From Solirubrobacteraceae bacterium (GTDB lineage: Bacteria > Actinomycetota > Thermoleophilia > Solirubrobacterales > Solirubrobacteraceae): a DNA stretch of 64,000 nt. The notes under the pieces were generated by a model that saw only the letters and a list, made by a program, of their open reading frames with translations, ran no database searches and was not told the origin of the DNA. Positions within the stretch are counted from its first letter, which is position 1. Every line of letters begins with the position of its first letter. The DNA lies in the NCBI GenBank assembly GCA_036489875.1, contig DASXEZ010000160.1, forward strand, positions 17,106-81,105. Reading direction: 5' to 3'. Both the position numbers and the translations under genes were made by a program. Below, one piece after another: positions 1-64,000 of the stretch.

Positions 1-111
1 ACGCTGGTCAGAGAAGTTGCGCAGCACCGCCACCGCGATCGCCAGCGGGCGACGACGACGCTGAAAACGATCGAACGCTCGCACCGGCGCGAGCAGCGGA
101 TCCAGGTTCAT
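1..111 (-). CDS. 5' end of a gene that runs off the left edge; N-terminus resembles YihY/BrkB-type membrane proteins (tentative)
   Basis: Reverse-strand ATG at 111 opens MNLDPLLAPVRAFDRFQRRRRPLAIAVAVLRNFSDQR with no stop before position 1. Only 37 codons are visible, so the family call is pattern memory only. Confidence 0.35.
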   Translation of the reverse strand, partial: MNLDPLLAPVRAFDRFQRRRRPLAIAVAVLRNFSDQR

Positions 112-372
112 GACTCGACCCTCCGCCTACCCCGGCTCCACTGAGACCAAATCGCGCAGCGTCCGAGAGCGTGTCCGACAAGGACCCATCGGCCGCGGGC
201 GATTCCTGGCCTCACGGACCACGCAGGTGCCGTCGTTGCGGACACCCGCATTGGCCACGATTGCCCAACCGTTGCGGGCCCCGCCTCGGGATTCGCATCT
301 GGGGCGACCTCGTGGGGATGCTCGACACGCTGGAGGAGCACTCGGCTCCTTGACGGCAGTGCGCCTAGCGGA

Positions 373-540
373 TCAGGTCGCGGACTTCTCGTTGCTCCGG
401 GGCCGAGCCTCGTTGGGAGACTCGTCCTCACCTGTCGGCCTCGCCTCCGCCGCTCGGCGCTGCGCCTCGGTGGCGGGATCGTCGATCGGTCCGCGATCCG
501 GCGGCGAGGTCTCGGTCTCCTCTGGCCTCTGTTCCATCAT
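373..540 (-). CDS. possible 55-aa acidic small protein (below the ORF-track length cutoff)
   Basis: Hand translation gives MMEQRPEETETSPPDRGPIDDPATEAQRRAAEARPTGEDESPNEARPRSNEKSAT with TGA at 373-375. Third positions are mostly G/C. It lies just downstream of the DUF1049-like gene on the same strand. Confidence 0.2.
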   Translation of the reverse strand: MMEQRPEETETSPPDRGPIDDPATEAQRRAAEARPTGEDESPNEARPRSNEKSAT

Positions 541-572
541 CTCTGGCTTCCGTTCGTTGTCTGTCGCGTCGC

Positions 573-917
573 TCAGCGGCGCGATTGTTTGCGGGCACGC
601 CGCAGCTGCAATATGCGGGCGCTGCCGGCAATACCGACGATGAGTGCGCCGGCGACGGCGGCGAGGAGCAGCGCAACGCCCAAGGGCAGGTGGCCGGAGG
701 CACCGAAGTAGCTGACGCTGACACGTTGGGTGTTCTCGAGGATGAACACGAGCAACAGAATCAGGATCACGGTGCCGGCCAGGAGCCCCTTGTAGGTGGC
801 GCTGAGGCGTGTACGTCTGACCGGGTCTGCTCGAGACTGCCGCTCGGAAGCGGCGGGGGCTGCGGTCGGTGGCGCCTCCGGCTCGGGAACGTCGTGCGGT
901 GGTTCAGCTGAGGTCAC
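573..917 (-). CDS. LapA/DUF1049-type small two-helix membrane protein
   Basis: C-terminal part of ORF 573..1190 reads LLAGTVILILLLVFILENTQRVSVSYFGASGHLPLGVALLLAAVAGALIVGIAG plus the basic tail RILQLRRARKQSRR, the typical DUF1049 layout. The upstream part of the ORF is Arg/Ser/Pro junk-like. GTG 917 is proposed as start but the start is uncertain. Confidence 0.6.
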   Translation of the reverse strand: MTSAEPPHDVPEPEAPPTAAPAASERQSRADPVRRTRLSATYKGLLAGTVILILLLVFILENTQRVSVSYFGASGHLPLGVALLLAAVAGALIVGIAGSARILQLRRARKQSRR

Positions 918-972
918 GGCTGTGGTGTACCCCGGCTCACGCCAAGCGAAGCTGCTTGAGTCGGTGAGTTGG

Positions 973-1218
973 CTACGACCACGAGGCCGGCGGATCGCTC
1001 GCTGGGAATGACTCTTCGCCCACCTCGTCCAGCTTGTCTTCGCCTCGGCGGTCGTCCGAGACGAGGGAGGGTCCGCTGAACGTCGACCGTTGCGTGTGCT
1101 CCGTTGATCGTTCTTCGAGCTTGTCGATGCCTGCCCGTAACAGCGCCACGGCGTGACGCGAACCGGCTTCGATGCCTGCCACGCCTCCACGCATCAGCTT
1201 CAACTGCCATGTCTTCAT
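973..1218 (-). CDS. 81-aa hypothetical protein ending in an E-E-S-F-P-A-S-D-P-P type tail
   Basis: ATG at 1218 inside ORF 973..1611 opens MKTWQLKLMRGGVAGIEAGSRHAVALLRAGIDKLEERSTEH...DEVGEESFPASDPPASWS. The rest of the long ORF upstream looks non-coding. I recall the FPASDPP tail as recurrent in small bacterial proteins of unknown function. Confidence 0.5.
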   Translation of the reverse strand: MKTWQLKLMRGGVAGIEAGSRHAVALLRAGIDKLEERSTEHTQRSTFSGPSLVSDDRRGEDKLDEVGEESFPASDPPASWS

Positions 1219-1682
1219 AGGTCCTCGAATCGTCGGCGGGTTGGTTGATCGGCAACCCCATCCTGGCGGTGGGCCGCTTGAAACGGCGGCCGCGCCGCGC
1301 TGCCCGTCCAGAATGAGGTCTTGTAGTGGACATGCCCTGTCTACCCGCGGACGCGGGACGCAACCCGCGCACGGACATTCCCCGAGGATCCATTCAGCCT
1401 GGCTCGAACCGTCGATCGGGCCGCGGCGGTGCCTCCTCGCCGCGGTCGCCACGCGCGACGCGGTGCGCGTTGGCGGCATCGAGCTCGCGCCCGGCGGGCC
1501 CCACGGTGACATCACCCGGGGGGTCGGAGAAGTCCACTCCGGCCGCTCGCCGAGCGCGGCGATTATGGATCGGACGGTTCCCCCTTCTGGCCTGGTTCGG
1601 CATCCTTTCACGACGGGCGGCGGGCACGTCCATCGGGAACGCGGCCGCGGACGCCGGGCAGGGCGTTGTGCGTCGAGCGTGA

Positions 1683-2663
1683 CTACCAGGTGTGACTGGA
1701 CGGGCAGCCAGTCGGCGCGGGCTGGTTGCCGGCGGCGGTGGTGCAGGAGTTGGCGAGGATGCCGCTCGGCTTCCGCGTCATCGAGAAGGTGTCGTGCGTG
1801 ACCGAGGTTGTCGTGATCACGTAGCCTCGGCCGCCGGCGAGGATGCGCACGGCGCTGACGTAGGCGTTGCCGTCGCCGGGCACGATCTGGATCGTGCTCT
1901 CGTATTCATGCAGGACCTTCCGCGTCGCTCGAGCGTAGGAGCCGTTGTTGTCAGTGGAGTAGGTCTCCATGGCGACCTGTGCGGTGTGGGCGAGCTCCTT
2001 CGCGGCGGCATCCTCGGCGTTGCTGTGCGATGCGGCGGCCTCACAGTTCAGGTTGTAGCGGGCCGCGGCCCGTTCGTCGGCCTGTTCGGCGCCGTCCGGA
2101 TGTGAGAGCTTGGCGAGGGCGCGATCGAAGGCGGTCAGGTTGTTGGCCTTGGCCGCCGCCTCCATCTGTTGAGTGATGTCCACAAGGACGCCGACCCCGG
2201 CGAGATAGGCGTTGTAGCCGGGGACCACGGACGCAGGCGGACTCAGCGCCCGCAGTGCCGCAAGGCCGTGCTCGTTGACACTGACGAGCCGCTCCGTCCA
2301 GGGCACGAGGCTGGTGGAGGTGGGAGTGCCGAGGGTCGAGTTGGAGTGGGTGATCTGCGCGCAGACCGCAGCGAAGCGCTGGCGGAACGCCGTCTGAGTG
2401 AGTGGGCCACTCGAGGCGGCGGTCAAGTGGGCGCTTGGAGTCGCACCCCCTGACTTGAAAACGCCGAGCGCGGCCACGAGCGCGAGCGCCACCACGACGA
2501 TGACGCCTCCCGCCCACGCCAGAGCCCGACGTTGCGAAGACACGGCGTGCGCCCTGCCTCCGTCTATTGGTGAACCCTGCGGCGGCGAGGAGCCGGCGGG
2601 CGAGTCCGCGGGCGTCGTCGGCTGCGTGCCCCACTCCCCGAACGGGTTCGGCTCGTCGGCCAT
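1683..2663 (-). CDS. membrane-anchored hypothetical protein (326 aa)
   Basis: Intact ORF. The N-terminal disordered segment is followed by one TM helix (WAGGVIVVVALALVAALGVF) and then an ordinary globular-looking extracytoplasmic domain. Third positions are G/C-rich. Confidence 0.6.
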   Translation of the reverse strand: MADEPNPFGEWGTQPTTPADSPAGSSPPQGSPIDGGRAHAVSSQRRALAWAGGVIVVVALALVAALGVFKSGGATPSAHLTAASSGPLTQTAFRQRFAAVCAQITHSNSTLGTPTSTSLVPWTERLVSVNEHGLAALRALSPPASVVPGYNAYLAGVGVLVDITQQMEAAAKANNLTAFDRALAKLSHPDGAEQADERAAARYNLNCEAAASHSNAEDAAAKELAHTAQVAMETYSTDNNGSYARATRKVLHEYESTIQIVPGDGNAYVSAVRILAGGRGYVITTTSVTHDTFSMTRKPSGILANSCTTAAGNQPAPTGCPSSHTW

Positions 2664-2863
2664 TGCGCTTGTATCGGCCTGCCATGCCGCCTGCGTGAAT
2701 CACCACGGTGCGCCCTTAGGGGAATCTTCAGATCGCTTCAGAGACTGCTCACATGCGCGTTCGAGACTCCTCGGGCACGAAGGCAGTGTGGGTCGCCCGG
2801 AAATCGGGGTATGCAGCCGACATCGCGCAGCCACAACCACCCGAGAAAGCCGAGCGTGCAGCG

Positions 2864-3391
2864 ATGACCGTGACCACCCCCGCGCACGAGCCGACTGCGA
2901 GCTTCGACGCTGCTTCCACGCCGGGCGGTGTCCCGCGCCGCCTTGCCGTCTTCGGCTCCGTCTCGGCGGAGGGCCCGTCGAGGGCTCTCGTCGAGCCCCC
3001 CGACTCCGCGGCCCGCGAGGTGCTCGAGCGCGTATTCGCGGAGATCGCGGCCCAGGCACCCGTGATCGCCGCCCCGGTGCTCGAGCGGGCGGTCGCCGCC
3101 GCCTCGATCACGAGCGACGAGCGCGACGAGCTCATACGCGCGCTGGCCGCGCCGCCGGAGGAGGCCGACCCCGACGCAGAGTTCGCGCCGCCGCAGCGCA
3201 GCGTCGCCGCGAGCAACGCCCTGCGCGAGGCTCTCTCGGCGGTCCGCCGCGCGTCTCCCGCGATCGCCGAGCCGATCCTCGATGCCGCCGTCACCGAGGG
3301 CCTGCTGACGGCCGCCCAGGAACAGCGCATCGTCGGACGCCTCAGCTCGAGCCCGGCGGCGATCTTCCGCCCGAACCGCGTTCGCGACTAG
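2864..3391 (+). CDS. hypothetical Ala/Pro/Glu-rich protein (175 aa)
   Basis: ORF 2753..3391. The first 37 codons use many A/T-ending codons, unlike the rest, so ATG 2864 (MTVTTPAHEP, preceded by gagaaag) is preferred. No recognisable domain. Confidence 0.45.
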   Translation: MTVTTPAHEPTASFDAASTPGGVPRRLAVFGSVSAEGPSRALVEPPDSAAREVLERVFAEIAAQAPVIAAPVLERAVAAASITSDERDELIRALAAPPEEADPDAEFAPPQRSVAASNALREALSAVRRASPAIAEPILDAAVTEGLLTAAQEQRIVGRLSSSPAAIFRPNRVRD

Positions 3392-3497
3392 TCCCTGACA
3401 CTCTCGCGCCGGCGCCCAGTCCGACGCTCCTCGCCGTCGAAACCGCCCGCGCCGCGACCGCTCGAGGCGCGCACCTCGGCGGAGTAATCTCAGCTGC

Positions 3498-4163
3498 ATG
3501 AGCCTCCTGCGCGACCTCTTCAGAGACAAGACCCGCATGATCACCGCCGAGCGCGCGCTGCGCGGTCGCGACACCGAGATGGCGGTGCCCGAGCGCCACT
3601 TCGTGCTCGGAACGCCGATCCGCCCGCCCTTCCCCGAGGGGATGCAGTCGATCGTCGTCGGCATGGGCTGCTTCTGGGGCGCCGAGCGCATCTTCTGGCA
3701 GGCGCCCGGGGTCTACACCACCGCGGTCGGCTACGCGGGCGGCTTCACGCCCAACCCGACCTACCAAGAGGTGTGCTCGGGCTCGACCGGCCACGACGAG
3801 GTCGTGCTGGCGGTGTTCGATCCGGCCAAGACCAGTCTCGACGAGATGCTGCGCGCGTTCTGGGAGGGCCACGATCCGACCCAGGTGATGCGCCAGGGAG
3901 CCGACGTCGGCACCCAGTACCGCTCGGCGATCTTCTATGGCGACGCCGCGCAGCAGGCCGCCGCCGAGCGCAGCCGCGACATCTACGCGGAGACGCTGCG
4001 GGCGAGCGGCTACGGCGAGATCGCCACCGAGATCGCTGCCGCCGGGCCTTTCTATTACGCTGAGTCCTACCACCAGCAGTACCTCGCGAAGAACCCCGCC
4101 GGCTATTGCGGAATCGGTGGAACGGGCGTCAGCTGCCCGATCGGGGCGCTCGCAGCAAGCTAG
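3498..4163 (+). CDS. msrA: peptide-methionine (S)-S-oxide reductase MsrA
   Basis: [55 protein letters not shown] and [10 protein letters not shown] are canonical MsrA motifs. Full-length ORF. Confidence 0.95.
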
Positions 4164-4232
4164 TTCGCGGGGGTTGGGTGTCGGCGCGGTTCACGGTGCC
4201 GCGTCGATTTCGAGACGACGTCAGGATGGGGA

Positions 4233-5210
4233 ATGGCTGAGGAGCACACACAGCCGGCGATCCTGGCCGAGGGGCTCATCAAGCGCTTCGGCAAGACGCT
4301 GGCATTGGACGGCCTCGATCTCGAGGTGGCTGCGGGCACGGTGCTCGGGCTGCTCGGGCCCAACGGCGCCGGCAAGACGACCGCGGTGCGGATCTTCACG
4401 ACGCTGCTCGAGCCCGACGGCGGCCGCGCGATGGTGGCTGGGCTCGACTGCGTGCGTGACGCACAGCGCCTGCGCGGGCGGATCGGCCTCGCGGGCCAGT
4501 ACGCGGCCGTGGATGCGCTGCTGACGGGCCGCGAGAACCTCGAGATGGTCGGTCGCCTCTACCGCCTCTCGCGCGCGGCCGCGCGTGCTCGTGCCGTCGA
4601 GTTGCTTGAGCAGTTCGATCTGACCGAAGCCGCCAACCGACCCGCCAAGACCTATTCAGGCGGCATGCGCCGGCGCCTGGACCTCGCCGCCTCGCTGATC
4701 GCGACGCCGCCGGTGCTCTTCCTCGACGAGCCGACGACGGGCCTTGATCCGAGCGGTCGCCTGGCGATGTGGGAGCGCATCAGCGTGCTGCGCGCGGAGG
4801 GCACGACGCTGCTGTTGACGACCCAGTACCTCGAGGAGGCCGACTTCCTCGCCGACCTGATCGTCGTGATCGACCACGGCCGCACGATCGCGCAGGGCAC
4901 CGCCGATGAGCTCAAGCGTCAGGTCGGTGGCGAGCGCATCGAGCTGACGCTCGCCCGCGGATCGGACATCGAGCTCGGCGCGCGCACGCTCGCGCCGCGC
5001 GTGGACGGGCAGGTCCGCGTGGAGCCCGAGGCTCGCCGGCTGTCGGCTGCGGCGGTCGACGGAGCGCGCCGCCTGGCCGACGTGGTGCGCGATTTCGACG
5101 CCGCCGGCATCAGCCTCGACGACCTCGCGGTCCGCCGTCCGACGCTCGACGACGTCTTCCTGACGCTGACCGGGCACGCCGCCCAGGTCGAGGAGCGGGA
5201 GGCCGCATGA
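4233..5210 (+). CDS. ABC transporter ATP-binding protein (DrrA/ABC-2 exporter type)
   Basis: Walker A GPNGAGKTT, signature YSGGMRRRL, Walker B LFLDEPTTGLD. There is a C-terminal DrrA-like extension. ATGA overlap with the next gene. Confidence 0.9.
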   Translation: MAEEHTQPAILAEGLIKRFGKTLALDGLDLEVAAGTVLGLLGPNGAGKTTAVRIFTTLLEPDGGRAMVAGLDCVRDAQRLRGRIGLAGQYAAVDALLTGRENLEMVGRLYRLSRAAARARAVELLEQFDLTEAANRPAKTYSGGMRRRLDLAASLIATPPVLFLDEPTTGLDPSGRLAMWERISVLRAEGTTLLLTTQYLEEADFLADLIVVIDHGRTIAQGTADELKRQVGGERIELTLARGSDIELGARTLAPRVDGQVRVEPEARRLSAAAVDGARRLADVVRDFDAAGISLDDLAVRRPTLDDVFLTLTGHAAQVEEREAA

Positions 5211-6019
5211 GTTTCGAACCCTTCGAGGCCGGTCGCGAGCACGGCTGGCTGTACTGGCAGATCTCAGACGCCCTCGTGCTCACCGGCCGGGCCCTGCGCC
5301 ACATCCCGCGCAGCCCGGAGATCCTGGTCTATTCGGCGATCCAGCCGGTGATGTTCGTGGTCCTCTTCCGCTACGTCTTCGGAGGCGCGATCAAGCTCCC
5401 GCCGGGCCTCTCCTACGTCAACTACCTGATGGCGGGGATCTTCATCAACACCGTCGCCTTCGGCTCCTTCTCGACTGGCGTCGGACTCGCGCTCGACCTC
5501 CAGAACGGCCTGATCGACCGCTTCCGCTCGCTGCCGATGTCGCGGGCCGCGGTGCTGATCGGTCGCACCGTCTCCGACCTGGTGCGCAACATCCTCACCG
5601 GCGCGGTGATGTTCGGCGTCGGCGTTCTCGTCGGCTTCAACCCGCAGGGCACGCCGCTCGAGATCCTCGCCGCGATCGCCATCCTGCTGCTCTACGGCCT
5701 CGCTTTCTCGTGGATCGGCGCGACGGTCGGGCTCGCGGTGCGAAACGTCGAGGCGGTCCAGTCGGCCGGCTTCATCTGGCTCTTCCCGCTGATCTTCGCC
5801 TCGAGCGCCTTCGTGCCGACCTCGGGCATGCCGTCGGGGTTGCGCGCGTTCGCCAACAACCAGCCGATCTCGCAGGTGGTCGACGCCGCCCGCGCCTGGT
5901 TCCTCGGCGTGCCCGTCGGCGACCACGCCTGGATCGCCGCGGTCTGGGGCGTCGGCATCATCGCCGTGTTCGTGCCGCTCTCGGTGCGCGTCTACCGCCA
6001 CGCCGCTTCGAAGTCCTGA
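5207..6019 (+). CDS. ABC-2 type transporter permease
   Basis: About six hydrophobic segments and an ABC-2 membrane-protein pattern. Translationally coupled (ATGA) to the ATPase. Confidence 0.85.
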   Translation: MSFEPFEAGREHGWLYWQISDALVLTGRALRHIPRSPEILVYSAIQPVMFVVLFRYVFGGAIKLPPGLSYVNYLMAGIFINTVAFGSFSTGVGLALDLQNGLIDRFRSLPMSRAAVLIGRTVSDLVRNILTGAVMFGVGVLVGFNPQGTPLEILAAIAILLLYGLAFSWIGATVGLAVRNVEAVQSAGFIWLFPLIFASSAFVPTSGMPSGLRAFANNQPISQVVDAARAWFLGVPVGDHAWIAAVWGVGIIAVFVPLSVRVYRHAASKS

Positions 6020-6043
6020 GCCACGCGCGGCAGATCTAAGGGC

Positions 6044-6166
6044 TCAGTGGTGGTGGCCGCCGGGGACGACCAGCGCCAGCACCACGCCCGCGATCACCGC
6101 GAGCACGATCAGCATCGCGACGCGGCGCAGGTAGGGGCGATATTCGGGTGGTAGCCGGTTGAGCAT
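6044..6166 (-). CDS. possible 40-aa single-helix membrane peptide ending in HHH
   Basis: ATG at 6166 gives MLNRLPPEYRPYLRRVAMLIVLAVIAGVVLALVVPGGHHH. Third positions are almost all G/C. It is the only coding-looking part of ORF 6044..6355. Confidence 0.3.
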   Translation of the reverse strand: MLNRLPPEYRPYLRRVAMLIVLAVIAGVVLALVVPGGHHH

Positions 6167-6206
6167 CGATCGGGGCGCCGCTTGCGGGATCATCCCAGGC
6201 CGGCCG

Positions 6207-7193
6207 ATGCACCACCTGCGCAGAAAACTCCTCGCCGCCGGCGCCGCGACCGCGGCTGCGGCGCTCGCCATCGCGGGGTGCGGCTCGAGCGCGCCGGCTC
6301 TCACACGCGCCACGCTGGTGCTCGATTTTGTGCCCAACGCCGTCCACGCCGGCATCTACCGAGCGATCGCTGCCGGTTACTACCGCGAGGCCGGCATCGA
6401 CCTGCGCGTGATCCCGCCCAGCTCGACCTCGACAACTCTGCAACTGATCGACGCCGGCAAGGCCCAGTTCGGCCTCGCTGACGGCATCGACGTCGCCGAG
6501 CAGATCGCGATGGGCCGCGACGAGAAGGCGATCATGGCGATCGTGCAGCGCCCGCTCGGCGCGCCGATCGCGCTCGCGAGCGAGCATCTGCACTCGGCCG
6601 CCGACCTTGTCGGGAAGACCGTCGGCATCACCGGCGTGCCCTCCGACCGCGCCGCGCTGGACACAGCGGTCGCCCACGCCGGCGGCAACCCGGCGAAGGT
6701 CAAGGTCGTGACGATCGGCTTCGACGGAGTGGCCGACCTCGAGGCCGGAAAGATCGCGGCCTTCACCGGCTACTGGCCCGACGACGGGGTCACCCTCAGC
6801 GTCAGCGGCTACCCCATCACCGTGTTCAAGCTCGACCAGAACGGCGGCCCCGCCTATCCGGGCCTCGTCGCCTTCACCACGCGCGCCCTGATCGCGCGGA
6901 GCCCGAAGCTCGTGCGCGGCTTCGTGCGCGCAACGGTCCGCGGTTACCAGGACACGCTCCGCGATCCCGCCAGGAGCCTTGACGATCTGCTGAAGCTCAA
7001 CCCCTCGATCGCGCGCAAGCTCACGCGCGCCTCGCTCGCCGCCTACCTGCCGGTCTTCGATGCCGGCGGCGTTCCCGACGGGACGCTCGTGGCTCCGCGG
7101 ATAGCGGCGCTGTCGGGGTGGCTCGTGCACAACCACCTGATCGCGCACCCGATCGCGGTCTCGCGCTTCGGGACCAACGCCTTCCTGCCGTGA
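6207..7193 (+). CDS. ABC transporter substrate-binding lipoprotein, NMT1/THI5-like (NitT/TauT family)
   Basis: Lipoprotein signal MHHLRRKLLAAGAATAAAALAIAGCGSS. The body has an NMT1-like pattern (LVLDFVPNAVHAGIY...). ATPase and permease follow with 4-nt overlaps. Confidence 0.85.
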   Translation: MHHLRRKLLAAGAATAAAALAIAGCGSSAPALTRATLVLDFVPNAVHAGIYRAIAAGYYREAGIDLRVIPPSSTSTTLQLIDAGKAQFGLADGIDVAEQIAMGRDEKAIMAIVQRPLGAPIALASEHLHSAADLVGKTVGITGVPSDRAALDTAVAHAGGNPAKVKVVTIGFDGVADLEAGKIAAFTGYWPDDGVTLSVSGYPITVFKLDQNGGPAYPGLVAFTTRALIARSPKLVRGFVRATVRGYQDTLRDPARSLDDLLKLNPSIARKLTRASLAAYLPVFDAGGVPDGTLVAPRIAALSGWLVHNHLIAHPIAVSRFGTNAFLP

Positions 7194-7975
7194 AGCCCGC
7201 AGGCGTGAAGCTCGCCGCCGCCAGCATCACCAAGCGCTTCGCCGACGGAGTCGAGGCGCTCGCCGGGGTCTCGATCGAGCTGCGCGAGGGAGAGTTCTGC
7301 TCGATCGTGGGGCCGAGCGGCTGCGGCAAATCGACGCTGCTGGGGATCCTCGCAGGCCTGATCGCGCCAACCTCCGGCAGCGTCCTTCTGGACGGCGAGG
7401 TGCCCCCCGGCGGACTGCTCGGGCGGATCGGCTACATGCCCCAGCGCGACCTGCTCATGCAGTGGCGCACGACGCTTGAGAACGCGACCGTCGGCCTCGA
7501 GCTCGCCGGCGTGGCGCGCGCGGAGGCGCAGCAGCGCGCGCTCGCGCAGATTCCTCGTTTCGGGCTCGCCGGCTTCGAGCACCGCCGCCCCTCGGCGCTT
7601 TCGGGTGGCATGCGCCAGCGCGCGGCGCTGCTTCGCACCTTCCTCGCCGGGCGCGACGTGCTGCTCCTCGACGAGCCCTTCGGGTCCCTCGACGCGCTCA
7701 CGCGCGAGGCGATGCAGGAGTGGCTGCTCGGCGTCTGGGAGACCGATCGCAAGACGATCCTCCTGGTCACCCACGACGTCGAGGAGGCCGTGTTCCTCTC
7801 CGACCGCGTGTATGTGATGTCCGGTCGCCCGGGCGCGATCCGCGCAACGCTCGAGGTGCCGATGGCGCGGCCGCGCTCGCTCGAGCTGACCGCGACCGTC
7901 CAGTTCGCCGCGCTGCGCGAGGAGCTGCTGGCGCCGCTTCGCGAAGAGGCCCGAGCGGCGCTGGGGGCGGTATGA
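7190..7975 (+). CDS. ABC transporter ATP-binding protein (NitT/TauT family)
   Basis: GTG 7190 overlaps the upstream stop (GTGA). Walker A GPSGCGKST, signature LSGGMRQR, Walker B LLLDEPFGSLD. Confidence 0.9.
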   Translation: MKPAGVKLAAASITKRFADGVEALAGVSIELREGEFCSIVGPSGCGKSTLLGILAGLIAPTSGSVLLDGEVPPGGLLGRIGYMPQRDLLMQWRTTLENATVGLELAGVARAEAQQRALAQIPRFGLAGFEHRRPSALSGGMRQRAALLRTFLAGRDVLLLDEPFGSLDALTREAMQEWLLGVWETDRKTILLVTHDVEEAVFLSDRVYVMSGRPGAIRATLEVPMARPRSLELTATVQFAALREELLAPLREEARAALGAV

Positions 7976-8799
7976 GCGCGCGCGGGATCGCACTCGCGCT
8001 GGGCGGGCGGGTGGCGCCGCGGCCGCTCGCCGCCGCCAGCCCGCGGGCGCTCGCCATGAGGGCGCTGCCGCCGCTCTGCCTGGGCGTGATCGTCGTCGCG
8101 CTCTGGCAGGCCTACGTCGCGATCTCGGGCGTGCGCGAGTCGATCTTTCCCTCACCGCTGGAGGTCGCGCGGGCGCTCGTGCGTGATCGTAGCGTGCTGC
8201 TCTCGGGCACGGGGACGACGCTGTCGGAGATCCTGATCGGGTTCGCGGTCGCGGTCGTGGTCGGCGTCGCGCTGGCGCTCGCGGTCTCGAGCTCGCGTCT
8301 GGTCGAGCGTGCGCTCTACCCGTGGCTCGTCGTCACGCAGATGATCCCGGTCCCGGCGATCGCTCCGGTGGTCGTTCTCTGGACCGGCTTCGACATCCGC
8401 CCGCGCGTGATCGTGATCGCGCTGGTCAGCTTCTTCCCGATCGCGGTCAACACGATCGACGGCCTGCGCGCGACCGACGCCGAGCTCGTCGGGCTCCTGC
8501 GCACCCTCGGGGCGGGGCGCCGCCAGCTCTTCCGCGTGGCCAAGCTCCCCGCCGCGCTGCCCTACCTCTTCTCGGGGCTGCGCGTGTCGGCGGCGCTGGC
8601 GGTCATCGGCGCCGTCTTCGCCGAGTGGGTCGGCTCCTCCGGCGGGCTCGGCTACCTGATCCTCACCTACAACTCCCAGACCGAGACGCCGGACGTTTTC
8701 GCGGCGATCGTCGTGCTCGCGGCGATCGGAGTGGCGCTGTTTGCGGCGGTCGGGGTCGCCGAGCGTTTACTGATCCCCTGGTGGCAACTCGACGACTGA
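7972..8799 (+). CDS. ABC transporter permease (BPD_transp_1 type)
   Basis: ATG 7972 overlaps the ATPase stop (ATGA). Multiple TM segments with the EAA-like loop region LRATDAELVGLLRTLGAGRRQLF. Confidence 0.9.
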   Translation: MSARGIALALGGRVAPRPLAAASPRALAMRALPPLCLGVIVVALWQAYVAISGVRESIFPSPLEVARALVRDRSVLLSGTGTTLSEILIGFAVAVVVGVALALAVSSSRLVERALYPWLVVTQMIPVPAIAPVVVLWTGFDIRPRVIVIALVSFFPIAVNTIDGLRATDAELVGLLRTLGAGRRQLFRVAKLPAALPYLFSGLRVSAALAVIGAVFAEWVGSSGGLGYLILTYNSQTETPDVFAAIVVLAAIGVALFAAVGVAERLLIPWWQLDD

Positions 8800-8862
8800 C
8801 TTTTGTGTTTGAAGGGGGCGCCGTTGGTGCAACAATCAACACAAGCCAGCGAAAGGAGCGCC

Positions 8863-9324
8863 ATGGAGTCCTCCACACCGGCGCGCGTGCTCGTCGTAGC
8901 TCACCGCACTGCCGCAACCGCGGGATTGGGTGATGCCGTCAGGAGACGCGCGAGCGAGGGTCCGGCCACTTTCACGCTGCTGGTCCCGCGCAGCGCGCAC
9001 GGGCTGCACCGACTGATGGACCCGGAGGAGGCCGACGTGGCCGAGGCGCAAGAGATCCTCGACCGGGCGCTGCCGATCCTCTCGAGCGCCGCCGGTTCGC
9101 CGGTCGACGGCATGATCGGGGACCCGACGCCGCTGACCGCGGTCGAGGACACGATCAACGCCAGGCCCTTCGACGAGATCATCATCTCGACGCTCCCGGC
9201 GCTCGTGTCGCGCTGGTTGCGCCTCGACCTGCCGAGCAAGGTCGGCGGGCTTGGTCTCCCCGTGACGACGGTCACGGCGACGGAGGAACCGGCTGCCAGC
9301 GAGCCGGCGACGGTCGCCGGCTGA
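8863..9324 (+). CDS. conserved-looking hypothetical protein (153 aa)
   Basis: ATG 8863 is preceded by gaaaggag. MESSTPARVLVVAHRTAATAGLGDAVRRRASEGPATFTLLVP... has an alpha/beta-like pattern. No firm family assignment. Confidence 0.6.
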   Translation: MESSTPARVLVVAHRTAATAGLGDAVRRRASEGPATFTLLVPRSAHGLHRLMDPEEADVAEAQEILDRALPILSSAAGSPVDGMIGDPTPLTAVEDTINARPFDEIIISTLPALVSRWLRLDLPSKVGGLGLPVTTVTATEEPAASEPATVAG

Positions 9325-9334
9325 ACCTCTCGAA

Positions 9335-9362
9335 GGCGCCGCCGCGCCACAGCGGCGGCGCC
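9335..9362. terminator. GC-rich hairpin between convergent genes (possible bidirectional terminator)
   Basis: ggcgccgccgc (9335-9345) and gcggcggcgcc (9352-9362) are perfect 11-bp complements around a 6-nt loop. The hairpin sits between the stop at 9324 (+) and the stop at 9428 (-). No U-tract. Confidence 0.4.
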
Positions 9363-9427
9363 GCAGCTTCAAGTCAGCTCCTGGACTCGACCCGACAAAG
9401 TGCCGCGCGGCGAGCGGCGAGGGTGCG

Positions 9428-10072
9428 CTAGGCGCTGAACCTGAAGGTGTGCTCGTGCGTCTTTGAGGGGCCGCTGACCGGCCTGAACGTGGCGCTCACG
9501 TGGATGTGCAGCGACTGGTTGTGCTTGCGATGGCGCGCGAGCAGCGCGATTCCGGACTTCGTGGGATGGATCCGCGCGTGGACCAGGCCTCGATGGTGGG
9601 CGACCGTCGAGTAGCTCGCGTATTTCACCTTGTGCAGGCGCCGCGCAGCTGCGAGCACACCCTTCAAGCCGCTCACAAAGGTCTCGGTCGTGGCCGTTAC
9701 GTGAAGGGTTCCTGGGCTGGGCAGGAATGCGGTGAGCGACAGGGTGCCATCGTGCGCGAGGATGACGGCCGGGAACTGGAAGTGTTGGCTGGGCTGTGGA
9801 GGCGCCGGGGGGTTCTCGGGCGCGCCCACGCCGGTCTGCGTTGTGGTCGTGGTTCCCGTCGAAGTGGCGGGCCCGGTCGTCCCGGTGGTCCCGGTCACAG
9901 GCCCGTTCGACAGAACCTTGCCGAGTGCCGCCTCGGCGAACGGCCCAGTCCACACGATCGCTGCGCCGACGGCGACTCCCGTTCCGACGAAGCGGCGACG
10001 CGTGATCCCCTCATCGTCGGGCGTTGGGGACTGCGGATGTTCGACGTCGCCAGTGACAACTCGAATATACAC
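9428..10072 (-). CDS. Tat-signal secreted hypothetical protein with Thr/Gly-rich linker
   Basis: Twin-arginine motif ITRRRFVGTGVAVGAAIV, then GPVTGTTGTTGPATSTGTTTTTQTG and a Pro-rich stretch, then a ~120-aa beta-rich-looking domain. Exact start uncertain. Confidence 0.6.
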   Translation of the reverse strand: MYIRVVTGDVEHPQSPTPDDEGITRRRFVGTGVAVGAAIVWTGPFAEAALGKVLSNGPVTGTTGTTGPATSTGTTTTTQTGVGAPENPPAPPQPSQHFQFPAVILAHDGTLSLTAFLPSPGTLHVTATTETFVSGLKGVLAAARRLHKVKYASYSTVAHHRGLVHARIHPTKSGIALLARHRKHNQSLHIHVSATFRPVSGPSKTHEHTFRFSA

Positions 10073-10116
10073 TCGGCGACGGAGGTCGGCTCACGCCGTC
10101 TTCGGGAATCTCGCCG

Positions 10117-10944
10117 GTGATTCGCCTCTACTCGTTCCATACTGCGCCGTCGGCGCTGCTCACCTACCAGCGCGAGATGTTCGCGAGGTTCATGGACGAG
10201 GACCATGAGCTCGTGGTCGTCAACGATGGCCGCGGCGCAACCGAGGCGGCAGTGATAGCGCAGGCCGCTACGACGCTTGGTCTGCGCTCGGCGCCGGTTC
10301 CGGCGCCCGAGCACAACAACCCGAGCGACGCGCTGGCCGCGGCGATGGAGTTCGTGGTCGCCCGGCTGCTCGGCGACGACGAGGAGATCTCCGTGCTCCT
10401 GCACGCGGATGTGCTGCCGGGCGCCCGCTTCTCGCTTCGAGAACTGCTCGGCGAGGGCGACATCGCTGCTGTGGCGGAGCGCAAATACTCGCCAGACGGC
10501 CAGCGCATGCTCAGCTATCCGTGGTCGGGGTTCATCTGCCTGCGCACCCCGACCCTGCCCGACCGCGCGACGATCGGCTTCGGGGCAGGTGTCATCGACG
10601 GGATCGCCTGCGACACCGGCGGTGCCTTTCGCCGCTATCGCCGCTCCCATCCTGAGCTTCGACTCGTCGAGCTGAGCTCGGCTGCGGATCTCGACGAGCG
10701 CGAGTCAGCCGACCGGCTGCCCGACCTCGGCATGCCCTACCCCCAGGGTCGGGGACCGCAGCGCTTTGCCGGCGTGCTGCTGCACTATCTGGGCGGAGCC
10801 GGCTGGAATCCCGACGACGCGCCGCACGAGCCGGCCAAGCGCAAATGGTTCACGGCGCTCTGCGACGGCCTCCTCACCGGAGAGGTGGCGCTGCCGTCCA
10901 GCCCTCAGCCTGCGACCGCCGCGTGGCCGGCCGACACGCCATGA
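10117..10944 (+). CDS. hypothetical protein, possibly GT-A-like (first gene of glycosyltransferase operon)
   Basis: GTG start, coding-like G/C third positions, HELVVVNDGRG and LLHADVLPG segments. ATGA overlap with the next gene. The domain call is weak. Confidence 0.55.
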   Translation: MIRLYSFHTAPSALLTYQREMFARFMDEDHELVVVNDGRGATEAAVIAQAATTLGLRSAPVPAPEHNNPSDALAAAMEFVVARLLGDDEEISVLLHADVLPGARFSLRELLGEGDIAAVAERKYSPDGQRMLSYPWSGFICLRTPTLPDRATIGFGAGVIDGIACDTGGAFRRYRRSHPELRLVELSSAADLDERESADRLPDLGMPYPQGRGPQRFAGVLLHYLGGAGWNPDDAPHEPAKRKWFTALCDGLLTGEVALPSSPQPATAAWPADTP

Positions 10945-13900
10945 AACGGATCATCAGCTTCAGCCTCTACAACGACCGCCGCAAGGATGTGGTGAACGCG
11001 GTCATCAACTGCCTGCTCGCCCCGGCTGTCTACCCGGGTTGGACGTGTCGCTTCTACCTCGATGACACGGTTCCTCAGGCGACGATCGCGGCGCTCGAGT
11101 CGTTCGACCAGGTGGAGCTGTGCTGGATGCCGCGCCACACGAGCTCGGCGGCGATGCTCTGGCGCTTCCTTGCCGCGGGTGATCCTGACGTGGATGCCGT
11201 GATCTTCCGGGACGCCGACTCCTGGCTCTCGGCTCGCGAGGTGGCGTGCGTGAACGCGTGGTTGTCTGCCGGACAGAACTTTCACCTCATACGAGACCAC
11301 TGCTACCACTCGCAGGCGATGATGGGCGGGATGTGGGGCGTCCGCGGTGGCGTGGTTCCCAACGTCGCCGCTTGGATCGAGGAGTACGAGGGCACTGGCG
11401 GGACCTACGACCAAGGCTTCCTCGCCGACTGGATCTATCCGCTCACGATCGGTAGGGCGACCGTCCATCGTGGCGAGCAGCGCGACAACACCGGCGCACC
11501 GACGGACTACATGCGCGACGGCGCGGTCGCGATTCCGGACTACGACGAGATCGATGAGGCCGCGGCGGGCATCTCGTGGCTTGAGGCGCACCGTCTCAAC
11601 GCGCACCGATGCTCGCACTGCGGAGAGGTCCACCCCAGCTACATCGGCCCGATCTTCGAGGAGATTCCGTCTTCGGCGCTCGAGCTTGTCGAGCGGCTGG
11701 GTGCCGAGCCCGACATCGGCTCCCGCACGCAGCGATCCGGTGCGCGCACGGTGGTGGCCGGAGACTTCGACGGGGGCTGTGGGTTTGATGTGCTGTGCCT
11801 CGGTGGCGAGGCACCGACACGCCGGCTCGCTCGCCGGCTCGCCGACACCGAGCATCGCGTTTTCCTGCTGGCTATCGAAAGCGACCCCTCCGCATCGGCG
11901 CTCGAGCTCTCCGAGGGCTGTTATGAGGTCCAGCTGCCGGTGGACGATCCGGCGGTCCCAGCGGCCCAGATCGCGGCTCTCACCGAACTGTGCGCCCAAG
12001 CCTCAATCGATCAGGCCTGCATGCTCTTCGACGCCGCCACCGTGGGGGCGTCGTCGGCGCTCGCGCTGGCCCGCCAACTCGGCTTCAAGCTCGTCCAGGT
12101 CGGAGCCGGAGAGGAGGCAGGCGCCGACCTCGAGCTTGCCGGCGGCGAGGAGGACGACGCTTGGCTGACCCTCCACGAGCGGTGGATCCCGTGGCACGCG
12201 AAGGTGGCGATCGTGATCGTCAGCTTCGACAACCGCGAGCAGCTCGCGGCGACGCTCGAGAGCCTATTCCGAAACACGCCCTACCCGAACTTCGAGGTGG
12301 TCGTCGTCGACAACGGCTCCGCCCCCGATCTGCTCGCCTACCTCGAGGGCTACATGACGGGCGAGTCGCGTCTGCGGGTGGTTCGCAACGATGCCAACCT
12401 CGGCTTCGCGCGGGCCTGCAACATCGGCATCGCCGCCTGCGCCGACGCCGAACGCGTGGTGCTCCTCAATGACGATGTGATCCTCACGCCGGGATGGCTG
12501 GCGGGCCTGTTGCGTCACCTCGGCGACGAGAGCGTCGGTCTCGTCGGCCCCGTCACCAACAACGCTCGCGGCGAGTCTCGGATCGAGGTGCTCTACACCG
12601 ACCTTCGTGATCTCGACGGCTTCGCGCTCGCGCAGGCGCGGGAGCATCGCGGGCAGACGCTCGAGGTCGGGATGCTTGCGATGTTCTGCGTTGCCTCCCG
12701 CGCCGAGGTCCTCGCCCGCGTCGGAGATCTCGACGAGCGCTTCACGATCGGTATGTACGAGGACGACGACTACGCGCTGCGTTTGCGTCGCGCCGGCTAT
12801 CGACTCCTTTGTGCCCGCGATGTCTACGTGCACCACTGGGGAGGGGTGTCCTTTCGGCGTCTCGATCCGGGCATCCACGACGAGGTGCACAGCACGCACC
12901 GGGCGGCCTTCGAGGAGAAATGGGGCGCGCCGCCGGAGGACCCCGCGCTTCTCGCTGACGCCGCCGCGGGAGTGCGAGAGGGCGGCATGGATCCGCGAAC
13001 GCCGTCGTTCGCGGCACATCTCGCGCGGCGTTTCGAAGCGCACGTCCCGATTGCGGGTCCCGGCGATAACCTCCGTTCGCTGCTCGCCTCGGCTCCCGCT
13101 GTCGTGCTGCAGGGCGGCGATCCGCAGCTGCTGCGGCGGCTGATCCGCGCGGCCGGTGGCAGCGACGCGTTCATCGGCGGCGCGCTAGCGGTCGCACTCG
13201 CGCAGCCGTTGGAGCGCCGCGCGCCACCGGATTTCCGCGTGCAGGCGTACGTGCCCGCCTTCAACGAGGCCGACATCCTCGCCGCCACGGTGGGTCACCT
13301 GCTGGCCCAGGGCGTCGAGGTGCACCTGCTTGAGAACCACTCGACCGATGGGACCTGGGAGCTCTGCCAGCGGCTCTGCGGTGACCCGCGTGTTGTGGCC
13401 GAGCGCTACGGGTCAGAGCGCCACTACGACTGGCGCACGATTCTGCGGCGCGTCGAGGATCTCGCCGCGGGCTCCGACGCTGACTGGCTGATGCTCCTGG
13501 ATGCCGACGAGTTGCGCGTTGCGCCATGGCCCGATCGGACGCTGCGCGACGCGCTGTGGGCGGTCGAGTGCGCCGGCTTCAACGCCGTCGATCACACAGT
13601 GTTGAACTTCCCGCCCACCGACGACGACTTCCAGCCCGGCATCGACCCGAGGGCCCACTTTCGCCATGTAGAGATGTGGGCGGGGCCGGGTTTCGCGCCA
13701 CAGATCAAGGCGTGGAAGTCCGGTCCTTGGCGAGCACAGCTCGCTCACAGCGGTGGGCACGAGGCGGAGTTCGCGCAGCGCCGCGTATTCCCGTTCAACT
13801 TCATCGATGAGCACTACCCGCTGCGCTCGCAGCGGCACGCCGAGCAGAAGGTATTCGCAGACCGCGTTCCGCGCTGGAACGAGGACGAGCGCCGAGATGG

Positions 13901-15041
13901 CTGGCACGCCCAGTACGACGGCCTCCGACCGGGTCATCGCTTCCTTCGCTCCGCACGCGAGCTCGAACGCTATGACCGGGCGCGCTACGTCCAGGACCAC
14001 CTCCTCGAGTGTCTTGCCCGGATCGGCGTCGGCGAGGAGAGCGCACCTCATGCGCGCCATGGGGGGCGGCGGGCCGCCGAGGTCAGCATCGTGTACGTGA
14101 CCCACCGGGGCGAGCCGCGTTTCGAATGGTTCGCGGACGCTCTCGGCGCGCAGCTGAACGGCGAGGACATAGAGGTGATCGTCGTGGACGGCCTCCACAG
14201 CGCCGAGCGCGGCGAGCGTTTCGTGCGGGCCGTCGATGGCCACTTCCCGCTGCGCCACGTGCCGGCCAAGCCGACGCCCTACAACGGTCCCCACCGTCGG
14301 ACGCGTCGTGAGTACTTCGCTCCGGCGAACGCCCGCAACAGCGGCATCGTGCACGCACAGCGACCGTACATCGTGTTCGTCGACGACCTGTCGCTGCCGG
14401 CGAGCGGCTGGTGGGAGGCGGCAGCGCAAGCCGCACGCGAGGGATATGTGGTCGCCGGCGCCTACCAGAAGCATCGCCAGATGGTCGTCCGGCGCGGCAT
14501 TCTCAACTCGAGCCGCCTCGACACCAGCGGCCTTGACTCCCGCTGGCAGCTCGGGAGCGAGGAGAGGCGAGTCGCTGTCGGCGGTGGCGCGCTGTTTGGC
14601 TGCAGCCTGGGCGCTCCGCGCGAGCTGCTCCTGCAGCTGAACGGATTCGACGAGCTGTGCGACGCGATCGCCGGCGAGGACGGCCAGCTCGGCTACCGCC
14701 TGGAGCACGCCGAGGTGCCGATCTATTATGACCGCCGCATGCTGACGATCGAGAGCGTCGAGGATCACACGCAGGAACCGGTGCTCGCGCGGCTCAATCA
14801 GGTGGCCCATCCCGCGGTGTATATGGCTCGCCTACGCGAGTTCGGCGTGCAGGAGCGCTGCCGGCCCGGAGGGTGGGACAACGAGCACATGATCTTCGAC
14901 CTCGTGCACGGCCAGCGGGCCACCGCAAGCATCGGCAATCACGCGGATCTGCGCGCGCTCGACCCCGGCGCGCTCGAGGCGACGACGGCAACCTTCCCGC
15001 GTCATCACTGGTTCGACCAGCAGCCGCTTGACGAGCTGTAG
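10941..15041 (+). CDS. 1366-aa four-module glycosyltransferase
   Basis: ATG 10941 (MKRIISFSLYNDRRKD...).
Module 1 is an uncharacterised GT-A-like module with FRDADSW.
Module 2 is classic GT2 (VAIVIVSFDNREQLAATLESL...VVVVDNGS...LLNDDVILTPGW...MYEDDDYALR).
Module 3 is GT2-like (YVPAFNEADIL...LENHSTDGT...LLDADE).
Module 4 (VSIVYVTHRGEPRF...VIVVDGLHSAERG...ARNSGI...FVDD) is paralogous to the next gene. Confidence 0.85.
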   Translation: MKRIISFSLYNDRRKDVVNAVINCLLAPAVYPGWTCRFYLDDTVPQATIAALESFDQVELCWMPRHTSSAAMLWRFLAAGDPDVDAVIFRDADSWLSAREVACVNAWLSAGQNFHLIRDHCYHSQAMMGGMWGVRGGVVPNVAAWIEEYEGTGGTYDQGFLADWIYPLTIGRATVHRGEQRDNTGAPTDYMRDGAVAIPDYDEIDEAAAGISWLEAHRLNAHRCSHCGEVHPSYIGPIFEEIPSSALELVERLGAEPDIGSRTQRSGARTVVAGDFDGGCGFDVLCLGGEAPTRRLARRLADTEHRVFLLAIESDPSASALELSEGCYEVQLPVDDPAVPAAQIAALTELCAQASIDQACMLFDAATVGASSALALARQLGFKLVQVGAGEEAGADLELAGGEEDDAWLTLHERWIPWHAKVAIVIVSFDNREQLAATLESLFRNTPYPNFEVVVVDNGSAPDLLAYLEGYMTGESRLRVVRNDANLGFARACNIGIAACADAERVVLLNDDVILTPGWLAGLLRHLGDESVGLVGPVTNNARGESRIEVLYTDLRDLDGFALAQAREHRGQTLEVGMLAMFCVASRAEVLARVGDLDERFTIGMYEDDDYALRLRRAGYRLLCARDVYVHHWGGVSFRRLDPGIHDEVHSTHRAAFEEKWGAPPEDPALLADAAAGVREGGMDPRTPSFAAHLARRFEAHVPIAGPGDNLRSLLASAPAVVLQGGDPQLLRRLIRAAGGSDAFIGGALAVALAQPLERRAPPDFRVQAYVPAFNEADILAATVGHLLAQGVEVHLLENHSTDGTWELCQRLCGDPRVVAERYGSERHYDWRTILRRVEDLAAGSDADWLMLLDADELRVAPWPDRTLRDALWAVECAGFNAVDHTVLNFPPTDDDFQPGIDPRAHFRHVEMWAGPGFAPQIKAWKSGPWRAQLAHSGGHEAEFAQRRVFPFNFIDEHYPLRSQRHAEQKVFADRVPRWNEDERRDGWHAQYDGLRPGHRFLRSARELERYDRARYVQDHLLECLARIGVGEESAPHARHGGRRAAEVSIVYVTHRGEPRFEWFADALGAQLNGEDIEVIVVDGLHSAERGERFVRAVDGHFPLRHVPAKPTPYNGPHRRTRREYFAPANARNSGIVHAQRPYIVFVDDLSLPASGWWEAAAQAAREGYVVAGAYQKHRQMVVRRGILNSSRLDTSGLDSRWQLGSEERRVAVGGGALFGCSLGAPRELLLQLNGFDELCDAIAGEDGQLGYRLEHAEVPIYYDRRMLTIESVEDHTQEPVLARLNQVAHPAVYMARLREFGVQERCRPGGWDNEHMIFDLVHGQRATASIGNHADLRALDPGALEATTATFPRHHWFDQQPLDEL

Positions 15042-15044
15042 CCG

Positions 15045-15986
15045 TTGACCCCCAGCGTGAGCATCGTATGCGCGACGCATCGCCCCGACCCTCGCTTCGA
15101 TCTCCTCGCCGAGAGTCTCGGCTCCCAGCTGGGCGATGATGGCGCCGAAGTCCAGGTCATCGTCGTCGATGGCCTGCACGACGCGGAACGCGGAGAGCTG
15201 CTTCTGGCGCAGACAGGTGACCGTTTCGCGCTCGAGCATGTGCCAGCAAAGCCGACTGCGTGGAACGGCGCCTATCGCGTGGCGGCCAACGACTACTACG
15301 CGCCTGCGAGCGCGCGCAACACCGCGATTGTGCACGCATCCGCTCCCTACGTCGCGTTTGTGGACGACTGGAGCACGCTGCAAGCCGACTGGTGGACACG
15401 CGTCCGCTCCGCCGCCGCGAACGGCCACGTGGTAGCAGGAGCCATTCACACCCGATGGGGGGACGGGGGCCGGCTCGAGCGCGACCGCCGCTGGACGCTC
15501 GGCGAGAGCGCGCATGCCGTTCCGGTGGGTGCCGGCAACCTGGCCGAGGCCAACTGCGCGGCGCCGAGGGACCTGCTCGTCTCGGTCAATGGCTTCGACG
15601 AGCTCTGCGATCCCGCCGGCAACGAGGGCTATCACCTCGGCACTCGTCTTTCGTGGGCCGGTGCGGAAGTGCTCTATGACCGCCGTATGCTCAGCGTGCG
15701 AAGCGCTGAGCGTCACCGCCACGACGTCGTGCGCCGCTTTGATCGAGTCACCGACCGCGTCCCCTACATGAACACGCTCCGCGGCTTCGGCGTCGCGCAG
15801 CGCTCTTTCGACGGACCCTTCGACAGCTCCCATCTCGTCTGGGATGTCCTGTTCGGTCGTCACGAGAAGGGCAGTCTTGGAAACCACTACGACCTCGCGA
15901 CGCTGTCAGTGGACGATCTCCCAGCCACAGCTGAGCGCCTCCCACTGACACACTGGCTGGACGGTCGATCGTTGGGGCGCCTATGA
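15045..15986 (+). CDS. glycosyltransferase-like protein, paralog of module 4 of the preceding gene
   Basis: VSIVCATHRPDPRF...VIVVDGLHDAERG...HVPAKPT.WNG...YYAPASARNTAIVHA..PYVAFVDD...NGFDELCD...YDRRML aligns by eye along its whole length with residues ~1040-1366 of the upstream protein. TTG 15045 or GTG 15057 start. Confidence 0.8.
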   Translation: MTPSVSIVCATHRPDPRFDLLAESLGSQLGDDGAEVQVIVVDGLHDAERGELLLAQTGDRFALEHVPAKPTAWNGAYRVAANDYYAPASARNTAIVHASAPYVAFVDDWSTLQADWWTRVRSAAANGHVVAGAIHTRWGDGGRLERDRRWTLGESAHAVPVGAGNLAEANCAAPRDLLVSVNGFDELCDPAGNEGYHLGTRLSWAGAEVLYDRRMLSVRSAERHRHDVVRRFDRVTDRVPYMNTLRGFGVAQRSFDGPFDSSHLVWDVLFGRHEKGSLGNHYDLATLSVDDLPATAERLPLTHWLDGRSLGRL

Positions 15987-17470
15987 GCGTGCATGCCATC
16001 GTCTTCTCGCGGGATCGAGCAGCCCAGCTCGACCTCCTCCTGACCTCGCTGACCACCAACGCGCCGGACTTGGCGGACTCGCTCACGGTGCTGTGGCGTG
16101 CAACCGACGAGCTCTACCGCCACGCCTACGACGTCTGCCGAGGCGAGCATCCCCAGGTCGAGTTCGTCGCGGAGTCGAGCTTCGCCGACGACGTGCGGAG
16201 CCTGCTGGCGCCGGCTGAGCAGATCGTCTTCTTCACCGACGACAGCGTTCTCTTCCGGCCGCTGGAGGGTCGTGAGCGTGCCCCGGGCGAGTGGCTGATC
16301 CACGATCCGGAGCTGCTGGCTTTCTCGCTGCGACTGGGGCGCAACTGCGAGGACTGCTATCCGCACTCGCGCCGCCAGCTCCAACCCGAATTCAGCGCGC
16401 ACGGTGACGCCCTGAGCTGGTCGTGGAGCGGCGCCGATGGGGACTTCGGATACCCCATGAGCCTCGACGGGCACGTCATGGACGCGGCTCTGCCGATGCA
16501 GTTGCTGGGCGCCCGGCAGCCGGCGAACCCGAACGAGCTCGAGGCCGCGATGGCCCAGGCCGTGGCCTCGGTACCGCTAGCGCGGCGTGTCGCGTCCTAC
16601 CGGGAGAGCCACCTGGTCTGCATCCCCGCCAACCGCGTCAACGAGACGCACCCCAACCGCTTCGACAGCGCCAGCGGCGCCGACCCCCATTCGCTCAACG
16701 TTCGCTACCTGAGCGGTGAGCGGCTCGACCTCGGCGGGATCGATTTCACGGCTGTCGACGCCGCCCACGCTGAGCTGCGTCTCGCCTGGCGAGGGGCGCC
16801 ACGAAGCGGCTCGCGCGAGAGCGTGTGCCTGATCGCGGTCGTGAGCGGCTCGAGCTACGAGGAGTACGCGGAGCGGATGTTCGAGTCTGCGCGGCGCATG
16901 TTCCATCCAGCCGACGACGTCGAGTTCCTCACGTTGCCGGGAGCCCCCGGTTGGCCGGAGGCGACGCTCTATCGCCATCACGTGCTCGCCCACCATCTCC
17001 CACAGCTGCGCCACGACTACGTCTTCATGGTAGACGCCGACATGCTCGTCGAGTCGCCCATCGGCCCGGAGATCCTCGCGCCGCTCGTGGCCACGCGTCA
17101 CCCGGGCTTCGTAACCACGGCACGCTCGGAGCTGCCCTACGAACGACGCCCCGAGTCGGCGGCGCAGGTGCGCGAGGACGAAGGCGGGGTCTACTACGCC
17201 GGCGGCTTCCTTGGCGGCGAGCGTGGGCGGCTGCTCGAGCTCTCACAGCGTATTGCCGCCAGCGTGGATCGCGACGAATCCCGCGGAGTCCTCGCCCGCT
17301 GGCACGACGAATCCCATCTCAACCGCAGTTTGATCGACACGCCGCCGTTCCTGACCCTCTCGCCCGCGTACTGCTATCCGGATGACGATTCGCGCTACCG
17401 CCGGATCTGGCGACAACGCTATCGGCGCGCGTTGGTGGCGCTCGACAAGCCCAACGGCGAGCGCGTGTGA
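15983..17470 (+). CDS. two-module glycosyltransferase: N-terminal GT-A-like module (TDD motif) + C-terminal GT6-family (ABO/alpha-1,3-Gal(NAc)T-like) module
   Basis: C-terminal half reads FMVDADM...TRHPGF...PYERRPESAA...EGGVYYAGGFLGG...ARWHDESHLNRSL...TLSPAYCYP, matching the hallmark GT6 motifs (DXD, YERR.ESAA, FYY.GG.FGG, WHDESHLN, LSPEY). N-terminal half reads IVFSRDRAAQLDLLL...IVFFTDDSVLF. ATGA overlap upstream. Confidence 0.9.
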   Translation: MSVHAIVFSRDRAAQLDLLLTSLTTNAPDLADSLTVLWRATDELYRHAYDVCRGEHPQVEFVAESSFADDVRSLLAPAEQIVFFTDDSVLFRPLEGRERAPGEWLIHDPELLAFSLRLGRNCEDCYPHSRRQLQPEFSAHGDALSWSWSGADGDFGYPMSLDGHVMDAALPMQLLGARQPANPNELEAAMAQAVASVPLARRVASYRESHLVCIPANRVNETHPNRFDSASGADPHSLNVRYLSGERLDLGGIDFTAVDAAHAELRLAWRGAPRSGSRESVCLIAVVSGSSYEEYAERMFESARRMFHPADDVEFLTLPGAPGWPEATLYRHHVLAHHLPQLRHDYVFMVDADMLVESPIGPEILAPLVATRHPGFVTTARSELPYERRPESAAQVREDEGGVYYAGGFLGGERGRLLELSQRIAASVDRDESRGVLARWHDESHLNRSLIDTPPFLTLSPAYCYPDDDSRYRRIWRQRYRRALVALDKPNGERV

Positions 17471-18153
17471 GCGACACGGTCACGGTCTGCGTGCCCTGCT
17501 ACGGCACCCCCGAGTTTCTTTCGCAGACGCTCGCGAGCGTCGCAGCGCAGACCGTCCCGGTGCTCGAGACGATCGTCGTAGATGACGGGTCGGAGCCCGC
17601 AGCCGCTGCGGCGATCCGCGCCATCAGCGAGCGCTTCGGTGCGCGCTACCTACGCGTGACGCACCGCGGCCTGCCGAATGCCAGAAATGCGGCGTTGATG
17701 CTCGCGCGCGGGTCCGGCTTCCTGCCGCTGGACTCCGATGATTGGATCGAGCCCGCCTACGTTGAGCGCACGCTGCCGCGGCTCCGCGACGCCGACGTGG
17801 TCTGCGTCGGTCTGCAGGAGCACGGCCTGCACAGCGGACGCTTCCTGCCGGGCTACGACCGGCCACTGGAAGAGGTCACCCTCGATCACCTCTGGCAGAT
17901 GAACCGCTTCTTCTACTGCTCGCTGCTGCGCACTCAGCTCCTGCGCGAGGTCGGGGGGTACAACGGACGTATGGTCACGGGCTACGAGGACTGGGACCTG
18001 ACGATCGACCTCCTCTCGCGGGGGGCGCGCTTCGTCGCGGTCAACGAAATCCTGTTCAACTACCGTACGCGCGCCGACGGCTTGCTGGCTCGGGCGGAGC
18101 GCGACCATAGGGAGGCCAACATCGCGCTGATGCGGGAGCACCACCGCCAATGA
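17467..18153 (+). CDS. GT2-family glycosyltransferase
   Basis: VTVCVPCYGTPEFLSQTLASVAAQT...IVVDDGS...GLPNARNAAL...LPLDSDDW are typical GT2 motifs. GTGA overlap upstream, ATGA downstream. Confidence 0.9.
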   Translation: MSDTVTVCVPCYGTPEFLSQTLASVAAQTVPVLETIVVDDGSEPAAAAAIRAISERFGARYLRVTHRGLPNARNAALMLARGSGFLPLDSDDWIEPAYVERTLPRLRDADVVCVGLQEHGLHSGRFLPGYDRPLEEVTLDHLWQMNRFFYCSLLRTQLLREVGGYNGRMVTGYEDWDLTIDLLSRGARFVAVNEILFNYRTRADGLLARAERDHREANIALMREHHRQ

Positions 18154-19082
18154 GACCGCGCCGCGTGGTGATCTGGGGCCACCCGCTTCACTCGCACACC
18201 CATTCCTATATCCACGAGGGCTTCGCTCGCGCCTTCGTGTCGCTCGGGATCGAGACGATCTGGACTGCCGACCCCCAGGCGCTTGCGGGACTCGACCTCG
18301 ACGGGACCCTCTTCATCACCGAGGGTCAGGTCATCTCCGGCATGCCCTACGACTCGCGCGCGCGCTATGTGGTCCATAACGTCGACGCCAGTTGGTGGCG
18401 CGGAGGCGAGCGCAGCGCCCTCGTTCTCCAGGTCTATACGAACGCCCCGCGCGAGCGTTTCGAGGCCGGCCTGTCGATCGAACGCCTCGACGCCTACACC
18501 TACGTCGAGCGTGACGACCGCGGCATCGTGACGCTCTATCAGCCCTGGGCCAGCGACCTGCTTCCCCACGAGTTCGACTTCGACGTGGCGCTTCCGCCGG
18601 TGTGGCCTGCAGGCGAGATGGACGGGCTGCCGGCGAGCCCCTACTTCGCCGCGTGGGTGGGCACGATCGGGGACGGCGTCTTCGGCAACCGCCCGCAGCT
18701 GAGCGGATTCTTCGAGGCCTGCGAGAGCCACGGCATCGATCTCCTTCACCGCGCCAGCGTCGATCGCGCCACCCACATGTGCGTCGTACGTTCGAGTCTG
18801 CTCGCGCCCGCAATCGTCGGCGCGTGGCAGCTCGAGCGCGGCTACATCCCATGTCGCATCTTCAAGAACATCAGCTACGGCCGGCTCGGGGTGACCAACT
18901 CCCCCCACGTGCAGGAGATCTTTGAGTCGGAGGTGCTCTGTCGCGGTGACGGCGGCGATCTGTTCGAGGTGGCCATCGAACGGGCCCGGGAGCGGGCCTT
19001 GCTGCGCGAGCAGATGCTCGAGGTGCAGGCCCGGCACACCTACCTGAATCGCATCGAGACGATCCTCGCCCTCCTGACGTGA
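18150..19082 (+). CDS. hypothetical protein of the glycosylation operon (possible glycosyltransferase)
   Basis: Intact 310-aa ORF, translationally coupled on both sides. The N-terminus VVIWGHPLHSHTHSYIHEGFARAF resembles uncharacterised GT-associated proteins I recall from phage and polysaccharide loci. No firm motif. Confidence 0.65.
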   Translation: MRPRRVVIWGHPLHSHTHSYIHEGFARAFVSLGIETIWTADPQALAGLDLDGTLFITEGQVISGMPYDSRARYVVHNVDASWWRGGERSALVLQVYTNAPRERFEAGLSIERLDAYTYVERDDRGIVTLYQPWASDLLPHEFDFDVALPPVWPAGEMDGLPASPYFAAWVGTIGDGVFGNRPQLSGFFEACESHGIDLLHRASVDRATHMCVVRSSLLAPAIVGAWQLERGYIPCRIFKNISYGRLGVTNSPHVQEIFESEVLCRGDGGDLFEVAIERARERALLREQMLEVQARHTYLNRIETILALLT

Positions 19083-20758
19083 TCGTCGCGCACCTCTCCA
19101 ACCACGGCGGCCTCATCGCGGACTTCGAATGCGTGGCCGCTGTGCTTGACCTCGACGTTCGCTCGTTTCGCTACGACGACGGCTACAACATCGGACCGGA
19201 GCGTGCGGAGCGCTCGTGGGAGCGATGGCGTGAGCGCCTTGCGAGCGCCGATGTGGTGCTCGTGTCCGACACGGCACCACTTGCGCGCATCGTCCTCGAG
19301 CGGCTTGAAGAATTCGCGGGTCATGTCGTCCTCTGGGTCTGCAACCGCTTCGACTACAGCGACCAGGCGACCAATGACTGCGGCTTTCCCGACCCCGGCT
19401 ACTACGAGCTGATCCGGCGCTGCGTTGACCATGAGCGCGTACACATTGCTCCCTACTCCGCATTCGAGATCGAGTACGCCCGAGACAAGGGCGTCGAGCT
19501 GGGCGAGCGTCTCATCAAGCCCCTCGGCCGCCGCCGGCCTGAGCCACACCGCGCATCAGCGCGCGGTGGCGTCGACCGCGCCGCGACCGTCTATGTGCCG
19601 CCCTACCACAACGACACGATCTTCATGGACCTGGCCGCTCGCTGCGAAGCGTTGGGGGTGCCCGCCTGGTGCGGGCGCTACAGCCGCCTGGAGGAGGTGA
19701 GTGAGTTCCGGGCGGTCGTACACATCCCCTACGCGTGGTCAACCGTCGCCTTTTTCGAGCGCTTGCAGGCCGCGATCCCGACCTTCATCCCGTCCGCCCG
19801 CCTGCTTCTCGAGATGTGGCGGCAGCCGAACTTCTTCTGGCCAGACTCCCAGCGTCTCGAGGAGCTGCTCACCGAATCAGAGTGGTATGCGCCCGAGCAC
19901 GAGGGCCTGCTCGTCCAATTCGACTCCTTCGAGGAGCTCGGCGAGAAGCTCCACGAGCTCGACCTCGAGCCCGTGTGCGAGCGGCTACGGGAGTTCGGGG
20001 AGCGGCACGCGATCCGAACCTCCGTCGCCTGGAGCGCGCTCTTCGACGAGATCGAGCACGATTCCGTCCGCCGCCTGCGTCCCTACAAGGAGCTCCTCGA
20101 GCGCCACACCGAGGTCGATGGCGATCAGCCGTCGCGGTTTGCCAGCTTCAGCTTCGCCTTCGAACACGTGCAGCAGACGCGGGCACGGACCGTCGTCGAG
20201 CTCGGCACCACCCGCAGCTACGTCCACGGCGGGCTTGCGGGCTGTAACGACGACGACCCGATCCACTGGCGTCCTGATGCTCCCGAACGCTGGGACTGGG
20301 GTGCCGGAGCCTTCACCCTGCTCGCGGCTCTCTGCCTCCCCGACTGCGAGATCCACACCGTCGACACCGCCTCGAGCCACATCGAGCGCGCCAAGGTGAT
20401 GACGGCCGCGCACGCGCGGCGCATTCGCTACCACGTCTGCGACTCGGTCGATTTCCTGCGCTCCTGGGGCCCGGGCACATTGGATCTCGTGTATCTCGAC
20501 ACCGGCGACATGTGGCCGATCGAGCCAACCGCTCGTCACCAGCTCGCGGAGGCGCAGGTGCTGTGCGAGGAGCGCTTGCTCTCGGGCCAGGGCCTGCTGT
20601 TGATCGACGACATCGGCAACCCGACCCCGGGGCGGTTTGGCGACGACTCCCCCCACGGCAAGGCCAAGTACTCGCTGCCCTATCTGCTGGAGCAGGGCTT
20701 CGAGGTCGTCTTCGAAGGGTTTCAGTTGGCGCTCAGGCCGCCGGCACGCCGAACCTGA
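19079..20758 (+). CDS. two-domain protein: unknown N-terminal (GT-like?) domain + C-terminal class I SAM-dependent methyltransferase-like domain
   Basis: GTGA overlap upstream. The C-terminal part TVVELGTTRSY...DLVYLDTGDMW...GLLLIDD fits an O-methyltransferase (Methyltransf_24-like) layout. The N-terminal domain is unassigned. Confidence 0.75.
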   Translation: MIVAHLSNHGGLIADFECVAAVLDLDVRSFRYDDGYNIGPERAERSWERWRERLASADVVLVSDTAPLARIVLERLEEFAGHVVLWVCNRFDYSDQATNDCGFPDPGYYELIRRCVDHERVHIAPYSAFEIEYARDKGVELGERLIKPLGRRRPEPHRASARGGVDRAATVYVPPYHNDTIFMDLAARCEALGVPAWCGRYSRLEEVSEFRAVVHIPYAWSTVAFFERLQAAIPTFIPSARLLLEMWRQPNFFWPDSQRLEELLTESEWYAPEHEGLLVQFDSFEELGEKLHELDLEPVCERLREFGERHAIRTSVAWSALFDEIEHDSVRRLRPYKELLERHTEVDGDQPSRFASFSFAFEHVQQTRARTVVELGTTRSYVHGGLAGCNDDDPIHWRPDAPERWDWGAGAFTLLAALCLPDCEIHTVDTASSHIERAKVMTAAHARRIRYHVCDSVDFLRSWGPGTLDLVYLDTGDMWPIEPTARHQLAEAQVLCEERLLSGQGLLLIDDIGNPTPGRFGDDSPHGKAKYSLPYLLEQGFEVVFEGFQLALRPPARRT

Positions 20759-23246
20759 ACGGCACTCGCCGCCAGTTGCGCCAGCGCGGGTACCAATCCG
20801 GCAGAGGGGAGGGGACCGCCGGTCGCTCCCCGCGGCGCTCGGGCGGCTGCTCCTCCCACGCCAGCAGCGCATTCGCCCAGGCCGGAGCCGGGTCGGGCGC
20901 CTCCGTGGGTCGCAGCGCCGGCATGACAAGGATCTCCGCCGTCGGTTCACTCCTCTGTCCGCCGGGGCCGATCGCACGCAGTGTGATCCTCGAGGTGCCG
21001 CTCGGATCAAAGCGCCGCAACACCCCCACGGTCTCGGAGCCGTCGTAAGAAGCGACGACCTCGCCGTTGAGCTCGAGCTCGTAGCGCTCCACGACTCCGG
21101 GCGGCGGCGTCCAGCTCAGTTGCAGCGCAGCGCCCTCGAAATGTCCGCTCAGACTGCTCGCGGCGTCCAGATCGTCCGAGACGATCGGAGGCGGCGTGTC
21201 GAAGGCCAGCGGCGGGGCGCCCGAACCGACGTGGGCGATCGGTTCGAGCAGGGCCAGCGCCTGCGCGAGCGGGACGATTGCAAGTCCGGCGGCGACGTCG
21301 CTGACGCCGAAGCTGAGCACGAGCGTTTCGTCGCGCAGCGCCATGCCGGCGCAAAACTCGACGCGGTCGGCGATGAAGCTGAAGGGCCGCGACATCGCCA
21401 TGATCGAGTGGTCGGGCCCCAGCGCCAGCAGCCGATGCAGGTAGCGGGCGGCGGGCCCGCTGCGGTCCACTTCATGCACGACGAAGAGGTGGCCGCCGTC
21501 GTAGGGCACGCCTTGGGATCCGCCCCGCAGGTGATGTGCCTCGGCGGGTGCGTCGTGCCGTGCGATCATCTCGGTGCCGCCGCTGTGCGGATCGCAACGA
21601 AGCAGCGCGGTGGGGGCGCAGCTGTAGAGGACGTGCGGGACACCAGCCAGGGAGAGCGGCATCCAGTTCTTCTCGTGGCGCTCACCGTGCGGCCCTGCGA
21701 GCGCGGTGACCTCGACGATTTCGGCGCCCTCGAGCCTGAGCAACGCCACCTCGCGCCGCTCATCGGGGTTGAGATCACAGACCGTCGCCGTCGCATACCA
21801 GGTGTTGTCGCACTGGAACAGCCGGCAGTCCTCGTAGCCCTCGACCCGGGTCGGGTAGCGCTTCGGCTGCTCGGTGCGATCGACCAGGGGCGCCATCGTC
21901 CTCACCGCCAGATCGGAATCCAGCTCGATCAGGTAATTGATGGTGCGGAGCACCCCGTCCTCGTCGAAGATGTCACCGCCGATCTCGTAGTTGGCGGTTC
22001 GCACGATCATTCGAAAGCCGTCCCCGTCGCTGGCGATGCTCGGGTTGAAGCAGGGCCATGCCGGCTCGACATCGAGCTTGATCTCGCCGATCCTCGTCCC
22101 GGGCGCCAGCGCCGTCAGCGTCGCCGCAGGCGAGCGCTCACCCACGACTGCGCCCGCCTCGGGTCCGAGGGCCGACACCCGCACCGCCTCGGGCGCGCGC
22201 TGGAGATCGCCGAGCTGGCGGCCGGCCGCCTGGCGCACCTCGTCGGGCGTATCAGTTCGCGTGACGAGCTCGTGCAAATCATCACGCGCCTCGTCCTCCC
22301 AACCGAGCCCCGCAGCCGCGAGGCCCCTCTCCAGGCGCAGGCCCCACCCATACACCTCGCGGTGAACGAACAGCACATCGGCGGGATAGGGAATCTCCAT
22401 GCCGCGGCTCGCGAACATGTGTGCCATCGAGAAGTCCCCGCGACGGCGGTGTATACGGGCCAGCTCGTAGAGCGGCTCGGCACGGGCCGGCCGCCGCTCC
22501 CACGCCTCCAGAAGGATCGATGTCGCCGCTCCAACATCCTCTTGAGCCACCAGCATGCCCTGCACCAGGTTGGCGTAGAAGACCTCCTCGTCCCATCCGC
22601 CGAGCTCGACGCGCTGACGGTAGGCATCGATCGCCGCCTCGCGCTCCCCGAGCTCCTTCAGCGTCTGCGCCAGGTAGAAGGTCGCGCGTGGGGCGTTCGG
22701 GCTCCGTGCGAGATCGCGTCGCAGCAGGCCCAGGTCGCGGATCAGCTTCTCGGGCCGCGCCGAGCCGTCCGCGTGATGCTCGACCGTCAGCACCTCGAGC
22801 TCGCCCTGCTCGAACCTGCCGTCGGTTGCGAGGTGCTCGTGCGTCGACCCGGAGTACCACCAGCGACGGTCTCCGCGTACCAGGCGGAGCACCCCATAGT
22901 CGAGCGTGCCAGTGTCGCGAATCAGGTACGCGTCGAGCGTCAGGTCCGGCAGCGGCCCGCTCAGGCGCACGGTCATGTCCGCGTCGAGCGCCAGTAGATA
23001 GTCGGCCTTGCCGTGAGCACGTTCCATCAGCTCGGTGCGGTTGTGGCCGAAGTCGATCCACGTCAGCTCGTGCAGTTCGCCCGGGAGATGGGACAAGGAT
23101 GAGCGCACAAGCTCCTGGGTGCCGTCCGTCGACCCCGTGTCACAGATGATCCAGCTGTCTATCAACCCCCGCACCGACGCGAGGCAGCGGTCGAGAATTG
23201 CTGCCTCGTTACGAACGATCATGCACAGGCAGATCGACTTCTTCAT
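20733..23246 (-). CDS. 837-aa GT2-family glycosyltransferase with TPR region and C-terminal beta-rich domains
   Basis: N-terminus reads SICLCMIVRNEAAILDRCLASV...WIICDTGSTDGT...LALDADM (GT2). A TPR-like segment follows (ATFYLAQTLKELGEREAAIDAYRQRVELGG...PLYELARIHRRRGDF). Then comes a ~330-aa domain with FNPSI and HEKNWMP motifs, and a final FN3-like ~90 aa. The domains after GT2/TPR are tentative. Confidence 0.85.
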   Translation of the reverse strand: MKKSICLCMIVRNEAAILDRCLASVRGLIDSWIICDTGSTDGTQELVRSSLSHLPGELHELTWIDFGHNRTELMERAHGKADYLLALDADMTVRLSGPLPDLTLDAYLIRDTGTLDYGVLRLVRGDRRWWYSGSTHEHLATDGRFEQGELEVLTVEHHADGSARPEKLIRDLGLLRRDLARSPNAPRATFYLAQTLKELGEREAAIDAYRQRVELGGWDEEVFYANLVQGMLVAQEDVGAATSILLEAWERRPARAEPLYELARIHRRRGDFSMAHMFASRGMEIPYPADVLFVHREVYGWGLRLERGLAAAGLGWEDEARDDLHELVTRTDTPDEVRQAAGRQLGDLQRAPEAVRVSALGPEAGAVVGERSPAATLTALAPGTRIGEIKLDVEPAWPCFNPSIASDGDGFRMIVRTANYEIGGDIFDEDGVLRTINYLIELDSDLAVRTMAPLVDRTEQPKRYPTRVEGYEDCRLFQCDNTWYATATVCDLNPDERREVALLRLEGAEIVEVTALAGPHGERHEKNWMPLSLAGVPHVLYSCAPTALLRCDPHSGGTEMIARHDAPAEAHHLRGGSQGVPYDGGHLFVVHEVDRSGPAARYLHRLLALGPDHSIMAMSRPFSFIADRVEFCAGMALRDETLVLSFGVSDVAAGLAIVPLAQALALLEPIAHVGSGAPPLAFDTPPPIVSDDLDAASSLSGHFEGAALQLSWTPPPGVVERYELELNGEVVASYDGSETVGVLRRFDPSGTSRITLRAIGPGGQRSEPTAEILVMPALRPTEAPDPAPAWANALLAWEEQPPERRGERPAVPSPLPDWYPRWRNWRRVPFRFGVPAA

Positions 23247-24757
23247 GCCGAGCTGCCGGCGAGCTGCGCGATCGACGCGGCTGCGATCGACTCCGCGTGA
23301 CCGTTGTGCAGGATTCGCCCGTCATGGATCCACATCAGCCGGTCGGGGCGCGCGATCAATCCACTCGGGTCGTGCACACGCTGGATGATCGAGGTTCCGT
23401 GACGCAAGAGCTCGCGCACATGCCGCTCGGTGCGCTGACGCAGCGCGGGGCTGTCCAGCGCCGGAAGGCCGTCGATAAGTAGCAGCGGGCCCGACGCGCA
23501 GTGCAGGGCGGCGCAGAGCATCACTCGTGCCGCTACGTCGCTTCCGGCCTGCTCCAAGCTCTGGGGGAGAGCCTCCGCGAAGCCGCCGTCACGCGCAAGC
23601 TGAGACATATGACGGTCCACCGCGCTCACATCGGCGCCGAGGAAGGCGGCAAGCAACTCCAGGTTCTGGGCCACGCTGAGACCCGCCTGCACGGCGTCGG
23701 CTAGACCCCTGACCAACGTCGGCCGAGCAAGCACCTCCAGCGTGCCTTGGTGGGGCTCGCCAATACCGGCGATCGCCTCGATCAAGGCGCCGCCGGCCGG
23801 CTCGTCGGCTGCCGCGACCACGCCGACGTATTGGCCGGCGCGCACATGGAAATGACCGTCACTAAGGCCGGCTGGCAGCGACAACGAGGCCGCGAGAACG
23901 ACGGTCTCATCGAGGCTGGGCCGGGGATCCGCTGCGGGCTTCGAGGCAGCGCGACCCATGCCTGCCCGCACTTGCGGCTCGATGTCGATCGCGAGCGTGG
24001 TCTGAGTCGCAGCCGCGGCCGGGTGGGTGCACGCCCCGAGCAGCCGTGCAGCGTGGAGTCGGCGAGTTGCACTAGGGCTGCTCGCCTCGTCGATAACACG
24101 GCTGCGCCTCCGATCGGCGTCAAGCGGCGGCTCGACCCGCCAGCCGCTCGGCGTGGCGTCGAGCATCGCGTAAGCGGACGCCGCGCTCGGCTGAGGGTCG
24201 GTCGGACTCGTCGCCACAAGCACCCCCTCACGTACCTCGTCGATCATCAGGACGTCGCGCCCGAGTCGGGCAACCTCGTTCCGCAGCTCGCCGAAGAAGA
24301 CGACCGAAGGACGGTCGAGCGCGACACGGAGCGCCTCGGGTATCCCCACCCGCAGCATCACGGCGTCGACCTGGTCCATGTCGATGCCCTCGACGCTCGA
24401 GGCGCAGATCACCCGCAGCCGGTCGAACCTGTTGCGCCGAGCGGCCGCCCGGACGAGGTCGACGTGGGTAGGTACGGAATCGATCGCGATCACATCGGCA
24501 CCCGCCGCGGCCGCGGCCAGAGCGAACGCGCCCACGCCGCAGCCCACTTCCACCACTCGTGCCTGAGCCGGCAGCGCGTCGAGCAGCAGGGCTATCTCGG
24601 GCGAGTCGATCCACCCGTGCTCCAGCATCCAGTTGGTCTCCTCGTCCCCGACCTCGGGGTCGACGCACAACCAGATTGGTGGGCGCCGGGACACCGACAC
24701 CCGGATCAGCCCGCGAACTCCGTTCATCGCGGCGCAGGCTAGCGAAAGCCGCGTCAA
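23243..24757 (-). CDS. fusion protein: class I SAM methyltransferase domain + degenerate (non-catalytic) Wzt/TagH-like ABC ATPase fold
   Basis: N-terminal motif I VVEVGCGVGAFALAAAAAGADVIAID. The C-terminal ~200 aa align by eye to polysaccharide-export ABC ATPases, but Walker A is replaced by VGVVAAADEPAGGA, the signature by AGSDV and Walker B by LLLIDG. ATGA overlap with the downstream gene. Start is at 24757 or ATG 24727. Confidence 0.8.
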   Translation of the reverse strand: MTRLSLACAAMNGVRGLIRVSVSRRPPIWLCVDPEVGDEETNWMLEHGWIDSPEIALLLDALPAQARVVEVGCGVGAFALAAAAAGADVIAIDSVPTHVDLVRAAARRNRFDRLRVICASSVEGIDMDQVDAVMLRVGIPEALRVALDRPSVVFFGELRNEVARLGRDVLMIDEVREGVLVATSPTDPQPSAASAYAMLDATPSGWRVEPPLDADRRRSRVIDEASSPSATRRLHAARLLGACTHPAAAATQTTLAIDIEPQVRAGMGRAASKPAADPRPSLDETVVLAASLSLPAGLSDGHFHVRAGQYVGVVAAADEPAGGALIEAIAGIGEPHQGTLEVLARPTLVRGLADAVQAGLSVAQNLELLAAFLGADVSAVDRHMSQLARDGGFAEALPQSLEQAGSDVAARVMLCAALHCASGPLLLIDGLPALDSPALRQRTERHVRELLRHGTSIIQRVHDPSGLIARPDRLMWIHDGRILHNGHAESIAAASIAQLAGSSA

Positions 24758-24827
24758 CCTTGGCGGGCCCGGTTTGGCGCCGGTCTTGCGGCGCTACGAT
24801 CAAGCTCCCGACCCAAAGCGAGCGCGA

Positions 24828-25199
24828 ATGACCGAGAAGCTGATCCTGCAGCCAGACGCCAGCCACCCGATCACAGTCGAGCGGGAGGGCGAGCATGTCG
24901 TGGTGTCGGTAGACGGACGCACCGTCGCAGACACCCATGCGGCACTGACGCTCCGCGAGGCGGACTACCCGCCCGTCCGATACATCCCGCTCGCGGACGT
25001 CGACTCATCGTTGCTGGAGGCGACCGACCACTCAAGCTACTGCCCCTACAAGGGCGACTGTAGCTACTACAGCCTCACAGTGGGCGATGGCGAGCTGGAG
25101 AACGTCGTATGGGAGTATCGGGACCCCTACGCTCCGGTATCCGACATCCGCGGCCACGTCGCCTTCTACCCGAACCGCGTCCAGATCACCTCGGCTTAG
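24828..25199 (+). CDS. DUF427 domain protein
   Basis: ATG 24828. VRYIPLADVD...SYCPYKGDCSYYSL...NVVWEYRDPY...GHVAFYPNRV is the characteristic DUF427 pattern. Confidence 0.85.
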   Translation: MTEKLILQPDASHPITVEREGEHVVVSVDGRTVADTHAALTLREADYPPVRYIPLADVDSSLLEATDHSSYCPYKGDCSYYSLTVGDGELENVVWEYRDPYAPVSDIRGHVAFYPNRVQITSA

Positions 25200-25405
25200 C
25201 CGGGGGGCCAGCGCCGCGCTTTCGGACCTCGTGATCGTGCGCGCGGGCCGGCCATTCGGCATGTGATTTCTGCTTTACGGCCTGCGAGGGAGCCGCCCCG
25301 GGCTTGCACGCCAGCGAGCGCTGCGGGCGGGGTCAGGACGCTCGTCCCGGAGACCGCGCGGCGTTGCGGGACCGGGCTCGGCCGGTACCATCCACTGCCG
25401 AGCGC

Positions 25406-25478
25406 GCCGACGTAGCTCAGCTGGTAGAGCACTTCACTCGTAATGAAGGGGTCCCCGGTTCGAATCCGGGCGTCGGCT
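25406..25478 (+). tRNA. tRNA-Thr (anticodon CGU)
   Basis: GCCGACG/CGTCGGC acceptor stem, D-arm TAGCTCAGCTGGTAGAGCA, anticodon stem-loop CTTCA-CTCGTAA-TGAAG (CGT), T-arm CCCGGTTCGAATCCGGG. 73 nt, CCA not encoded. Confidence 0.9.
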
Positions 25479-25704
25479 TGGGAGACGCCAAAGGCGATGA
25501 GCGACGCCTGCGGGCCTCAAGCGCCACGGTCACCTCGATGTGACGCGTTCCAAACCATCGGCGACTACGGCCAACGGCGCGGCGCCTACGACAGGGTTCG
25601 CGGAGGCGTCGTCACGCGGGCACGCCAGATGCTGCTGGCGGGTCGACCGCACTGACGCTCTCGCCGCACCGGCTAGCATCTCTGGCGAGAGCCCCTCGGC
25701 CACC

Positions 25705-26529
25705 ATGGCTCCTCGGCGCACCTTTTATCTGCTAAACGCTCCCGGGTGGTATCCGGGGTTTTTCTCGTGCTATCAGGTCGTCGTGGGGTTCCTGAATTGG
25801 TACGAACGCCAGGCGGCTGAAGGCTTGGCCTCTGGCATGAAGGTGTGGTTCGAACAGGGTCTCTACTTCGATCACCGCGTTGGACCGAACTGGTGGGAGT
25901 ACTACTTCGAGCCGATTCACACTGCCGAGCCGTCGGACGAGCACATCGAACTCATTAGCGACAGCCCCAAGGCTCTCTGGGCCACAGAAGCCATTTCGAC
26001 GATCTCGAGGGAGCGCGCAGGCCAGCTCATCCGGAAATACATCAAGGTGAAGCCGCATGTTCAGCGCAAGGTCGACGCGTTCGAGGAGCGGTATTTCGAA
26101 AGTCGGTACGTCGCGGGCGTCCATTACCGGGGAACCGACAAAGGCAACGAGGCTCCAAAAGTGGCCTACGAAGTCGTCGAGGCCGCCGTTCAGCAGGAAA
26201 TTGCGGGCCGCTCGGACGCGGTCATTTTCGTCGCCACCGATGAACAACAATGTCTTGACCACCTGAGGGCGGCGTTCGGTGCGCGGGTGGTCTTTATCGA
26301 TGCCCTCAGGTCAGCGAATTACGAACCCATCCACCACTTGAACGGAGGGTGGGCTGCAACGGATCGCTACGCCCTCGGGGAGGAGGCATTGATCGATTGC
26401 ATGCTGCTTTCCCGATCGAACGTCATCATTCGTACTCAATCAAACCTGAGTTCGTCGGCCGGCAACATCAATCCAACCGTGCCCGTGGTCGATCTCAATC
26501 GTGCGACCTACCACGACGGCCTGCGGTAA
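25705..26529 (+). CDS. GT23 (FUT8/NodZ)-like fucosyltransferase-superfamily protein
   Basis: ATG 25705 (MAPRRTFYLL). Three motifs appear in the right order: AGVHYRGTDKGNEA (cf. GVHVRRTDK), IFVATDEQQCLDHL (cf. VYLATDD) and LIDCMLLSRSNVIIRTQSNLSSSA (cf. D..FLS..DFLVCTFSS). G+C is visibly lower than in the neighbours. Confidence 0.7.
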   Translation: MAPRRTFYLLNAPGWYPGFFSCYQVVVGFLNWYERQAAEGLASGMKVWFEQGLYFDHRVGPNWWEYYFEPIHTAEPSDEHIELISDSPKALWATEAISTISRERAGQLIRKYIKVKPHVQRKVDAFEERYFESRYVAGVHYRGTDKGNEAPKVAYEVVEAAVQQEIAGRSDAVIFVATDEQQCLDHLRAAFGARVVFIDALRSANYEPIHHLNGGWAATDRYALGEEALIDCMLLSRSNVIIRTQSNLSSSAGNINPTVPVVDLNRATYHDGLR

Positions 26530-26810
26530 GTAGAGCGCGGGAGCGCACCGCTTGCTAAGTGCCGGCTGGTGGCGGCAGGGGGCTCCCAGTCGGGCCTCTG
26601 ATCTGCCAACCGGCCGCAGCGACGAGCAACAGCTGGGGAAGCGCTACCCGCCAGTTGGCGGGTCCCGAACGGGAAATTCCCGCCGTTCGGCACTGGTTTG
26701 TGCCGTGGAGGCGTGAATAGAGTCGCTCAGGTCGTTGCGGCTGGGGATCGAGGGTAGGAAAGTCCGACTCTGGCGGGAGCCCTGCGTCGCGCGGATCTAC
26801 CGGAGGAGAC

Positions 26811-27767
26811 ATGGACCCCGAACTTGCTGCCGTCGTCCCACTGATCCCGGATCTCGCGTTCGACGATCTCGATCAGACCCGCCGCATCGTTGAAGAGCTT
26901 GTCCGCAACCTGGACGTGGACCTGAGCGGGGTCCAGGTTGAGGATCGGACCATCCCCGGCGTCGGTTGCGACGTGCCGATCCGCATTTTCAGTCCGGCGG
27001 ATCGGGTTGAGGAGCGTCCAGGTGTCATGAGCATTCACGGTGGCGGATTCGCGTTGGGCCCGATGACCCTTGACGACGGCGCGAATGCCGCGATCGCTCG
27101 TGAGGTGGGGGTCGTGGTGGTGTCGGTGGACTACCGGCTCGCCCCTGAGCATCCGTTCCCTGCTGCCGCCGATGATTGCTATGCGACGCTGGAGTGGATG
27201 TATGAAAAGGGCAGCGAGGTGGGCATCAACCCAGCGCACCTTGCGGTGCTCGGAAGCAGCGCCGGCGGGGGGCTCGCCGCCACCACCGCGCTCTTCGCTC
27301 GCGATCGCGGTGGCCCAAGACTGGCGGTGCAAGTGCTCCTGGAACCGGAGCTCGATGATCGTCTCCAGACCCATTCGATGAGGCGCGGTCGCCACACCGT
27401 GGCCTGGTCCAGCACCCTTGCCGCGCTCAGCTGGAAGTACTACTTGGGTGGCATCGGGACTCCGCCGTTGCACGCGGTGCCCGCCCGGACCGAAGATCTC
27501 TCCGGCCTCCCGCCGGCGTACGTGTCGGTGAACGAGCTCGACTGCCTTCGTGATGAGGGCTTGGAGTATGCGGCACGCTTGCTCCAGGCGGAGGTGCCCA
27601 CGGAAATCCACTGTTGGCCGGGAGCGTTTCACTCGTTCCACAGCGTGTTGCCAGCCGCCGGCATATCGCGGCGTGCCTCCGCGGCAGTCCACGGCGTCCT
27701 GCGACGCGCTCTGCTCGTAGGGCGCTCGGAGGCGAGCGAAACGGTCTTCGACGGTCGTCATGCGTGA
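26811..27767 (+). CDS. alpha/beta hydrolase, hormone-sensitive-lipase-type esterase
   Basis: ggaggagac precedes the ATG. Oxyanion motif HGGGF and nucleophile elbow GSSAGGGLA. Acid and His residues sit in the C-terminal part. Confidence 0.9.
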   Translation: MDPELAAVVPLIPDLAFDDLDQTRRIVEELVRNLDVDLSGVQVEDRTIPGVGCDVPIRIFSPADRVEERPGVMSIHGGGFALGPMTLDDGANAAIAREVGVVVVSVDYRLAPEHPFPAAADDCYATLEWMYEKGSEVGINPAHLAVLGSSAGGGLAATTALFARDRGGPRLAVQVLLEPELDDRLQTHSMRRGRHTVAWSSTLAALSWKYYLGGIGTPPLHAVPARTEDLSGLPPAYVSVNELDCLRDEGLEYAARLLQAEVPTEIHCWPGAFHSFHSVLPAAGISRRASAAVHGVLRRALLVGRSEASETVFDGRHA

Positions 27768-27951
27768 CAAGCCGCTCGCATGACCGCTGCTCCTGTTCCT
27801 GTCGGCGCCAGCCGCGAACGCCGCGCCGCTAAGTGCGGTCCCCGGATCCGGCGCGCTAGCGGCTCGGTGACGCAAAGATGGTGCGAGACGAAGCGCTCGC
27901 GCCGAGGGGCAGGTCCAGATGGGTGCTGACGGGGCGAAGGAGGGACCCCGC

Positions 27952-29481
27952 ATGTTGGGAGGGACGCTGGCGCCTCATGCCGTGCGGATCACAGGCCTTG
28001 CGAAATCGTTCGGCCCCACCCGTGCGCTGCGCAACTGCAACTTCGAGTTACGTCGAGGCGAGGTGCATGCCCTTGTCGGCGAGAACGGGTGCGGCAAGAG
28101 CACACTCGTCAAGATACTGAGTGGAGTTCACGCCCCGGACGCCGGCCTTATCGATGTCAACGGCTCTCAATTCGCGTCGCTCCGTTCACCGCATTTCGCG
28201 CAGCAGAACGGAATAGTGACGGTCTTTCAGGAGATTCTCGTTGCCGGCGCGCGGTCGGTGTTGGACAACATATGGCTGGGATCAGAGACCGCCTTTCGTG
28301 CGCCCCGCTCGAGCCGCGAGAAGCGGCGACTGGCAAGCGAGACAATCGACGATCTCCTGGGTCGACCGCTGCGACTCAATGCGCCGATCGAGGAACTCTC
28401 CCTGAGCGATCGGCAGGCCTGCTGCATCGTCCGGGCGCTCGTAAGGCAGGCTTCGATCCTGATTCTTGACGAGGCTACTTCGGCCCTGGATGTGGAGGTC
28501 AGGGATCGCCTGTTTGCCCGGCTCGCCGGGTTGAGCGCGGCGGGTGCGGCTGTCGTCTTCATCTCACACCGGATCGACGAGATCACCGAGGTCGGCGACC
28601 GGACTACGGTGATGCGATCGGGGGACACGATTGCGACTGTCGAGCGTGGCAAATGGTCGCCGTCGGAACTTGTGAAGCTCATGACTGGCTCGGATCGGCT
28701 CGCCGATCCGGCCGCAGACGAGGACCGCAAGCCCGATGGACCCACGCGAGTCCTGGCCTCGGCGCGGGGGCTCCAGCTCCGAAGCGGGCGAGAGCCGTTC
28801 GACTTCTCGATCGCCTCGGGCGAGATCGTTGGTGTGGCGGGGCTCGAGGGACACGGCCAAACCGAGTTGCTGGAGGCTCTGCGCGGTGCCGGCAGCACGG
28901 GCGGACGCATCGTCGTCCACGATGAGGCTGGCCATGAGCTGATCGTGCGGTCGCGTCAGGAAGCCGCGAAGTACGGGATTGCGTACGTGGCGCGCGACCG
29001 GCGCGCTCAGATCTTCGGATGGATGTCGATCCGGGAGAACTTTGGGATCCCAACGTTGTCCCGCGATGGAGCGGCGGGCCTGCTGTTCCCCAACAGGACC
29101 GCGCGTCGTCTCGACTATTTCATCGGCCGTCTGGGGATACGGCTGGGTCGACAAGGCGATCGCATCACGACCCTGAGCGGTGGCAATCAACAGAAGGTTG
29201 TGATCGCTCGCTGGCTTGCGGCGCGCCCCAGCGTCCTCCTGCTCAACGACCCGACCAGGGGAATCGACATCGGTGCCAAGCGCGACCTCTACGCGCTGTT
29301 GCAGGAGCTCGCCCGTGAGGGCCTCGGCATCGTGATGCTCTCGAGCGAACTGGATGAGCACGTCGATTTGATGAGTCGTGTCATCGTTTTCCGCGAGCAC
29401 GAGCTCTTTCGAGAATTTCAACGAGCAGAGCTTTCGCGGGGCGCACTCGTATCCGCGTTCTTCGGTGAGGGCGACGAGTAG
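27952..29481 (+). CDS. sugar-type ABC transporter ATP-binding protein (duplicated ATPase, RbsA/MglA-like)
   Basis: First half has GENGCGKST and ILILDEATSALD. Second half has LSGGNQQKVVIARWL and LLLNDPTRGID. ATG 27952 preferred within ORF 27919..29481. Confidence 0.9.
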   Translation: MLGGTLAPHAVRITGLAKSFGPTRALRNCNFELRRGEVHALVGENGCGKSTLVKILSGVHAPDAGLIDVNGSQFASLRSPHFAQQNGIVTVFQEILVAGARSVLDNIWLGSETAFRAPRSSREKRRLASETIDDLLGRPLRLNAPIEELSLSDRQACCIVRALVRQASILILDEATSALDVEVRDRLFARLAGLSAAGAAVVFISHRIDEITEVGDRTTVMRSGDTIATVERGKWSPSELVKLMTGSDRLADPAADEDRKPDGPTRVLASARGLQLRSGREPFDFSIASGEIVGVAGLEGHGQTELLEALRGAGSTGGRIVVHDEAGHELIVRSRQEAAKYGIAYVARDRRAQIFGWMSIRENFGIPTLSRDGAAGLLFPNRTARRLDYFIGRLGIRLGRQGDRITTLSGGNQQKVVIARWLAARPSVLLLNDPTRGIDIGAKRDLYALLQELAREGLGIVMLSSELDEHVDLMSRVIVFREHELFREFQRAELSRGALVSAFFGEGDE

Positions 29482-30479
29482 TGCAGGCCGTCGCGACAGC
29501 GCGACGCGCGCGATCCTCGGAAAGGATCGGTGCTCTCGTCCTCCGGCTGCTCAACCGCTACACCTTTCTGTTCTCGTTGGTGCTGCTCGTCGCGTTGTTG
29601 ATCGCGAACCTCGCCGAGGATGGAGGGCATTTCAACTGGCAGGACCAGCTCGCCGACCTCGCTCCTGTCGCGCTCGCTGCCATGGCCAGCACGCCGGCCA
29701 TCATCAGCGGCGGGGGCGGTTTCGATCTGACCATCTCGCCGACCATGGTCCTGATGGGCGAGATCTTCGTGGTGTGGCTCGCGCCCCACGGTCTCGGCGG
29801 TGCCGTCGCAGTCCCCCTGATCCTCATCGCCGGCGCGACGGTGGGGCTGATCAACGGGATGCTCATCATGTGGCTACGAGTACCGCCGGTCGTGGTGACG
29901 CTATCGACCTACTTCATCTTGATCGGGGTCGATCTCGAGGTGTCACCGTATCCGGCCTACCTCCAGACGAGCTGGTTGCAACATCTCGCAGGCAGCGTCG
30001 CTGGGATTCCCGGTGCCTTCTTCACCCTGGGATTGCCGCTGGCCCTTTGGGGACTTCTGGGTCTGGTGCCGTTCAAGCGCACGCTGTTACTCGTCGGAGC
30101 AGGCGACGCGGCCGCCTTCGCCAGCGGCGTCAACGTCGCCCTGATCCGCGTCGCGGCGTATGCGCTCGGAGGGCTCTTTGCCGGAATCGGCGGATTGGCG
30201 CTGCTGGGGCTGACACTCTCGGCGAACGGGAATCTTGCGCAGACGTACACGCTGCTGGCCATCGCGGGCGTGGCTCTCGGCGGCACGTCGCTGTGGGGCG
30301 GGCGCGGCGGAATCATCGGCTCGCTGTTTGGCGCAGCCTGCATCTATCTGCTCAGCACGCTTCTGACCACGCTGCAGGTCGACGCTAGCTACCTGCAGGT
30401 GCTCTACGGCGGGATCCTGATCGTGGCCGTCGTGCTCGGGGGAGTCGCGGCGTCCGCGCGTAAGGCTGAGGAATCGTGA
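29481..30479 (+). CDS. ABC transporter permease (RbsC/branched-sugar type)
   Basis: GTG overlaps the upstream TAG. About 8-10 hydrophobic segments with an RbsC-like pattern. Confidence 0.85.
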   Translation: MQAVATARRARSSERIGALVLRLLNRYTFLFSLVLLVALLIANLAEDGGHFNWQDQLADLAPVALAAMASTPAIISGGGGFDLTISPTMVLMGEIFVVWLAPHGLGGAVAVPLILIAGATVGLINGMLIMWLRVPPVVVTLSTYFILIGVDLEVSPYPAYLQTSWLQHLAGSVAGIPGAFFTLGLPLALWGLLGLVPFKRTLLLVGAGDAAAFASGVNVALIRVAAYALGGLFAGIGGLALLGLTLSANGNLAQTYTLLAIAGVALGGTSLWGGRGGIIGSLFGAACIYLLSTLLTTLQVDASYLQVLYGGILIVAVVLGGVAASARKAEES

Positions 30480-31480
30480 TGGCCTCCGCGCTGGCCAACA
30501 GGACGGGGGTCATCCGCGTCGGACGGTGGGCCAAGGCGGCTCAGATGCGTGTGCCGCTACTGCAAATAGTGGCCGTGGGTGCTGTCTACGCGTACCTGGC
30601 GACGGACCTCGGCTTCACAAGCTGGCGCAGCATCAAGACCATCCTGACCCTGGCCGCCCTTGTCGGGCTTGCCTCCGTAGGGCAGACCCTGTTGATCCTG
30701 ATCGGCGGCATCGACTTGTCGATCTCGGGCATCATCGTCGGGAGCGCGCTCGTGGTGACCGTCCTGCCCGCGCTGTGGCACATCACGTTTCTCGTCGCCC
30801 TGTTGATCGCGCTCGGCTGCGGCGGCACCATGGCCGCGTTGGCCGGATACATCAGCCATCGATTTCGGGTTCAACCGCTGATTATCACGCTCGCCGTCGG
30901 GGCGATCGCCGTCGGGTTGACCCAGACACAGACCGGGGAGGCATTCGGTGGCGCAGCGCCCCGCTGGCTGCAGAATCTAGCCTCGCCACAGTCACACACC
31001 TTCGGAGTCAACGTGCCTCCGACGCTGACCATCTGGCTCGTGGTGACGCTGATCATGGCGCTGGTGTTGCACCGGACCACGATGGGCCGGCGGCTGATGG
31101 CCACCGGTGCAAATCCCGAGGCGGCTGAGTATGCCCTCGTCCGCACGCGACGCGTGTGGACCCTCACGTTCGCCTTCAGCGGCGTGTGCTCAGTGCTTGT
31201 CGGTGTGCTCGTCGCTGGCTTCGCAGGAAGCGTGGACAGCGGCGTGGGAGACCCGTACCTGTTCCAGAGCGTGGTGGCCGTGATCGTTGGGGGGACCGTA
31301 TTTGGTGGACCGGGTGACTACACACGCACGGCCATCGGCGCTCTTTTCATAAGTCTTGTCACCGAGGCACTCGTGGGAAACAACGTGAGTGCGGCTGTGC
31401 AGAACATGGTGTACGGCGCGGCGATTCTCGTCGCAGTTTCGGTCTACGGAAGGGAGCGGCGGCTGCGAGATCGCATCTGA
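30476..31480 (+). CDS. ABC transporter permease (second RbsC-like subunit)
   Basis: GTGATG start overlaps the upstream stop. Paralogous polytopic membrane protein. Confidence 0.85.
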   Translation: MMASALANRTGVIRVGRWAKAAQMRVPLLQIVAVGAVYAYLATDLGFTSWRSIKTILTLAALVGLASVGQTLLILIGGIDLSISGIIVGSALVVTVLPALWHITFLVALLIALGCGGTMAALAGYISHRFRVQPLIITLAVGAIAVGLTQTQTGEAFGGAAPRWLQNLASPQSHTFGVNVPPTLTIWLVVTLIMALVLHRTTMGRRLMATGANPEAAEYALVRTRRVWTLTFAFSGVCSVLVGVLVAGFAGSVDSGVGDPYLFQSVVAVIVGGTVFGGPGDYTRTAIGALFISLVTEALVGNNVSAAVQNMVYGAAILVAVSVYGRERRLRDRI

Positions 31481-31529
31481 GAGGGACGGTGCCACATGAA
31501 GTCAACGACGATTTACGTGAAGGAGAGGT

Positions 31530-32801
31530 ATGACTAGGATGTTGAAAAGTATGAGCGCCGGTAAGCGGAAGGGCAGGCTCGCGCTTGCCTCCGTTACGTG
31601 CGCGGCGGTCGTGATCGCAATGGCGCTGGGTACCCAGGCTTCCGGCGCGACGGCAACGTCGGCATCGGCGACGAAGTGCGGCCAGAGCGTGAAATACAAC
31701 GTGCCCGATTCCGCGGGCTTCCTGAAGACCCTGCCGGCCAACATCCGCGCCGGTTACGACAGCTGGCCCTATTCCGTGGATTCCACCCCGTGGAGCGCCT
31801 TCAAGGGGGTCAAGAAGCCATGGAAGATCGGGCTGATCCTGGATCCGGTGACCGGACCGTATGCGCAGGACTTCCTCAACGAGTTCACGGCGCAGTTCAA
31901 TGCGGCTGAAAAGCTTGGATTGGTCAAGGGCCCGCTCGTCAAATACATCCTGCCGAGCTATGCCACCGCCACGCCGGAGCAACAGATCTCGGCGGTGCAG
32001 CAAATGGTCAGCGAGGGCGTCAACGGGATCGTCTTGCAGCCGCTGGCAGGACCGCCACTGGCGCCGGCGATCGACGCGGCGGGCAAGGCCGGTGTGCCGG
32101 TCGTGATGTTCTTCAACGACATCGACCAGTCGAAGTACGTCGTCAACATGTGGACCCAGAACAACTCGCCCGCCGATGCGGCGCTCGCGGGCATGGTCAA
32201 GACCGGCAACGTGCTCGTCGTGCGCGGCACCGCGGGCATCCCCGTGGAGCAGGCCTACGAAGACGCGGCCGTCGCAGATATCGCGGCATGTCCGGGCCTT
32301 CATATCGTAGGCACGGTGTACGGCGATTTCGATACGACGACCGCAAAAACGGCGGTGAGCCAGTGGCTCGCGGCGCATCCGACGACCAAGATCTCCGCCG
32401 TGTTCCAAAACGGAGTGATGATGGCGGGCGTCGTGGAGGCCTTCCAATCCGCCGGGCTGCACGTGCCCCCGGTCAGCGACGGAGGTTGCCAGGGCGGTGA
32501 CCTCTCGTGGTGGCTCGCTCATAAGAGCGGCTACAAGACTGCCGGTGTTTGCATCAGCGGCAACGCCACGGCCTGGTCGACGATTCGGGTGCTTTTCCGG
32601 ATTCTCGCCGGCGATGGGTTGAAGACCCGCGACATCGCGGTTCCCGCGCCACTCGTCACGAACGCGAATCTGGCGCAGTTCGCAACGCGGGGCAAGGGCC
32701 TCGACTGGGCGGGAGATCCGCGCAGTCCGGTCAACGGCTGGGCATCTGACACCTTCTTGAATTCGTTCTTCAAGAAGTCTGGAGACCCGGCCAACTTCTA
32801 A
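31530..32801 (+). CDS. ABC transporter periplasmic sugar-binding protein (Peripla_BP_4-like)
   Basis: gaaggagaggt precedes the ATG. Signal peptide with an Ala-rich cleavage region, and a periplasmic binding protein type I pattern (VNGIVLQPLAG...VPVVMFFNDID). Confidence 0.85.
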   Translation: MTRMLKSMSAGKRKGRLALASVTCAAVVIAMALGTQASGATATSASATKCGQSVKYNVPDSAGFLKTLPANIRAGYDSWPYSVDSTPWSAFKGVKKPWKIGLILDPVTGPYAQDFLNEFTAQFNAAEKLGLVKGPLVKYILPSYATATPEQQISAVQQMVSEGVNGIVLQPLAGPPLAPAIDAAGKAGVPVVMFFNDIDQSKYVVNMWTQNNSPADAALAGMVKTGNVLVVRGTAGIPVEQAYEDAAVADIAACPGLHIVGTVYGDFDTTTAKTAVSQWLAAHPTTKISAVFQNGVMMAGVVEAFQSAGLHVPPVSDGGCQGGDLSWWLAHKSGYKTAGVCISGNATAWSTIRVLFRILAGDGLKTRDIAVPAPLVTNANLAQFATRGKGLDWAGDPRSPVNGWASDTFLNSFFKKSGDPANF

Positions 32802-32814
32802 GACACAATGCCGT

Positions 32815-32844
32815 CCGTGTGCGTCGCTTCGGCGGCGCACACGG
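32815..32844 (+). terminator. strong hairpin with UUCG loop after the binding-protein gene (terminator/attenuator candidate)
   Basis: ccgtgtgcgtcgc-ttcg-gcggcgcacacgg forms a 13-bp stem (one G-U pair) starting 14 nt after the stop at 32801 and ending 32 nt before the monooxygenase start. Confidence 0.45.
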
Positions 32845-32875
32845 CGCGGCGACTATGCGGAGTGGATGAAGGACT

Positions 32876-34495
32876 ATGAGCGACAAGACGCACACACCCA
32901 AAAAAGCGACACCCAGCATCGCCATCATCGGCTGCGGTCTCGGTGGCATCGCTGCCGCCGTGAAGTTGCGGAAGGCCGGCATCGAGTCGTTCACCATCTT
33001 CGAGCGCCAAAGCGGACCCGGCGGCGTGTGGTGGCAAAACCGCTACCCCGGGCTCGGCGTGGACGTGCCGTCGCACCTCTATTCGTTTTCGTTCAAGCCT
33101 CACGACTGGAGCCGAACGCATGCCATGCGCGATGAGCTGCTGGGCTACGCGCAGGAGGTCATTGATGAGAATCGGCTCGCCGGGCACATCCATTTCAACG
33201 TCACGGTGGAACGAGTTTCATGGGACGACGATCTGCACGAGTACACGCTGACCTTCGCTGATGGGGCGACGGCAACCGCCGATGTCGTCATCTGCGCGGC
33301 CGGCCTCTTCCACACCGCGAAGTATCCGACGTGGCCCGGGCTCGACATGTTTTCCGGCGAGACGATCCACACCGCTCATTGGGAGGGCGATTATCGCCTC
33401 GAAGATAAGCGCATCGCCATCGTGGGTACGGGCGCGACATCGATCCAGCTCGTTCCCGCCCTGAGCAAAATCGCCGGGCACGTCTACGTCTTCCAGCGAG
33501 AGCCGGGTTGGGCCATCGCGCGAGGAGATCGAGACTTCTCGGAGGCTGAGCGTGCCCGCAATCGGCGCCCCGGCATGGCCCGCCTCAATCGCATGCGGAT
33601 GTATTGGCGGTTCGAACGGCTGATCATCGGCATGCGCAAGATCAGACCCAACAAGTCGCGCCTCCAGGTCGTGGCCGAGACCTACATCGACTCGATCTTG
33701 GCTGATCATCCTGAGCTCAAGGCCGCGGTAACGCCGAGATACCCGTTTCCGGGCAAGCGCCCCCTGTTCGACGCGGGGTTCTACAGGGCCCTGACCGAAC
33801 CCAATGTGACCCTGGTTCCGCGCGCTGTTGATCGCGTGACGGAAACGAGCGTTGTCGACGTCGGCGGAGGTGACTGGCCTGTCGACGTGCTGATCTTCGC
33901 GACCGGATTCAACGTCGGCGACTACCTCGGCACCCTGACCGTCATCGGTCGCGGCGGCCGATCGCTGCACGAGTTCTGGGAGGGCGAGCCAACTGGCTTC
34001 CTCGGGATCACGGTCCCGGGGTTCCCGAACTTCTACATGCTCTATGGACCCAATACCAACGGCGGCGGGTCGCTGTTGGTACAGCTCGAGCGACAGGCGG
34101 AGTATGCCGTGAAGGCCATTCAGAGGATGGCCAAAGAGGGCATCACGGCGATCGAGCCCACCGGCTGGGCGTATCGCATCTGGGACGAGTACCTGCGGTG
34201 GCGCAACTCTAAGCAGGTCTATGCGATCTCGAATAACTACTACAAGGCGAGTTCGGGAAAAGTTCTCACCGAGTGGCCGGGAACGATGACGGAGTACCTC
34301 GTTCTGACACGGTCGCTCGGACGCATCTGCTCGGCGGCATGGACCAGCCACGCGCGGCCGCCGCGCACGGGCCGGCCGCCGGAGCTTCGGCTTGGGCAGT
34401 CAGAGGCGGAGGAGATCGGCGCCGTGGAGGGTGCTACGAGTGTCGATGGCCGCGATGCGCAGGCAGCGGCGGAGGGCATCGGGGAAGGCCGCTAA
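32876..34495 (+). CDS. flavin-containing / Baeyer-Villiger-type monooxygenase
   Basis: FAD fingerprint IAIIGCGLGGIAAA, then FERQSGPGGVWWQNRYPG and a second Rossmann motif IAIVGTGATSIQ. The C-terminal ~70 aa are low-complexity, so the true stop may effectively be functionally earlier. Confidence 0.9.
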   Translation: MSDKTHTPKKATPSIAIIGCGLGGIAAAVKLRKAGIESFTIFERQSGPGGVWWQNRYPGLGVDVPSHLYSFSFKPHDWSRTHAMRDELLGYAQEVIDENRLAGHIHFNVTVERVSWDDDLHEYTLTFADGATATADVVICAAGLFHTAKYPTWPGLDMFSGETIHTAHWEGDYRLEDKRIAIVGTGATSIQLVPALSKIAGHVYVFQREPGWAIARGDRDFSEAERARNRRPGMARLNRMRMYWRFERLIIGMRKIRPNKSRLQVVAETYIDSILADHPELKAAVTPRYPFPGKRPLFDAGFYRALTEPNVTLVPRAVDRVTETSVVDVGGGDWPVDVLIFATGFNVGDYLGTLTVIGRGGRSLHEFWEGEPTGFLGITVPGFPNFYMLYGPNTNGGGSLLVQLERQAEYAVKAIQRMAKEGITAIEPTGWAYRIWDEYLRWRNSKQVYAISNNYYKASSGKVLTEWPGTMTEYLVLTRSLGRICSAAWTSHARPPRTGRPPELRLGQSEAEEIGAVEGATSVDGRDAQAAAEGIGEGR

Positions 34496-34669
34496 CCGCT
34501 GCGGACGCGTCGACTTCGCGGGCGACCCTTGTCTCGTTTGGCAAGCACGGGTCCACCACCTAGGGGACGGGCCCAGGGCGGTTTGCAGGCCACTCGATCA
34601 GTGGAGGATGTACCGGCGGCGGCCGTCGCAGAGCCGGTGATGACCAGCAAAGGACTTGGGCTGCCAGGG

Positions 34670-35338
34670 ATGACTTCCACACACCGAGCCGAGACATCCG
34701 CGCACGGCAGAAGGCACGAGGTGGTGTATCAAGCCCTGCGGGAGCGCATCATCTGGGGAGCCTACGGGCCGGGCTATCGCATCGTGGTGGACGTGATTGC
34801 TGATGAGCTGGGCGTCTCCGCAACGCCCGTGCGAGAGGCGATGAGGCGGCTTGAGGCGGAGCGACTGATCAGTTATCGCCCCAACGTGGGCGCGCAGGTT
34901 GCCGTGGGCGATCCGCGCCGATTGGCGGAGGAGGTCGATGTGATCGCCGTGCTGGATGGCGCCGTCACGGCGTTGGCGGCCCCGTGGATCGACGATCCCG
35001 AGGTCGCACGGCTGACCGAGATCAACCACGATATGGCTGAGGCAATCGCTGGGCTCGACCTTCAACGGCTCCGTCGACGCGATCACGACTTCCATCGCTT
35101 GATCCACGGCATCTGCCCGAACGGGGCGCTGGTTGCGGCTCTTCACCGTCTCGACCTGGCGCGTCGCCTGTCGTTGACGCAGATCACCGGTGTCTGGATC
35201 GCCGCTGTCGCCGAGCATCGGATTCTGATCCAGCTGCTTGCGGGACACGTGCAGGCAGCGATCATCGAAGAGGTTGCTCGTCAGCACACCTTCAACACCT
35301 TGACCGGCATGCGGCGCGATCGCGGCTGGGTTTCGTGA
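34670..35338 (+). CDS. GntR-family (FadR/FCD subfamily) transcriptional regulator
   Basis: Winged HTH IADELGVSATPVREAMRRLEAERLISYRPNVGAQV followed by an all-helical FCD-like domain. Start is ambiguous (ATG 34640 or 34670 within ORF 34529..35338). Confidence 0.8.
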   Translation: MTSTHRAETSAHGRRHEVVYQALRERIIWGAYGPGYRIVVDVIADELGVSATPVREAMRRLEAERLISYRPNVGAQVAVGDPRRLAEEVDVIAVLDGAVTALAAPWIDDPEVARLTEINHDMAEAIAGLDLQRLRRRDHDFHRLIHGICPNGALVAALHRLDLARRLSLTQITGVWIAAVAEHRILIQLLAGHVQAAIIEEVARQHTFNTLTGMRRDRGWVS

Positions 35339-35446
35339 CCCCTGTGCCGGCTAGTTTCCCCGGGGAGGTGGCGACCGAGGGTCGGGGATGGTGAGTCGGG
35401 CGATGTGACTGCCGGTGTCGCCGGCCAGGCGTGCGGCCGCACGGGC

Positions 35447-36529
35447 TCAGCCCGCGTTGTCACGCAAGCGCCGCAGCGCCATGGCGAGCGCGAGACGGTG
35501 GCGGCCGGGCGCCGGTCGTACCGAGAAGCCGAGGGTTTGTTCAGCGTGGTCGAGGCGCTGGCCCATCGAGCTGTGATGCATGTGCATTGTCCGTGCGGCG
35601 AGCCGAATCGATTCCGCTTCGCACAGCGCTCGCAGGGCATCGAGAGTGACCGTACCGGTGCGCTCGGAGGCCAGCTGATCCAGGGCTATGACGTCCGGGA
35701 TCTGGGAGATCGCCTCGGTCGGGACATACTCCGCGACGGTCGCCAGGCCGCCAAGGTCGTCCCAAAAGACGACGCCCGGATCGCGCTCCGAGCACCCTGC
35801 GCCCGTGCGGCTCGCGCCATCGGCGAGGCGTGCGGCGAGGCGGGCCGCCTGCCACGATCGCCATGCCTCACCTGCCGGCACGCGCGGGCCGACCCCCACT
35901 CGAACGCCGGCTGCCAGATGCTTGAGCCTGACTCGCAGGTCCTCATCGCCGAAGACGATTACGGCGAGCACATCGCCGATGGGACTCTTGCCCAGCGGCC
36001 GCGCGCAGCGTCCAAGGACCTCCGTGGCCCGCCCAGCCACGACCAGGGCACGGATGGGGCTCGTAGGCACGAGCCCGAACAGTTGGATGGCTCGCATCCG
36101 ATCCGCCTCGTCGGTGTCGGGGCTGAGCATCAGCTCGACGAGGGCTGGGTCGCCCGCCCGCGGCTGAACGGCCTCGCGCTTGCGGGCGAGCGCGACCGCG
36201 GTCGCGAAACGCTCGAGTACAAGCTCGTCGAGCGCCAGCGGTGGCCCGTCTCGCTCGAGCCAGACGTCTCCACCGCCGTCCACCGGTTGCCCGACAGCAG
36301 TCTCAGGTCTTTGCAACTCCAGGCGCTGGCCGTCGACGCTAATGCGCAGGACCACAGTGCCATCGGGGTCGCTGACACCGATCGGGCATTCGCTGAACAG
36401 GGCGGCCGACCGGACGAGATCCGCCAAGCTAAGCCGTTCCTGCGCCAGCTTGTCGAATAGCTCGATGATCCGCACTGCGCTCTCGGCTACGTCGTCTAAC
36501 CCCGACAGCCGCTGGAGTAGGGCCCGCAT
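35447..36529 (-). CDS. PucR/CdaR-family transcriptional regulator
   Basis: The C-terminal HTH ARTMHMHHSSMGQRLDHAEQTLGFSV is typical of PucR_C. Full 360-aa ORF. Confidence 0.8.
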   Translation of the reverse strand: MRALLQRLSGLDDVAESAVRIIELFDKLAQERLSLADLVRSAALFSECPIGVSDPDGTVVLRISVDGQRLELQRPETAVGQPVDGGGDVWLERDGPPLALDELVLERFATAVALARKREAVQPRAGDPALVELMLSPDTDEADRMRAIQLFGLVPTSPIRALVVAGRATEVLGRCARPLGKSPIGDVLAVIVFGDEDLRVRLKHLAAGVRVGVGPRVPAGEAWRSWQAARLAARLADGASRTGAGCSERDPGVVFWDDLGGLATVAEYVPTEAISQIPDVIALDQLASERTGTVTLDALRALCEAESIRLAARTMHMHHSSMGQRLDHAEQTLGFSVRPAPGRHRLALAMALRRLRDNAG

Positions 36530-36728
36530 TCAGTCAGGATACGCCGACCCATGGAACCGGGATGCAGGCCCCGAATCTCTGGCGTACGAGCGAATCTCGC
36601 CATGCGACGCCGCCTTGGAACCAGAGCTCCCAGGGTCCATGCACCTAGGAGCGGGACGCGGTCGTCGGCGATGGGGGCATCCGCAAGATGGGCGGCTGGC
36701 GACGAGCGATGACGTCGCGCTTCGCGCG

Positions 36729-37022
36729 TCAGGAGAGGGGAGTGCCGTTCCTGCCGTTCTGCCAGGGGGTGCCCGTCGGGCCAGCGCCGTTAGCGGGCTG
36801 TCCGCCTCGCCCGCCCTTCCCGACGGTGCCGACCGCCGCACCGCCATCCCCGCCTGCGCCGTTGCCGCCGTTGCCGCCCGGGACGCGCTCGCCCGTTGCT
36901 GGCGCACGGGCTGCTCCGTTTCCGCCGGTCCCCGCGTTTCCGCCGGTGCGCCCGTCAGTGCGGTTCCCGGGCCCGCTCGGCGAGCCGCACTCCCTAGAAC
37001 CCTGCAGGCGTGACGAGAACTG
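36729..37022 (-). pseudogene. start-less Gly-rich reading frame (remnant of a GGX-repeat gene?)
   Basis: A 98-codon open frame bounded by TAG (37023-37025) and TGA (36729-36731) has no ATG/GTG/TTG. It reads ...GPGNRTDGRTGGNAGTGGNGAA...GGNGGNGAGGDGGAAVGTVGKGGRGGQPANGAGPTG..., the same composition as the 866-aa GGX protein 1 kb away. Confidence 0.3.
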
Positions 37023-37740
37023 CTAGGAACTCGGTGTAGAGGCTGGGATAGCCGTCACCAGGGCCGTTCTGGCTGTCGTCGCCCCCCGGCCCCAATCCTC
37101 TGCAGCACGCTCATGCCGCTGATCACAGTGCCGAAGGGGGTGTAGTCCGGAGCCAGCGTGGTGTTCTGCCAGGTGAAGAAGAACTGGCTGCCGTTGGTGT
37201 TCGGTCCGGCATTGGCCATGGCGAGCGTGCCGGCCGGGTAGGTGGCCCCGGTGAGGGTCTCGTCGTTGAATTCGTAGCCGGGACCGCCCGATCCGGTGCC
37301 GGTCGGGTCGCCGCACTGGAGCACGAAGATCCCTTGGGTGGTGAGCCGGTGGCAGTGGGTGAGATTGAAGTAGCCGCGGCTTGCCAGGAAGCGGAACGAA
37401 GTGGTGGTACACGGCGGCGCGGCGGTCAGCATCCGGACAGTGATGATGCCTCGCGTGGTGATGAAGGTGACGTTGAAAGGCTGCCCTCCTGTGTCGCATT
37501 GAACACGGGGATGCCCTTGAAGCTATCCGCGAGGACCGACGCTTGGAAGCCGCACGGGTTGGTGACTGTGGGCGTGGCGGCAGCCGTCCGCGCACGGAGG
37601 CCGGGAGCATTGAGGTAGGGACGGTGCACGGGGCTACTGAGGGCACCGGACGCGCTCGCCCCGGCGACTGTGACCGCAGCGGTCACAGTGGCAGTAGCGA
37701 GCAACCAACGAAAACGGCGTTCACCGAACATGGCGGGCAA
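36994..37740 (-). pseudogene. secreted cyclophilin-type peptidyl-prolyl isomerase, disrupted by two frameshifts (or two assembly errors)
   Basis: The signal-peptide ORF 37426..37740 has to jump frame near 37480-37495 to reach FNVTFITTRGIITVRMLTAAPPCTTTSFRFLASRGYFNLTHCHRL...QCGDPTGTGSGGPGY...LAMANAGPNTNGSQFFF...FGTV (ORF 37055..37432). A second shift at the C6 run (37082-37087) is needed to recover a cyclophilin-like tail ...GDGYPSLYTEF. Confidence 0.6.
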
Positions 37741-37968
37741 CCTCTCTCTGAGGGCGGCCCCGATTGTGACCCTTGTGGGTCCGCCGAATCAAGGCGTGTG
37801 ACGAACGTGTTTCGCCGCATAGCAAGCGACCTGCGGCTCGGCGGCTCGGCGGCTCGCGACAAGGTTGTCCCGCTCAGCAATCGGGCAGTGCGTGACGCAG
37901 TCCGGCCACCGGCGTCGTCGAGTGCCGCAACGTTCGAGCGAGGCAGCCTCCCTGTTCTGGGTGGAGCG

Positions 37969-40569
37969 TCAGGAGGGTGCGCCGCTTCCGCCAGCCCCCC
38001 CGGGGGTACCCGCCGGCCCAGCGCCGGCACCGGCCGCCCCGCCCTGTCCCCCGGTCCCGCCTGCGCCGCCGGCGCCGCCGGCGCCGCCCGCGCCGCCGTC
38101 GCCGTTCGCGCCTGGGGATCCGGCCGCGCTGCCAGCTGTTCCGCCGTCGCCGGCGGCTCCGCCGTTGCCGCCGGCTCCGCCGTTCTGTCCGCCTGCGCCG
38201 CCCGCGCCACCGTCGCCACCCGCACCTGCGTTCCCGCTGATGCTGCCCCCATTCCCGCCGGCGCCTCCGCTGCCCCCGCTGCCACCGGTGCCGCCGGCGC
38301 CGTCAGTCCCGCCCGCGGCGCCGGTGCCGCCGGCGCCGCCGTCGCCACCGTCACCGAAGTTGCCGCCGTTACCACCGTGTCCGCCGCCGCCGCCGTCGGT
38401 CCCGGGTGCGGTTGCTCCGAATCCAGCCCCGCCGTCCCCACCGTTTCCGCCGCCGGGCGCGGGTTGACCGCCGGCGCCGGTGGACCCTCCGGTCCCGCCA
38501 ATGCCGCCGGTACCGGAGGGTCCACCAGCACCGGCGCTGCCGGGCGTCCCGCCGTTGCCGCCATTACCGCCGTTGCCGCCGTCGGGTTTGGCGGCGGTTC
38601 CGGCCAACCCGTTCCCGCCGTTTCCTCCGATACCGGCGGTGCCGCCGTTGCCGCCAGTACCGCCCACACCATTAGCCCCGGCTCCGCCTGAATTGCCGCC
38701 GCTGCCGCCCGTGCCGCCGCTGCCACCCGAGGCGCCGTTGCCCCCGTTGCCGCCGTTGGGGTCAGTGGCGGTTCCACCCAACCCGTCGCCGCCGTTCCCG
38801 CCCTCACCGGCGCCGCCGCCGGCGCCGCCGCCGCCGCCGGCACCGGCAGTCATACCGGCTCCGGCCGCGCCACCCTCACCGCCGCTGCCGCCGTTGCCGC
38901 CTGCGCCCCCGGGGGCACCGTCGCCACTGGCGCCGTTGTCGACTCCGGCCTCTCCCGTGCCGCCGTCGCCGCCGTTCGCCCCGGTCCCGCCTGCGCCACC
39001 ACGGCCGCCCGTTGCGCCGCGACCGCCAGTTCCGCCAGTGCCGCCGTCGCCGCCAGCGGCGCCGGCGGTCGCTGCTGGGTAGCCGGCGCCCCCGGTGCCG
39101 CCAGTCCCGCCGGTGGCGGCCTGACCAGCGACACCGGTCGTCCCAGCGCTCGCACCAGCCCCGCCAGCTGCTCCACCCATGCCGCCGCTGCCCGGCGTCC
39201 CAGGATCGCCGCCCGTGCCGCCCTCGCCGCCATTGGGGGTATCAGCTGTCCCTGCCCCACCGGTGCCGCCGCGCCCGCCCACACCGGCCGTACCGCCAGC
39301 GCCGCCGCTACCGCCGTTGCCAGCAGCGCCGCCGTTGACGCCGTGGATCGCCACGCCGCCGCTGCCGCCGGCGCCGCCGTGCCCGCCCATCTCGCCCGCG
39401 CCGCCGGTGCCGCCGGTGCCCGCTCCGCTCGTTCCGGCGACGCCGGTGGCGCCGTTGCCGCCGGCACCCCCGGCCCCCCCGTTGGCCCCCGGACCGCCGT
39501 TCCCACCGGTGCCACCAGCGCCGGCGGCGCCACCGAGCGTGGTTGATGAAGACCCGGCGCCGCCATTGCCGCCCACCCCGCCGGCGGAGGCGTTTCCAGT
39601 TTGTCCTGCGGTGCCGCCCGCTCCGGCGAGGCCACCCGCACCGCTGCTTCCGGGGTTCCCGCCGTTCCCGCCGTTGCCGCCCGTGACGTCGTCGCCGGTT
39701 CCTAGCGCACCGGCTGCTCCGTTCCCGCCGGCTCCGGCATTTCCGCCGGCACCGCCATTAGCGCCCGCGCCGCCGGCGCCGCCGGCGCCGCCGTTACCGC
39801 CGGCGCCGCCGGATTGGCTGGCTGTGCCTCCTGCACCACCAGCGCCGCCGTTACCGCCGCGGCCACCGTTCGCCCCGGTGCCGCCAGGGCCGCCAGGGCC
39901 GCCGGCGCCGCCGGCGCCACCGGAACCAGTGCCGGCCGCGCCGTTTCCGCCGGCCCCGCCGCTGCCGCCGGCAGCAGTGTTCACCACACCACGCAATCCG
40001 AGCACGAGGAGATGCGTTCCGGGATTCCCGCCTGCGCCGCCGCTCGATCCTGACTGTCCCGGTGTGCCGCCGGCAGCGCCGCTGCCGCCGGCGCCTCCGT
40101 TGCCGGCCTGGGATCCAAACTCAGCGTTCCCCCCGTTCCCGCCGGCGGTCCCGGCGTCGGCCGGGTTGTTGCTGCTCCACCCGTTCCCCCCGTTTCCGCC
40201 GCGGCCGGTGAGTAGTCCGCCGGTGCCGCCGTTGCCCCCGGGCACACCAGGAATGGTGCTTGACCAGCCGTTCCCGCCGTTGCCGGCGATCAGGCCACCG
40301 CTCTGACCATTCGGATGCTGAGCGGTGCCGTTGGCCCCGTTGCAAACGAGGCCACAGATGCTCGTCGTCGATGGCTGTGCCAACGCAACGAATCCCGTGG
40401 CGTTCGCGGGAGACGCACTCACCGCACAAGGCACCGCCCAAAGCAACACGCCGCCAAGGACGACGAATGCCACACGGAACGGTCGCCGACCACGCAGGCG
40501 ACCTCCACGTCGGGCCTTGCTCACCGAATCAAATCGAAAATCATCAGCGAACCTGCGATCTCGTGACAT
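37969..40569 (-). CDS. 866-aa secreted Gly-Gly-X repeat protein (PGRS-like composition, no PE domain)
   Basis: Uninterrupted 2.6-kb ORF. ATG 40569 is preceded by aggaaggctgagg. The signal peptide is RPFRVAFVVLGGVLLWAVPCAVSASPANA. The remainder is almost entirely GGN/GGA/GGT/GGS triplets (GGNGGNGGTGG, GGAGGNGGAGG, GLIAGNGGNGWSS). The opposite-strand Pro-rich ORFs are broken into pieces. Confidence 0.75.
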   Translation of the reverse strand: MSRDRRFADDFRFDSVSKARRGGRLRGRRPFRVAFVVLGGVLLWAVPCAVSASPANATGFVALAQPSTTSICGLVCNGANGTAQHPNGQSGGLIAGNGGNGWSSTIPGVPGGNGGTGGLLTGRGGNGGNGWSSNNPADAGTAGGNGGNAEFGSQAGNGGAGGSGAAGGTPGQSGSSGGAGGNPGTHLLVLGLRGVVNTAAGGSGGAGGNGAAGTGSGGAGGAGGPGGPGGTGANGGRGGNGGAGGAGGTASQSGGAGGNGGAGGAGGAGANGGAGGNAGAGGNGAAGALGTGDDVTGGNGGNGGNPGSSGAGGLAGAGGTAGQTGNASAGGVGGNGGAGSSSTTLGGAAGAGGTGGNGGPGANGGAGGAGGNGATGVAGTSGAGTGGTGGAGEMGGHGGAGGSGGVAIHGVNGGAAGNGGSGGAGGTAGVGGRGGTGGAGTADTPNGGEGGTGGDPGTPGSGGMGGAAGGAGASAGTTGVAGQAATGGTGGTGGAGYPAATAGAAGGDGGTGGTGGRGATGGRGGAGGTGANGGDGGTGEAGVDNGASGDGAPGGAGGNGGSGGEGGAAGAGMTAGAGGGGGAGGGAGEGGNGGDGLGGTATDPNGGNGGNGASGGSGGTGGSGGNSGGAGANGVGGTGGNGGTAGIGGNGGNGLAGTAAKPDGGNGGNGGNGGTPGSAGAGGPSGTGGIGGTGGSTGAGGQPAPGGGNGGDGGAGFGATAPGTDGGGGGHGGNGGNFGDGGDGGAGGTGAAGGTDGAGGTGGSGGSGGAGGNGGSISGNAGAGGDGGAGGAGGQNGGAGGNGGAAGDGGTAGSAAGSPGANGDGGAGGAGGAGGAGGTGGQGGAAGAGAGPAGTPGGAGGSGAPS
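37990..40330 (-). repeat. GGX-codon low-complexity array inside the 866-aa gene
   Basis: About 2.3 kb of ggc-ggc-nnn type periodicity (read as gcc-gcc on the + strand). This is degenerate triplet periodicity rather than long exact repeats. Confidence 0.8.
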
Positions 40570-40776
40570 CCTCAGCCTTCCTGCCTCAGACGCCGGCAAG
40601 CGCCCGGAACTCACGGAAGGGCAACCTAAACGAACGCCCGAGGCACTGCAACGCTCGCGGAAGTGCCGCGGTAGCGAGTGGGGCTCGGTCCTGCGCCCGA
40701 CATCGGGTCTGTTAACCGACGCGACGGGCGCTCCATCGCGATCCCGCGCCAGGTCGGCTCGAGTGCGTAAGCGCCC

Positions 40777-40819
40777 GCAGCAGGCCGGCCGCCCCTAGGT
40801 GGGTCGGCCGGCTGGCTGC
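40777..40819 (-). terminator. 15-bp GC-rich hairpin between the Asn/Gly-repeat gene and the GGX gene
   Basis: gcagcaggccggccg (40777-40791) pairs with cggccggctggctgc (40805-40819), with one mismatch and one G-U pair, around a 13-nt loop. It lies 94 nt downstream of the stop at 40913. No U-tract. Confidence 0.35.
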
Positions 40820-40912
40820 TTCGGTGCTTCTCGTGACGTGAGGCCTTATCGGAAGCCCCTAGTCATCTCCTCTCTTGCCAATTTCAGAACGATTCGACTG
40901 CGTTGATTCGGC

Positions 40913-42406
40913 TCAGCAGGGACTCGGGGCGCACTTGTCCTTCTGGCATGACGACGCGCACTGCTGACCGCAGCCCGGAGACTGGTGCCCGCAGCCCGGT
41001 GACTGCTGTCCGCATCCGTTGGTGTCGCACTGCTGCTGGCAGTCGCAGTTGCACGACGGCTCGCAGCTGTTGCCGCACTGCTGCTGGCAGTTGCACTGGC
41101 ATGTCGGCGGTGGCGGCGGTGGCGATGGCGGGTTGTTGCACGGGTAGTTGCCGCCGCTGTTGCTGTTGCCGCCGTTGCTGTTGCCGCCGCTAGCGGTGTT
41201 CGAGGCCGTGCCTCCGTTGCCGCCGTTGGCGTTGACCGTGCCGCCATTGGCAGACGACGGGCCGCTAGAGACCGCGGTGTTGCCACCGCGCGTGTTCTGC
41301 CCGACCGCGTCACCGTTGAGGAACACGAGGTTGCCGCTGTTGGACTGGCCGCCGTTGGCGGTGTTGCCGTTTCCTCCGCCGCCACCGTTGGCGTTGTTGT
41401 CGCCCTGCGTGATGCTTTGCGGTCCTTGGTTGTTGGTGGAGTCTGCGGCGTTGTTGGTGGCGGTGCCGCCGTTGCCGCCGTTGGCGTTGACGGTGCCGCC
41501 GTTGGCGTTTGAGGATCCGCTCGTCACGACGGTGTCGCCACCGCTCGTGCCGTGCTTGTGGTGGTGCTTGTGCTGCGAGTACGTCGACTCCGAGTCCTGG
41601 CAGCCGCAATTCTGCTGGTGACCCTTGTCGCCGGTCGATACCGCGTCACCGTTCAGGAAGACGGCGTTGCCGCTGTTGGACTGGCCGCCGTTGGCGGTGT
41701 TGCCGTTTCCTCCGCCGCCACCGTTGGCGTTGTTGTCGCCCTGCGTGGCGCCTTGCTGTCCTTGGTTGTTGTCCTCGTTCTTGCAGCCGCAACCGGGCGA
41801 GCCACTTCCACCGCTGTCGCCTGCGGTGTTCGAGGCGGTGCCGCCGTTGCCGCCGTTGGCGTTGACGGTGCCGCCGTTGGCGTTTGAGGATCCGCTCGAG
41901 ACGGCGGTGCTGCCGCCCTTCGCGTTCCCGCCCAGACTGACTGAGTCGCCGTTCAGCGCGACAATGTTGCCGCTGTTGGACTGGCCGCCGTTGGCGGTGT
42001 TGCCGTTTCCTCCGCCGCCACCGTTGGCGTTGTTGTCGCCCTGCGTGCCGCCATCGACTCCGGTCGGGCTGGTCGCGCCGTTCGTGGCCGTGCCGCCGTT
42101 GCCGCCGTTGTCATTGGTGGTCCCGCCATTGGCTGAGGAGGATCCGCTCGAGACGGTGGTGTTGCCACCGCTGGCGTTCCCGCCCAGGCCGACCGCGTCG
42201 CCGTTGAGGACGGCGATGTTGCCGCTGTTGGACTGACCGCCGTTGGCGGTGTTGCCGTTACCGCCGCCGCCGCCGTTGGCGGTGTTGGCGCCCTGCGTCA
42301 AGGCTCCCGCATTCCCAGACACGGGCGGCTGGGCCAGTGCTGAGGGTGCGCAAGCTCCCGCGATTGCGAGCACGCCTAGCGTGATCGCCGCGAAGTGTCG
42401 TCTCAT
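40913..42406 (-). CDS. 497-aa secreted Asn/Gly-rich four-repeat protein with His-rich insert and Cys-rich C-terminal tail
   Basis: ATG start and signal peptide MRRHFAAITLGVLAIAGACAPSALA/QPP. Four repeats follow: TQGDNNANGGGGGNGNTANGGQSNSGN.V.LNGD...VSSGSSNANGGTVNANGGNGGTA. Linkers contain GCGC, CGC and HKHHHKH. The last 77 aa contain 17 Cys (CQCNCQQQCGNSCEPSCNCDCQQQC...). Confidence 0.8.
   Translation of the reverse strand: MRRHFAAITLGVLAIAGACAPSALAQPPVSGNAGALTQGANTANGGGGGNGNTANGGQSNSGNIAVLNGDAVGLGGNASGGNTTVSSGSSSANGGTTNDNGGNGGTATNGATSPTGVDGGTQGDNNANGGGGGNGNTANGGQSNSGNIVALNGDSVSLGGNAKGGSTAVSSGSSNANGGTVNANGGNGGTASNTAGDSGGSGSPGCGCKNEDNNQGQQGATQGDNNANGGGGGNGNTANGGQSNSGNAVFLNGDAVSTGDKGHQQNCGCQDSESTYSQHKHHHKHGTSGGDTVVTSGSSNANGGTVNANGGNGGTATNNAADSTNNQGPQSITQGDNNANGGGGGNGNTANGGQSNSGNLVFLNGDAVGQNTRGGNTAVSSGPSSANGGTVNANGGNGGTASNTASGGNSNGGNSNSGGNYPCNNPPSPPPPPPTCQCNCQQQCGNSCEPSCNCDCQQQCDTNGCGQQSPGCGHQSPGCGQQCASSCQKDKCAPSPC
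41331..42298 (-). repeat. intragenic tandem repeats with 100%-identical DNA cores
   Basis: The 80-bp core ttgccgctgttggactggccgccgttggcggtgttgccgtttcctccgccgccaccgttggcgttgttgtcgccctgcgt occurs identically at 41331-41410, 41667-41746 and 41967-42046, with a diverged copy at 42219-42298. A second 65-bp block is identical at 41459-41523 and 41834-41898. Confidence 0.9.
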
Positions 42407-42495
42407 GACACCTGCTCACTTTCATCTCGTTCAAGAAGATCCGCCGGGCAGTAGGAGGCCCCCGACGGCCGGCCTGGTCAGACCCCGCGGACGGG

Positions 42496-43893
42496 TTAAC
42501 CAGGTCGCTCGAGCGGTGAATGAAAGGCGTGACGCGCGAAGCCAGCCGGAACGACGGGCAGGCCGGAAACCCGCGTCAGCGCCAGTGCGAACAAGAAGAG
42601 CGAAAGCAGAGCGGCGATCCCGGTGCCGTTGGCGCCGAGTGATCGCACGAGCCCGCCGAGACCGCCGGTGCCCAGCGACAGAACTGGCTGGGCCGTCGGG
42701 CGGACGTTGTCTGCGCCGTTGCTTGCGGGCGTAGCGCGCACCGCGGACGGCGGCAACGCGATCACGTGGAGGGGACCAATCAGGCTTGCCGTCGGTGTCT
42801 CAAGTCCTGCTGGTGCGGTTCCGAGCGGAATAGACACACCGACAGGCCTAGGGGCGTCGCCGTCGCGACGATCGGAACCCGCATGCGGCGGTGTCGGAAA
42901 CGAGACGCTCGGTGGGCTAGTCATCACTGCTGAAGAAGCCGGACCGGCGCCACGCGAGAGGTCAGCGGGTGGGGATGCGGGAGAGGCTTCGGGCGAGACG
43001 GCTCCGAGTGCGATACCGGGGGAGCTCGCCGAACCTTCGGGGGTGCGGGTAGCCATCGATCCGGTGGCGCTTCCGCTGATCGAGCCGATCGCGGACTTCG
43101 CGGTACCGGCATCGAGAGTGATCGACTTGGCCGCAGAGAGGTGCGTGACAAATCCGCTAACGGGTGGGATGGACACCGCGGCGTGGGCGGTGGTGGTCAC
43201 GGTCTGGGTCGGAGTCGAGGTGACGGAACCAATCGAGGAGTTGGCTGTGTCCCGAACCTTCGTCGTGATGGAAGTGGCGGCAGCGATCGCGCGGGTCGGC
43301 GCGACCTGTCCCACGCTCGGGGCGCCACCCTGCGGCACGAGCGACTGAACTCTCGTCGGTGTGACCACCCGAGGAACTGAAAGCTGCTTCACCGGCGAAA
43401 CGACCGGATGCGCGGATGCTGCGCTCGACGCGATGGCGGAGCCTGCCGCTACCGCCGCCGGCCGCAGCGTCTTCGGAGCGGTCGCGGCCGCGAGGGCGGG
43501 TCGGTCCGGGGGAGGACCAACTGCTGGCACTGGGGACGTCACGACCGCTGGAGCGGAACCTGTCGTCTGCGAACTCGCCACCGCGATGACCTGCGAGCTC
43601 GGAACGGCATCGGAAGTCGGGGCGGCGTCGGACGTCTGTGTCGTGCCAAGTGAAGAAGCGCCGCTGTCACCGGACGCGACGGTTGAACCCGTCGCCGGGA
43701 CCACGTCGGAGACAACCGTGGTCGGTTGGGGGGCAGCCACGATGCTCTGATTCGGGAGCGACCCGGCGGCCGCCGCTCCGGGGGCGCCGAAGGCGCAGAT
43801 GGCCAACAGCGTGACTGCACACACACCGCCGGCACAGAGAGACCGACGACTGATCGCGATGGAGCGCGCGAGGCGCTCGTCCGCGAGGTGCAT
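42496..43893 (-). CDS. ~465-aa Ser/Thr/Ala/Pro/Val-rich envelope protein with hydrophobic segments at both ends
   Basis: ORF 42496..43962 has TTG at 43962 and ATGs at 43944 and 43893. The N-terminal anchor/signal is SLCAGGVCAVTLLAICAFGAPGAAAAG. About 380 aa of mucin-like low complexity follow. A C-terminal hydrophobic stretch GIAALLSLFLFALALT is followed by a ~25-aa tail. Confidence 0.6.
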   Translation of the reverse strand: MHLADERLARSIAISRRSLCAGGVCAVTLLAICAFGAPGAAAAGSLPNQSIVAAPQPTTVVSDVVPATGSTVASGDSGASSLGTTQTSDAAPTSDAVPSSQVIAVASSQTTGSAPAVVTSPVPAVGPPPDRPALAAATAPKTLRPAAVAAGSAIASSAASAHPVVSPVKQLSVPRVVTPTRVQSLVPQGGAPSVGQVAPTRAIAAATSITTKVRDTANSSIGSVTSTPTQTVTTTAHAAVSIPPVSGFVTHLSAAKSITLDAGTAKSAIGSISGSATGSMATRTPEGSASSPGIALGAVSPEASPASPPADLSRGAGPASSAVMTSPPSVSFPTPPHAGSDRRDGDAPRPVGVSIPLGTAPAGLETPTASLIGPLHVIALPPSAVRATPASNGADNVRPTAQPVLSLGTGGLGGLVRSLGANGTGIAALLSLFLFALALTRVSGLPVVPAGFARHAFHSPLERPG

Positions 43894-44155
43894 TTCGGTC
43901 CCAGTCGTAACTGGCGGCCTGTAGGAGTCCCCCGACTCAACCATGCTTGGGCGTATACCCAAACCTCCGCAAAGCTAACAAAGGCTTTACAAACCTACCC
44001 AGGTTCCCCGCACAATCCATCCTTTTTGCGACCGCAGACCAAGCCGCTACCGCCGCCGACGCGGCTGATGCCGGCGCCTCGGTTGGGCTCTTGGGAGAGC
44101 GGGTACGGGAGCGCGATCGGTGGCTCGACGCGCGCGAGGAAAGGATGGGATTCCA

Positions 44156-46279
44156 ATGGCTGCAAACGGCTCAGGCCGCGGCAGGAGTGTTCGTTACGGA
44201 GACGAGGAGATCAAGCGGGGTGGCGGCGGCGAGACGCACCAAGTCGCCGATGGCGACGGCACCCAGCCGCTGACGACTCAACAGGGAGTTATCGTCGCCG
44301 ATGACCAGAATAGTTTGCGCATCGGCGAACGCGGGCCAGCGGCCTTGGAGGACTTTCACCTTCGCGAGAAGATCTTCCACTTCGACCATGAGCGGATTCC
44401 CGAGCGCGTGGTGCACGCGCGCGGCTACGGCGCCCACGGCCACTTCGAGAACTACGCTCCGCTAGGCGAATTCACGCGCGCGGACCTCTTCCAGCGTCGT
44501 GGCGAGCGTACCCCGGTATTCGTCCGCTTCTCCACCGTGGCGGGCAACAAGGGCTCGGCGGACCTGGCGCGCGACGTCCGCGGCTTCGCCGTGAAGTTCT
44601 ACACACAGGAGGGCAATTGGGATCTTGTCGGCAACAACATCCCGGTGTTCTTCATCCAGGATCCGATCAAATTCCCGGACCTGGTTCACGCGGCCAAGGA
44701 CGAGCCCGATCGAGGCTTCCCGCAGGCACAGACCGCTCACGACAACTTCTGGGACTTCGTGTCGCTGATGCCAGAGTCCACACACATGCTGATGTGGATC
44801 ATGTCGGACCGCGCGATACCCCGATCGTTTCGGTTCATGGAGGGATTCGGCGTCCACACGTTTCGTTTCGTCAATGACCGAGGTCGCTCGACGTTCGTGA
44901 AGTTCCACTGGAAGCCGCTGGCAGGCATGCAGTCGGTGGTATGGAACGAGGCCGTGAAGATCAACGGCGCCGACCCGGACTTTCATCGTCGCGACCTTTG
45001 GGATGCGATCCAGCAAGGCTCCTTCCCGGAATGGGAGCTGGGTCTGCAGTTGTTCGATGAGGACTTCGCTGACCGGTTCGAGTTCGACGTCCTCGACCCG
45101 ACGAAACTCATTCCCGAGGAGCAGGTGCCGATCCGGCGCGTCGGAAAGCTCGTCTTGGACCGCCTCGTCGACAATTTCTTCGCCGAGACCGAGCAGGTCG
45201 CTTTCTGTACGCAGAACATCGTGCCGGGGGTCGACTTCAGCAACGATCCGCTGCTGCAGGGGCGCAACTTCTCCTACCTTGACACCCAGGTAAAGCGCCT
45301 CGGAGGTCCCAACTTCACGCATATTCCCGTGAACGCTCCCAAATGTCCGATGGCGCACTTCCAACAGGACGGCCATATGGCGATGAGCAATCCCACCACG
45401 CGGGCGAACTACGAGCCCAACTCCTGGAGCGGTGCCGAGGGCGGCCCGCGGGAGGACCCGCAGGGCTTCACCAGCTTCGCCGCCGAGGAGGCCGGAGCCA
45501 AGCGCCGGCTGCGCCCCGAGGGTTTCTCCGATCACTACAGCCAGGCTCGACAGTTCTACATCAGCCAGACCGATCCCGAGCGTCGCCATATCGCCGACGC
45601 CTTTGTGTTCGAGCTGAGCAAGTGCGAACGCGCGGACATTCGTGAGCGGATGGTGGCTGGGCTGCGTAACGTCGACGACGACCTTGCCCGTGAGGTGGCC
45701 GACGGGTTGGGCCTGGACCGGCTGCCACGTGCTCTTCCCGCGGCCCGGCGGCCACGACAGGATCTGCCGCCGTCGGCGGCCCTCAGCATCCTCGCCAATC
45801 CGCCCGAGAGCTTTGCCGGGCGCAAGCTTGGTGTCGTCGTCACCGATGGGTTCGACGCGCGTTTGCTGGCGGGCTTACGAGCTGCCGCGAAGAAGGAGGG
45901 CGCCACCCTCGAGGTGATCGCCCCCGTGATCGCTGGGGCGCGTCCCCGCGACGGTGCCCAGGTGGCCGCCGATCAGACGATGGCCGGAGCGCCGTCGGTG
46001 CTCTTCGATGCTGTCGTCCTGCTCACGTCGACTGAGCACGCGGACGTCCTCACCGAGGACTCGGTCGTCCGGGAGTTCCTGGCCGATGCCTTCACGCACG
46101 GCAAGTTCATTGGCTACAGCAGTGAGGCGGGCCCAGTCCTTGAGGCCGCCAGGATCGCGGTGTCCGCGGCGCAAGGGGTTGTCGAGCTCAGTAACCGCGC
46201 GGCCGCGGGATCGTTCCTCGAGCGATGCCGGGAGCTGCGTGCGTGGGATCGCGAGGCCGTCGACGTGGTGGTCGCATAG
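44156..46279 (+). CDS. katE: large-subunit monofunctional catalase (HPII type)
   Basis: gaggaaagga precedes ATG 44156. [27 protein letters not shown] and [10 protein letters not shown] are present, plus the C-terminal flavodoxin/DJ-1-like domain typical of HPII catalases. Confidence 0.95.
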
Positions 46280-46376
46280 GGCGGCCCTCGTCAGCCCGAT
46301 GGTGCCGCGCTGGAGACGCGGCCACGAGCGGTCTCGTGCAGTTCGCCGCGAGTGGTCGCGCAGGGCGCGCGGGCGA

Positions 46377-47123
46377 TCAGTTGCGGGCGTAACGCAGGAA
46401 AAGCTGGCTGTCGTGGACGAGCGCTCGAATGAGTTGCAGGCCCAAGCTGAGCGGGACGGACGGTCCTTCGGTCACGGCGTGCTCTCCGCCACCCACCAGC
46501 GTGGGCGCGAGGGTGAGGAAGAGCTCATCGACGAGGTCAGCGGCGATCAGGCTGTTGAAGAGGAGGGGTCCGCCTTCGCAAAGCAGACTGCGCACGTCGT
46601 GGTGCTCGCGCAGCGACAGAAGCACGGATGACAGATCCGCGCCGCCGCCCTCGAGACGATGCACGTGCAGCCGCGCCTCGCAGTCCGGCGGCTCCGGCGC
46701 GGAGACGGGCAGGTACAAGGCGACTTCGGAGTCCGGATCACGAAACAGCGGGATGTCGTAGGGAATCGCCCCGGTCCGGCTGATGACCACGGCCAGTGGG
46801 CGAGGCGACATGCCGGCCGCCTCGCGGATGCCGGCGATTTGCTCCTGCCGCACCAGCGGGCCGTAGCGCTCCACGCGCAACGTCCCGGTGCCGACGCTGA
46901 CCGCGTCAACCTGGCTGCGCAGGAGATGGAAGGCGGCACGGTCGCTCGGATCCGAGAGCGGACTCGTGCGACCCCCGACCGTCGCCTTGCCGTCGAGGCT
47001 CGCGACGAAATTGCAGACCACATAGGGTCGGTCGCGGGGGGCCTGCGCACCGAGTTCCAGGTTCGCGAACAGCTGCTCGGGTACCTCAGGCACGCCGGGC
47101 GGGATCAGCTGTTCGAAGAGCAT
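46377..47123 (-). CDS. RibD C-terminal domain / dihydrofolate-reductase-family protein
   Basis: VVCNFVASLDGKATVGGRTSPLSDPSDRAAFHLLRSQVDAVSVGTGT...LLCEGGPLLFNSL fits the pyrimidine reductase-like fold. Confidence 0.85.
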   Translation of the reverse strand: MLFEQLIPPGVPEVPEQLFANLELGAQAPRDRPYVVCNFVASLDGKATVGGRTSPLSDPSDRAAFHLLRSQVDAVSVGTGTLRVERYGPLVRQEQIAGIREAAGMSPRPLAVVISRTGAIPYDIPLFRDPDSEVALYLPVSAPEPPDCEARLHVHRLEGGGADLSSVLLSLREHHDVRSLLCEGGPLLFNSLIAADLVDELFLTLAPTLVGGGEHAVTEGPSVPLSLGLQLIRALVHDSQLFLRYARN

Positions 47124-47148
47124 CGGTTGGCAAGGCTATCGACGGGGG

Positions 47149-47646
47149 GTGGGCGTGACCGGTAATGCAGACTTCACTCGCCTGACCCGCAGGCTCGACT
47201 ATCCGATGTTCGTGGTCACCGTCCGCGAGGGAGAGGAGCGCGACGGCTGCCTCATCGGGTTTGCTACCCAGTGCAGCATCCACCCCCCGCGCTTCCTCGC
47301 TTGTCTGTCCGTGAAGAACCGCACGTGGCGGATCGCTCGTGACGCCCGGTCGCTTGCCGTGCACCTCCTGCGCGCCGACCAGGCTGCGCTAGCACGGCTC
47401 TTCGGCGGCGAGACCGGCGATGACGTCGACAAGTTTGCGCACTGCGCCTGGCACGACGGACCGGACGGTCTCCCGATCCTCGACGAATGTGACGCGTGGT
47501 TTGAGGGGATCGTTCTCGTTCGCTACGAGCTCGGCGACCACGTTGGCTTTTTGCTCGAGCCCGCCGTCGCCCACGACGGGGGCAACGAACGCCCACCCCT
47601 CTTCTTCAGCCAGATCAAGTCGCTTGATCCGGGCCATCCGGCCTAG
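47149..47646 (+). CDS. flavin reductase-like domain protein
   Basis: YPMFVVTVREGEERDGCLIGFATQCSIHPPRF...GDHVGFLLEP fits the flavin reductase (FMN-binding split barrel) pattern. GTG start. Confidence 0.85.
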   Translation: MGVTGNADFTRLTRRLDYPMFVVTVREGEERDGCLIGFATQCSIHPPRFLACLSVKNRTWRIARDARSLAVHLLRADQAALARLFGGETGDDVDKFAHCAWHDGPDGLPILDECDAWFEGIVLVRYELGDHVGFLLEPAVAHDGGNERPPLFFSQIKSLDPGHPA

Positions 47647-47714
47647 ATCGATCGGGCGCGACCGCTAGCGCGACCGTGCGCTCGCCAGATGGGCTCGGCT
47701 GTCGGGTGCGCGCG

Positions 47715-49673
47715 TCATTCCGAGCCCGTAAAGCGAAGGCGCCCGAACTCGACGTTCGTGAGGCAGGCGCGCGGCGGGAGATGGAACGCAAGTTCCCGGA
47801 CCACTCCGGTGAACTGCAGAGGCAGTAGTTCGCCGCCGCGACCGCGGCCCCAGAAGTGCGTCACGGTGGCGAAGCCGAGACCGCGACGCTTCGCCAGGAG
47901 CTTCACGGAGATCCACGAGTTCGCCGGCATGCGAAAACGCACCTGAATCGCATAAGCGAGATCGGGTGGGAGGGAGACCATCCGCTGGGGGCGTGCGAGT
48001 GGTACCTGCAGCCAAGAGCGCGTCCCGGCGGCACACGCGAGAGATCGACTGCGTCGCGGTGCCGAAGCCGAATCTGAGCCGAGACGATCGCTGGCCCTCG
48101 CCCGCTCGATCGATCCGCGTCGGTCGGCTGCGAAGCGAACCGGAACCAGCCGGCCGCGGCGGGCGATCACGTAGATCCGCTTCGCGATCTTGTCGACACG
48201 CAGCCTGGGGTTGAACAGCGCGAAGAAATGGGCGTAGGTCGTGTAGGGCCACAGCGGCGTTGGCAGAACCTGCTTTGGCACCTTGAGATCAACGAGCACG
48301 GGTTCGGTGCCGGTGATCTTCCGCAGCCGCCTGTCGCTGGCGAGATAGGTGTGCACGTAGGCGCTGTTCTGCCGAGGCTGCCACGAGGCCCGCGACATCG
48401 CGCTCAGCGAGGTCAGCAGCAGCACGGCGTAGGCCGCCGCTGCCGCCACGCCGACAACAGCCAGCGCGCCGCTGGAAGGCCGGCGAAGGGCGAGCACGCG
48501 GAGACTGCGGCTCGCTGAGGAGCGGCTGCGTTGTCCGCCCCACCGCGGACTGATCGCAAGCGCCGCGAGGATCAAGAACATGAACTGCAACGACTGTTGG
48601 TAATAGATCACGTGGCCAATGCTGACCCCGAACTCCCTGATCCGTGTGAGCGCGACCGGCAGCATCGTGAGTAGGAACACCAGAGCGAACGCCAGCAGGC
48701 AGCGCCAGGCGCGCGGGCGCAGGTAGAGCGTTACCGCCACGGCCGCCACCACGACGAGCGTCGCTGCGACGATCGCGGTGGTGTGGCGCCCTGGGTGCGC
48801 CGGATACTTGATGCCGACCAGCGCGGGTATGAAGGTCTGGAAGAGCGCAATCTCGATGTAGTGCGCCACCGAGGAAAGCGAGGGTCGCGCCGCCGCCGCG
48901 TAGTAGTTGGCGTAGTAGTTGATGATCGCCGCGGCGTCGAGAACGACCAAGCCGACCCATACCCAACGCTCGCGCCACAGGGTGTGCAACCAGCCCCGTG
49001 GGCTGAGATCGCGCTCGAGCACGAGAAACGTGATCGCGGCGAGGTAGGCGGGGAAGAGGATCGCCGTCTCGTAGTCGAGCAGCGAGAGCGTGTAGGACAC
49101 CAAGCACGCAGCCAGCAGCGTGCCGGACCGGGACTCGCGCCAGCGCAGATAGCAACCCAGCGCGAGCAACATGAAGAGTGTCGAAGGGAGGATGTTCGCC
49201 GTCGCCGTCCACCAGTTGAGGAGGCGGATCACGAAGATCGACTGTCCGAACAGCAGCGTCATCACGAGCGCGATCCAGCCGTTCCCGAGGATCCAGCGCA
49301 CAACCATCGCGAAGGCGATCAGCGCGCCGGCGTACATCACCAGCTCGAAGGCGTGGGCAAGGACGAAGCTGCCCGGAGCGACCGCCACGAGGACCGTGTC
49401 AAGGACGCGGCTGATCGGAGAGAAGTGCTCGAAGAGGTTCTCGCGCAGGTAGGTGAGGCTCAGGCTTTGCGTGCGCGCTTGGCCCAAGAACAAGAAGTCA
49501 TCGACGAAGAAGAACGTGTAGCTCGTCAGCGCTGCCGCGCAGGCGACCTGCACCAGCACCGACGCTCCCCAGAGCCAGGCCGGCGGTGTCCGCCAGCGCT
49601 GCCGGCGATCGTGAGCGCCGGTCGCACCCGCCGGGCCCTTGGGATCGATCGGCAACTGCGCGGCCCGGCTCAC
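47715..49673 (-). CDS. 652-aa polytopic membrane protein, GT-C-fold glycosyltransferase-like, with ~200-aa C-terminal soluble domain
   Basis: The GTG start overlaps the upstream stop (GTGA). At least 10 hydrophobic segments. An acidic FFFVDDFLFLG motif follows the first TM helix directly, as in PMT/ArnT-type enzymes. The family call is inferred. Confidence 0.7.
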   Translation of the reverse strand: MSRAAQLPIDPKGPAGATGAHDRRQRWRTPPAWLWGASVLVQVACAAALTSYTFFFVDDFLFLGQARTQSLSLTYLRENLFEHFSPISRVLDTVLVAVAPGSFVLAHAFELVMYAGALIAFAMVVRWILGNGWIALVMTLLFGQSIFVIRLLNWWTATANILPSTLFMLLALGCYLRWRESRSGTLLAACLVSYTLSLLDYETAILFPAYLAAITFLVLERDLSPRGWLHTLWRERWVWVGLVVLDAAAIINYYANYYAAAARPSLSSVAHYIEIALFQTFIPALVGIKYPAHPGRHTTAIVAATLVVVAAVAVTLYLRPRAWRCLLAFALVFLLTMLPVALTRIREFGVSIGHVIYYQQSLQFMFLILAALAISPRWGGQRSRSSASRSLRVLALRRPSSGALAVVGVAAAAAYAVLLLTSLSAMSRASWQPRQNSAYVHTYLASDRRLRKITGTEPVLVDLKVPKQVLPTPLWPYTTYAHFFALFNPRLRVDKIAKRIYVIARRGRLVPVRFAADRRGSIERARASDRLGSDSASAPRRSRSLACAAGTRSWLQVPLARPQRMVSLPPDLAYAIQVRFRMPANSWISVKLLAKRRGLGFATVTHFWGRGRGGELLPLQFTGVVRELAFHLPPRACLTNVEFGRLRFTGSE

Positions 49674-51187
49674 CAGGGGGCCGGCGACTCGTCGACCAGC
49701 ACGGGTGCCGGGTTCATCTCGCAGTGATAGAGGAACTGATAGCCGAAGAGGGTGGGTCGCAGGGCCACGGCCATGCGATCCACCAGCGAGACGAGCATCT
49801 TGCCCTTGCCGCGATCCTTGGCGAGCACGTCGAGCGGCAGCCCGGTGACCTCCGAGCGCACCGTGCGAAAGCCGGCGCGGCCCAGCTCACGCTCGATGCT
49901 GCGCCGTGTGAAGAAGCGCACGTGCGTGCGGTCGAGCAAACCTCGCTGGTCGTAGTCGAAGATCCCGAGCAGCGCACGCGCACGCACGTACCAGTGCCCG
50001 AAGTTCGGGACGGACGCGATCAGCGCTCCGCGCGGCGCCAATATCCGGCGCGCATGCTCGAGCACCAGGGCGGGGTCGCGCACGTGTTCCAGCACGTCCC
50101 CCGCGAGGACGATGTCGAACGGTCCGTGCTCCGCAACCTGGGGCGGCAGGCCGTGATCGAGGTCCGCCTGGATGAAGTGATCAAGGCGCCCGCGGGTCTC
50201 GGGCAGTTCGAGGACATCCACCCCCACGACGCGGTGACCGAGGGCTCGGGCACGCTCAGCCAGCAGCCCTCCCGAACAGCCAAGGTCGAGCAGGTTCCCT
50301 GCCGGCAGTTGCTCCAACCAGCGCAGCATCACCGCGTGCGAGCTGCGCTGATCCGCCTTGAGCGTGTACTCCTTCCCGACCGCGCCCAGATCAGCGGAGG
50401 TGAAGCCGAGCTTGGCCAGCCGGTAGCGCACGACATCCGCTGAGACATCCCGGGCGTACTTGACGCCGTTGACGTAGCAGATCTCATCCCCGTAATAGGT
50501 CGGAACCGGCACCTCGACGATGCGCTTGCCGGCGTCGGTCAGTTGGATGATGATCTGGGTGTCGAAGTTGAAGCCGTCGGAGTTGCGCTCGAACGGAATC
50601 GACTTCAGCGCCTTCACGCTGTAGGCGCGGTAGCCGGAATGGAACTCGCTCAGGCTCGTGCCGAGCAGGCGGTTCTCAAATCTGGTCAGCAGTTTGTTGC
50701 CGACGTACTTGTAGAGGGGCATGCCCCCTTGGCGCGCCGCCCCAGGGACCAGCATTCGCGAGCCCATCACCGCGTCGCACTCGCCTCGTTCGAGCGGCGC
50801 CACCATCTCCGCCAGACATTCCGGCGCGTATTGACCGTCGCCGTGTAGGAGCACCACGATGTCCAGGCCATGCTCGATCGCGAGCCGGTAGCCGGCCTTC
50901 TGGTTGCCGCCGTAGCCGAGGTTGTCGTCATGACGGATCACCGTCAGCGGCAGATCTCTGACCAGCTGCTGGTATCCAAGACCTACGAGATAGGTGGAGT
51001 CCTGGCTCGCGTCGTCGCACACGAACACGCGCGTGATTCGCGGACGGAAGTCCTTGGGGACGCGATCGAGGACCTCGGCGAGCGTCGAAGCAGCGTTGTA
51101 GGCCACCACGATGATGCCGATCTTCGGTCCGGTCACCTGAGCCGGATCGCGCCCCACCAGCTCAAGCCGCGCAGCGTCGTCGCTCAT
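49670..51187 (-). CDS. bifunctional GT2 glycosyltransferase (DPM1/GtrB-like) / class I SAM methyltransferase
   Basis: N-terminal half reads IGIIVVAYNAASTL...VFVCDDASQDST...LLHGDGQYAPE...FHSGYRAYS. C-terminal half reads LLDLGCSGGLLAERARALGHRVVGVDV...FDIVLAGDVLEH. Confidence 0.9.
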   Translation of the reverse strand: MSDDAARLELVGRDPAQVTGPKIGIIVVAYNAASTLAEVLDRVPKDFRPRITRVFVCDDASQDSTYLVGLGYQQLVRDLPLTVIRHDDNLGYGGNQKAGYRLAIEHGLDIVVLLHGDGQYAPECLAEMVAPLERGECDAVMGSRMLVPGAARQGGMPLYKYVGNKLLTRFENRLLGTSLSEFHSGYRAYSVKALKSIPFERNSDGFNFDTQIIIQLTDAGKRIVEVPVPTYYGDEICYVNGVKYARDVSADVVRYRLAKLGFTSADLGAVGKEYTLKADQRSSHAVMLRWLEQLPAGNLLDLGCSGGLLAERARALGHRVVGVDVLELPETRGRLDHFIQADLDHGLPPQVAEHGPFDIVLAGDVLEHVRDPALVLEHARRILAPRGALIASVPNFGHWYVRARALLGIFDYDQRGLLDRTHVRFFTRRSIERELGRAGFRTVRSEVTGLPLDVLAKDRGKGKMLVSLVDRMAVALRPTLFGYQFLYHCEMNPAPVLVDESPAPW

Positions 51188-51796
51188 CGCTCGTCACACC
51201 GCACGGCGCACCGACCACACTCCTCGCCGAAGGCCGACGACGCGAGCTTTGCCGCAGCGAGCCCATCGCGAACGTTGCCGCAGCATGGGGCAGCGCGCGC
51301 GTCCGATTGGACTGGCGGTACCGCGGCGCGTCGCCGCCTGGATTTCGCAGAAGTGGGTCGAGCCACCAGTCCTCCTGTGGCCTGACAGCTTAGGCCCATG
51401 CATCCTCGTCCGTGTCGCGTGATCGGGGTCGTCGGGCGCGGCCGCAGGCAGGCGACAGCGACCGACTCTGGCGAGAACGCGCGTGAACCCGAAAAGTCAT
51501 GCAAACCTGGGTTGCTCGAGAGCACGGCGGGCCTCTATGCCGATGGGCGCGGAGTGGCAGCTAGGACCGCGGAACTTGCTCGGGGTAGCCATGCTGAAGG
51601 CGCTCTATCTGGGAAGGCTTCCTGGTGACGCGCCTTACCCGGCATGGTGCTCCGATGGGGCGATTTTCAACCATTCGCCAGAGCAATCGCGGGATAGACT
51701 CCGCATTTCCGCGCGGCGGAGGGGGCGCCACAGCTGTGGTGTAGGGGGTGCCGCGGAGACTCGGAGAGCCGGGCCCGAGCCGGCGCTGGGAGCGTA

Positions 51797-54457
51797 ATGC
51801 TGAGACGCGCAGTGGCAGTGGCTTTGGGCCTCGCGGTGATCGGCTGCGGCTTGCTGCTTGGGGCCAACATGGCGACCGCTACTGGAACAGGCGCGATTTC
51901 AGGCGTGCTCACGAATCCTTCTGGCGCGGCGATTGCAGACGCGACCGTCTTGGTGTACGAAAACGGCACGATCGCGGCTTCCGCCTCCACGTCGTCGAAC
52001 GGGAGCTACACCGCCGGGTCGCTCGTCGCGGGTTCCTATACGGTCAGCTTCAGACCGCCGCCCGTCCCAGCGAGTGGCCCGGATACGGGGAATTATCTGC
52101 CGCAGAACTACAGCGGCCGATCACCGAACGCCGGCGCGGACCCCGTCACAGTGCAGACCGGCGTCACGACTCCCGATGTTGACGGCGTGCTGCAGCCGGG
52201 CGGAGCGATCTCCGGAGTTGTCGAAGATAGCTCTGGCAACCCCGTGGTCGGTATCGACGTGGGGGCCTCGGACAGCGATGGCGTCTTCGCCGGGTCATCA
52301 GCGACCACCGCGGCGGACGGCAGCTATTCGATCGACAGGCTTCCGGCCGGCGAATACAGCGTCTCTTTTCTAACCGAGGGGCAGAGCTCGTATCAGCCCG
52401 ACTACACCGGCGGTAGTCCCACGCTCGCCGGCGCCTACGGTGTCGCCGTCACCGCCGGCTCAACGACCTCGGGTGTGGATGCCCATCTCGTCGTAGGGGG
52501 TGTGCTCACCGGCACCGTGACGGACACCTCTGCCGCGCCAGTAGAGGACGTTGGTGTAAGCGTTCTCGACAGCACCGGCAACGACGTCGCCAACGCCTCG
52601 ACAGGGACCGACGGCGTGTACTCGGTCACTGGCCTCGCCACCGGCTCCTACAGGGTTGAGTTCCTGCCGGAGCCGGAGTTCCCGTTCTCCCCTGTTCCCA
52701 ATTACCTCGCGTCCTACTTCGGCGGCTCGGCCACACTTTCCGGCGCGGCCACTGTGGAGGTCGGCGCGGGAAGCACCACTTCCGGCGTCGATGGGCGGCT
52801 CGCCGCCGGGGCGGTGATCGGTGGGACGGTCACGGACCCGGCTGATAAGCCCCTCGATGGCGTCGGTGTGAGTCTGTACGGCAGCGACGGGACAGAGGTC
52901 CAGCTTGCCACCACTGGTAGCGACGGCACCTATCAGATCGCGGGCTTGCCGAGCGGGAGCTACAAGATCGATTTCGACACCGAGGGCGGCTTTACGACGC
53001 TGAACGACGTCGGGGAGTTCTACGGCGGCAGCTCGCTTGCCAGCGCCACGGCTATCCATCTGACTTCGGGCGACCCGCCAGCGGTCATCAACGCGCAGCT
53101 CGCCGCCGGCGCGACGATCTCCGGGACGGTCACGGACTCGCTCGGCGATCCGCTCAGTGGCGTGCCAGTCGAGGCCTTTGACGTCGACGGCAATGTCGTG
53201 ACTGGCGCGACGACCGCCCACTTCAACGGCGACTACGAGATCGAGGGTCTACCCCAGGGCACCTACCGCATCGGCTTCGACCAGGGACTCGGGTGCTGCA
53301 GCCTGGCTGGCAACTACTCGCCGCAGTTCAGCGGCGACAAATCGACCCTCGCGGCCGCAGAGACGGTGACCGTGGGACCTGCGGGCAGCGCGAGCGGCGT
53401 TGATGCCGCTCTCACTCCCGGAGGGCGAATCTCCGGCCGGGTCACCGATGCCGGCGGCTCGACCCTTGGGGACATCAACGTCGAGGCCATCGACGCCGCA
53501 GGCAACGTCGTCGCCGCGACGCAGACCTTCCCGGATGGCACGTATTGGCTCTCCGGGCTCGGCAGCGGTAGCTACAGGATCCAGTACGCCGGTGCCTTCG
53601 CACTGGTCGGTCCGGTGGTCAATACGGAGTACTTCGGAGGTAGCGCCACCCTGGCCGGTGCGGCCGGAGTCTCCGTCGTCGCCGGAGCGACGACTGCGGG
53701 TGTCGATATGGAGCTCTCGCGCACGGCCGGCGGCATCGCAGGCGTCGTGACCAACGGGACCGACGGCTCCCTCGCGGGCGCCTCGGTGACCGTGTATGAG
53801 CTGTCTGGCAGCACCGCCGTGGCAACCTCGGTCACCGCCGCCGACGGCAGCTTCGCCCTCGCGGGTCTGGGCCCCGGCTTCTACCGAGTGGGATTCGCGC
53901 TCACGGGATACGCGTCCGCGTATTACTCCGGCGCTACCTCGCTGTCTGCGGCGCAACCCATCTATGTTGCGTCGGGGGCTAGCGCGACCGGCATCGATGC
54001 AGCGCTTCCAACGAGCGGCGCCAGCTCTCCGCCGGCCCCGCGAGCTCCGGCACCGCAGGCTTACGCACAACCCTCTCCGGGGCCGACGCCATCGCAGGGC
54101 TCAGCCGGCTCGCAGCCGCCGGGAGGCTCCGTTGTCGAGTTCGTCGTGCTCCCCTCAGTACGGAAGCTGAAGCTCTCGTCTCGCGGTTTCAAGATTCCCG
54201 TGCAATGTCTGGAGAAAGCACCGTGTACCGGGGAGGTCACGCTATCGGTCACCCATCGCAAAGCCCGGGTGAAGCTGGCTAGCGCTTCCGTGAAGATCGC
54301 TCCCGGCGGCGAGCACTACGCGATCGTAAAGCTCAACGCTTACGGAGCAAAGCTGTTCCGCTCGGCAAGGCACCGCCTACGCGTGACGGTCACGGTCTCG
54401 GTCCTCGGGCCAGGTACCGCGACGCAGACCGTCCGCGAAACCGTTCTGATCGTGTAG
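51797..54457 (+). CDS. 886-aa secreted protein with seven CarboxypepD_reg-like (Cna-B/SdrD-like) repeats
   Basis: Signal peptide MLRRAVAVALGLAVIGCGLLLGANMATA. There are seven copies of G.ISG.VTD..G.PL.GV.V...D..G..V..A.T..DG.Y.I.GL..GSY.V.F with YFGGS.TL..A linkers. A Pro-rich spacer and a ~110-aa C-terminal domain follow. Confidence 0.85.
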   Translation: MLRRAVAVALGLAVIGCGLLLGANMATATGTGAISGVLTNPSGAAIADATVLVYENGTIAASASTSSNGSYTAGSLVAGSYTVSFRPPPVPASGPDTGNYLPQNYSGRSPNAGADPVTVQTGVTTPDVDGVLQPGGAISGVVEDSSGNPVVGIDVGASDSDGVFAGSSATTAADGSYSIDRLPAGEYSVSFLTEGQSSYQPDYTGGSPTLAGAYGVAVTAGSTTSGVDAHLVVGGVLTGTVTDTSAAPVEDVGVSVLDSTGNDVANASTGTDGVYSVTGLATGSYRVEFLPEPEFPFSPVPNYLASYFGGSATLSGAATVEVGAGSTTSGVDGRLAAGAVIGGTVTDPADKPLDGVGVSLYGSDGTEVQLATTGSDGTYQIAGLPSGSYKIDFDTEGGFTTLNDVGEFYGGSSLASATAIHLTSGDPPAVINAQLAAGATISGTVTDSLGDPLSGVPVEAFDVDGNVVTGATTAHFNGDYEIEGLPQGTYRIGFDQGLGCCSLAGNYSPQFSGDKSTLAAAETVTVGPAGSASGVDAALTPGGRISGRVTDAGGSTLGDINVEAIDAAGNVVAATQTFPDGTYWLSGLGSGSYRIQYAGAFALVGPVVNTEYFGGSATLAGAAGVSVVAGATTAGVDMELSRTAGGIAGVVTNGTDGSLAGASVTVYELSGSTAVATSVTAADGSFALAGLGPGFYRVGFALTGYASAYYSGATSLSAAQPIYVASGASATGIDAALPTSGASSPPAPRAPAPQAYAQPSPGPTPSQGSAGSQPPGGSVVEFVVLPSVRKLKLSSRGFKIPVQCLEKAPCTGEVTLSVTHRKARVKLASASVKIAPGGEHYAIVKLNAYGAKLFRSARHRLRVTVTVSVLGPGTATQTVRETVLIV

Positions 54458-54523
54458 GCGCCCGAAGGCGCGAAGTACGAGCACGGCGGTCATGCTCGGC
54501 AACCCTGCCGACCACGGCCGGGC

Positions 54524-55651
54524 TCATTGGGAGCGACCGTCGGATTTCAAGTGCGCGCTCCAGCGTTCCTCGATTCGCCCGAAGCGCCAGATTGCGAGTG
54601 CGATCGCCCAGGTCGCTACGAACAGGCCCACGATCACGAAGCCGAGCGCGTTGATGTCGATGTTTTCGAACCAGTTCCAGAAGGACCCGGACAAGTCGAG
54701 CTGGGACGCGAGAAGGCCACCGAGCTCGACAGTGCCGATAACCAGCGCCACGGCGATGGAGAGGCCGGTGATCGTGAGGTTGTAGAAGACCTTGCGCACG
54801 GGCTTGGACAGAGCCCAGCCGTAGGCGAAGTTCATGAACGACCCGTCGATCGTGTCCATCAGCGTCATGCCCGCAGCGAACAGCACCGGTAGGCACAAAA
54901 CGGCGTACCAAGGCAGCCCGGCAGCGCCGGCGCTGGCGGCGATCACGAGCAGGGCCACCTCCGTGGCGGTATCGAAGCCGAGGCCGAACAGCACGCCCAG
55001 CGGGTACATCTGGTGCGGCGTGGCGACCGCTCGCGTGGCTCGACTGAAAACGCGGGTCATGAGACCACGGCTATTCAGGTGCTGCTCGAGCGCGTGTTCG
55101 TCGTAGGCGCCGGTGCGCATCTCGCGGAAGACCTTGACAATGCTCACGAGGATCACCAGGTTGAGGGCGGCGATGAGATAGAGGAAGGCACCGGACACTC
55201 CGGTGCCGACGACGTCGCCGATCCGGTGCAGTTGCGAGCCGTGGTTCTTGACCGGGTCGTCGACGGCACGCACGCCGACGGAGATCAGGAACGCGAGCGC
55301 GAAGACGATCGTTGAGTGACCGAGGGAGAACCAGAAGCCGACGCTCAGCGGCCGTTTGCCCTCCGCCATCAGCTTGCGTGTGGTGTTGTCGATCGCGGCG
55401 ATGTGATCGGCATCGAACGCGTGCCGCAGCCCGAGCGCGTACGCCGTGACTCCGATCCCCACCGTGAACGTTCCGGCTGTTGCGAGCCGGTAGTGGCCGG
55501 GAGCGACCAGCGCCAACAGCGTGAAGATGCCGACCACGTGCAGACCCACTACGACTGCCGCCATCGCCGCCAAGGTCCGCCGCTGACCGCTGTCCAACGA
55601 TCCCATCACCTCGCGCAGCCGCCGTCGCGTGCCGCCATGGGAGCCGCTCAT
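54524..55651 (-). CDS. NiCoT-family nickel/cobalt transporter (HoxN/NixA-like)
   Basis: The signature LRHAFDADHIAAIDNTTRKL is present and the protein is polytopic. ATG 55651 (MSGSHGG) is preferred over the Arg/Cys-rich extension of ORF 54524..55882. Confidence 0.9.
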   Translation of the reverse strand: MSGSHGGTRRRLREVMGSLDSGQRRTLAAMAAVVVGLHVVGIFTLLALVAPGHYRLATAGTFTVGIGVTAYALGLRHAFDADHIAAIDNTTRKLMAEGKRPLSVGFWFSLGHSTIVFALAFLISVGVRAVDDPVKNHGSQLHRIGDVVGTGVSGAFLYLIAALNLVILVSIVKVFREMRTGAYDEHALEQHLNSRGLMTRVFSRATRAVATPHQMYPLGVLFGLGFDTATEVALLVIAASAGAAGLPWYAVLCLPVLFAAGMTLMDTIDGSFMNFAYGWALSKPVRKVFYNLTITGLSIAVALVIGTVELGGLLASQLDLSGSFWNWFENIDINALGFVIVGLFVATWAIALAIWRFGRIEERWSAHLKSDGRSQ

Positions 55652-55857
55652 CTCCGTCGACCGCCGTCCTCGCCGCTCGCATTCCGTGCTGGCATCGGCC
55701 TTGCAACCTAGCGTTGCGTGAAGGATCGATGCAAGCCTCGCGCACCCGCACCGGCGGCACTGGCGACGCTCTGGGCCCGGCTTGGCGCAACCGACGAGAC
55801 CCGGCGCAGAGGTGCACGGCAGACCGTGTGCCACGATGGTCTCTTGGCGGTCAGGCG

Positions 55858-56742
55858 ATGAAAGTGCGCTTCGCGGTTGCACCGGGCGCCGGCGCGCCGG
55901 AGACCGACCTTGAGACCTTCGCCGACGTGCTCGAGACCAGCGGCTTTGATGGTGTCTGGCTGTCTGACCTTCCGGCCGGGCCGCTGGTCGATCCGCTGAT
56001 TGGACTGGCGCTGATCGCGGGGCGGAGCAGACGTCTTAAGCTCGGGGCGAACCTGGTGCCGTTGGGGCGCAATCCCTTCCTGTTGGCCAAGGCGCTGGCG
56101 CACCTCGACCAGCTGTCACGCGGTCGCCTGCTGCTCAGCTTCGTGACCGGGGTCGGGCAGCCCGACGAGGCGCAGGTCCTGGGCACCGATGGCGCCAACC
56201 GCGGTGTGGTGCTCGAGGAGATCATCGCCCTGCTGCGGTCGTGGTGGGCGGGAGACACAGTCGACCATGAGTCGGCTCGGTGGTCGTTTGCCTCCCTGAT
56301 GGCGCCGGTGCGACCCGTGCAGCAGCCGCTCGAGATTTGGCTGGGCGGGCGAGGCCCCAAGGCGCTCGACCGCGTCGGGAGGATCGCTGACGGCTGGCTC
56401 GGCGCCGCGCTGACGCCGGAGGAGGCCGTCGTCGCTTGCGAGCAGATCAGGGACTCGGCGGTACGCGCGGGGCGCGAGGTCGACCCGGAGCACTTCGGCC
56501 TCAGCATCGCCTATGCCCGCGAAGCGCCCGATCCGCTGCTGCTCGAGACGATGAGGAAGCGCCGCGACGACATCGACCCACTCGAACTGCTCCCGGTCGG
56601 CGCGCCGGCGCTGCGCTTGCTTCTCGAGCGCCACATCGACGCCGGGCTCTCGAAATTCGTCGTGCGCCCGGCCGGGCCCGTTTCCTCCTGGGCCGAGGAG
56701 ATCGATTGGCTGGCTGCCGCGATTCTCGACCTTCAGAGCTGA
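55858..56742 (+). CDS. luciferase-like monooxygenase (LLM class, probably F420-dependent oxidoreductase)
   Basis: ATG 55858 (MKVRFAV). SGFDGVWLSD...LKLGANLVPLGRNPFLLAKALAHLDQLSRGRLLLSFVTG fits the LLM pattern. Confidence 0.85.
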   Translation: MKVRFAVAPGAGAPETDLETFADVLETSGFDGVWLSDLPAGPLVDPLIGLALIAGRSRRLKLGANLVPLGRNPFLLAKALAHLDQLSRGRLLLSFVTGVGQPDEAQVLGTDGANRGVVLEEIIALLRSWWAGDTVDHESARWSFASLMAPVRPVQQPLEIWLGGRGPKALDRVGRIADGWLGAALTPEEAVVACEQIRDSAVRAGREVDPEHFGLSIAYAREAPDPLLLETMRKRRDDIDPLELLPVGAPALRLLLERHIDAGLSKFVVRPAGPVSSWAEEIDWLAAAILDLQS

Positions 56743-57040
56743 GCGTCGCCTGGCTTTGCGTGAGCTGCTCGCGCGGGCCCGGCGGCGCGTTCGCGCCGCG
56801 TGGCGGTGCTCCTCGGGAGTGGCGAGAGCAAACGCAGGCCGGCCCGCCACGGCGAGCGTGAGCTTGCGATGTCGCCGCCGTCGTACATGCGCCGACCCTG
56901 TAACGGCCGCGTTACTTGTTAGGGCGTTGCGCCTCCGGGTTGGCTACCTTGTGAGGACAGGCGCGTCGGGGGAGTTCGCCGCGCCGCCGTAAGCGTGCCG
57001 CGAGCCCGTGGCGCAGACACTGACTGACGAGGAGTCAGCC

Positions 57041-59296
57041 ATGCAGAAGCTCACCCGCTGGTGCATCGATAATCGACGCAAGGTCGTCATCGCGTGGATC
57101 CTGATCGCGGTTGGCTCCAGCGTCGCCGCGCAGGCCGCAGGGCGCAACTACGCGACGAACTTCACGCTGCCGGGCACGCAGTCCCAGCGCGCGCTCGACC
57201 TGCTCGGGAAGGAATTTCCGGCTCAGGGCGGCGACGCCGACATCCTCGTTTTCCACATGGCGACGGGCACGATCGAATCACCGGCGGTCAAGACCGCGAT
57301 GACCAAGGCGATCAAGGGTGTGGGCACGTTCCCGCACGTGGTGCCAAACGGCGTGATCAGCCCTTACGGCCCGCACGGTGCCGTCGAGATATCGCGCGAT
57401 CATAAGACGGCCTTCGCGACGATCAACTACGACAAGCGCGCGAACCTGTTGCCCAACGACACCGGCGCTCCGGTGCTCGCGCTCGTCAAGTCGATCCACG
57501 TGCCAGGTCTTTCGGTTGCCGCCGGCGGCCAGGTGATCGAGCAGGCGGAGGGCTTCAGCATCGGGCCGGCAACGACTGTCGGCGTGATCGCCGCGTTGGT
57601 GATCCTGCTGATCACCTTTGGCTCGATGATGGCCGCCGGCATGCCGCTGGTCACCGCCGGCTTCGGCCTGATCACCGGGGTGGCGCTGATCGGTCTCGCC
57701 ACGCACATCACGAGCATGTCGAACGTCGCGCCGGAGCTCGCGCTGATGATCGGACTGGGCGTGGGCATCGACTACGCACTCTTCATAGTCACGCGCTTCC
57801 GAGAGAACTACGTCATCACGGGCGACGTCGAGCGCTCTGTGATGGAGGCGATGGACACCTCCGGCCGCGCGATCCTGCTCGCCGGAACGACGGTCGTGAT
57901 TGCCCTGCTGGGCATGTTCGCGACCGGCGTCAGCTTCATGTACGGGCTCGCGATCGCCTCGGTGCTCGCTGTCATCCTCACCCTGGCGGCATCGCTGACG
58001 GTGCTTCCCGCAATCCTGTCGCGCTTTGGCGCGCGTATCGTCAAGCCTCGCCGACGTCGTCGCGGCGCCCGCGCGAGCGCCAACGGGCATGGAGCAGCAG
58101 CAGAGGTTCCGGCGATCGCCGAGCTGCATCCCTCCCGCTGGCGCCAGTGGAGCCAGATGGTGCAGGCCCGGCCGTGGCCCCTGGCGATTGTCTCACTGGT
58201 CGTGATGGTGGTCCTGCTCTCGCCCGTGTTCGGCCTGCGTCTGGATACCAGCGACGCCGGCAACGACCCGGCGAACCTGAGCTCGCGGCATGCCTTCGAC
58301 CTGCTCGCCCAGGGCTTTGGCCCCGGCTTCAACGGCCCGCTGCTGCTCGTCGCCGAACTCCCTCACCGCGACGACAACGCCGCGATGGCGTCGATCGCTG
58401 CCGCCGTGCGCGAGACCAAGGACGTCGCGGCGGTCACGCAGCCGCGGCTGTCGCCGTCGGGCAACGTGGCCGTGATCGAGGCCTATCCGGCGTCCGCGCC
58501 GCAGGATTCGGCGACCACCGATCTCGTCAACCAGCTGCGCAACAGCGTGCTGCCCCCGCTTGAACGGCAGACCTCTACGCCCGTGCTCGTGGGTGGCTTC
58601 ACCGCGGGCTCGATCGACTTCTCGAACGTGCTCTCGGGCAAGCTCCCGCTCTTCATAGCGATCGTCGTGATCCTCTCGGCGCTGCTGCTGCTCGTCGTGT
58701 TCCGCTCGATCGTGATCGCGATCCAGGCGGCGGCGATGAATCTGCTGAGCATCGGCGGCGCGCTCGGCGTCACCGTCGCGGTGTTCCAGTGGGGCTGGCT
58801 CGGGGGCCTTCTGGGAGTCGAGAAGGGGCCGATCGAGCCGTGGATACCTGTGCTGATGTTTGCCGTCGTGTTCGGGCTCTCGATGGACTATGAGGTCTTC
58901 CTCGTCTCGCGCGTGCGCGAGGAGTGGGTGCTGCGGCGGGACGCCTCGGTCGCGGTCGCGGACGGCATCGCCTTCACCGGGCGGGTGATCAGCGCGGCGG
59001 CGGCGATCATGGTCTGCGTGTTCCTCTCGTTCATGCTCGGCAACGAGCGCACGATCAAGGAGTTCGGTTTCGGCCTTGCGGCGGCCGTCTTCCTCGACGC
59101 GTTGGTCGTGCGCTGCGTGATGTTGCCGGCGGTGCTCGAGCTGCTCGGGTCGTTCACCTGGAAGCTGCCGCCGTGGCTGGATGCGCGCCTGCCGCACATC
59201 AACATCGAGGGGCACAGCGCTCGCGGGGCGCTCGCGGGCGGAGTGAGCTCCGTTGCGTCAGAGCCCGAGCCCGAGCTCGAGCCGACGCCAAGCTGA
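57041..59296 (+). CDS. MMPL-family (RND superfamily) membrane transporter
   Basis: gacgaggag precedes ATG 57041. Two blocks of ~6 TM helices with two large loops, and typical MMPL segments (GIDYALFIVTRFRE, GLSMDYEVFLVSRVREE). Confidence 0.9.
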   Translation: MQKLTRWCIDNRRKVVIAWILIAVGSSVAAQAAGRNYATNFTLPGTQSQRALDLLGKEFPAQGGDADILVFHMATGTIESPAVKTAMTKAIKGVGTFPHVVPNGVISPYGPHGAVEISRDHKTAFATINYDKRANLLPNDTGAPVLALVKSIHVPGLSVAAGGQVIEQAEGFSIGPATTVGVIAALVILLITFGSMMAAGMPLVTAGFGLITGVALIGLATHITSMSNVAPELALMIGLGVGIDYALFIVTRFRENYVITGDVERSVMEAMDTSGRAILLAGTTVVIALLGMFATGVSFMYGLAIASVLAVILTLAASLTVLPAILSRFGARIVKPRRRRRGARASANGHGAAAEVPAIAELHPSRWRQWSQMVQARPWPLAIVSLVVMVVLLSPVFGLRLDTSDAGNDPANLSSRHAFDLLAQGFGPGFNGPLLLVAELPHRDDNAAMASIAAAVRETKDVAAVTQPRLSPSGNVAVIEAYPASAPQDSATTDLVNQLRNSVLPPLERQTSTPVLVGGFTAGSIDFSNVLSGKLPLFIAIVVILSALLLLVVFRSIVIAIQAAAMNLLSIGGALGVTVAVFQWGWLGGLLGVEKGPIEPWIPVLMFAVVFGLSMDYEVFLVSRVREEWVLRRDASVAVADGIAFTGRVISAAAAIMVCVFLSFMLGNERTIKEFGFGLAAAVFLDALVVRCVMLPAVLELLGSFTWKLPPWLDARLPHINIEGHSARGALAGGVSSVASEPEPELEPTPS

Positions 59297-59306
59297 ATCG
59301 AAGGTC

Positions 59307-59335
59307 GGCGGGCGCGCCTTCCCGGCTCGCCCGCC
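59307..59335 (+). terminator. hairpin after the MMPL gene
   Basis: ggcgggcg (59307-59314) and cgcccgcc (59328-59335) form an 8-bp GC stem with a 13-nt loop, 11 nt after the stop. Confidence 0.3.
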
Positions 59336-59425
59336 GCACGCTTCGAGCACCGTCGGGAACCGGATCGGCCGCTGCGGGAATGAATGGGTTGCAGGCTCAG
59401 GTCCACCACTCCGAGAGGTTTCCCG

Positions 59426-59830
59426 ATGTCCCGTTCGCTTATCGCCGCCGCCACGACCATTGCCCTTGCCGCGGCGCTTGCCGCCGTCGCCTCGGCCGCC
59501 GCTCCCGTCCCCAAGCTGCTCAGCTGTAGCGGCAAGCCGCTCCTGCGCCCGGCAGCGACCGTGGTGCTCTCGTGCGCTGACGGCAACAGCGAGCTCAAAG
59601 CGACACACTGGCGCTCGTGGGGAGCGAGCGCGGCCGTTGGCAGCACCGACTTCGGCGTCAACCTGTGCACGCCGACCTGTGTGGCTTCGCGGATGCGCTT
59701 CTTCCCGGCAAGCAGCGTCCGGCTGAGCGATCCCAAGCGTACGAGCAAGGGACTCCTCTTCACCAAGGCCGTGATCACCTACGCCTTCAACGGCTCCAAG
59801 CGGACCTTCACCGCCTACCCGGCGACCTAG
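59426..59830 (+). CDS. secreted hypothetical protein (134 aa, 4 Cys)
   Basis: ATG 59426 gives MSRSLIAAATTIALAAALAAVASAAAP as signal peptide. The mature part carries CSGK...SCADG...LCTPTC. No known domain. Confidence 0.55.
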   Translation: MSRSLIAAATTIALAAALAAVASAAAPVPKLLSCSGKPLLRPAATVVLSCADGNSELKATHWRSWGASAAVGSTDFGVNLCTPTCVASRMRFFPASSVRLSDPKRTSKGLLFTKAVITYAFNGSKRTFTAYPAT

Positions 59831-59924
59831 GAGCAGGCGACAGCGCGACGATGACTTCGGCAGCGGTCGGTCGATGCCCCTGCTCGAGCGCCCCCCAGGG
59901 CACATATCCGCAGGCGAGGAGCGT

Positions 59925-60518
59925 GTGAGCGCCTCGCCGCAGCGCGGCCGCGCCGCGGGTGACGACGCCAGCGTGATCGCGCGCTCGGTGGCCGAGCCGC
60001 AGGCGTTCGCTGTGATCTTCGAGCGCCACTTCGACGAGATCCACCGCTACCTGCGCCGCCGGCACCCGCAGGAGGCCGACGAGCTCGCCGCCGAGGTCTT
60101 CACCGCGGCGTTTGACGGCCGCGACCGCTACCGCGCCGTCGGGGACTCGGCGCGCCCATGGCTCTATGGAATCGCCTCCAACCTGCTGGCGAAGCGGCGA
60201 CGTGGCGAGCAGCGGGCACTGCGCGCGCACGCTCGCGCAGGCGGCAGGCGGGAGCAACCCGCGGATGAGTACGAGGCGGCGCGCGAGCGCGCCGACGCCG
60301 AGCGGCTCTCGGCCGCCGTCGCGAATGCGCTGAGCGGTCTGCGCGCCCCCGAGCGCGACACGCTGCTGCTCTACGCACTCAGCGATCTGAGCTACGAGGA
60401 GGTCGCCTTTGCTCTCGAGGTGCCGATCGGCACGGTGCGCTCGCGCCTTGCTCGCGCTCGCGCCCGCGCGAGCCGGGACCTCGTGGGTCTGATCGAGGAG
60501 GAGCCCAGTGATGTCTGA
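59925..60518 (+). CDS. ECF-type RNA polymerase sigma-70 family factor
   Basis: Region 2 (FERHFDEIHRYLRRR...ADELAAEVF...PWLYGIASNLL) and region 4 (LSYEEVAFALEVPIGTVRSRLARAR). GTG 59925 after gaggag is proposed as start (ORF opens at 59874). Confidence 0.85.
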   Translation: MSASPQRGRAAGDDASVIARSVAEPQAFAVIFERHFDEIHRYLRRRHPQEADELAAEVFTAAFDGRDRYRAVGDSARPWLYGIASNLLAKRRRGEQRALRAHARAGGRREQPADEYEAARERADAERLSAAVANALSGLRAPERDTLLLYALSDLSYEEVAFALEVPIGTVRSRLARARARASRDLVGLIEEEPSDV

Positions 60519-61293
60519 CGACCCGACCCGCTCACCGTTCTCTGCCCTACGCGCGTCTGTAGCCGAAAACGACGGCGCCGCTCGTGAGCGCGCCCGCGCG
60601 CTGCTGGACGAGCGCATCGCCTCGGAGGTTGTAGCAGGCGCGCCCGTTATCCCGCGTCGCGCGCGCCTGCGCCGCGAGCTGCGTCGCGGGCACTGGATTG
60701 CGTCGGTCGCCGCGGCGGTGCTGGTCGCCGGCGGCGGAGGAGCGCTTGCAGCGATCCTGCTGCAGACGGAGCACACGGGCCACCTGCCGGTGTTCACGCC
60801 GCAGGGGACGCTCTCCGCGCGTTTCCATGTGGGCAGCCGCGCGCGCGGCTACTGCTGGACTTCATCGCTTGCCGCCGACGCCGCCGACGCCTACCGGTGC
60901 ATGGCGGGCAACGCGATCAACGACCCTTGCTTTGCGGCGAGCGCACATGCGCGCACCGTCGCCTGCTTCATCGACCCCTGGCACGCGGTCACCTTGCTCA
61001 CCCTCTCGCGTCCGCTGCCGCGACACGGGCCGCCGGTGCGCGACGCTCTGCCGTGGGCGATCGAAACCAGCAACGGGCACCGATGCGTGTTCCTGACCGG
61101 CGCGACCGCGCCCATGGGTGGGGAGCGGATCAACTATGGCTGCGTGGGCGGCTCCTACCTGATCGGTTCACCCGATCGCCGTGCCCCGCTGTGGACGATT
61201 CGCAGCGCCGCCCGCTACATCCCCGATCGCCCTGGGCACCCCACGCCGATCGGTCACTTCCCGCTGGTCGCGATCAAGCTGACCGTACCCTGA
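60508..61293 (+). CDS. putative anti-sigma factor / membrane protein with Cys-containing extracytoplasmic domain
   Basis: Overlaps the sigma gene stop. One TM helix (IASVAAAVLVAGGGGALAAILL) separates a ~70-aa cytoplasmic N-terminus from a ~170-aa outer domain with 7 Cys. The role is inferred from position. Confidence 0.55.
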   Translation: MMSDDPTRSPFSALRASVAENDGAARERARALLDERIASEVVAGAPVIPRRARLRRELRRGHWIASVAAAVLVAGGGGALAAILLQTEHTGHLPVFTPQGTLSARFHVGSRARGYCWTSSLAADAADAYRCMAGNAINDPCFAASAHARTVACFIDPWHAVTLLTLSRPLPRHGPPVRDALPWAIETSNGHRCVFLTGATAPMGGERINYGCVGGSYLIGSPDRRAPLWTIRSAARYIPDRPGHPTPIGHFPLVAIKLTVP

Positions 61294-61347
61294 GCGGCGG
61301 CGCGGCCAGCCATCCAGCCACATAGCTGCGGCGAGGCCCCCGGGGAT

Positions 61348-61674
61348 TCAGGCCCCGGCGAGAGCGCGCAGCCTCTTGCGAGCCGCGCGGTTGCGCGAGA
61401 GCCAGATCGGCGTCCAGATCAAGCCGAACGGAAGCCCCCACCAGCCGAGCGCCAGGTTGTGGCGCAGCGTGGAGCGGTAGGTGCTCTCGAGCTCATCGAG
61501 CGTCCCGTTGTGGACCTTGGCCTTGCGCTGGGTGAGGAGCAGCCAGCTGGTGACCGTTCCGAGCATGAGCTGGTAGCCGCCGGTCTGCGCGACCGTCTCG
61601 CCCATCGGCGCGGGCTTCGGCTGCGCGAGCGTCGCGGTCGCGGCGGTCGGATCGTCCTGCCAGGTGAATGACAT
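61348..61674 (-). CDS. hypothetical small membrane-associated protein (108 aa)
   Basis: Intact ORF with strongly G/C-biased third positions and hydrophobic segments (LMLGTVTSWLLL, LALGWWGLPFGLIWTPIWL). Confidence 0.5.
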   Translation of the reverse strand: MSFTWQDDPTAATATLAQPKPAPMGETVAQTGGYQLMLGTVTSWLLLTQRKAKVHNGTLDELESTYRSTLRHNLALGWWGLPFGLIWTPIWLSRNRAARKRLRALAGA

Positions 61675-61843
61675 CTTCGCTCCTGTGGTTGCCGTTGCGA
61701 TCCGGCCGAGCGCGCACGCGGCGCCCCGGCCCCCCGACTGCCGGACATTTCAATATCGGCCCCTGGGGCCCGAGGGTTGAGTCCGCCGCGGCCGGAGGCA
61801 ACCGCGGAACCGCCAGCCACGATGCGCAGCGCGTCGCCCGCGC

Positions 61844-62602
61844 TCAGATGAACTGGCGCCCGCCGTCGACCACGAGTGTCTGGCCGGTCACCATCGCGCT
61901 CCCCGCCGAGGCCAGGAACACCGCGGCGCCGACGATGTCCTCCGGCACGATCGCGCGCTTGATCGCGCCGCGCTCGACACCGTAGGTCTCGGCATCCGCG
62001 ATCTGCTCGCGGCTGGCGTCGGTCAATGTGAAGCCGGGGGCGATGGCGTTGACACGGATCCCGTCGCCGCCCAGCTCGCGCGCCATCGCCCGTGTCATGG
62101 CGATCAGCGCGCCCTTGGAGGAGACGTAGTGCGCCAACATCGGCGAGCCGCTGAGGACCGTGGCCGAGGCGATGTTGACAATCGAGCCGCCGCCGCGCGC
62201 TCGCATCGATCCCACGCACTCGCGCGCGCAAAGCCAAGGGCCGCGAACGTTTACGGCCATCACCCGGTCCCACTCCTCGAGCGGGATCTCCTCGAAGCCG
62301 CGGCGCTTGAGCCCCGCGTACACCGCTGCGTTGTTCACAAGCACGTCGATGCCGCCGAAGGCATCTCGGGCCGCGGCCGCGATCGCCCCTGCCCCTTCGG
62401 AGGTTGCGACGTCGCCGCTCGCCGCGACGACACTGCCGCCGCTATCGCCGATGCTTGCCGCGGTGGCAGCGGCAGCTCCCGCGTCGATGTCGGCGGCGCA
62501 GACGTCGGCCCCGGCGGCGGCGAAGGCGAGCGCGAATGCGCGGCCGATACCGCCACCGGCGCCGGTGATGAGCGCCGAGCGGCCCGCGAGCGCGTCGCTC
62601 AC
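61844..62602 (-). CDS. SDR-family oxidoreductase (FabG-like)
   Basis: GTG 62602 overlaps the upstream stop (GTGA). ITGAGGGIGRA, NNAAV and YVSSKGA motifs are present. Confidence 0.9.
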   Translation of the reverse strand: MSDALAGRSALITGAGGGIGRAFALAFAAAGADVCAADIDAGAAAATAASIGDSGGSVVAASGDVATSEGAGAIAAAARDAFGGIDVLVNNAAVYAGLKRRGFEEIPLEEWDRVMAVNVRGPWLCARECVGSMRARGGGSIVNIASATVLSGSPMLAHYVSSKGALIAMTRAMARELGGDGIRVNAIAPGFTLTDASREQIADAETYGVERGAIKRAIVPEDIVGAAVFLASAGSAMVTGQTLVVDGGRQFI

Positions 62603-63201
62603 GAGGCCGGCGCCCGCGCTAACAGTTCGGTGCGCAGAACCGCGCGTGTGTGGGCCATGTCGCCGCGACCCATCGCTCTTGACTCGGCCAGGAAGAGCCC
62701 CTCGATCTGAGGCTCGATGAAGTCCGCGTAGGCGCCGGGGCTGAGGTCGAGCCAGTCGCAGCCCACGCTGATTCCGGCGACGCAGTAGCGCCACAGCTTG
62801 TCGGAGTCCTTGACGAGCTCGTCGTTGCGCGACAGCGCGTGCGCGCGCGTGTCGTGCCCGGCGATGATCTCGACAACCTCGTCGCGCAGCGCTGCCGGCT
62901 CGCCGAGGGAGTCGAGGATCTCCCCAGCTAGGCGCGCGCCTTCGCGTTCGTGGGCTATGCGCACCCCGGAGGTCATCATGTTCGGCCCGAAGCCCTCGGT
63001 GAAAATCGCCTCCTGATCCACCACGGCCCAGCCGATGTCATGCAACATGATGCCGAGGAGCACGACGTCACGATCGGCTTCGGGATGGCTTTCGAGCAGG
63101 CGCGTGGCGTAGTCGAAGCTGAGGGGGATGTGAACGTCGTTCTTGCGCGCCCGCATATAGGGGCGCGCGGCATCCCAGGCGGCGTCGTAGCGCTCGCTCA
63201 T
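62599..63201 (-). CDS. HD-domain metal-dependent phosphohydrolase
   Basis: LLGIMLHDIGW (H...HD) is present along with later His/Asp residues. Full ORF. Confidence 0.85.
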   Translation of the reverse strand: MSERYDAAWDAARPYMRARKNDVHIPLSFDYATRLLESHPEADRDVVLLGIMLHDIGWAVVDQEAIFTEGFGPNMMTSGVRIAHEREGARLAGEILDSLGEPAALRDEVVEIIAGHDTRAHALSRNDELVKDSDKLWRYCVAGISVGCDWLDLSPGAYADFIEPQIEGLFLAESRAMGRGDMAHTRAVLRTELLARAPAS

Positions 63202-63331
63202 TGGCGCTCCGGCAGCTCGGCGAAGGAGTCGAGCGCCGCAGCGGCGATCCCCACCGCGCGAACCGGCGTAGACGCCTCAGCCCGCATTGGCCAAGCCTAC
63301 CTCGGCTCCTCGCTTAGGGCCACCGGCGGCG

Positions 63332-63610
63332 CTACTGCGCGTCGATCCAGGCCAGGATCGCCCGCGACGGCGTCAGCACGCGGCCGTCGGCGAGCTTCAG
63401 GGCGGGCAGCTTCGTCTGCCCGGTATCGGCACGCAGCTGCTCGCGAGATCCCTTACGCAGGAACGGGATCGGGCTACCGTGGGCGGCGAGCACCCTGTCG
63501 TAGGCGATCCCCTTGACGCGCAAAGCCTCCTGCGCGCGACGGCACGGGTGGAATGGCGGACCGCCGTCATCGCCGTGGCAGACAAACAGGGTGGGGGCGC
63601 TCTCGGACAC
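63332..63610 (-). CDS. thioredoxin-fold protein (glutaredoxin / GST N-terminal-like)
   Basis: A 92-aa ORF. LFVCHG...HPCRRAQEALRVKGIAYDRV...KLPALKLADGRVL fits a GST_N/Grx-like topology. Confidence 0.65.
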   Translation of the reverse strand: MSESAPTLFVCHGDDGGPPFHPCRRAQEALRVKGIAYDRVLAAHGSPIPFLRKGSREQLRADTGQTKLPALKLADGRVLTPSRAILAWIDAQ

Positions 63611-63638
63611 TCTCTCTCCCGGGTCGGTGATGGCCTGG

Positions 63639-64000
63639 CTAGGCGCTCTCGGTGACGAGGCCGCTGAAGAAGTCGATGTCCTCGCCCTGCAGCTGGCAGA
63701 TCTCGACGTAGTGGCCGAGCTGCGCGGTCATGTCGACGTAACCCGCGCGAACGCGGTCGGGGATCAGGACCGTGTAGTCGAAGCGCAGCCCGGCGTCGTG
63801 CAGCAGCGAGCGCATGTCCTCCCAGCCCTCGTCACCGGTCTCCATGAAGGTCGCGAAGTGGTGGAAGCGGATCGCAAAGGAGCCGTCGCTCGGCAACAGC
63901 CGTGTGTAGAAGTCGACCGCGCCGGCGACCGGCTCGATCAACTCGACGATCAGGCCTCCACGCGAGCCCATCCCGAAGCGCGCCTCCCACGGTGCTGGAT
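63639..64000 (-). CDS. VOC (glyoxalase/bleomycin-resistance/dioxygenase) family protein, 5' end beyond the window
   Basis: The frame stays open upstream of the listed ATG (63971) to position 64000 (..PAPWEARFGMGSRGGLIVELIEP). A VOC-like beta-alpha-beta-beta-beta pattern is present. Confidence 0.55.
   Translation of the reverse strand, partial: PAPWEARFGMGSRGGLIVELIEPVAGAVDFYTRLLPSDGSFAIRFHHFATFMETGDEGWEDMRSLLHDAGLRFDYTVLIPDRVRAGYVDMTAQLGHYVEICQLQGEDIDFFSGLVTESA

Follow-up and report, generated by a model that had tools for sequence, protein, structure and literature searches.

The described systems closest in character to the locus reported here are curli, the chaplins of Streptomyces, RTX beta-rolls, PE_PGRS proteins and the InaZ-type ice-nucleation proteins. 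Curli subunits (CsgA/CsgB) are secreted, rich in Gly, Asn, Gln, Ser and Ala, and made of imperfect tandem repeats of about 22 aa, with a dedicated partner encoded alongside. Chaplins are secreted actinobacterial surface proteins with a hydrophobic domain of about 40 aa, of which anchored long forms work with short secreted forms. RTX proteins have nonapeptide periodicity (GGxGxDxUx), short strands between Gly-Gly turns and, at the C-terminus, a signal for type-I secretion. InaZ, from the outer membrane of Gram-negative bacteria, has a 16-residue period with TxT and SxT ladders. Thermoleophilia (Solirubrobacterales and relatives) abound in soil. We know of no characterised surface proteins from these actinobacteria; literature searches on Solirubrobacter amyloid, Solirubrobacterales S-layers and Thermoleophilia glycine-rich repeat proteins found nothing relevant.

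The repeat gene described here lies in a window of 64,000 nucleotides (the whole stretch of DNA analysed) and is a genuine gene of a Solirubrobacteraceae (Thermoleophilia, Actinomycetota) genome (GC3 = 0.85). By sequence analysis its product is Sec-exported and consists of four 84-112-aa repeats rich in Asn, Gly, Ser, Thr and Ala, followed by a low-complexity tail of Cys, Gln and Pro. Its content of Asn (16.3%), Gly (24.1%) and Cys (4.4%) exceeds that of 16 other window genes (2.2%, 8.6% and 1.1%, respectively); Gly, Asn, Ser and Gln together make up 58% of the protein and aliphatic or aromatic residues 8%. Full-length orthologues were found in two Solirubrobacteraceae MAGs (L001 and L002). 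The start, signal peptide and stop of the sense ORF are conserved across the three genomes, the signal peptide being almost unvarying, and signal peptides also begin the full-length distant relatives. Cys19 is conserved, but we rejected the idea that it marks a lipoprotein, as its contexts (AGAC, GGAC and AGTC) are unlike a lipobox and an AxA cleavage site comes after it. A hairpin comparable to the possible terminator of the repeat gene was also present downstream of the L001 orthologue. Coordinates of all features are collected in the table.

Table. Features of the repeat-gene locus (positions in the window; residues refer to the repeat protein).
Feature	Position	Strand	Remarks
GC-rich hairpin, 19-nt arms	40777..40819	-	possible terminator without U-tract; ~95 nt past the repeat-gene stop codon
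CDS of repeat protein	40913..42406	-	497 aa plus stop; no other ORF spans the region without interruption
Cys/Gln/Pro-rich low-complexity tail, residues 421-497	40916..41146	-	17 Cys; short tandem repeats, period 21 and 24
PPSPPPPPP hinge, residues 426-434	41105-41131	-	
Repeat 4, residues 332-417	41156..41413	-	motif and unit alignment
Repeat 3, residues 220-331	41414..41749	-	mid-repeat loop with second CGC pair (41597-41611) and His-rich insert (41549-41581)
Repeat 2, residues 120-219	41750..42049	-	linker holds first CGC pair (GCGCK, 41780-41794)
Repeat 1, residues 36-119	42050..42301	-	motif and unit alignment
82-bp exact tract	41330..41411 (repeat 4), 41666-41747 (repeat 3), 41966-42047 (repeat 2)	.	
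Diverged fourth copy of 82-bp tract	42218-42299 (repeat 1)		7/82 mismatches
65-bp exact tract	41459..41523 and 41834-41898	.	two identical copies
Sec-type signal peptide, residues 1-25 (MRRHFAAITLGVLAIAGACAPSALA)	42332..42406	-	predicted from sequence; putative cleavage after ALA
Intercistronic region, two conserved hairpins	42407..42505	-	first hairpin starts in the partner's last codons (CCT GGN TAR)
Conserved partner gene	42496..43893	-	longest ORF to 43962; ATG at 43893 matches 465-aa database product

Repeat-unit boundaries were set by the QG(D/A)NxANGG motif and by alignment of the units (alignment A3). The initial annotation had described four tandem protein repeats, and four were found, with start-to-start spacings of 336, 300 and 252 bp. 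The three cores that it reported as identical are so at every base, but they are 82 bp long rather than 80 bp and start at 41330, 41666 and 41966. The identity of the 65-bp blocks at 41459 and 41834 held, and the CGC pairs (residues 206-208 and 267-269), the YSQHKHHHKHG insert (residues 276-286), the PPSPPPPPP hinge and the 17 Cys in the last 77 residues were all present as it had listed them. The identity of the three copies exceeds chance: they showed 0 mismatches in 82 bp, whereas the 90 in-register bases that flank them had 38-48 (Fisher p from 3e-13 to 9e-18), the flank figure being due in part to loss of register in non-homologous linkers.

Gene conversion appears the best reading of these base-identical tracts, because repeats are more alike within the genome (83-92% identity) than to their positional orthologues in L001 and L002 (72-82%), and because both orthologues hold exact tracts of their own (85-89 bp) at other positions. 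These comparisons support the ongoing gene conversion or concerted evolution proposed at the outset, in which short conversion tracts would copy parts of one repeat over another and could leave the 82-bp and 65-bp identities. The accompanying suggestion of repeat-number variation was borne out among relatives, which range from ~1-2 up to at least 9 repeats, but not at closer range: no population-level polymorphism was seen in two assemblies of the source organism or in the three closest orthologues, since the assemblies are identical and the closest orthologues all have four repeats.

Homology searches point to a small family from soil actinobacteria (Thermoleophilia) that curated databases do not describe. 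An exhaustive phmmer search against 1.84 billion representatives gave 6 matches. A repeat profile built from alignment A3, which all four units of the window protein match, retrieved 63 database proteins at E<=1e-3 (best 5e-39), all unnamed and without Pfam domains, the named sources being Solirubrobacteraceae and Thermoleophilaceae. A word-indexed search with the whole protein returned 0 matches, likely owing to its low-complexity words, which would have taken up all 8000 candidate places, whereas the exhaustive and profile searches found relatives; metagenome-contig scans, a viral-contig scan and plasmid tblastn yielded none. No meaningful match came from Pfam and NCBIfam scans that covered the repeat protein and its orthologues, 41 relatives and six partner proteins, and the repeat profile had 0 PDB matches at E<=10. 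The initial annotation's view that no described family has this architecture is supported by these scans, and the known families that it named as possible homes (RTX, ice-nucleation and chaplin) did not take the protein in. Exact-sequence look-ups of the 497-aa repeat product and of a 462-aa product had no database match; database gene calls for both low-complexity genes use other start codons (for the repeat gene in JGI, an internal TTG). Protein databases hold too few members of the family, because gene callers truncate the repeat gene and its partner.

The family repeat reads (V)xQGDNxA(N/T)GGxGGxAxGGxGGxAx(S/T)GNxxxxNGN(A/S)xxxGG, a variable loop, then GGxTxxxSG(D/S)AxGGxGGxAxAxGGxGGxAxN, and most relatives have Asp in the Gly-Gly turns where the window protein has Asn. 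Alignment A3 comprises 22 repeat units and has 20 invariant columns, with between-subfamily identity of just 40-49%. The repeats may form the beta-solenoid that the initial annotation suggested. AlphaFold2 gave low mean pLDDT values of 44.8 for the full-length protein and 49.7 for repeats 1-2, both models showing short strands only and both computed from shallow input alignments (39-41 rows). Foldseek of the repeats 1-2 model against the PDB returned 0 matches, and hhalign of the first against the second half of the repeat found a weak AxGGxGGxA match only (probability 34%), which does not demonstrate duplication within the unit. From the invariance of so many columns across divergent units we infer a defined beta-rich fold, with very short strands (xAx) between Gly-Gly turns, rather than an effect of composition alone.

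Cysteines were counted in 65 family proteins. CxC pairs hold 106 of the 167 Cys (6 expected by shuffling), and 46 of the 53 pairs are CGC, located in loops or linkers. CGC occurs in 26 of the 65 proteins, and 63% of all Cys in the 65 are in CxC pairs. By this census the hallmark of the family is a Cys-Gly-Cys pair in variable, often His/Lys-rich loops or linkers, very often one pair each. The CGC of the repeat-3 loop is kept in all three orthologues, and the L002 orthologue has one CGC only in its repeat region. The YSQHKHHHKHG insert is missing from the L001 and L002 orthologues and so is not a conserved part of the protein; as judged from these genomes it is specific to the source lineage, and His/Lys-rich loops were found again elsewhere in the family. 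The tail is 22% Cys, with spacings CQC, CNC, CDC and CQQQC. Orthologue tails share its composition (QQQPPPPC units) without conservation of sequence, and similar tails were found in another lineage (P0037). Conserved in composition, built of short tandem units and recurrent, the tail looks less like a folded domain than like a module for cross-linking. It is confined to subfamilies and most relatives end differently, which means that the family as a whole cannot have cross-linking through the tail as its core function. Mature proteins contain 21 (window), 19 (L002) and 26 (L001) Cys, and with such odd numbers a single molecule of the window or L002 protein must leave one Cys or more without an internal partner.

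In each of the ten loci analysed (the window, L001-L006 and L008-L010), a partner-type gene lies directly upstream of the repeat gene and is read from the same strand. The initial annotation mentioned neither this partner nor the family-wide occurrence of CGC. In the window the partner product runs from a signal peptide through a long region rich in Ala, Ser, Thr, Pro and Val to a C-terminal hydrophobic helix, after which a short basic tail ends ...HAFHSPLERPG. In all ten partners a signal peptide leads into an extended low-complexity region, and a C-terminal membrane helix precedes the ...LE(R/Q)PG end; they are predicted type-I membrane proteins with low-complexity ectodomains, and the six partner proteins scanned had no Pfam or NCBIfam match. 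The intercistronic hairpins were identified by per-sequence folding. RNAalifold on a 10-sequence MAFFT alignment missed them because the alignment was out of structural register; folding energy was unexceptional (z +0.33), and Rfam returned sub-threshold noise only, no family reaching its gathering score. Past the gene pair, the window and the 9 other loci carry unrelated housekeeping genes, which offer no hint of function. In the window a catalase gene adjoins, an adjacency not conserved at the other loci. The next gene downstream (37969-40614, an 881-aa ORF) matches PGRS (E 3e-9).

The repeat protein is probably a surface structural protein. Slightly below an even chance, in our estimate, is a model in which the repeat region forms a beta-rich cell-surface or matrix scaffold and the membrane-anchored, wall-spanning partner holds or organises it. 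Outside the cytoplasm, where conditions are oxidising, intermolecular disulfides of the CGC loops and of the Cys/Gln/Pro tail would link the protein into a polymer, and soft metals may be bound as well, by clusters of thiol and imidazole groups in the loops. Against this scaffold stand the low-confidence AlphaFold2 models, the lack of an annotated homologue and an aliphatic/aromatic content compatible with disorder. A more far-reaching version, which we consider possible but doubtful, is a Thermoleophilia-specific two-component envelope system, not previously described, that would build a new surface fibre or sheath. It would pair the tail-anchored '...LERPG' membrane protein with a secreted Asn/Asp-Gly repeat protein whose fold has no solved relative; CGC/His sites would provide redox-switchable or metal-dependent cross-links, and how much of each protein is made relative to the other would be governed by the structured RNA between the two genes.

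CxC pairs and clusters of His accord with metal binding no less than with disulfide cross-linking, the two readings that the initial annotation gave for the Cys/His-rich parts. The protein could be an extracellular metal-binding or buffering protein, in which CGC with His/Lys, the HKHHHKH insert and the CxC tail would coordinate Cu(I), Zn, Ni or Cd, the GGDGGDA turns of Asp-rich relatives would bind Ca2+, and the repeats would serve as a mere display scaffold. We judge this unlikely. The strong over-representation of CxC, the family-wide recurrence of His-rich loops, the Cys content and spacings of the tail and the Asp in the turns of most relatives argue for it, as does the adjoining catalase gene, though its adjacency is not conserved at the other loci. 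No metallothionein or metal-chaperone model in Pfam or NCBIfam matched, however; the tail is Pro/Gln-rich and its sequence unconserved, the orthologues do without the His insert, no conserved metal transporter or regulator was present in the loci examined, and secreted actinobacterial cysteines are usually oxidised, which also counts against it. Less likely still, the protein is intrinsically disordered and acts outside the cell as a hydrophilic 'glue' or hydrogel rich in Asn, Gly and Ser, or it forms prion-like amyloid and has no fixed fold as a monomer; composition would then decide its function. The low AlphaFold2 confidence, the 58% of Gly, Asn, Ser and Gln beside 8% hydrophobic residues, and the variable low-complexity linkers and tails are what such a protein would give. 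Conservation is position-specific, however, with the invariant columns noted above and SSGPSSANGGTVNANGGNGG almost unchanged in orthologues, a pattern that selection for composition by itself would not be expected to leave; low pLDDT from such shallow alignments is weak evidence, and there is no similarity to curli CsgA.

It is very improbable that the locus is an artefact, whether through tracts created by assembly collapse or mis-joining or because antisense Pro/Leu-rich ORFs (41148-41621 and 41625-42236) are the true gene. The source is apparently a metagenome-assembled genome, and the initial annotation had asked that collapse be ruled out. A second assembly record, contig Ga0376660_0000823 of JGI metagenome 3300036790, is 99.992% identical to window positions 36496-48765 without gaps (12.3 kb) and identical across the repeat gene, the lone mismatch being at position 44398, inside the catalase gene. 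The contig names of the orthologue MAGs (k141_...) also point to an assembly k-mer longer than the exact tracts, and the orthologues of other MAGs show their own tracts at different positions. GC3 of the antisense ORFs is high (0.86-0.88) because the antisense and sense frames have the third codon position in common. The antisense ORFs were rejected: their frame is interrupted, and against the orthologues the sense frame, whose start, signal peptide and stop are conserved, has a better synonymous to non-synonymous ratio (111:166) than any antisense frame (90:200 at best).

With the scaffold as the preferred reading, this conserved gene pair offers a clean candidate for an envelope or matrix component peculiar to the lineage. 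Because the repeat is without a solved relative and was beyond AlphaFold2, solving its structure by experiment could bring to light a new beta-rich repeat fold. Cys-Gly-Cys loops across a whole family are unusual, and they are testable as a redox cross-link or a metal site; the locus is a compact natural case of intragenic gene conversion with sharply bounded tracts.

Among known systems, InaZ-type proteins share long Gly/Ser/Thr/Ala/Asn-rich repeat arrays homogenised by concerted evolution; Ice_nucleation had no Pfam match, and the repeat protein has only four long units. PE_PGRS proteins likewise have Gly-doublet-rich low-complexity repeats and belong to an actinobacterium. The repeat protein was unmatched by PGRS (PF21526) at E<=1 in the scan that matched the neighbouring 881-aa ORF, and it differs in its long, well-defined, Asn-rich unit and lack of a PE domain. 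The tail recalls metallothioneins, keratin-associated proteins, SPRR and glutenins in its CxC and CxxxC spacings, Pro and Gln, a likeness in composition only; no metallothionein model of Pfam or NCBIfam matched, and this tail belongs to a bacterial protein that is secreted, and its sequence is not conserved among orthologues. Short strands between Gly-Gly turns would resemble the RTX beta-roll, and the Asp in the turns of relatives (GGDGGDA) suggests Ca2+ binding. RTX (HemolysinCabind) gave no Pfam match and the repeat profile no PDB chain at E<=10; the repeat protein is without nonapeptide periodicity, the window protein has Asn rather than Asp, and export is by a conserved N-terminal Sec signal peptide instead of a C-terminal signal. 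Like chaplins, it is predicted to be a secreted actinobacterial surface protein, with a short SGNxxQ/xGN motif, a Cys pair and an anchored companion. No chaplin domain (Chaplin/DUF320) was matched in Pfam at E<=1-10, and it has neither the hydrophobic character of the short chaplin domain nor a sortase signal. Curli are alike in secretion, composition, imperfect tandem repeats and an adjacent dedicated partner, and the Q-G-x-N-x-A motif recalls the curli Q-x-G-x-G-N-x-A. Homology to curli was not detected (no Pfam match at E<=10 for the target and 41 relatives; hhalign probability 0.04% against a CsgA sequence), and no CsgG/E/F-like genes were among the Pfam-annotated neighbours in the window and 9 other loci. 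The host is also an actinobacterium, presumed monoderm. In contrast to curli, the partner is a membrane-anchored low-complexity protein and not a paralogue, and the repeat protein is built of units of 84-112 aa, with conserved CGC loops.

The 497-aa Asn/Gly repeat protein of the window (the target) is the founding example there of a Thermoleophilia family that is small and uncharacterised, whose genes are strictly linked to a partner gene and whose hallmark is Cys-Gly-Cys (CGC). Its signal peptide (MRRHFAAITLGVLAIAGACAPSALA) is followed by four repeats, with starts spaced 336, 300 and 252 bp apart; two CGC pairs, an insert (YSQHKHHHKHG) and a hinge (PPSPPPPPP) are also present, and the C-terminal 77 residues hold 17 Cys. 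By exact-repeat scan, an 82-bp tract is the same at every base in the copies starting at 41330, 41666 and 41966 and differs at 7 positions in a fourth copy at 42218; the 41459 and 41834 copies of a 65-bp tract are identical. The scan confirmed the description of the gene in the initial annotation, except that the strand was corrected to minus and the tract length from 80 to 82 bp. Tract edges are sharp (0 mismatches in 82 bases versus 38-48 in 90 flanking in-register bases, p <= 3e-13, non-homologous linkers supplying part of the contrast). The composition is extreme given a 68% G+C genome: Asn, Gly and Cys make up 16.3%, 24% and 4.4% of the target versus 2.2%, 8.6% and 1.1% in the window's other genes.

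Coordinates of the repeat gene and of neighbouring or overlapping features (window positions unless a locus is named)
Feature	Position	Strand	Description
Target ORF	40913-42406	minus	single uninterrupted ORF, 497 aa
Antisense Pro/Leu-rich or Pro-rich ORFs	41148-41621, 41625-42236, 39179-40306	plus	overlap Gly/Asn-rich genes, high GC3
Intercistronic RNA structure	42407-42505; L001 5808-5908; L002 9900-10001; also L003, L005, L009, L010	minus (window)	from folding
PGRS-like gene	37969-40614	minus	881-aa Gly/Ala/Asn-rich ORF, signal peptide, next downstream of target

The repeat gene is a real finding. Two antisense Pro/Leu-rich ORFs over the target likewise show high GC3, because their third codon position is common to the sense frame; such ORFs over Gly/Asn-rich genes could mislead gene callers. 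They were ruled out as the true gene: the sense frame is the sole continuous frame across the target, its start, signal peptide and stop are conserved in three genomes, and its synonymous:non-synonymous ratio against orthologues is the best (111:166; the leading antisense frame reaches 90:200). An artefact is unlikely. The NCBI record gives a Solirubrobacteraceae bacterium MAG as its source, and JGI metagenome 3300036790 contig Ga0376660_0000823 (79 kb) matches window 36496-48765 without gaps at 99.992% identity, the sole mismatch lying in the catalase gene; the repeat structure is thus exactly the same in a second assembly record, with which reads may be shared. Public annotations truncate both target and partner (window 42301 and 42496-43962; 6001-6270 and 6465-7853 at L007, a further locus). 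In JGI the target starts at an internal TTG (window 42301), giving 462 aa and losing the signal peptide; for the partner, the JGI and NCBI gene calls span 89-113 aa, but the call in a Logan assembly spans 465 aa. As a result, the family is under-represented and fragmented in protein databases.

GTDB was searched with one genome per species, and two orthologues were found in other Solirubrobacteraceae MAGs (L001, 511 aa; L002, 501 aa; 63-65% identity), both with the target's signal peptide, four repeats and Cys/Gln/Pro tail. Exhaustive phmmer against 1.84 billion representative proteins returned six matches only. A profile built from 22 single repeat units (A3) matched 63 proteins in 5.8 billion clusters, all 'hypothetical' and without a Pfam domain, one of them from a Thermoleophilaceae MAG. 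Most relatives span 120-265 aa and contain a single repeat or two; P0001 has 5 repeats and L006 at least 9. Two cassette copies occur in GCA_963803475.1 (L006 1769-6393 and L008 793-5408), encoding repeat proteins of at least 7-9 units with Gly/Pro/Gln-rich linkers (GPQGPPQGG...). The family unit reads (V)xQGDNxA(N/T)GGxGGxAxGGxGGxAx(S/T)GNxxxxNGN(A/S)xxxGG, a variable loop, then GGxTxxxSG(D/S)AxGGxGGxAxAxGGxGGxAxN, with AxGGxGGxA the sole motif common to its two halves. Across A3 units just 40-49% identical, 20 columns are invariant.

Over a 114-nt segment, the window repeats are 83-92% identical to one another versus 72-82% to their positional orthologues, and L001 and L002 carry exact tracts of their own, 85 and 89 bp long, which lie elsewhere and are shared by other repeat pairs. 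This within-genome likeness and these lineage-specific tracts point to gene conversion or unequal exchange in short events that recurred within each lineage, bearing out the gene conversion initially proposed. L002 has an entire linker in duplicate, one copy between repeats 2 and 3 and the other between 3 and 4. The repeat-number variation suggested at the same time holds across the family; the number is the same in three close orthologues and both assemblies, so that no population-level length variation was seen.

Directly upstream, and on the same strand, lies the partner, whose product has a signal peptide and a long low-complexity ectodomain, followed by a C-terminal hydrophobic helix, basic residues and the terminus ...(S)PLE(R/Q)PG. 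This arrangement was found at all 10 loci examined (window, L001-L006, L008-L010), and the partner matched no curated Pfam or NCBIfam family. Genes outside the pair vary (catalase and cyclophilin in the window; ABC transporters, MoxR/VWA or acyl-CoA genes elsewhere), which marks partner and repeat gene as the functional unit. The L006 partner holds Gly/Asn-rich segments (GGNGGNGSAGNLISVSGGG) resembling the repeat, a hint at a possible role of the partner as template or nucleator of the repeat protein.

The spacer between the two genes (85-89 nt) folds into two hairpins, a structure conserved across the loci tabulated. In the first, a long stem with closing CCAGG has the partner's last codons (CCT GGN TAR; Pro-Gly-stop) as its 5' arm, and within it sits a small GC hairpin that shows sequence covariation from locus to locus; the second is CCGNCGGGG...CCCGGCGG. 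The Pro codon CCT is rare at 68% GC, and its use suggests that the RNA itself is under constraint. The region matched no Rfam family, and its folding z-score was unremarkable. A GC-rich inverted repeat ~95 nt past the target stop codon (40777-40819; 19-nt arms, 84% complementary), with a similar hairpin at L001, probably acts as a terminator that lacks a U-tract, and would end the two-gene unit. The PGRS-like ORF beyond it matches Pfam PGRS PF21526 (E 3e-9), a domain familiar mainly from the PE_PGRS proteins of mycobacteria; in this Solirubrobacteraceae genome it occurs without a PE domain. Three consecutive minus-strand genes thus all encode secreted low-complexity proteins. In JGI the PGRS-like gene is called at only 535 aa.

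In 65 family proteins, CxC pairs hold 106 of 167 Cys (shuffling expects 6), and 46 of the 53 pairs are CGC, placed in the mid-repeat loop or inter-repeat linker, often amid His, Lys and Asp. All three orthologues retain the target's mid-loop CGC, and two of them its linker CGC. Linkers of the metagenome members P0056 and P0007 contain up to five tandem KDCGCKDKGRSYDKGHDKR-like units, arrays of a CGC plus His/Lys module. Short tandem repeats occur in the target's tail DNA at 40960-41014 and 41026-41090 (period 21, GCGQQSP units; period 24, CNCQQQC units), and orthologue tails are built from other units ((QQQQPPPPCNCG)x3 in L001, (PPPPPPCDKCGSCDQ)x2 in L002), indicating rapid turnover by slippage; such changing units would be typical of a composition-selected module.

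Most likely, the target would be a Sec-exported, beta-rich repeat scaffold, which the membrane-anchored, wall-spanning partner keeps or organises at the cell surface and which is covalently cross-linked via its CGC loops and, in its own subfamily, via the Cys/Gln/Pro tail as well. Once mature, the target and its L002 orthologue have an odd number of Cys (21 and 19), which would allow intermolecular bonds. In the main rival reading, thiol and imidazole clusters bind metal and Asp-rich relatives bind Ca2+; Asp replaces the target's Asn in most relatives, and the target's His insert is absent from both L001 and L002.

A disordered hydrogel or prion-like amyloid is the second rival. AlphaFold2 gave a mean pLDDT of 44.8 for the full-length target (41-row alignment) and 49.7 for repeats 1-2 (39 rows), only the SGNxxxLNG...GGxTxVSS hairpin coming near 70, and hydrophobic content is 8%; disorder or folding upon assembly therefore stay live alternatives. 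Against disorder, position-specific conservation argues for a defined structure. Outside the signal peptide, the only secondary structure in the low-confidence models is short strands, and Foldseek returned no match. The beta-solenoid initially suggested is a possible fold, on which these results bear neither way. For the scaffold and its partner, a genuinely new two-component envelope system is possible and, on balance, doubtful.

No Pfam or NCBIfam model matched the target, its orthologues or 41 relatives, including Curlin_rpt, Chaplin, HemolysinCabind, PGRS, Ice_nucleation and metallothionein models, and the repeat profile matched no PDB chain at E<=10. The initial view that no described family has this architecture was thus upheld, and with gene conversion its main inferences proved largely right. 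Tool-chosen search patterns found no relatives in viral contigs, plasmids or JGI metagenome contigs, and a literature search found nothing relevant. Aligned to curli CsgA by hhalign, the repeat profile reached 0.04% probability. We rate the target as belonging to a known general kind, the secreted low-complexity repeat surface proteins that evolve in concert.
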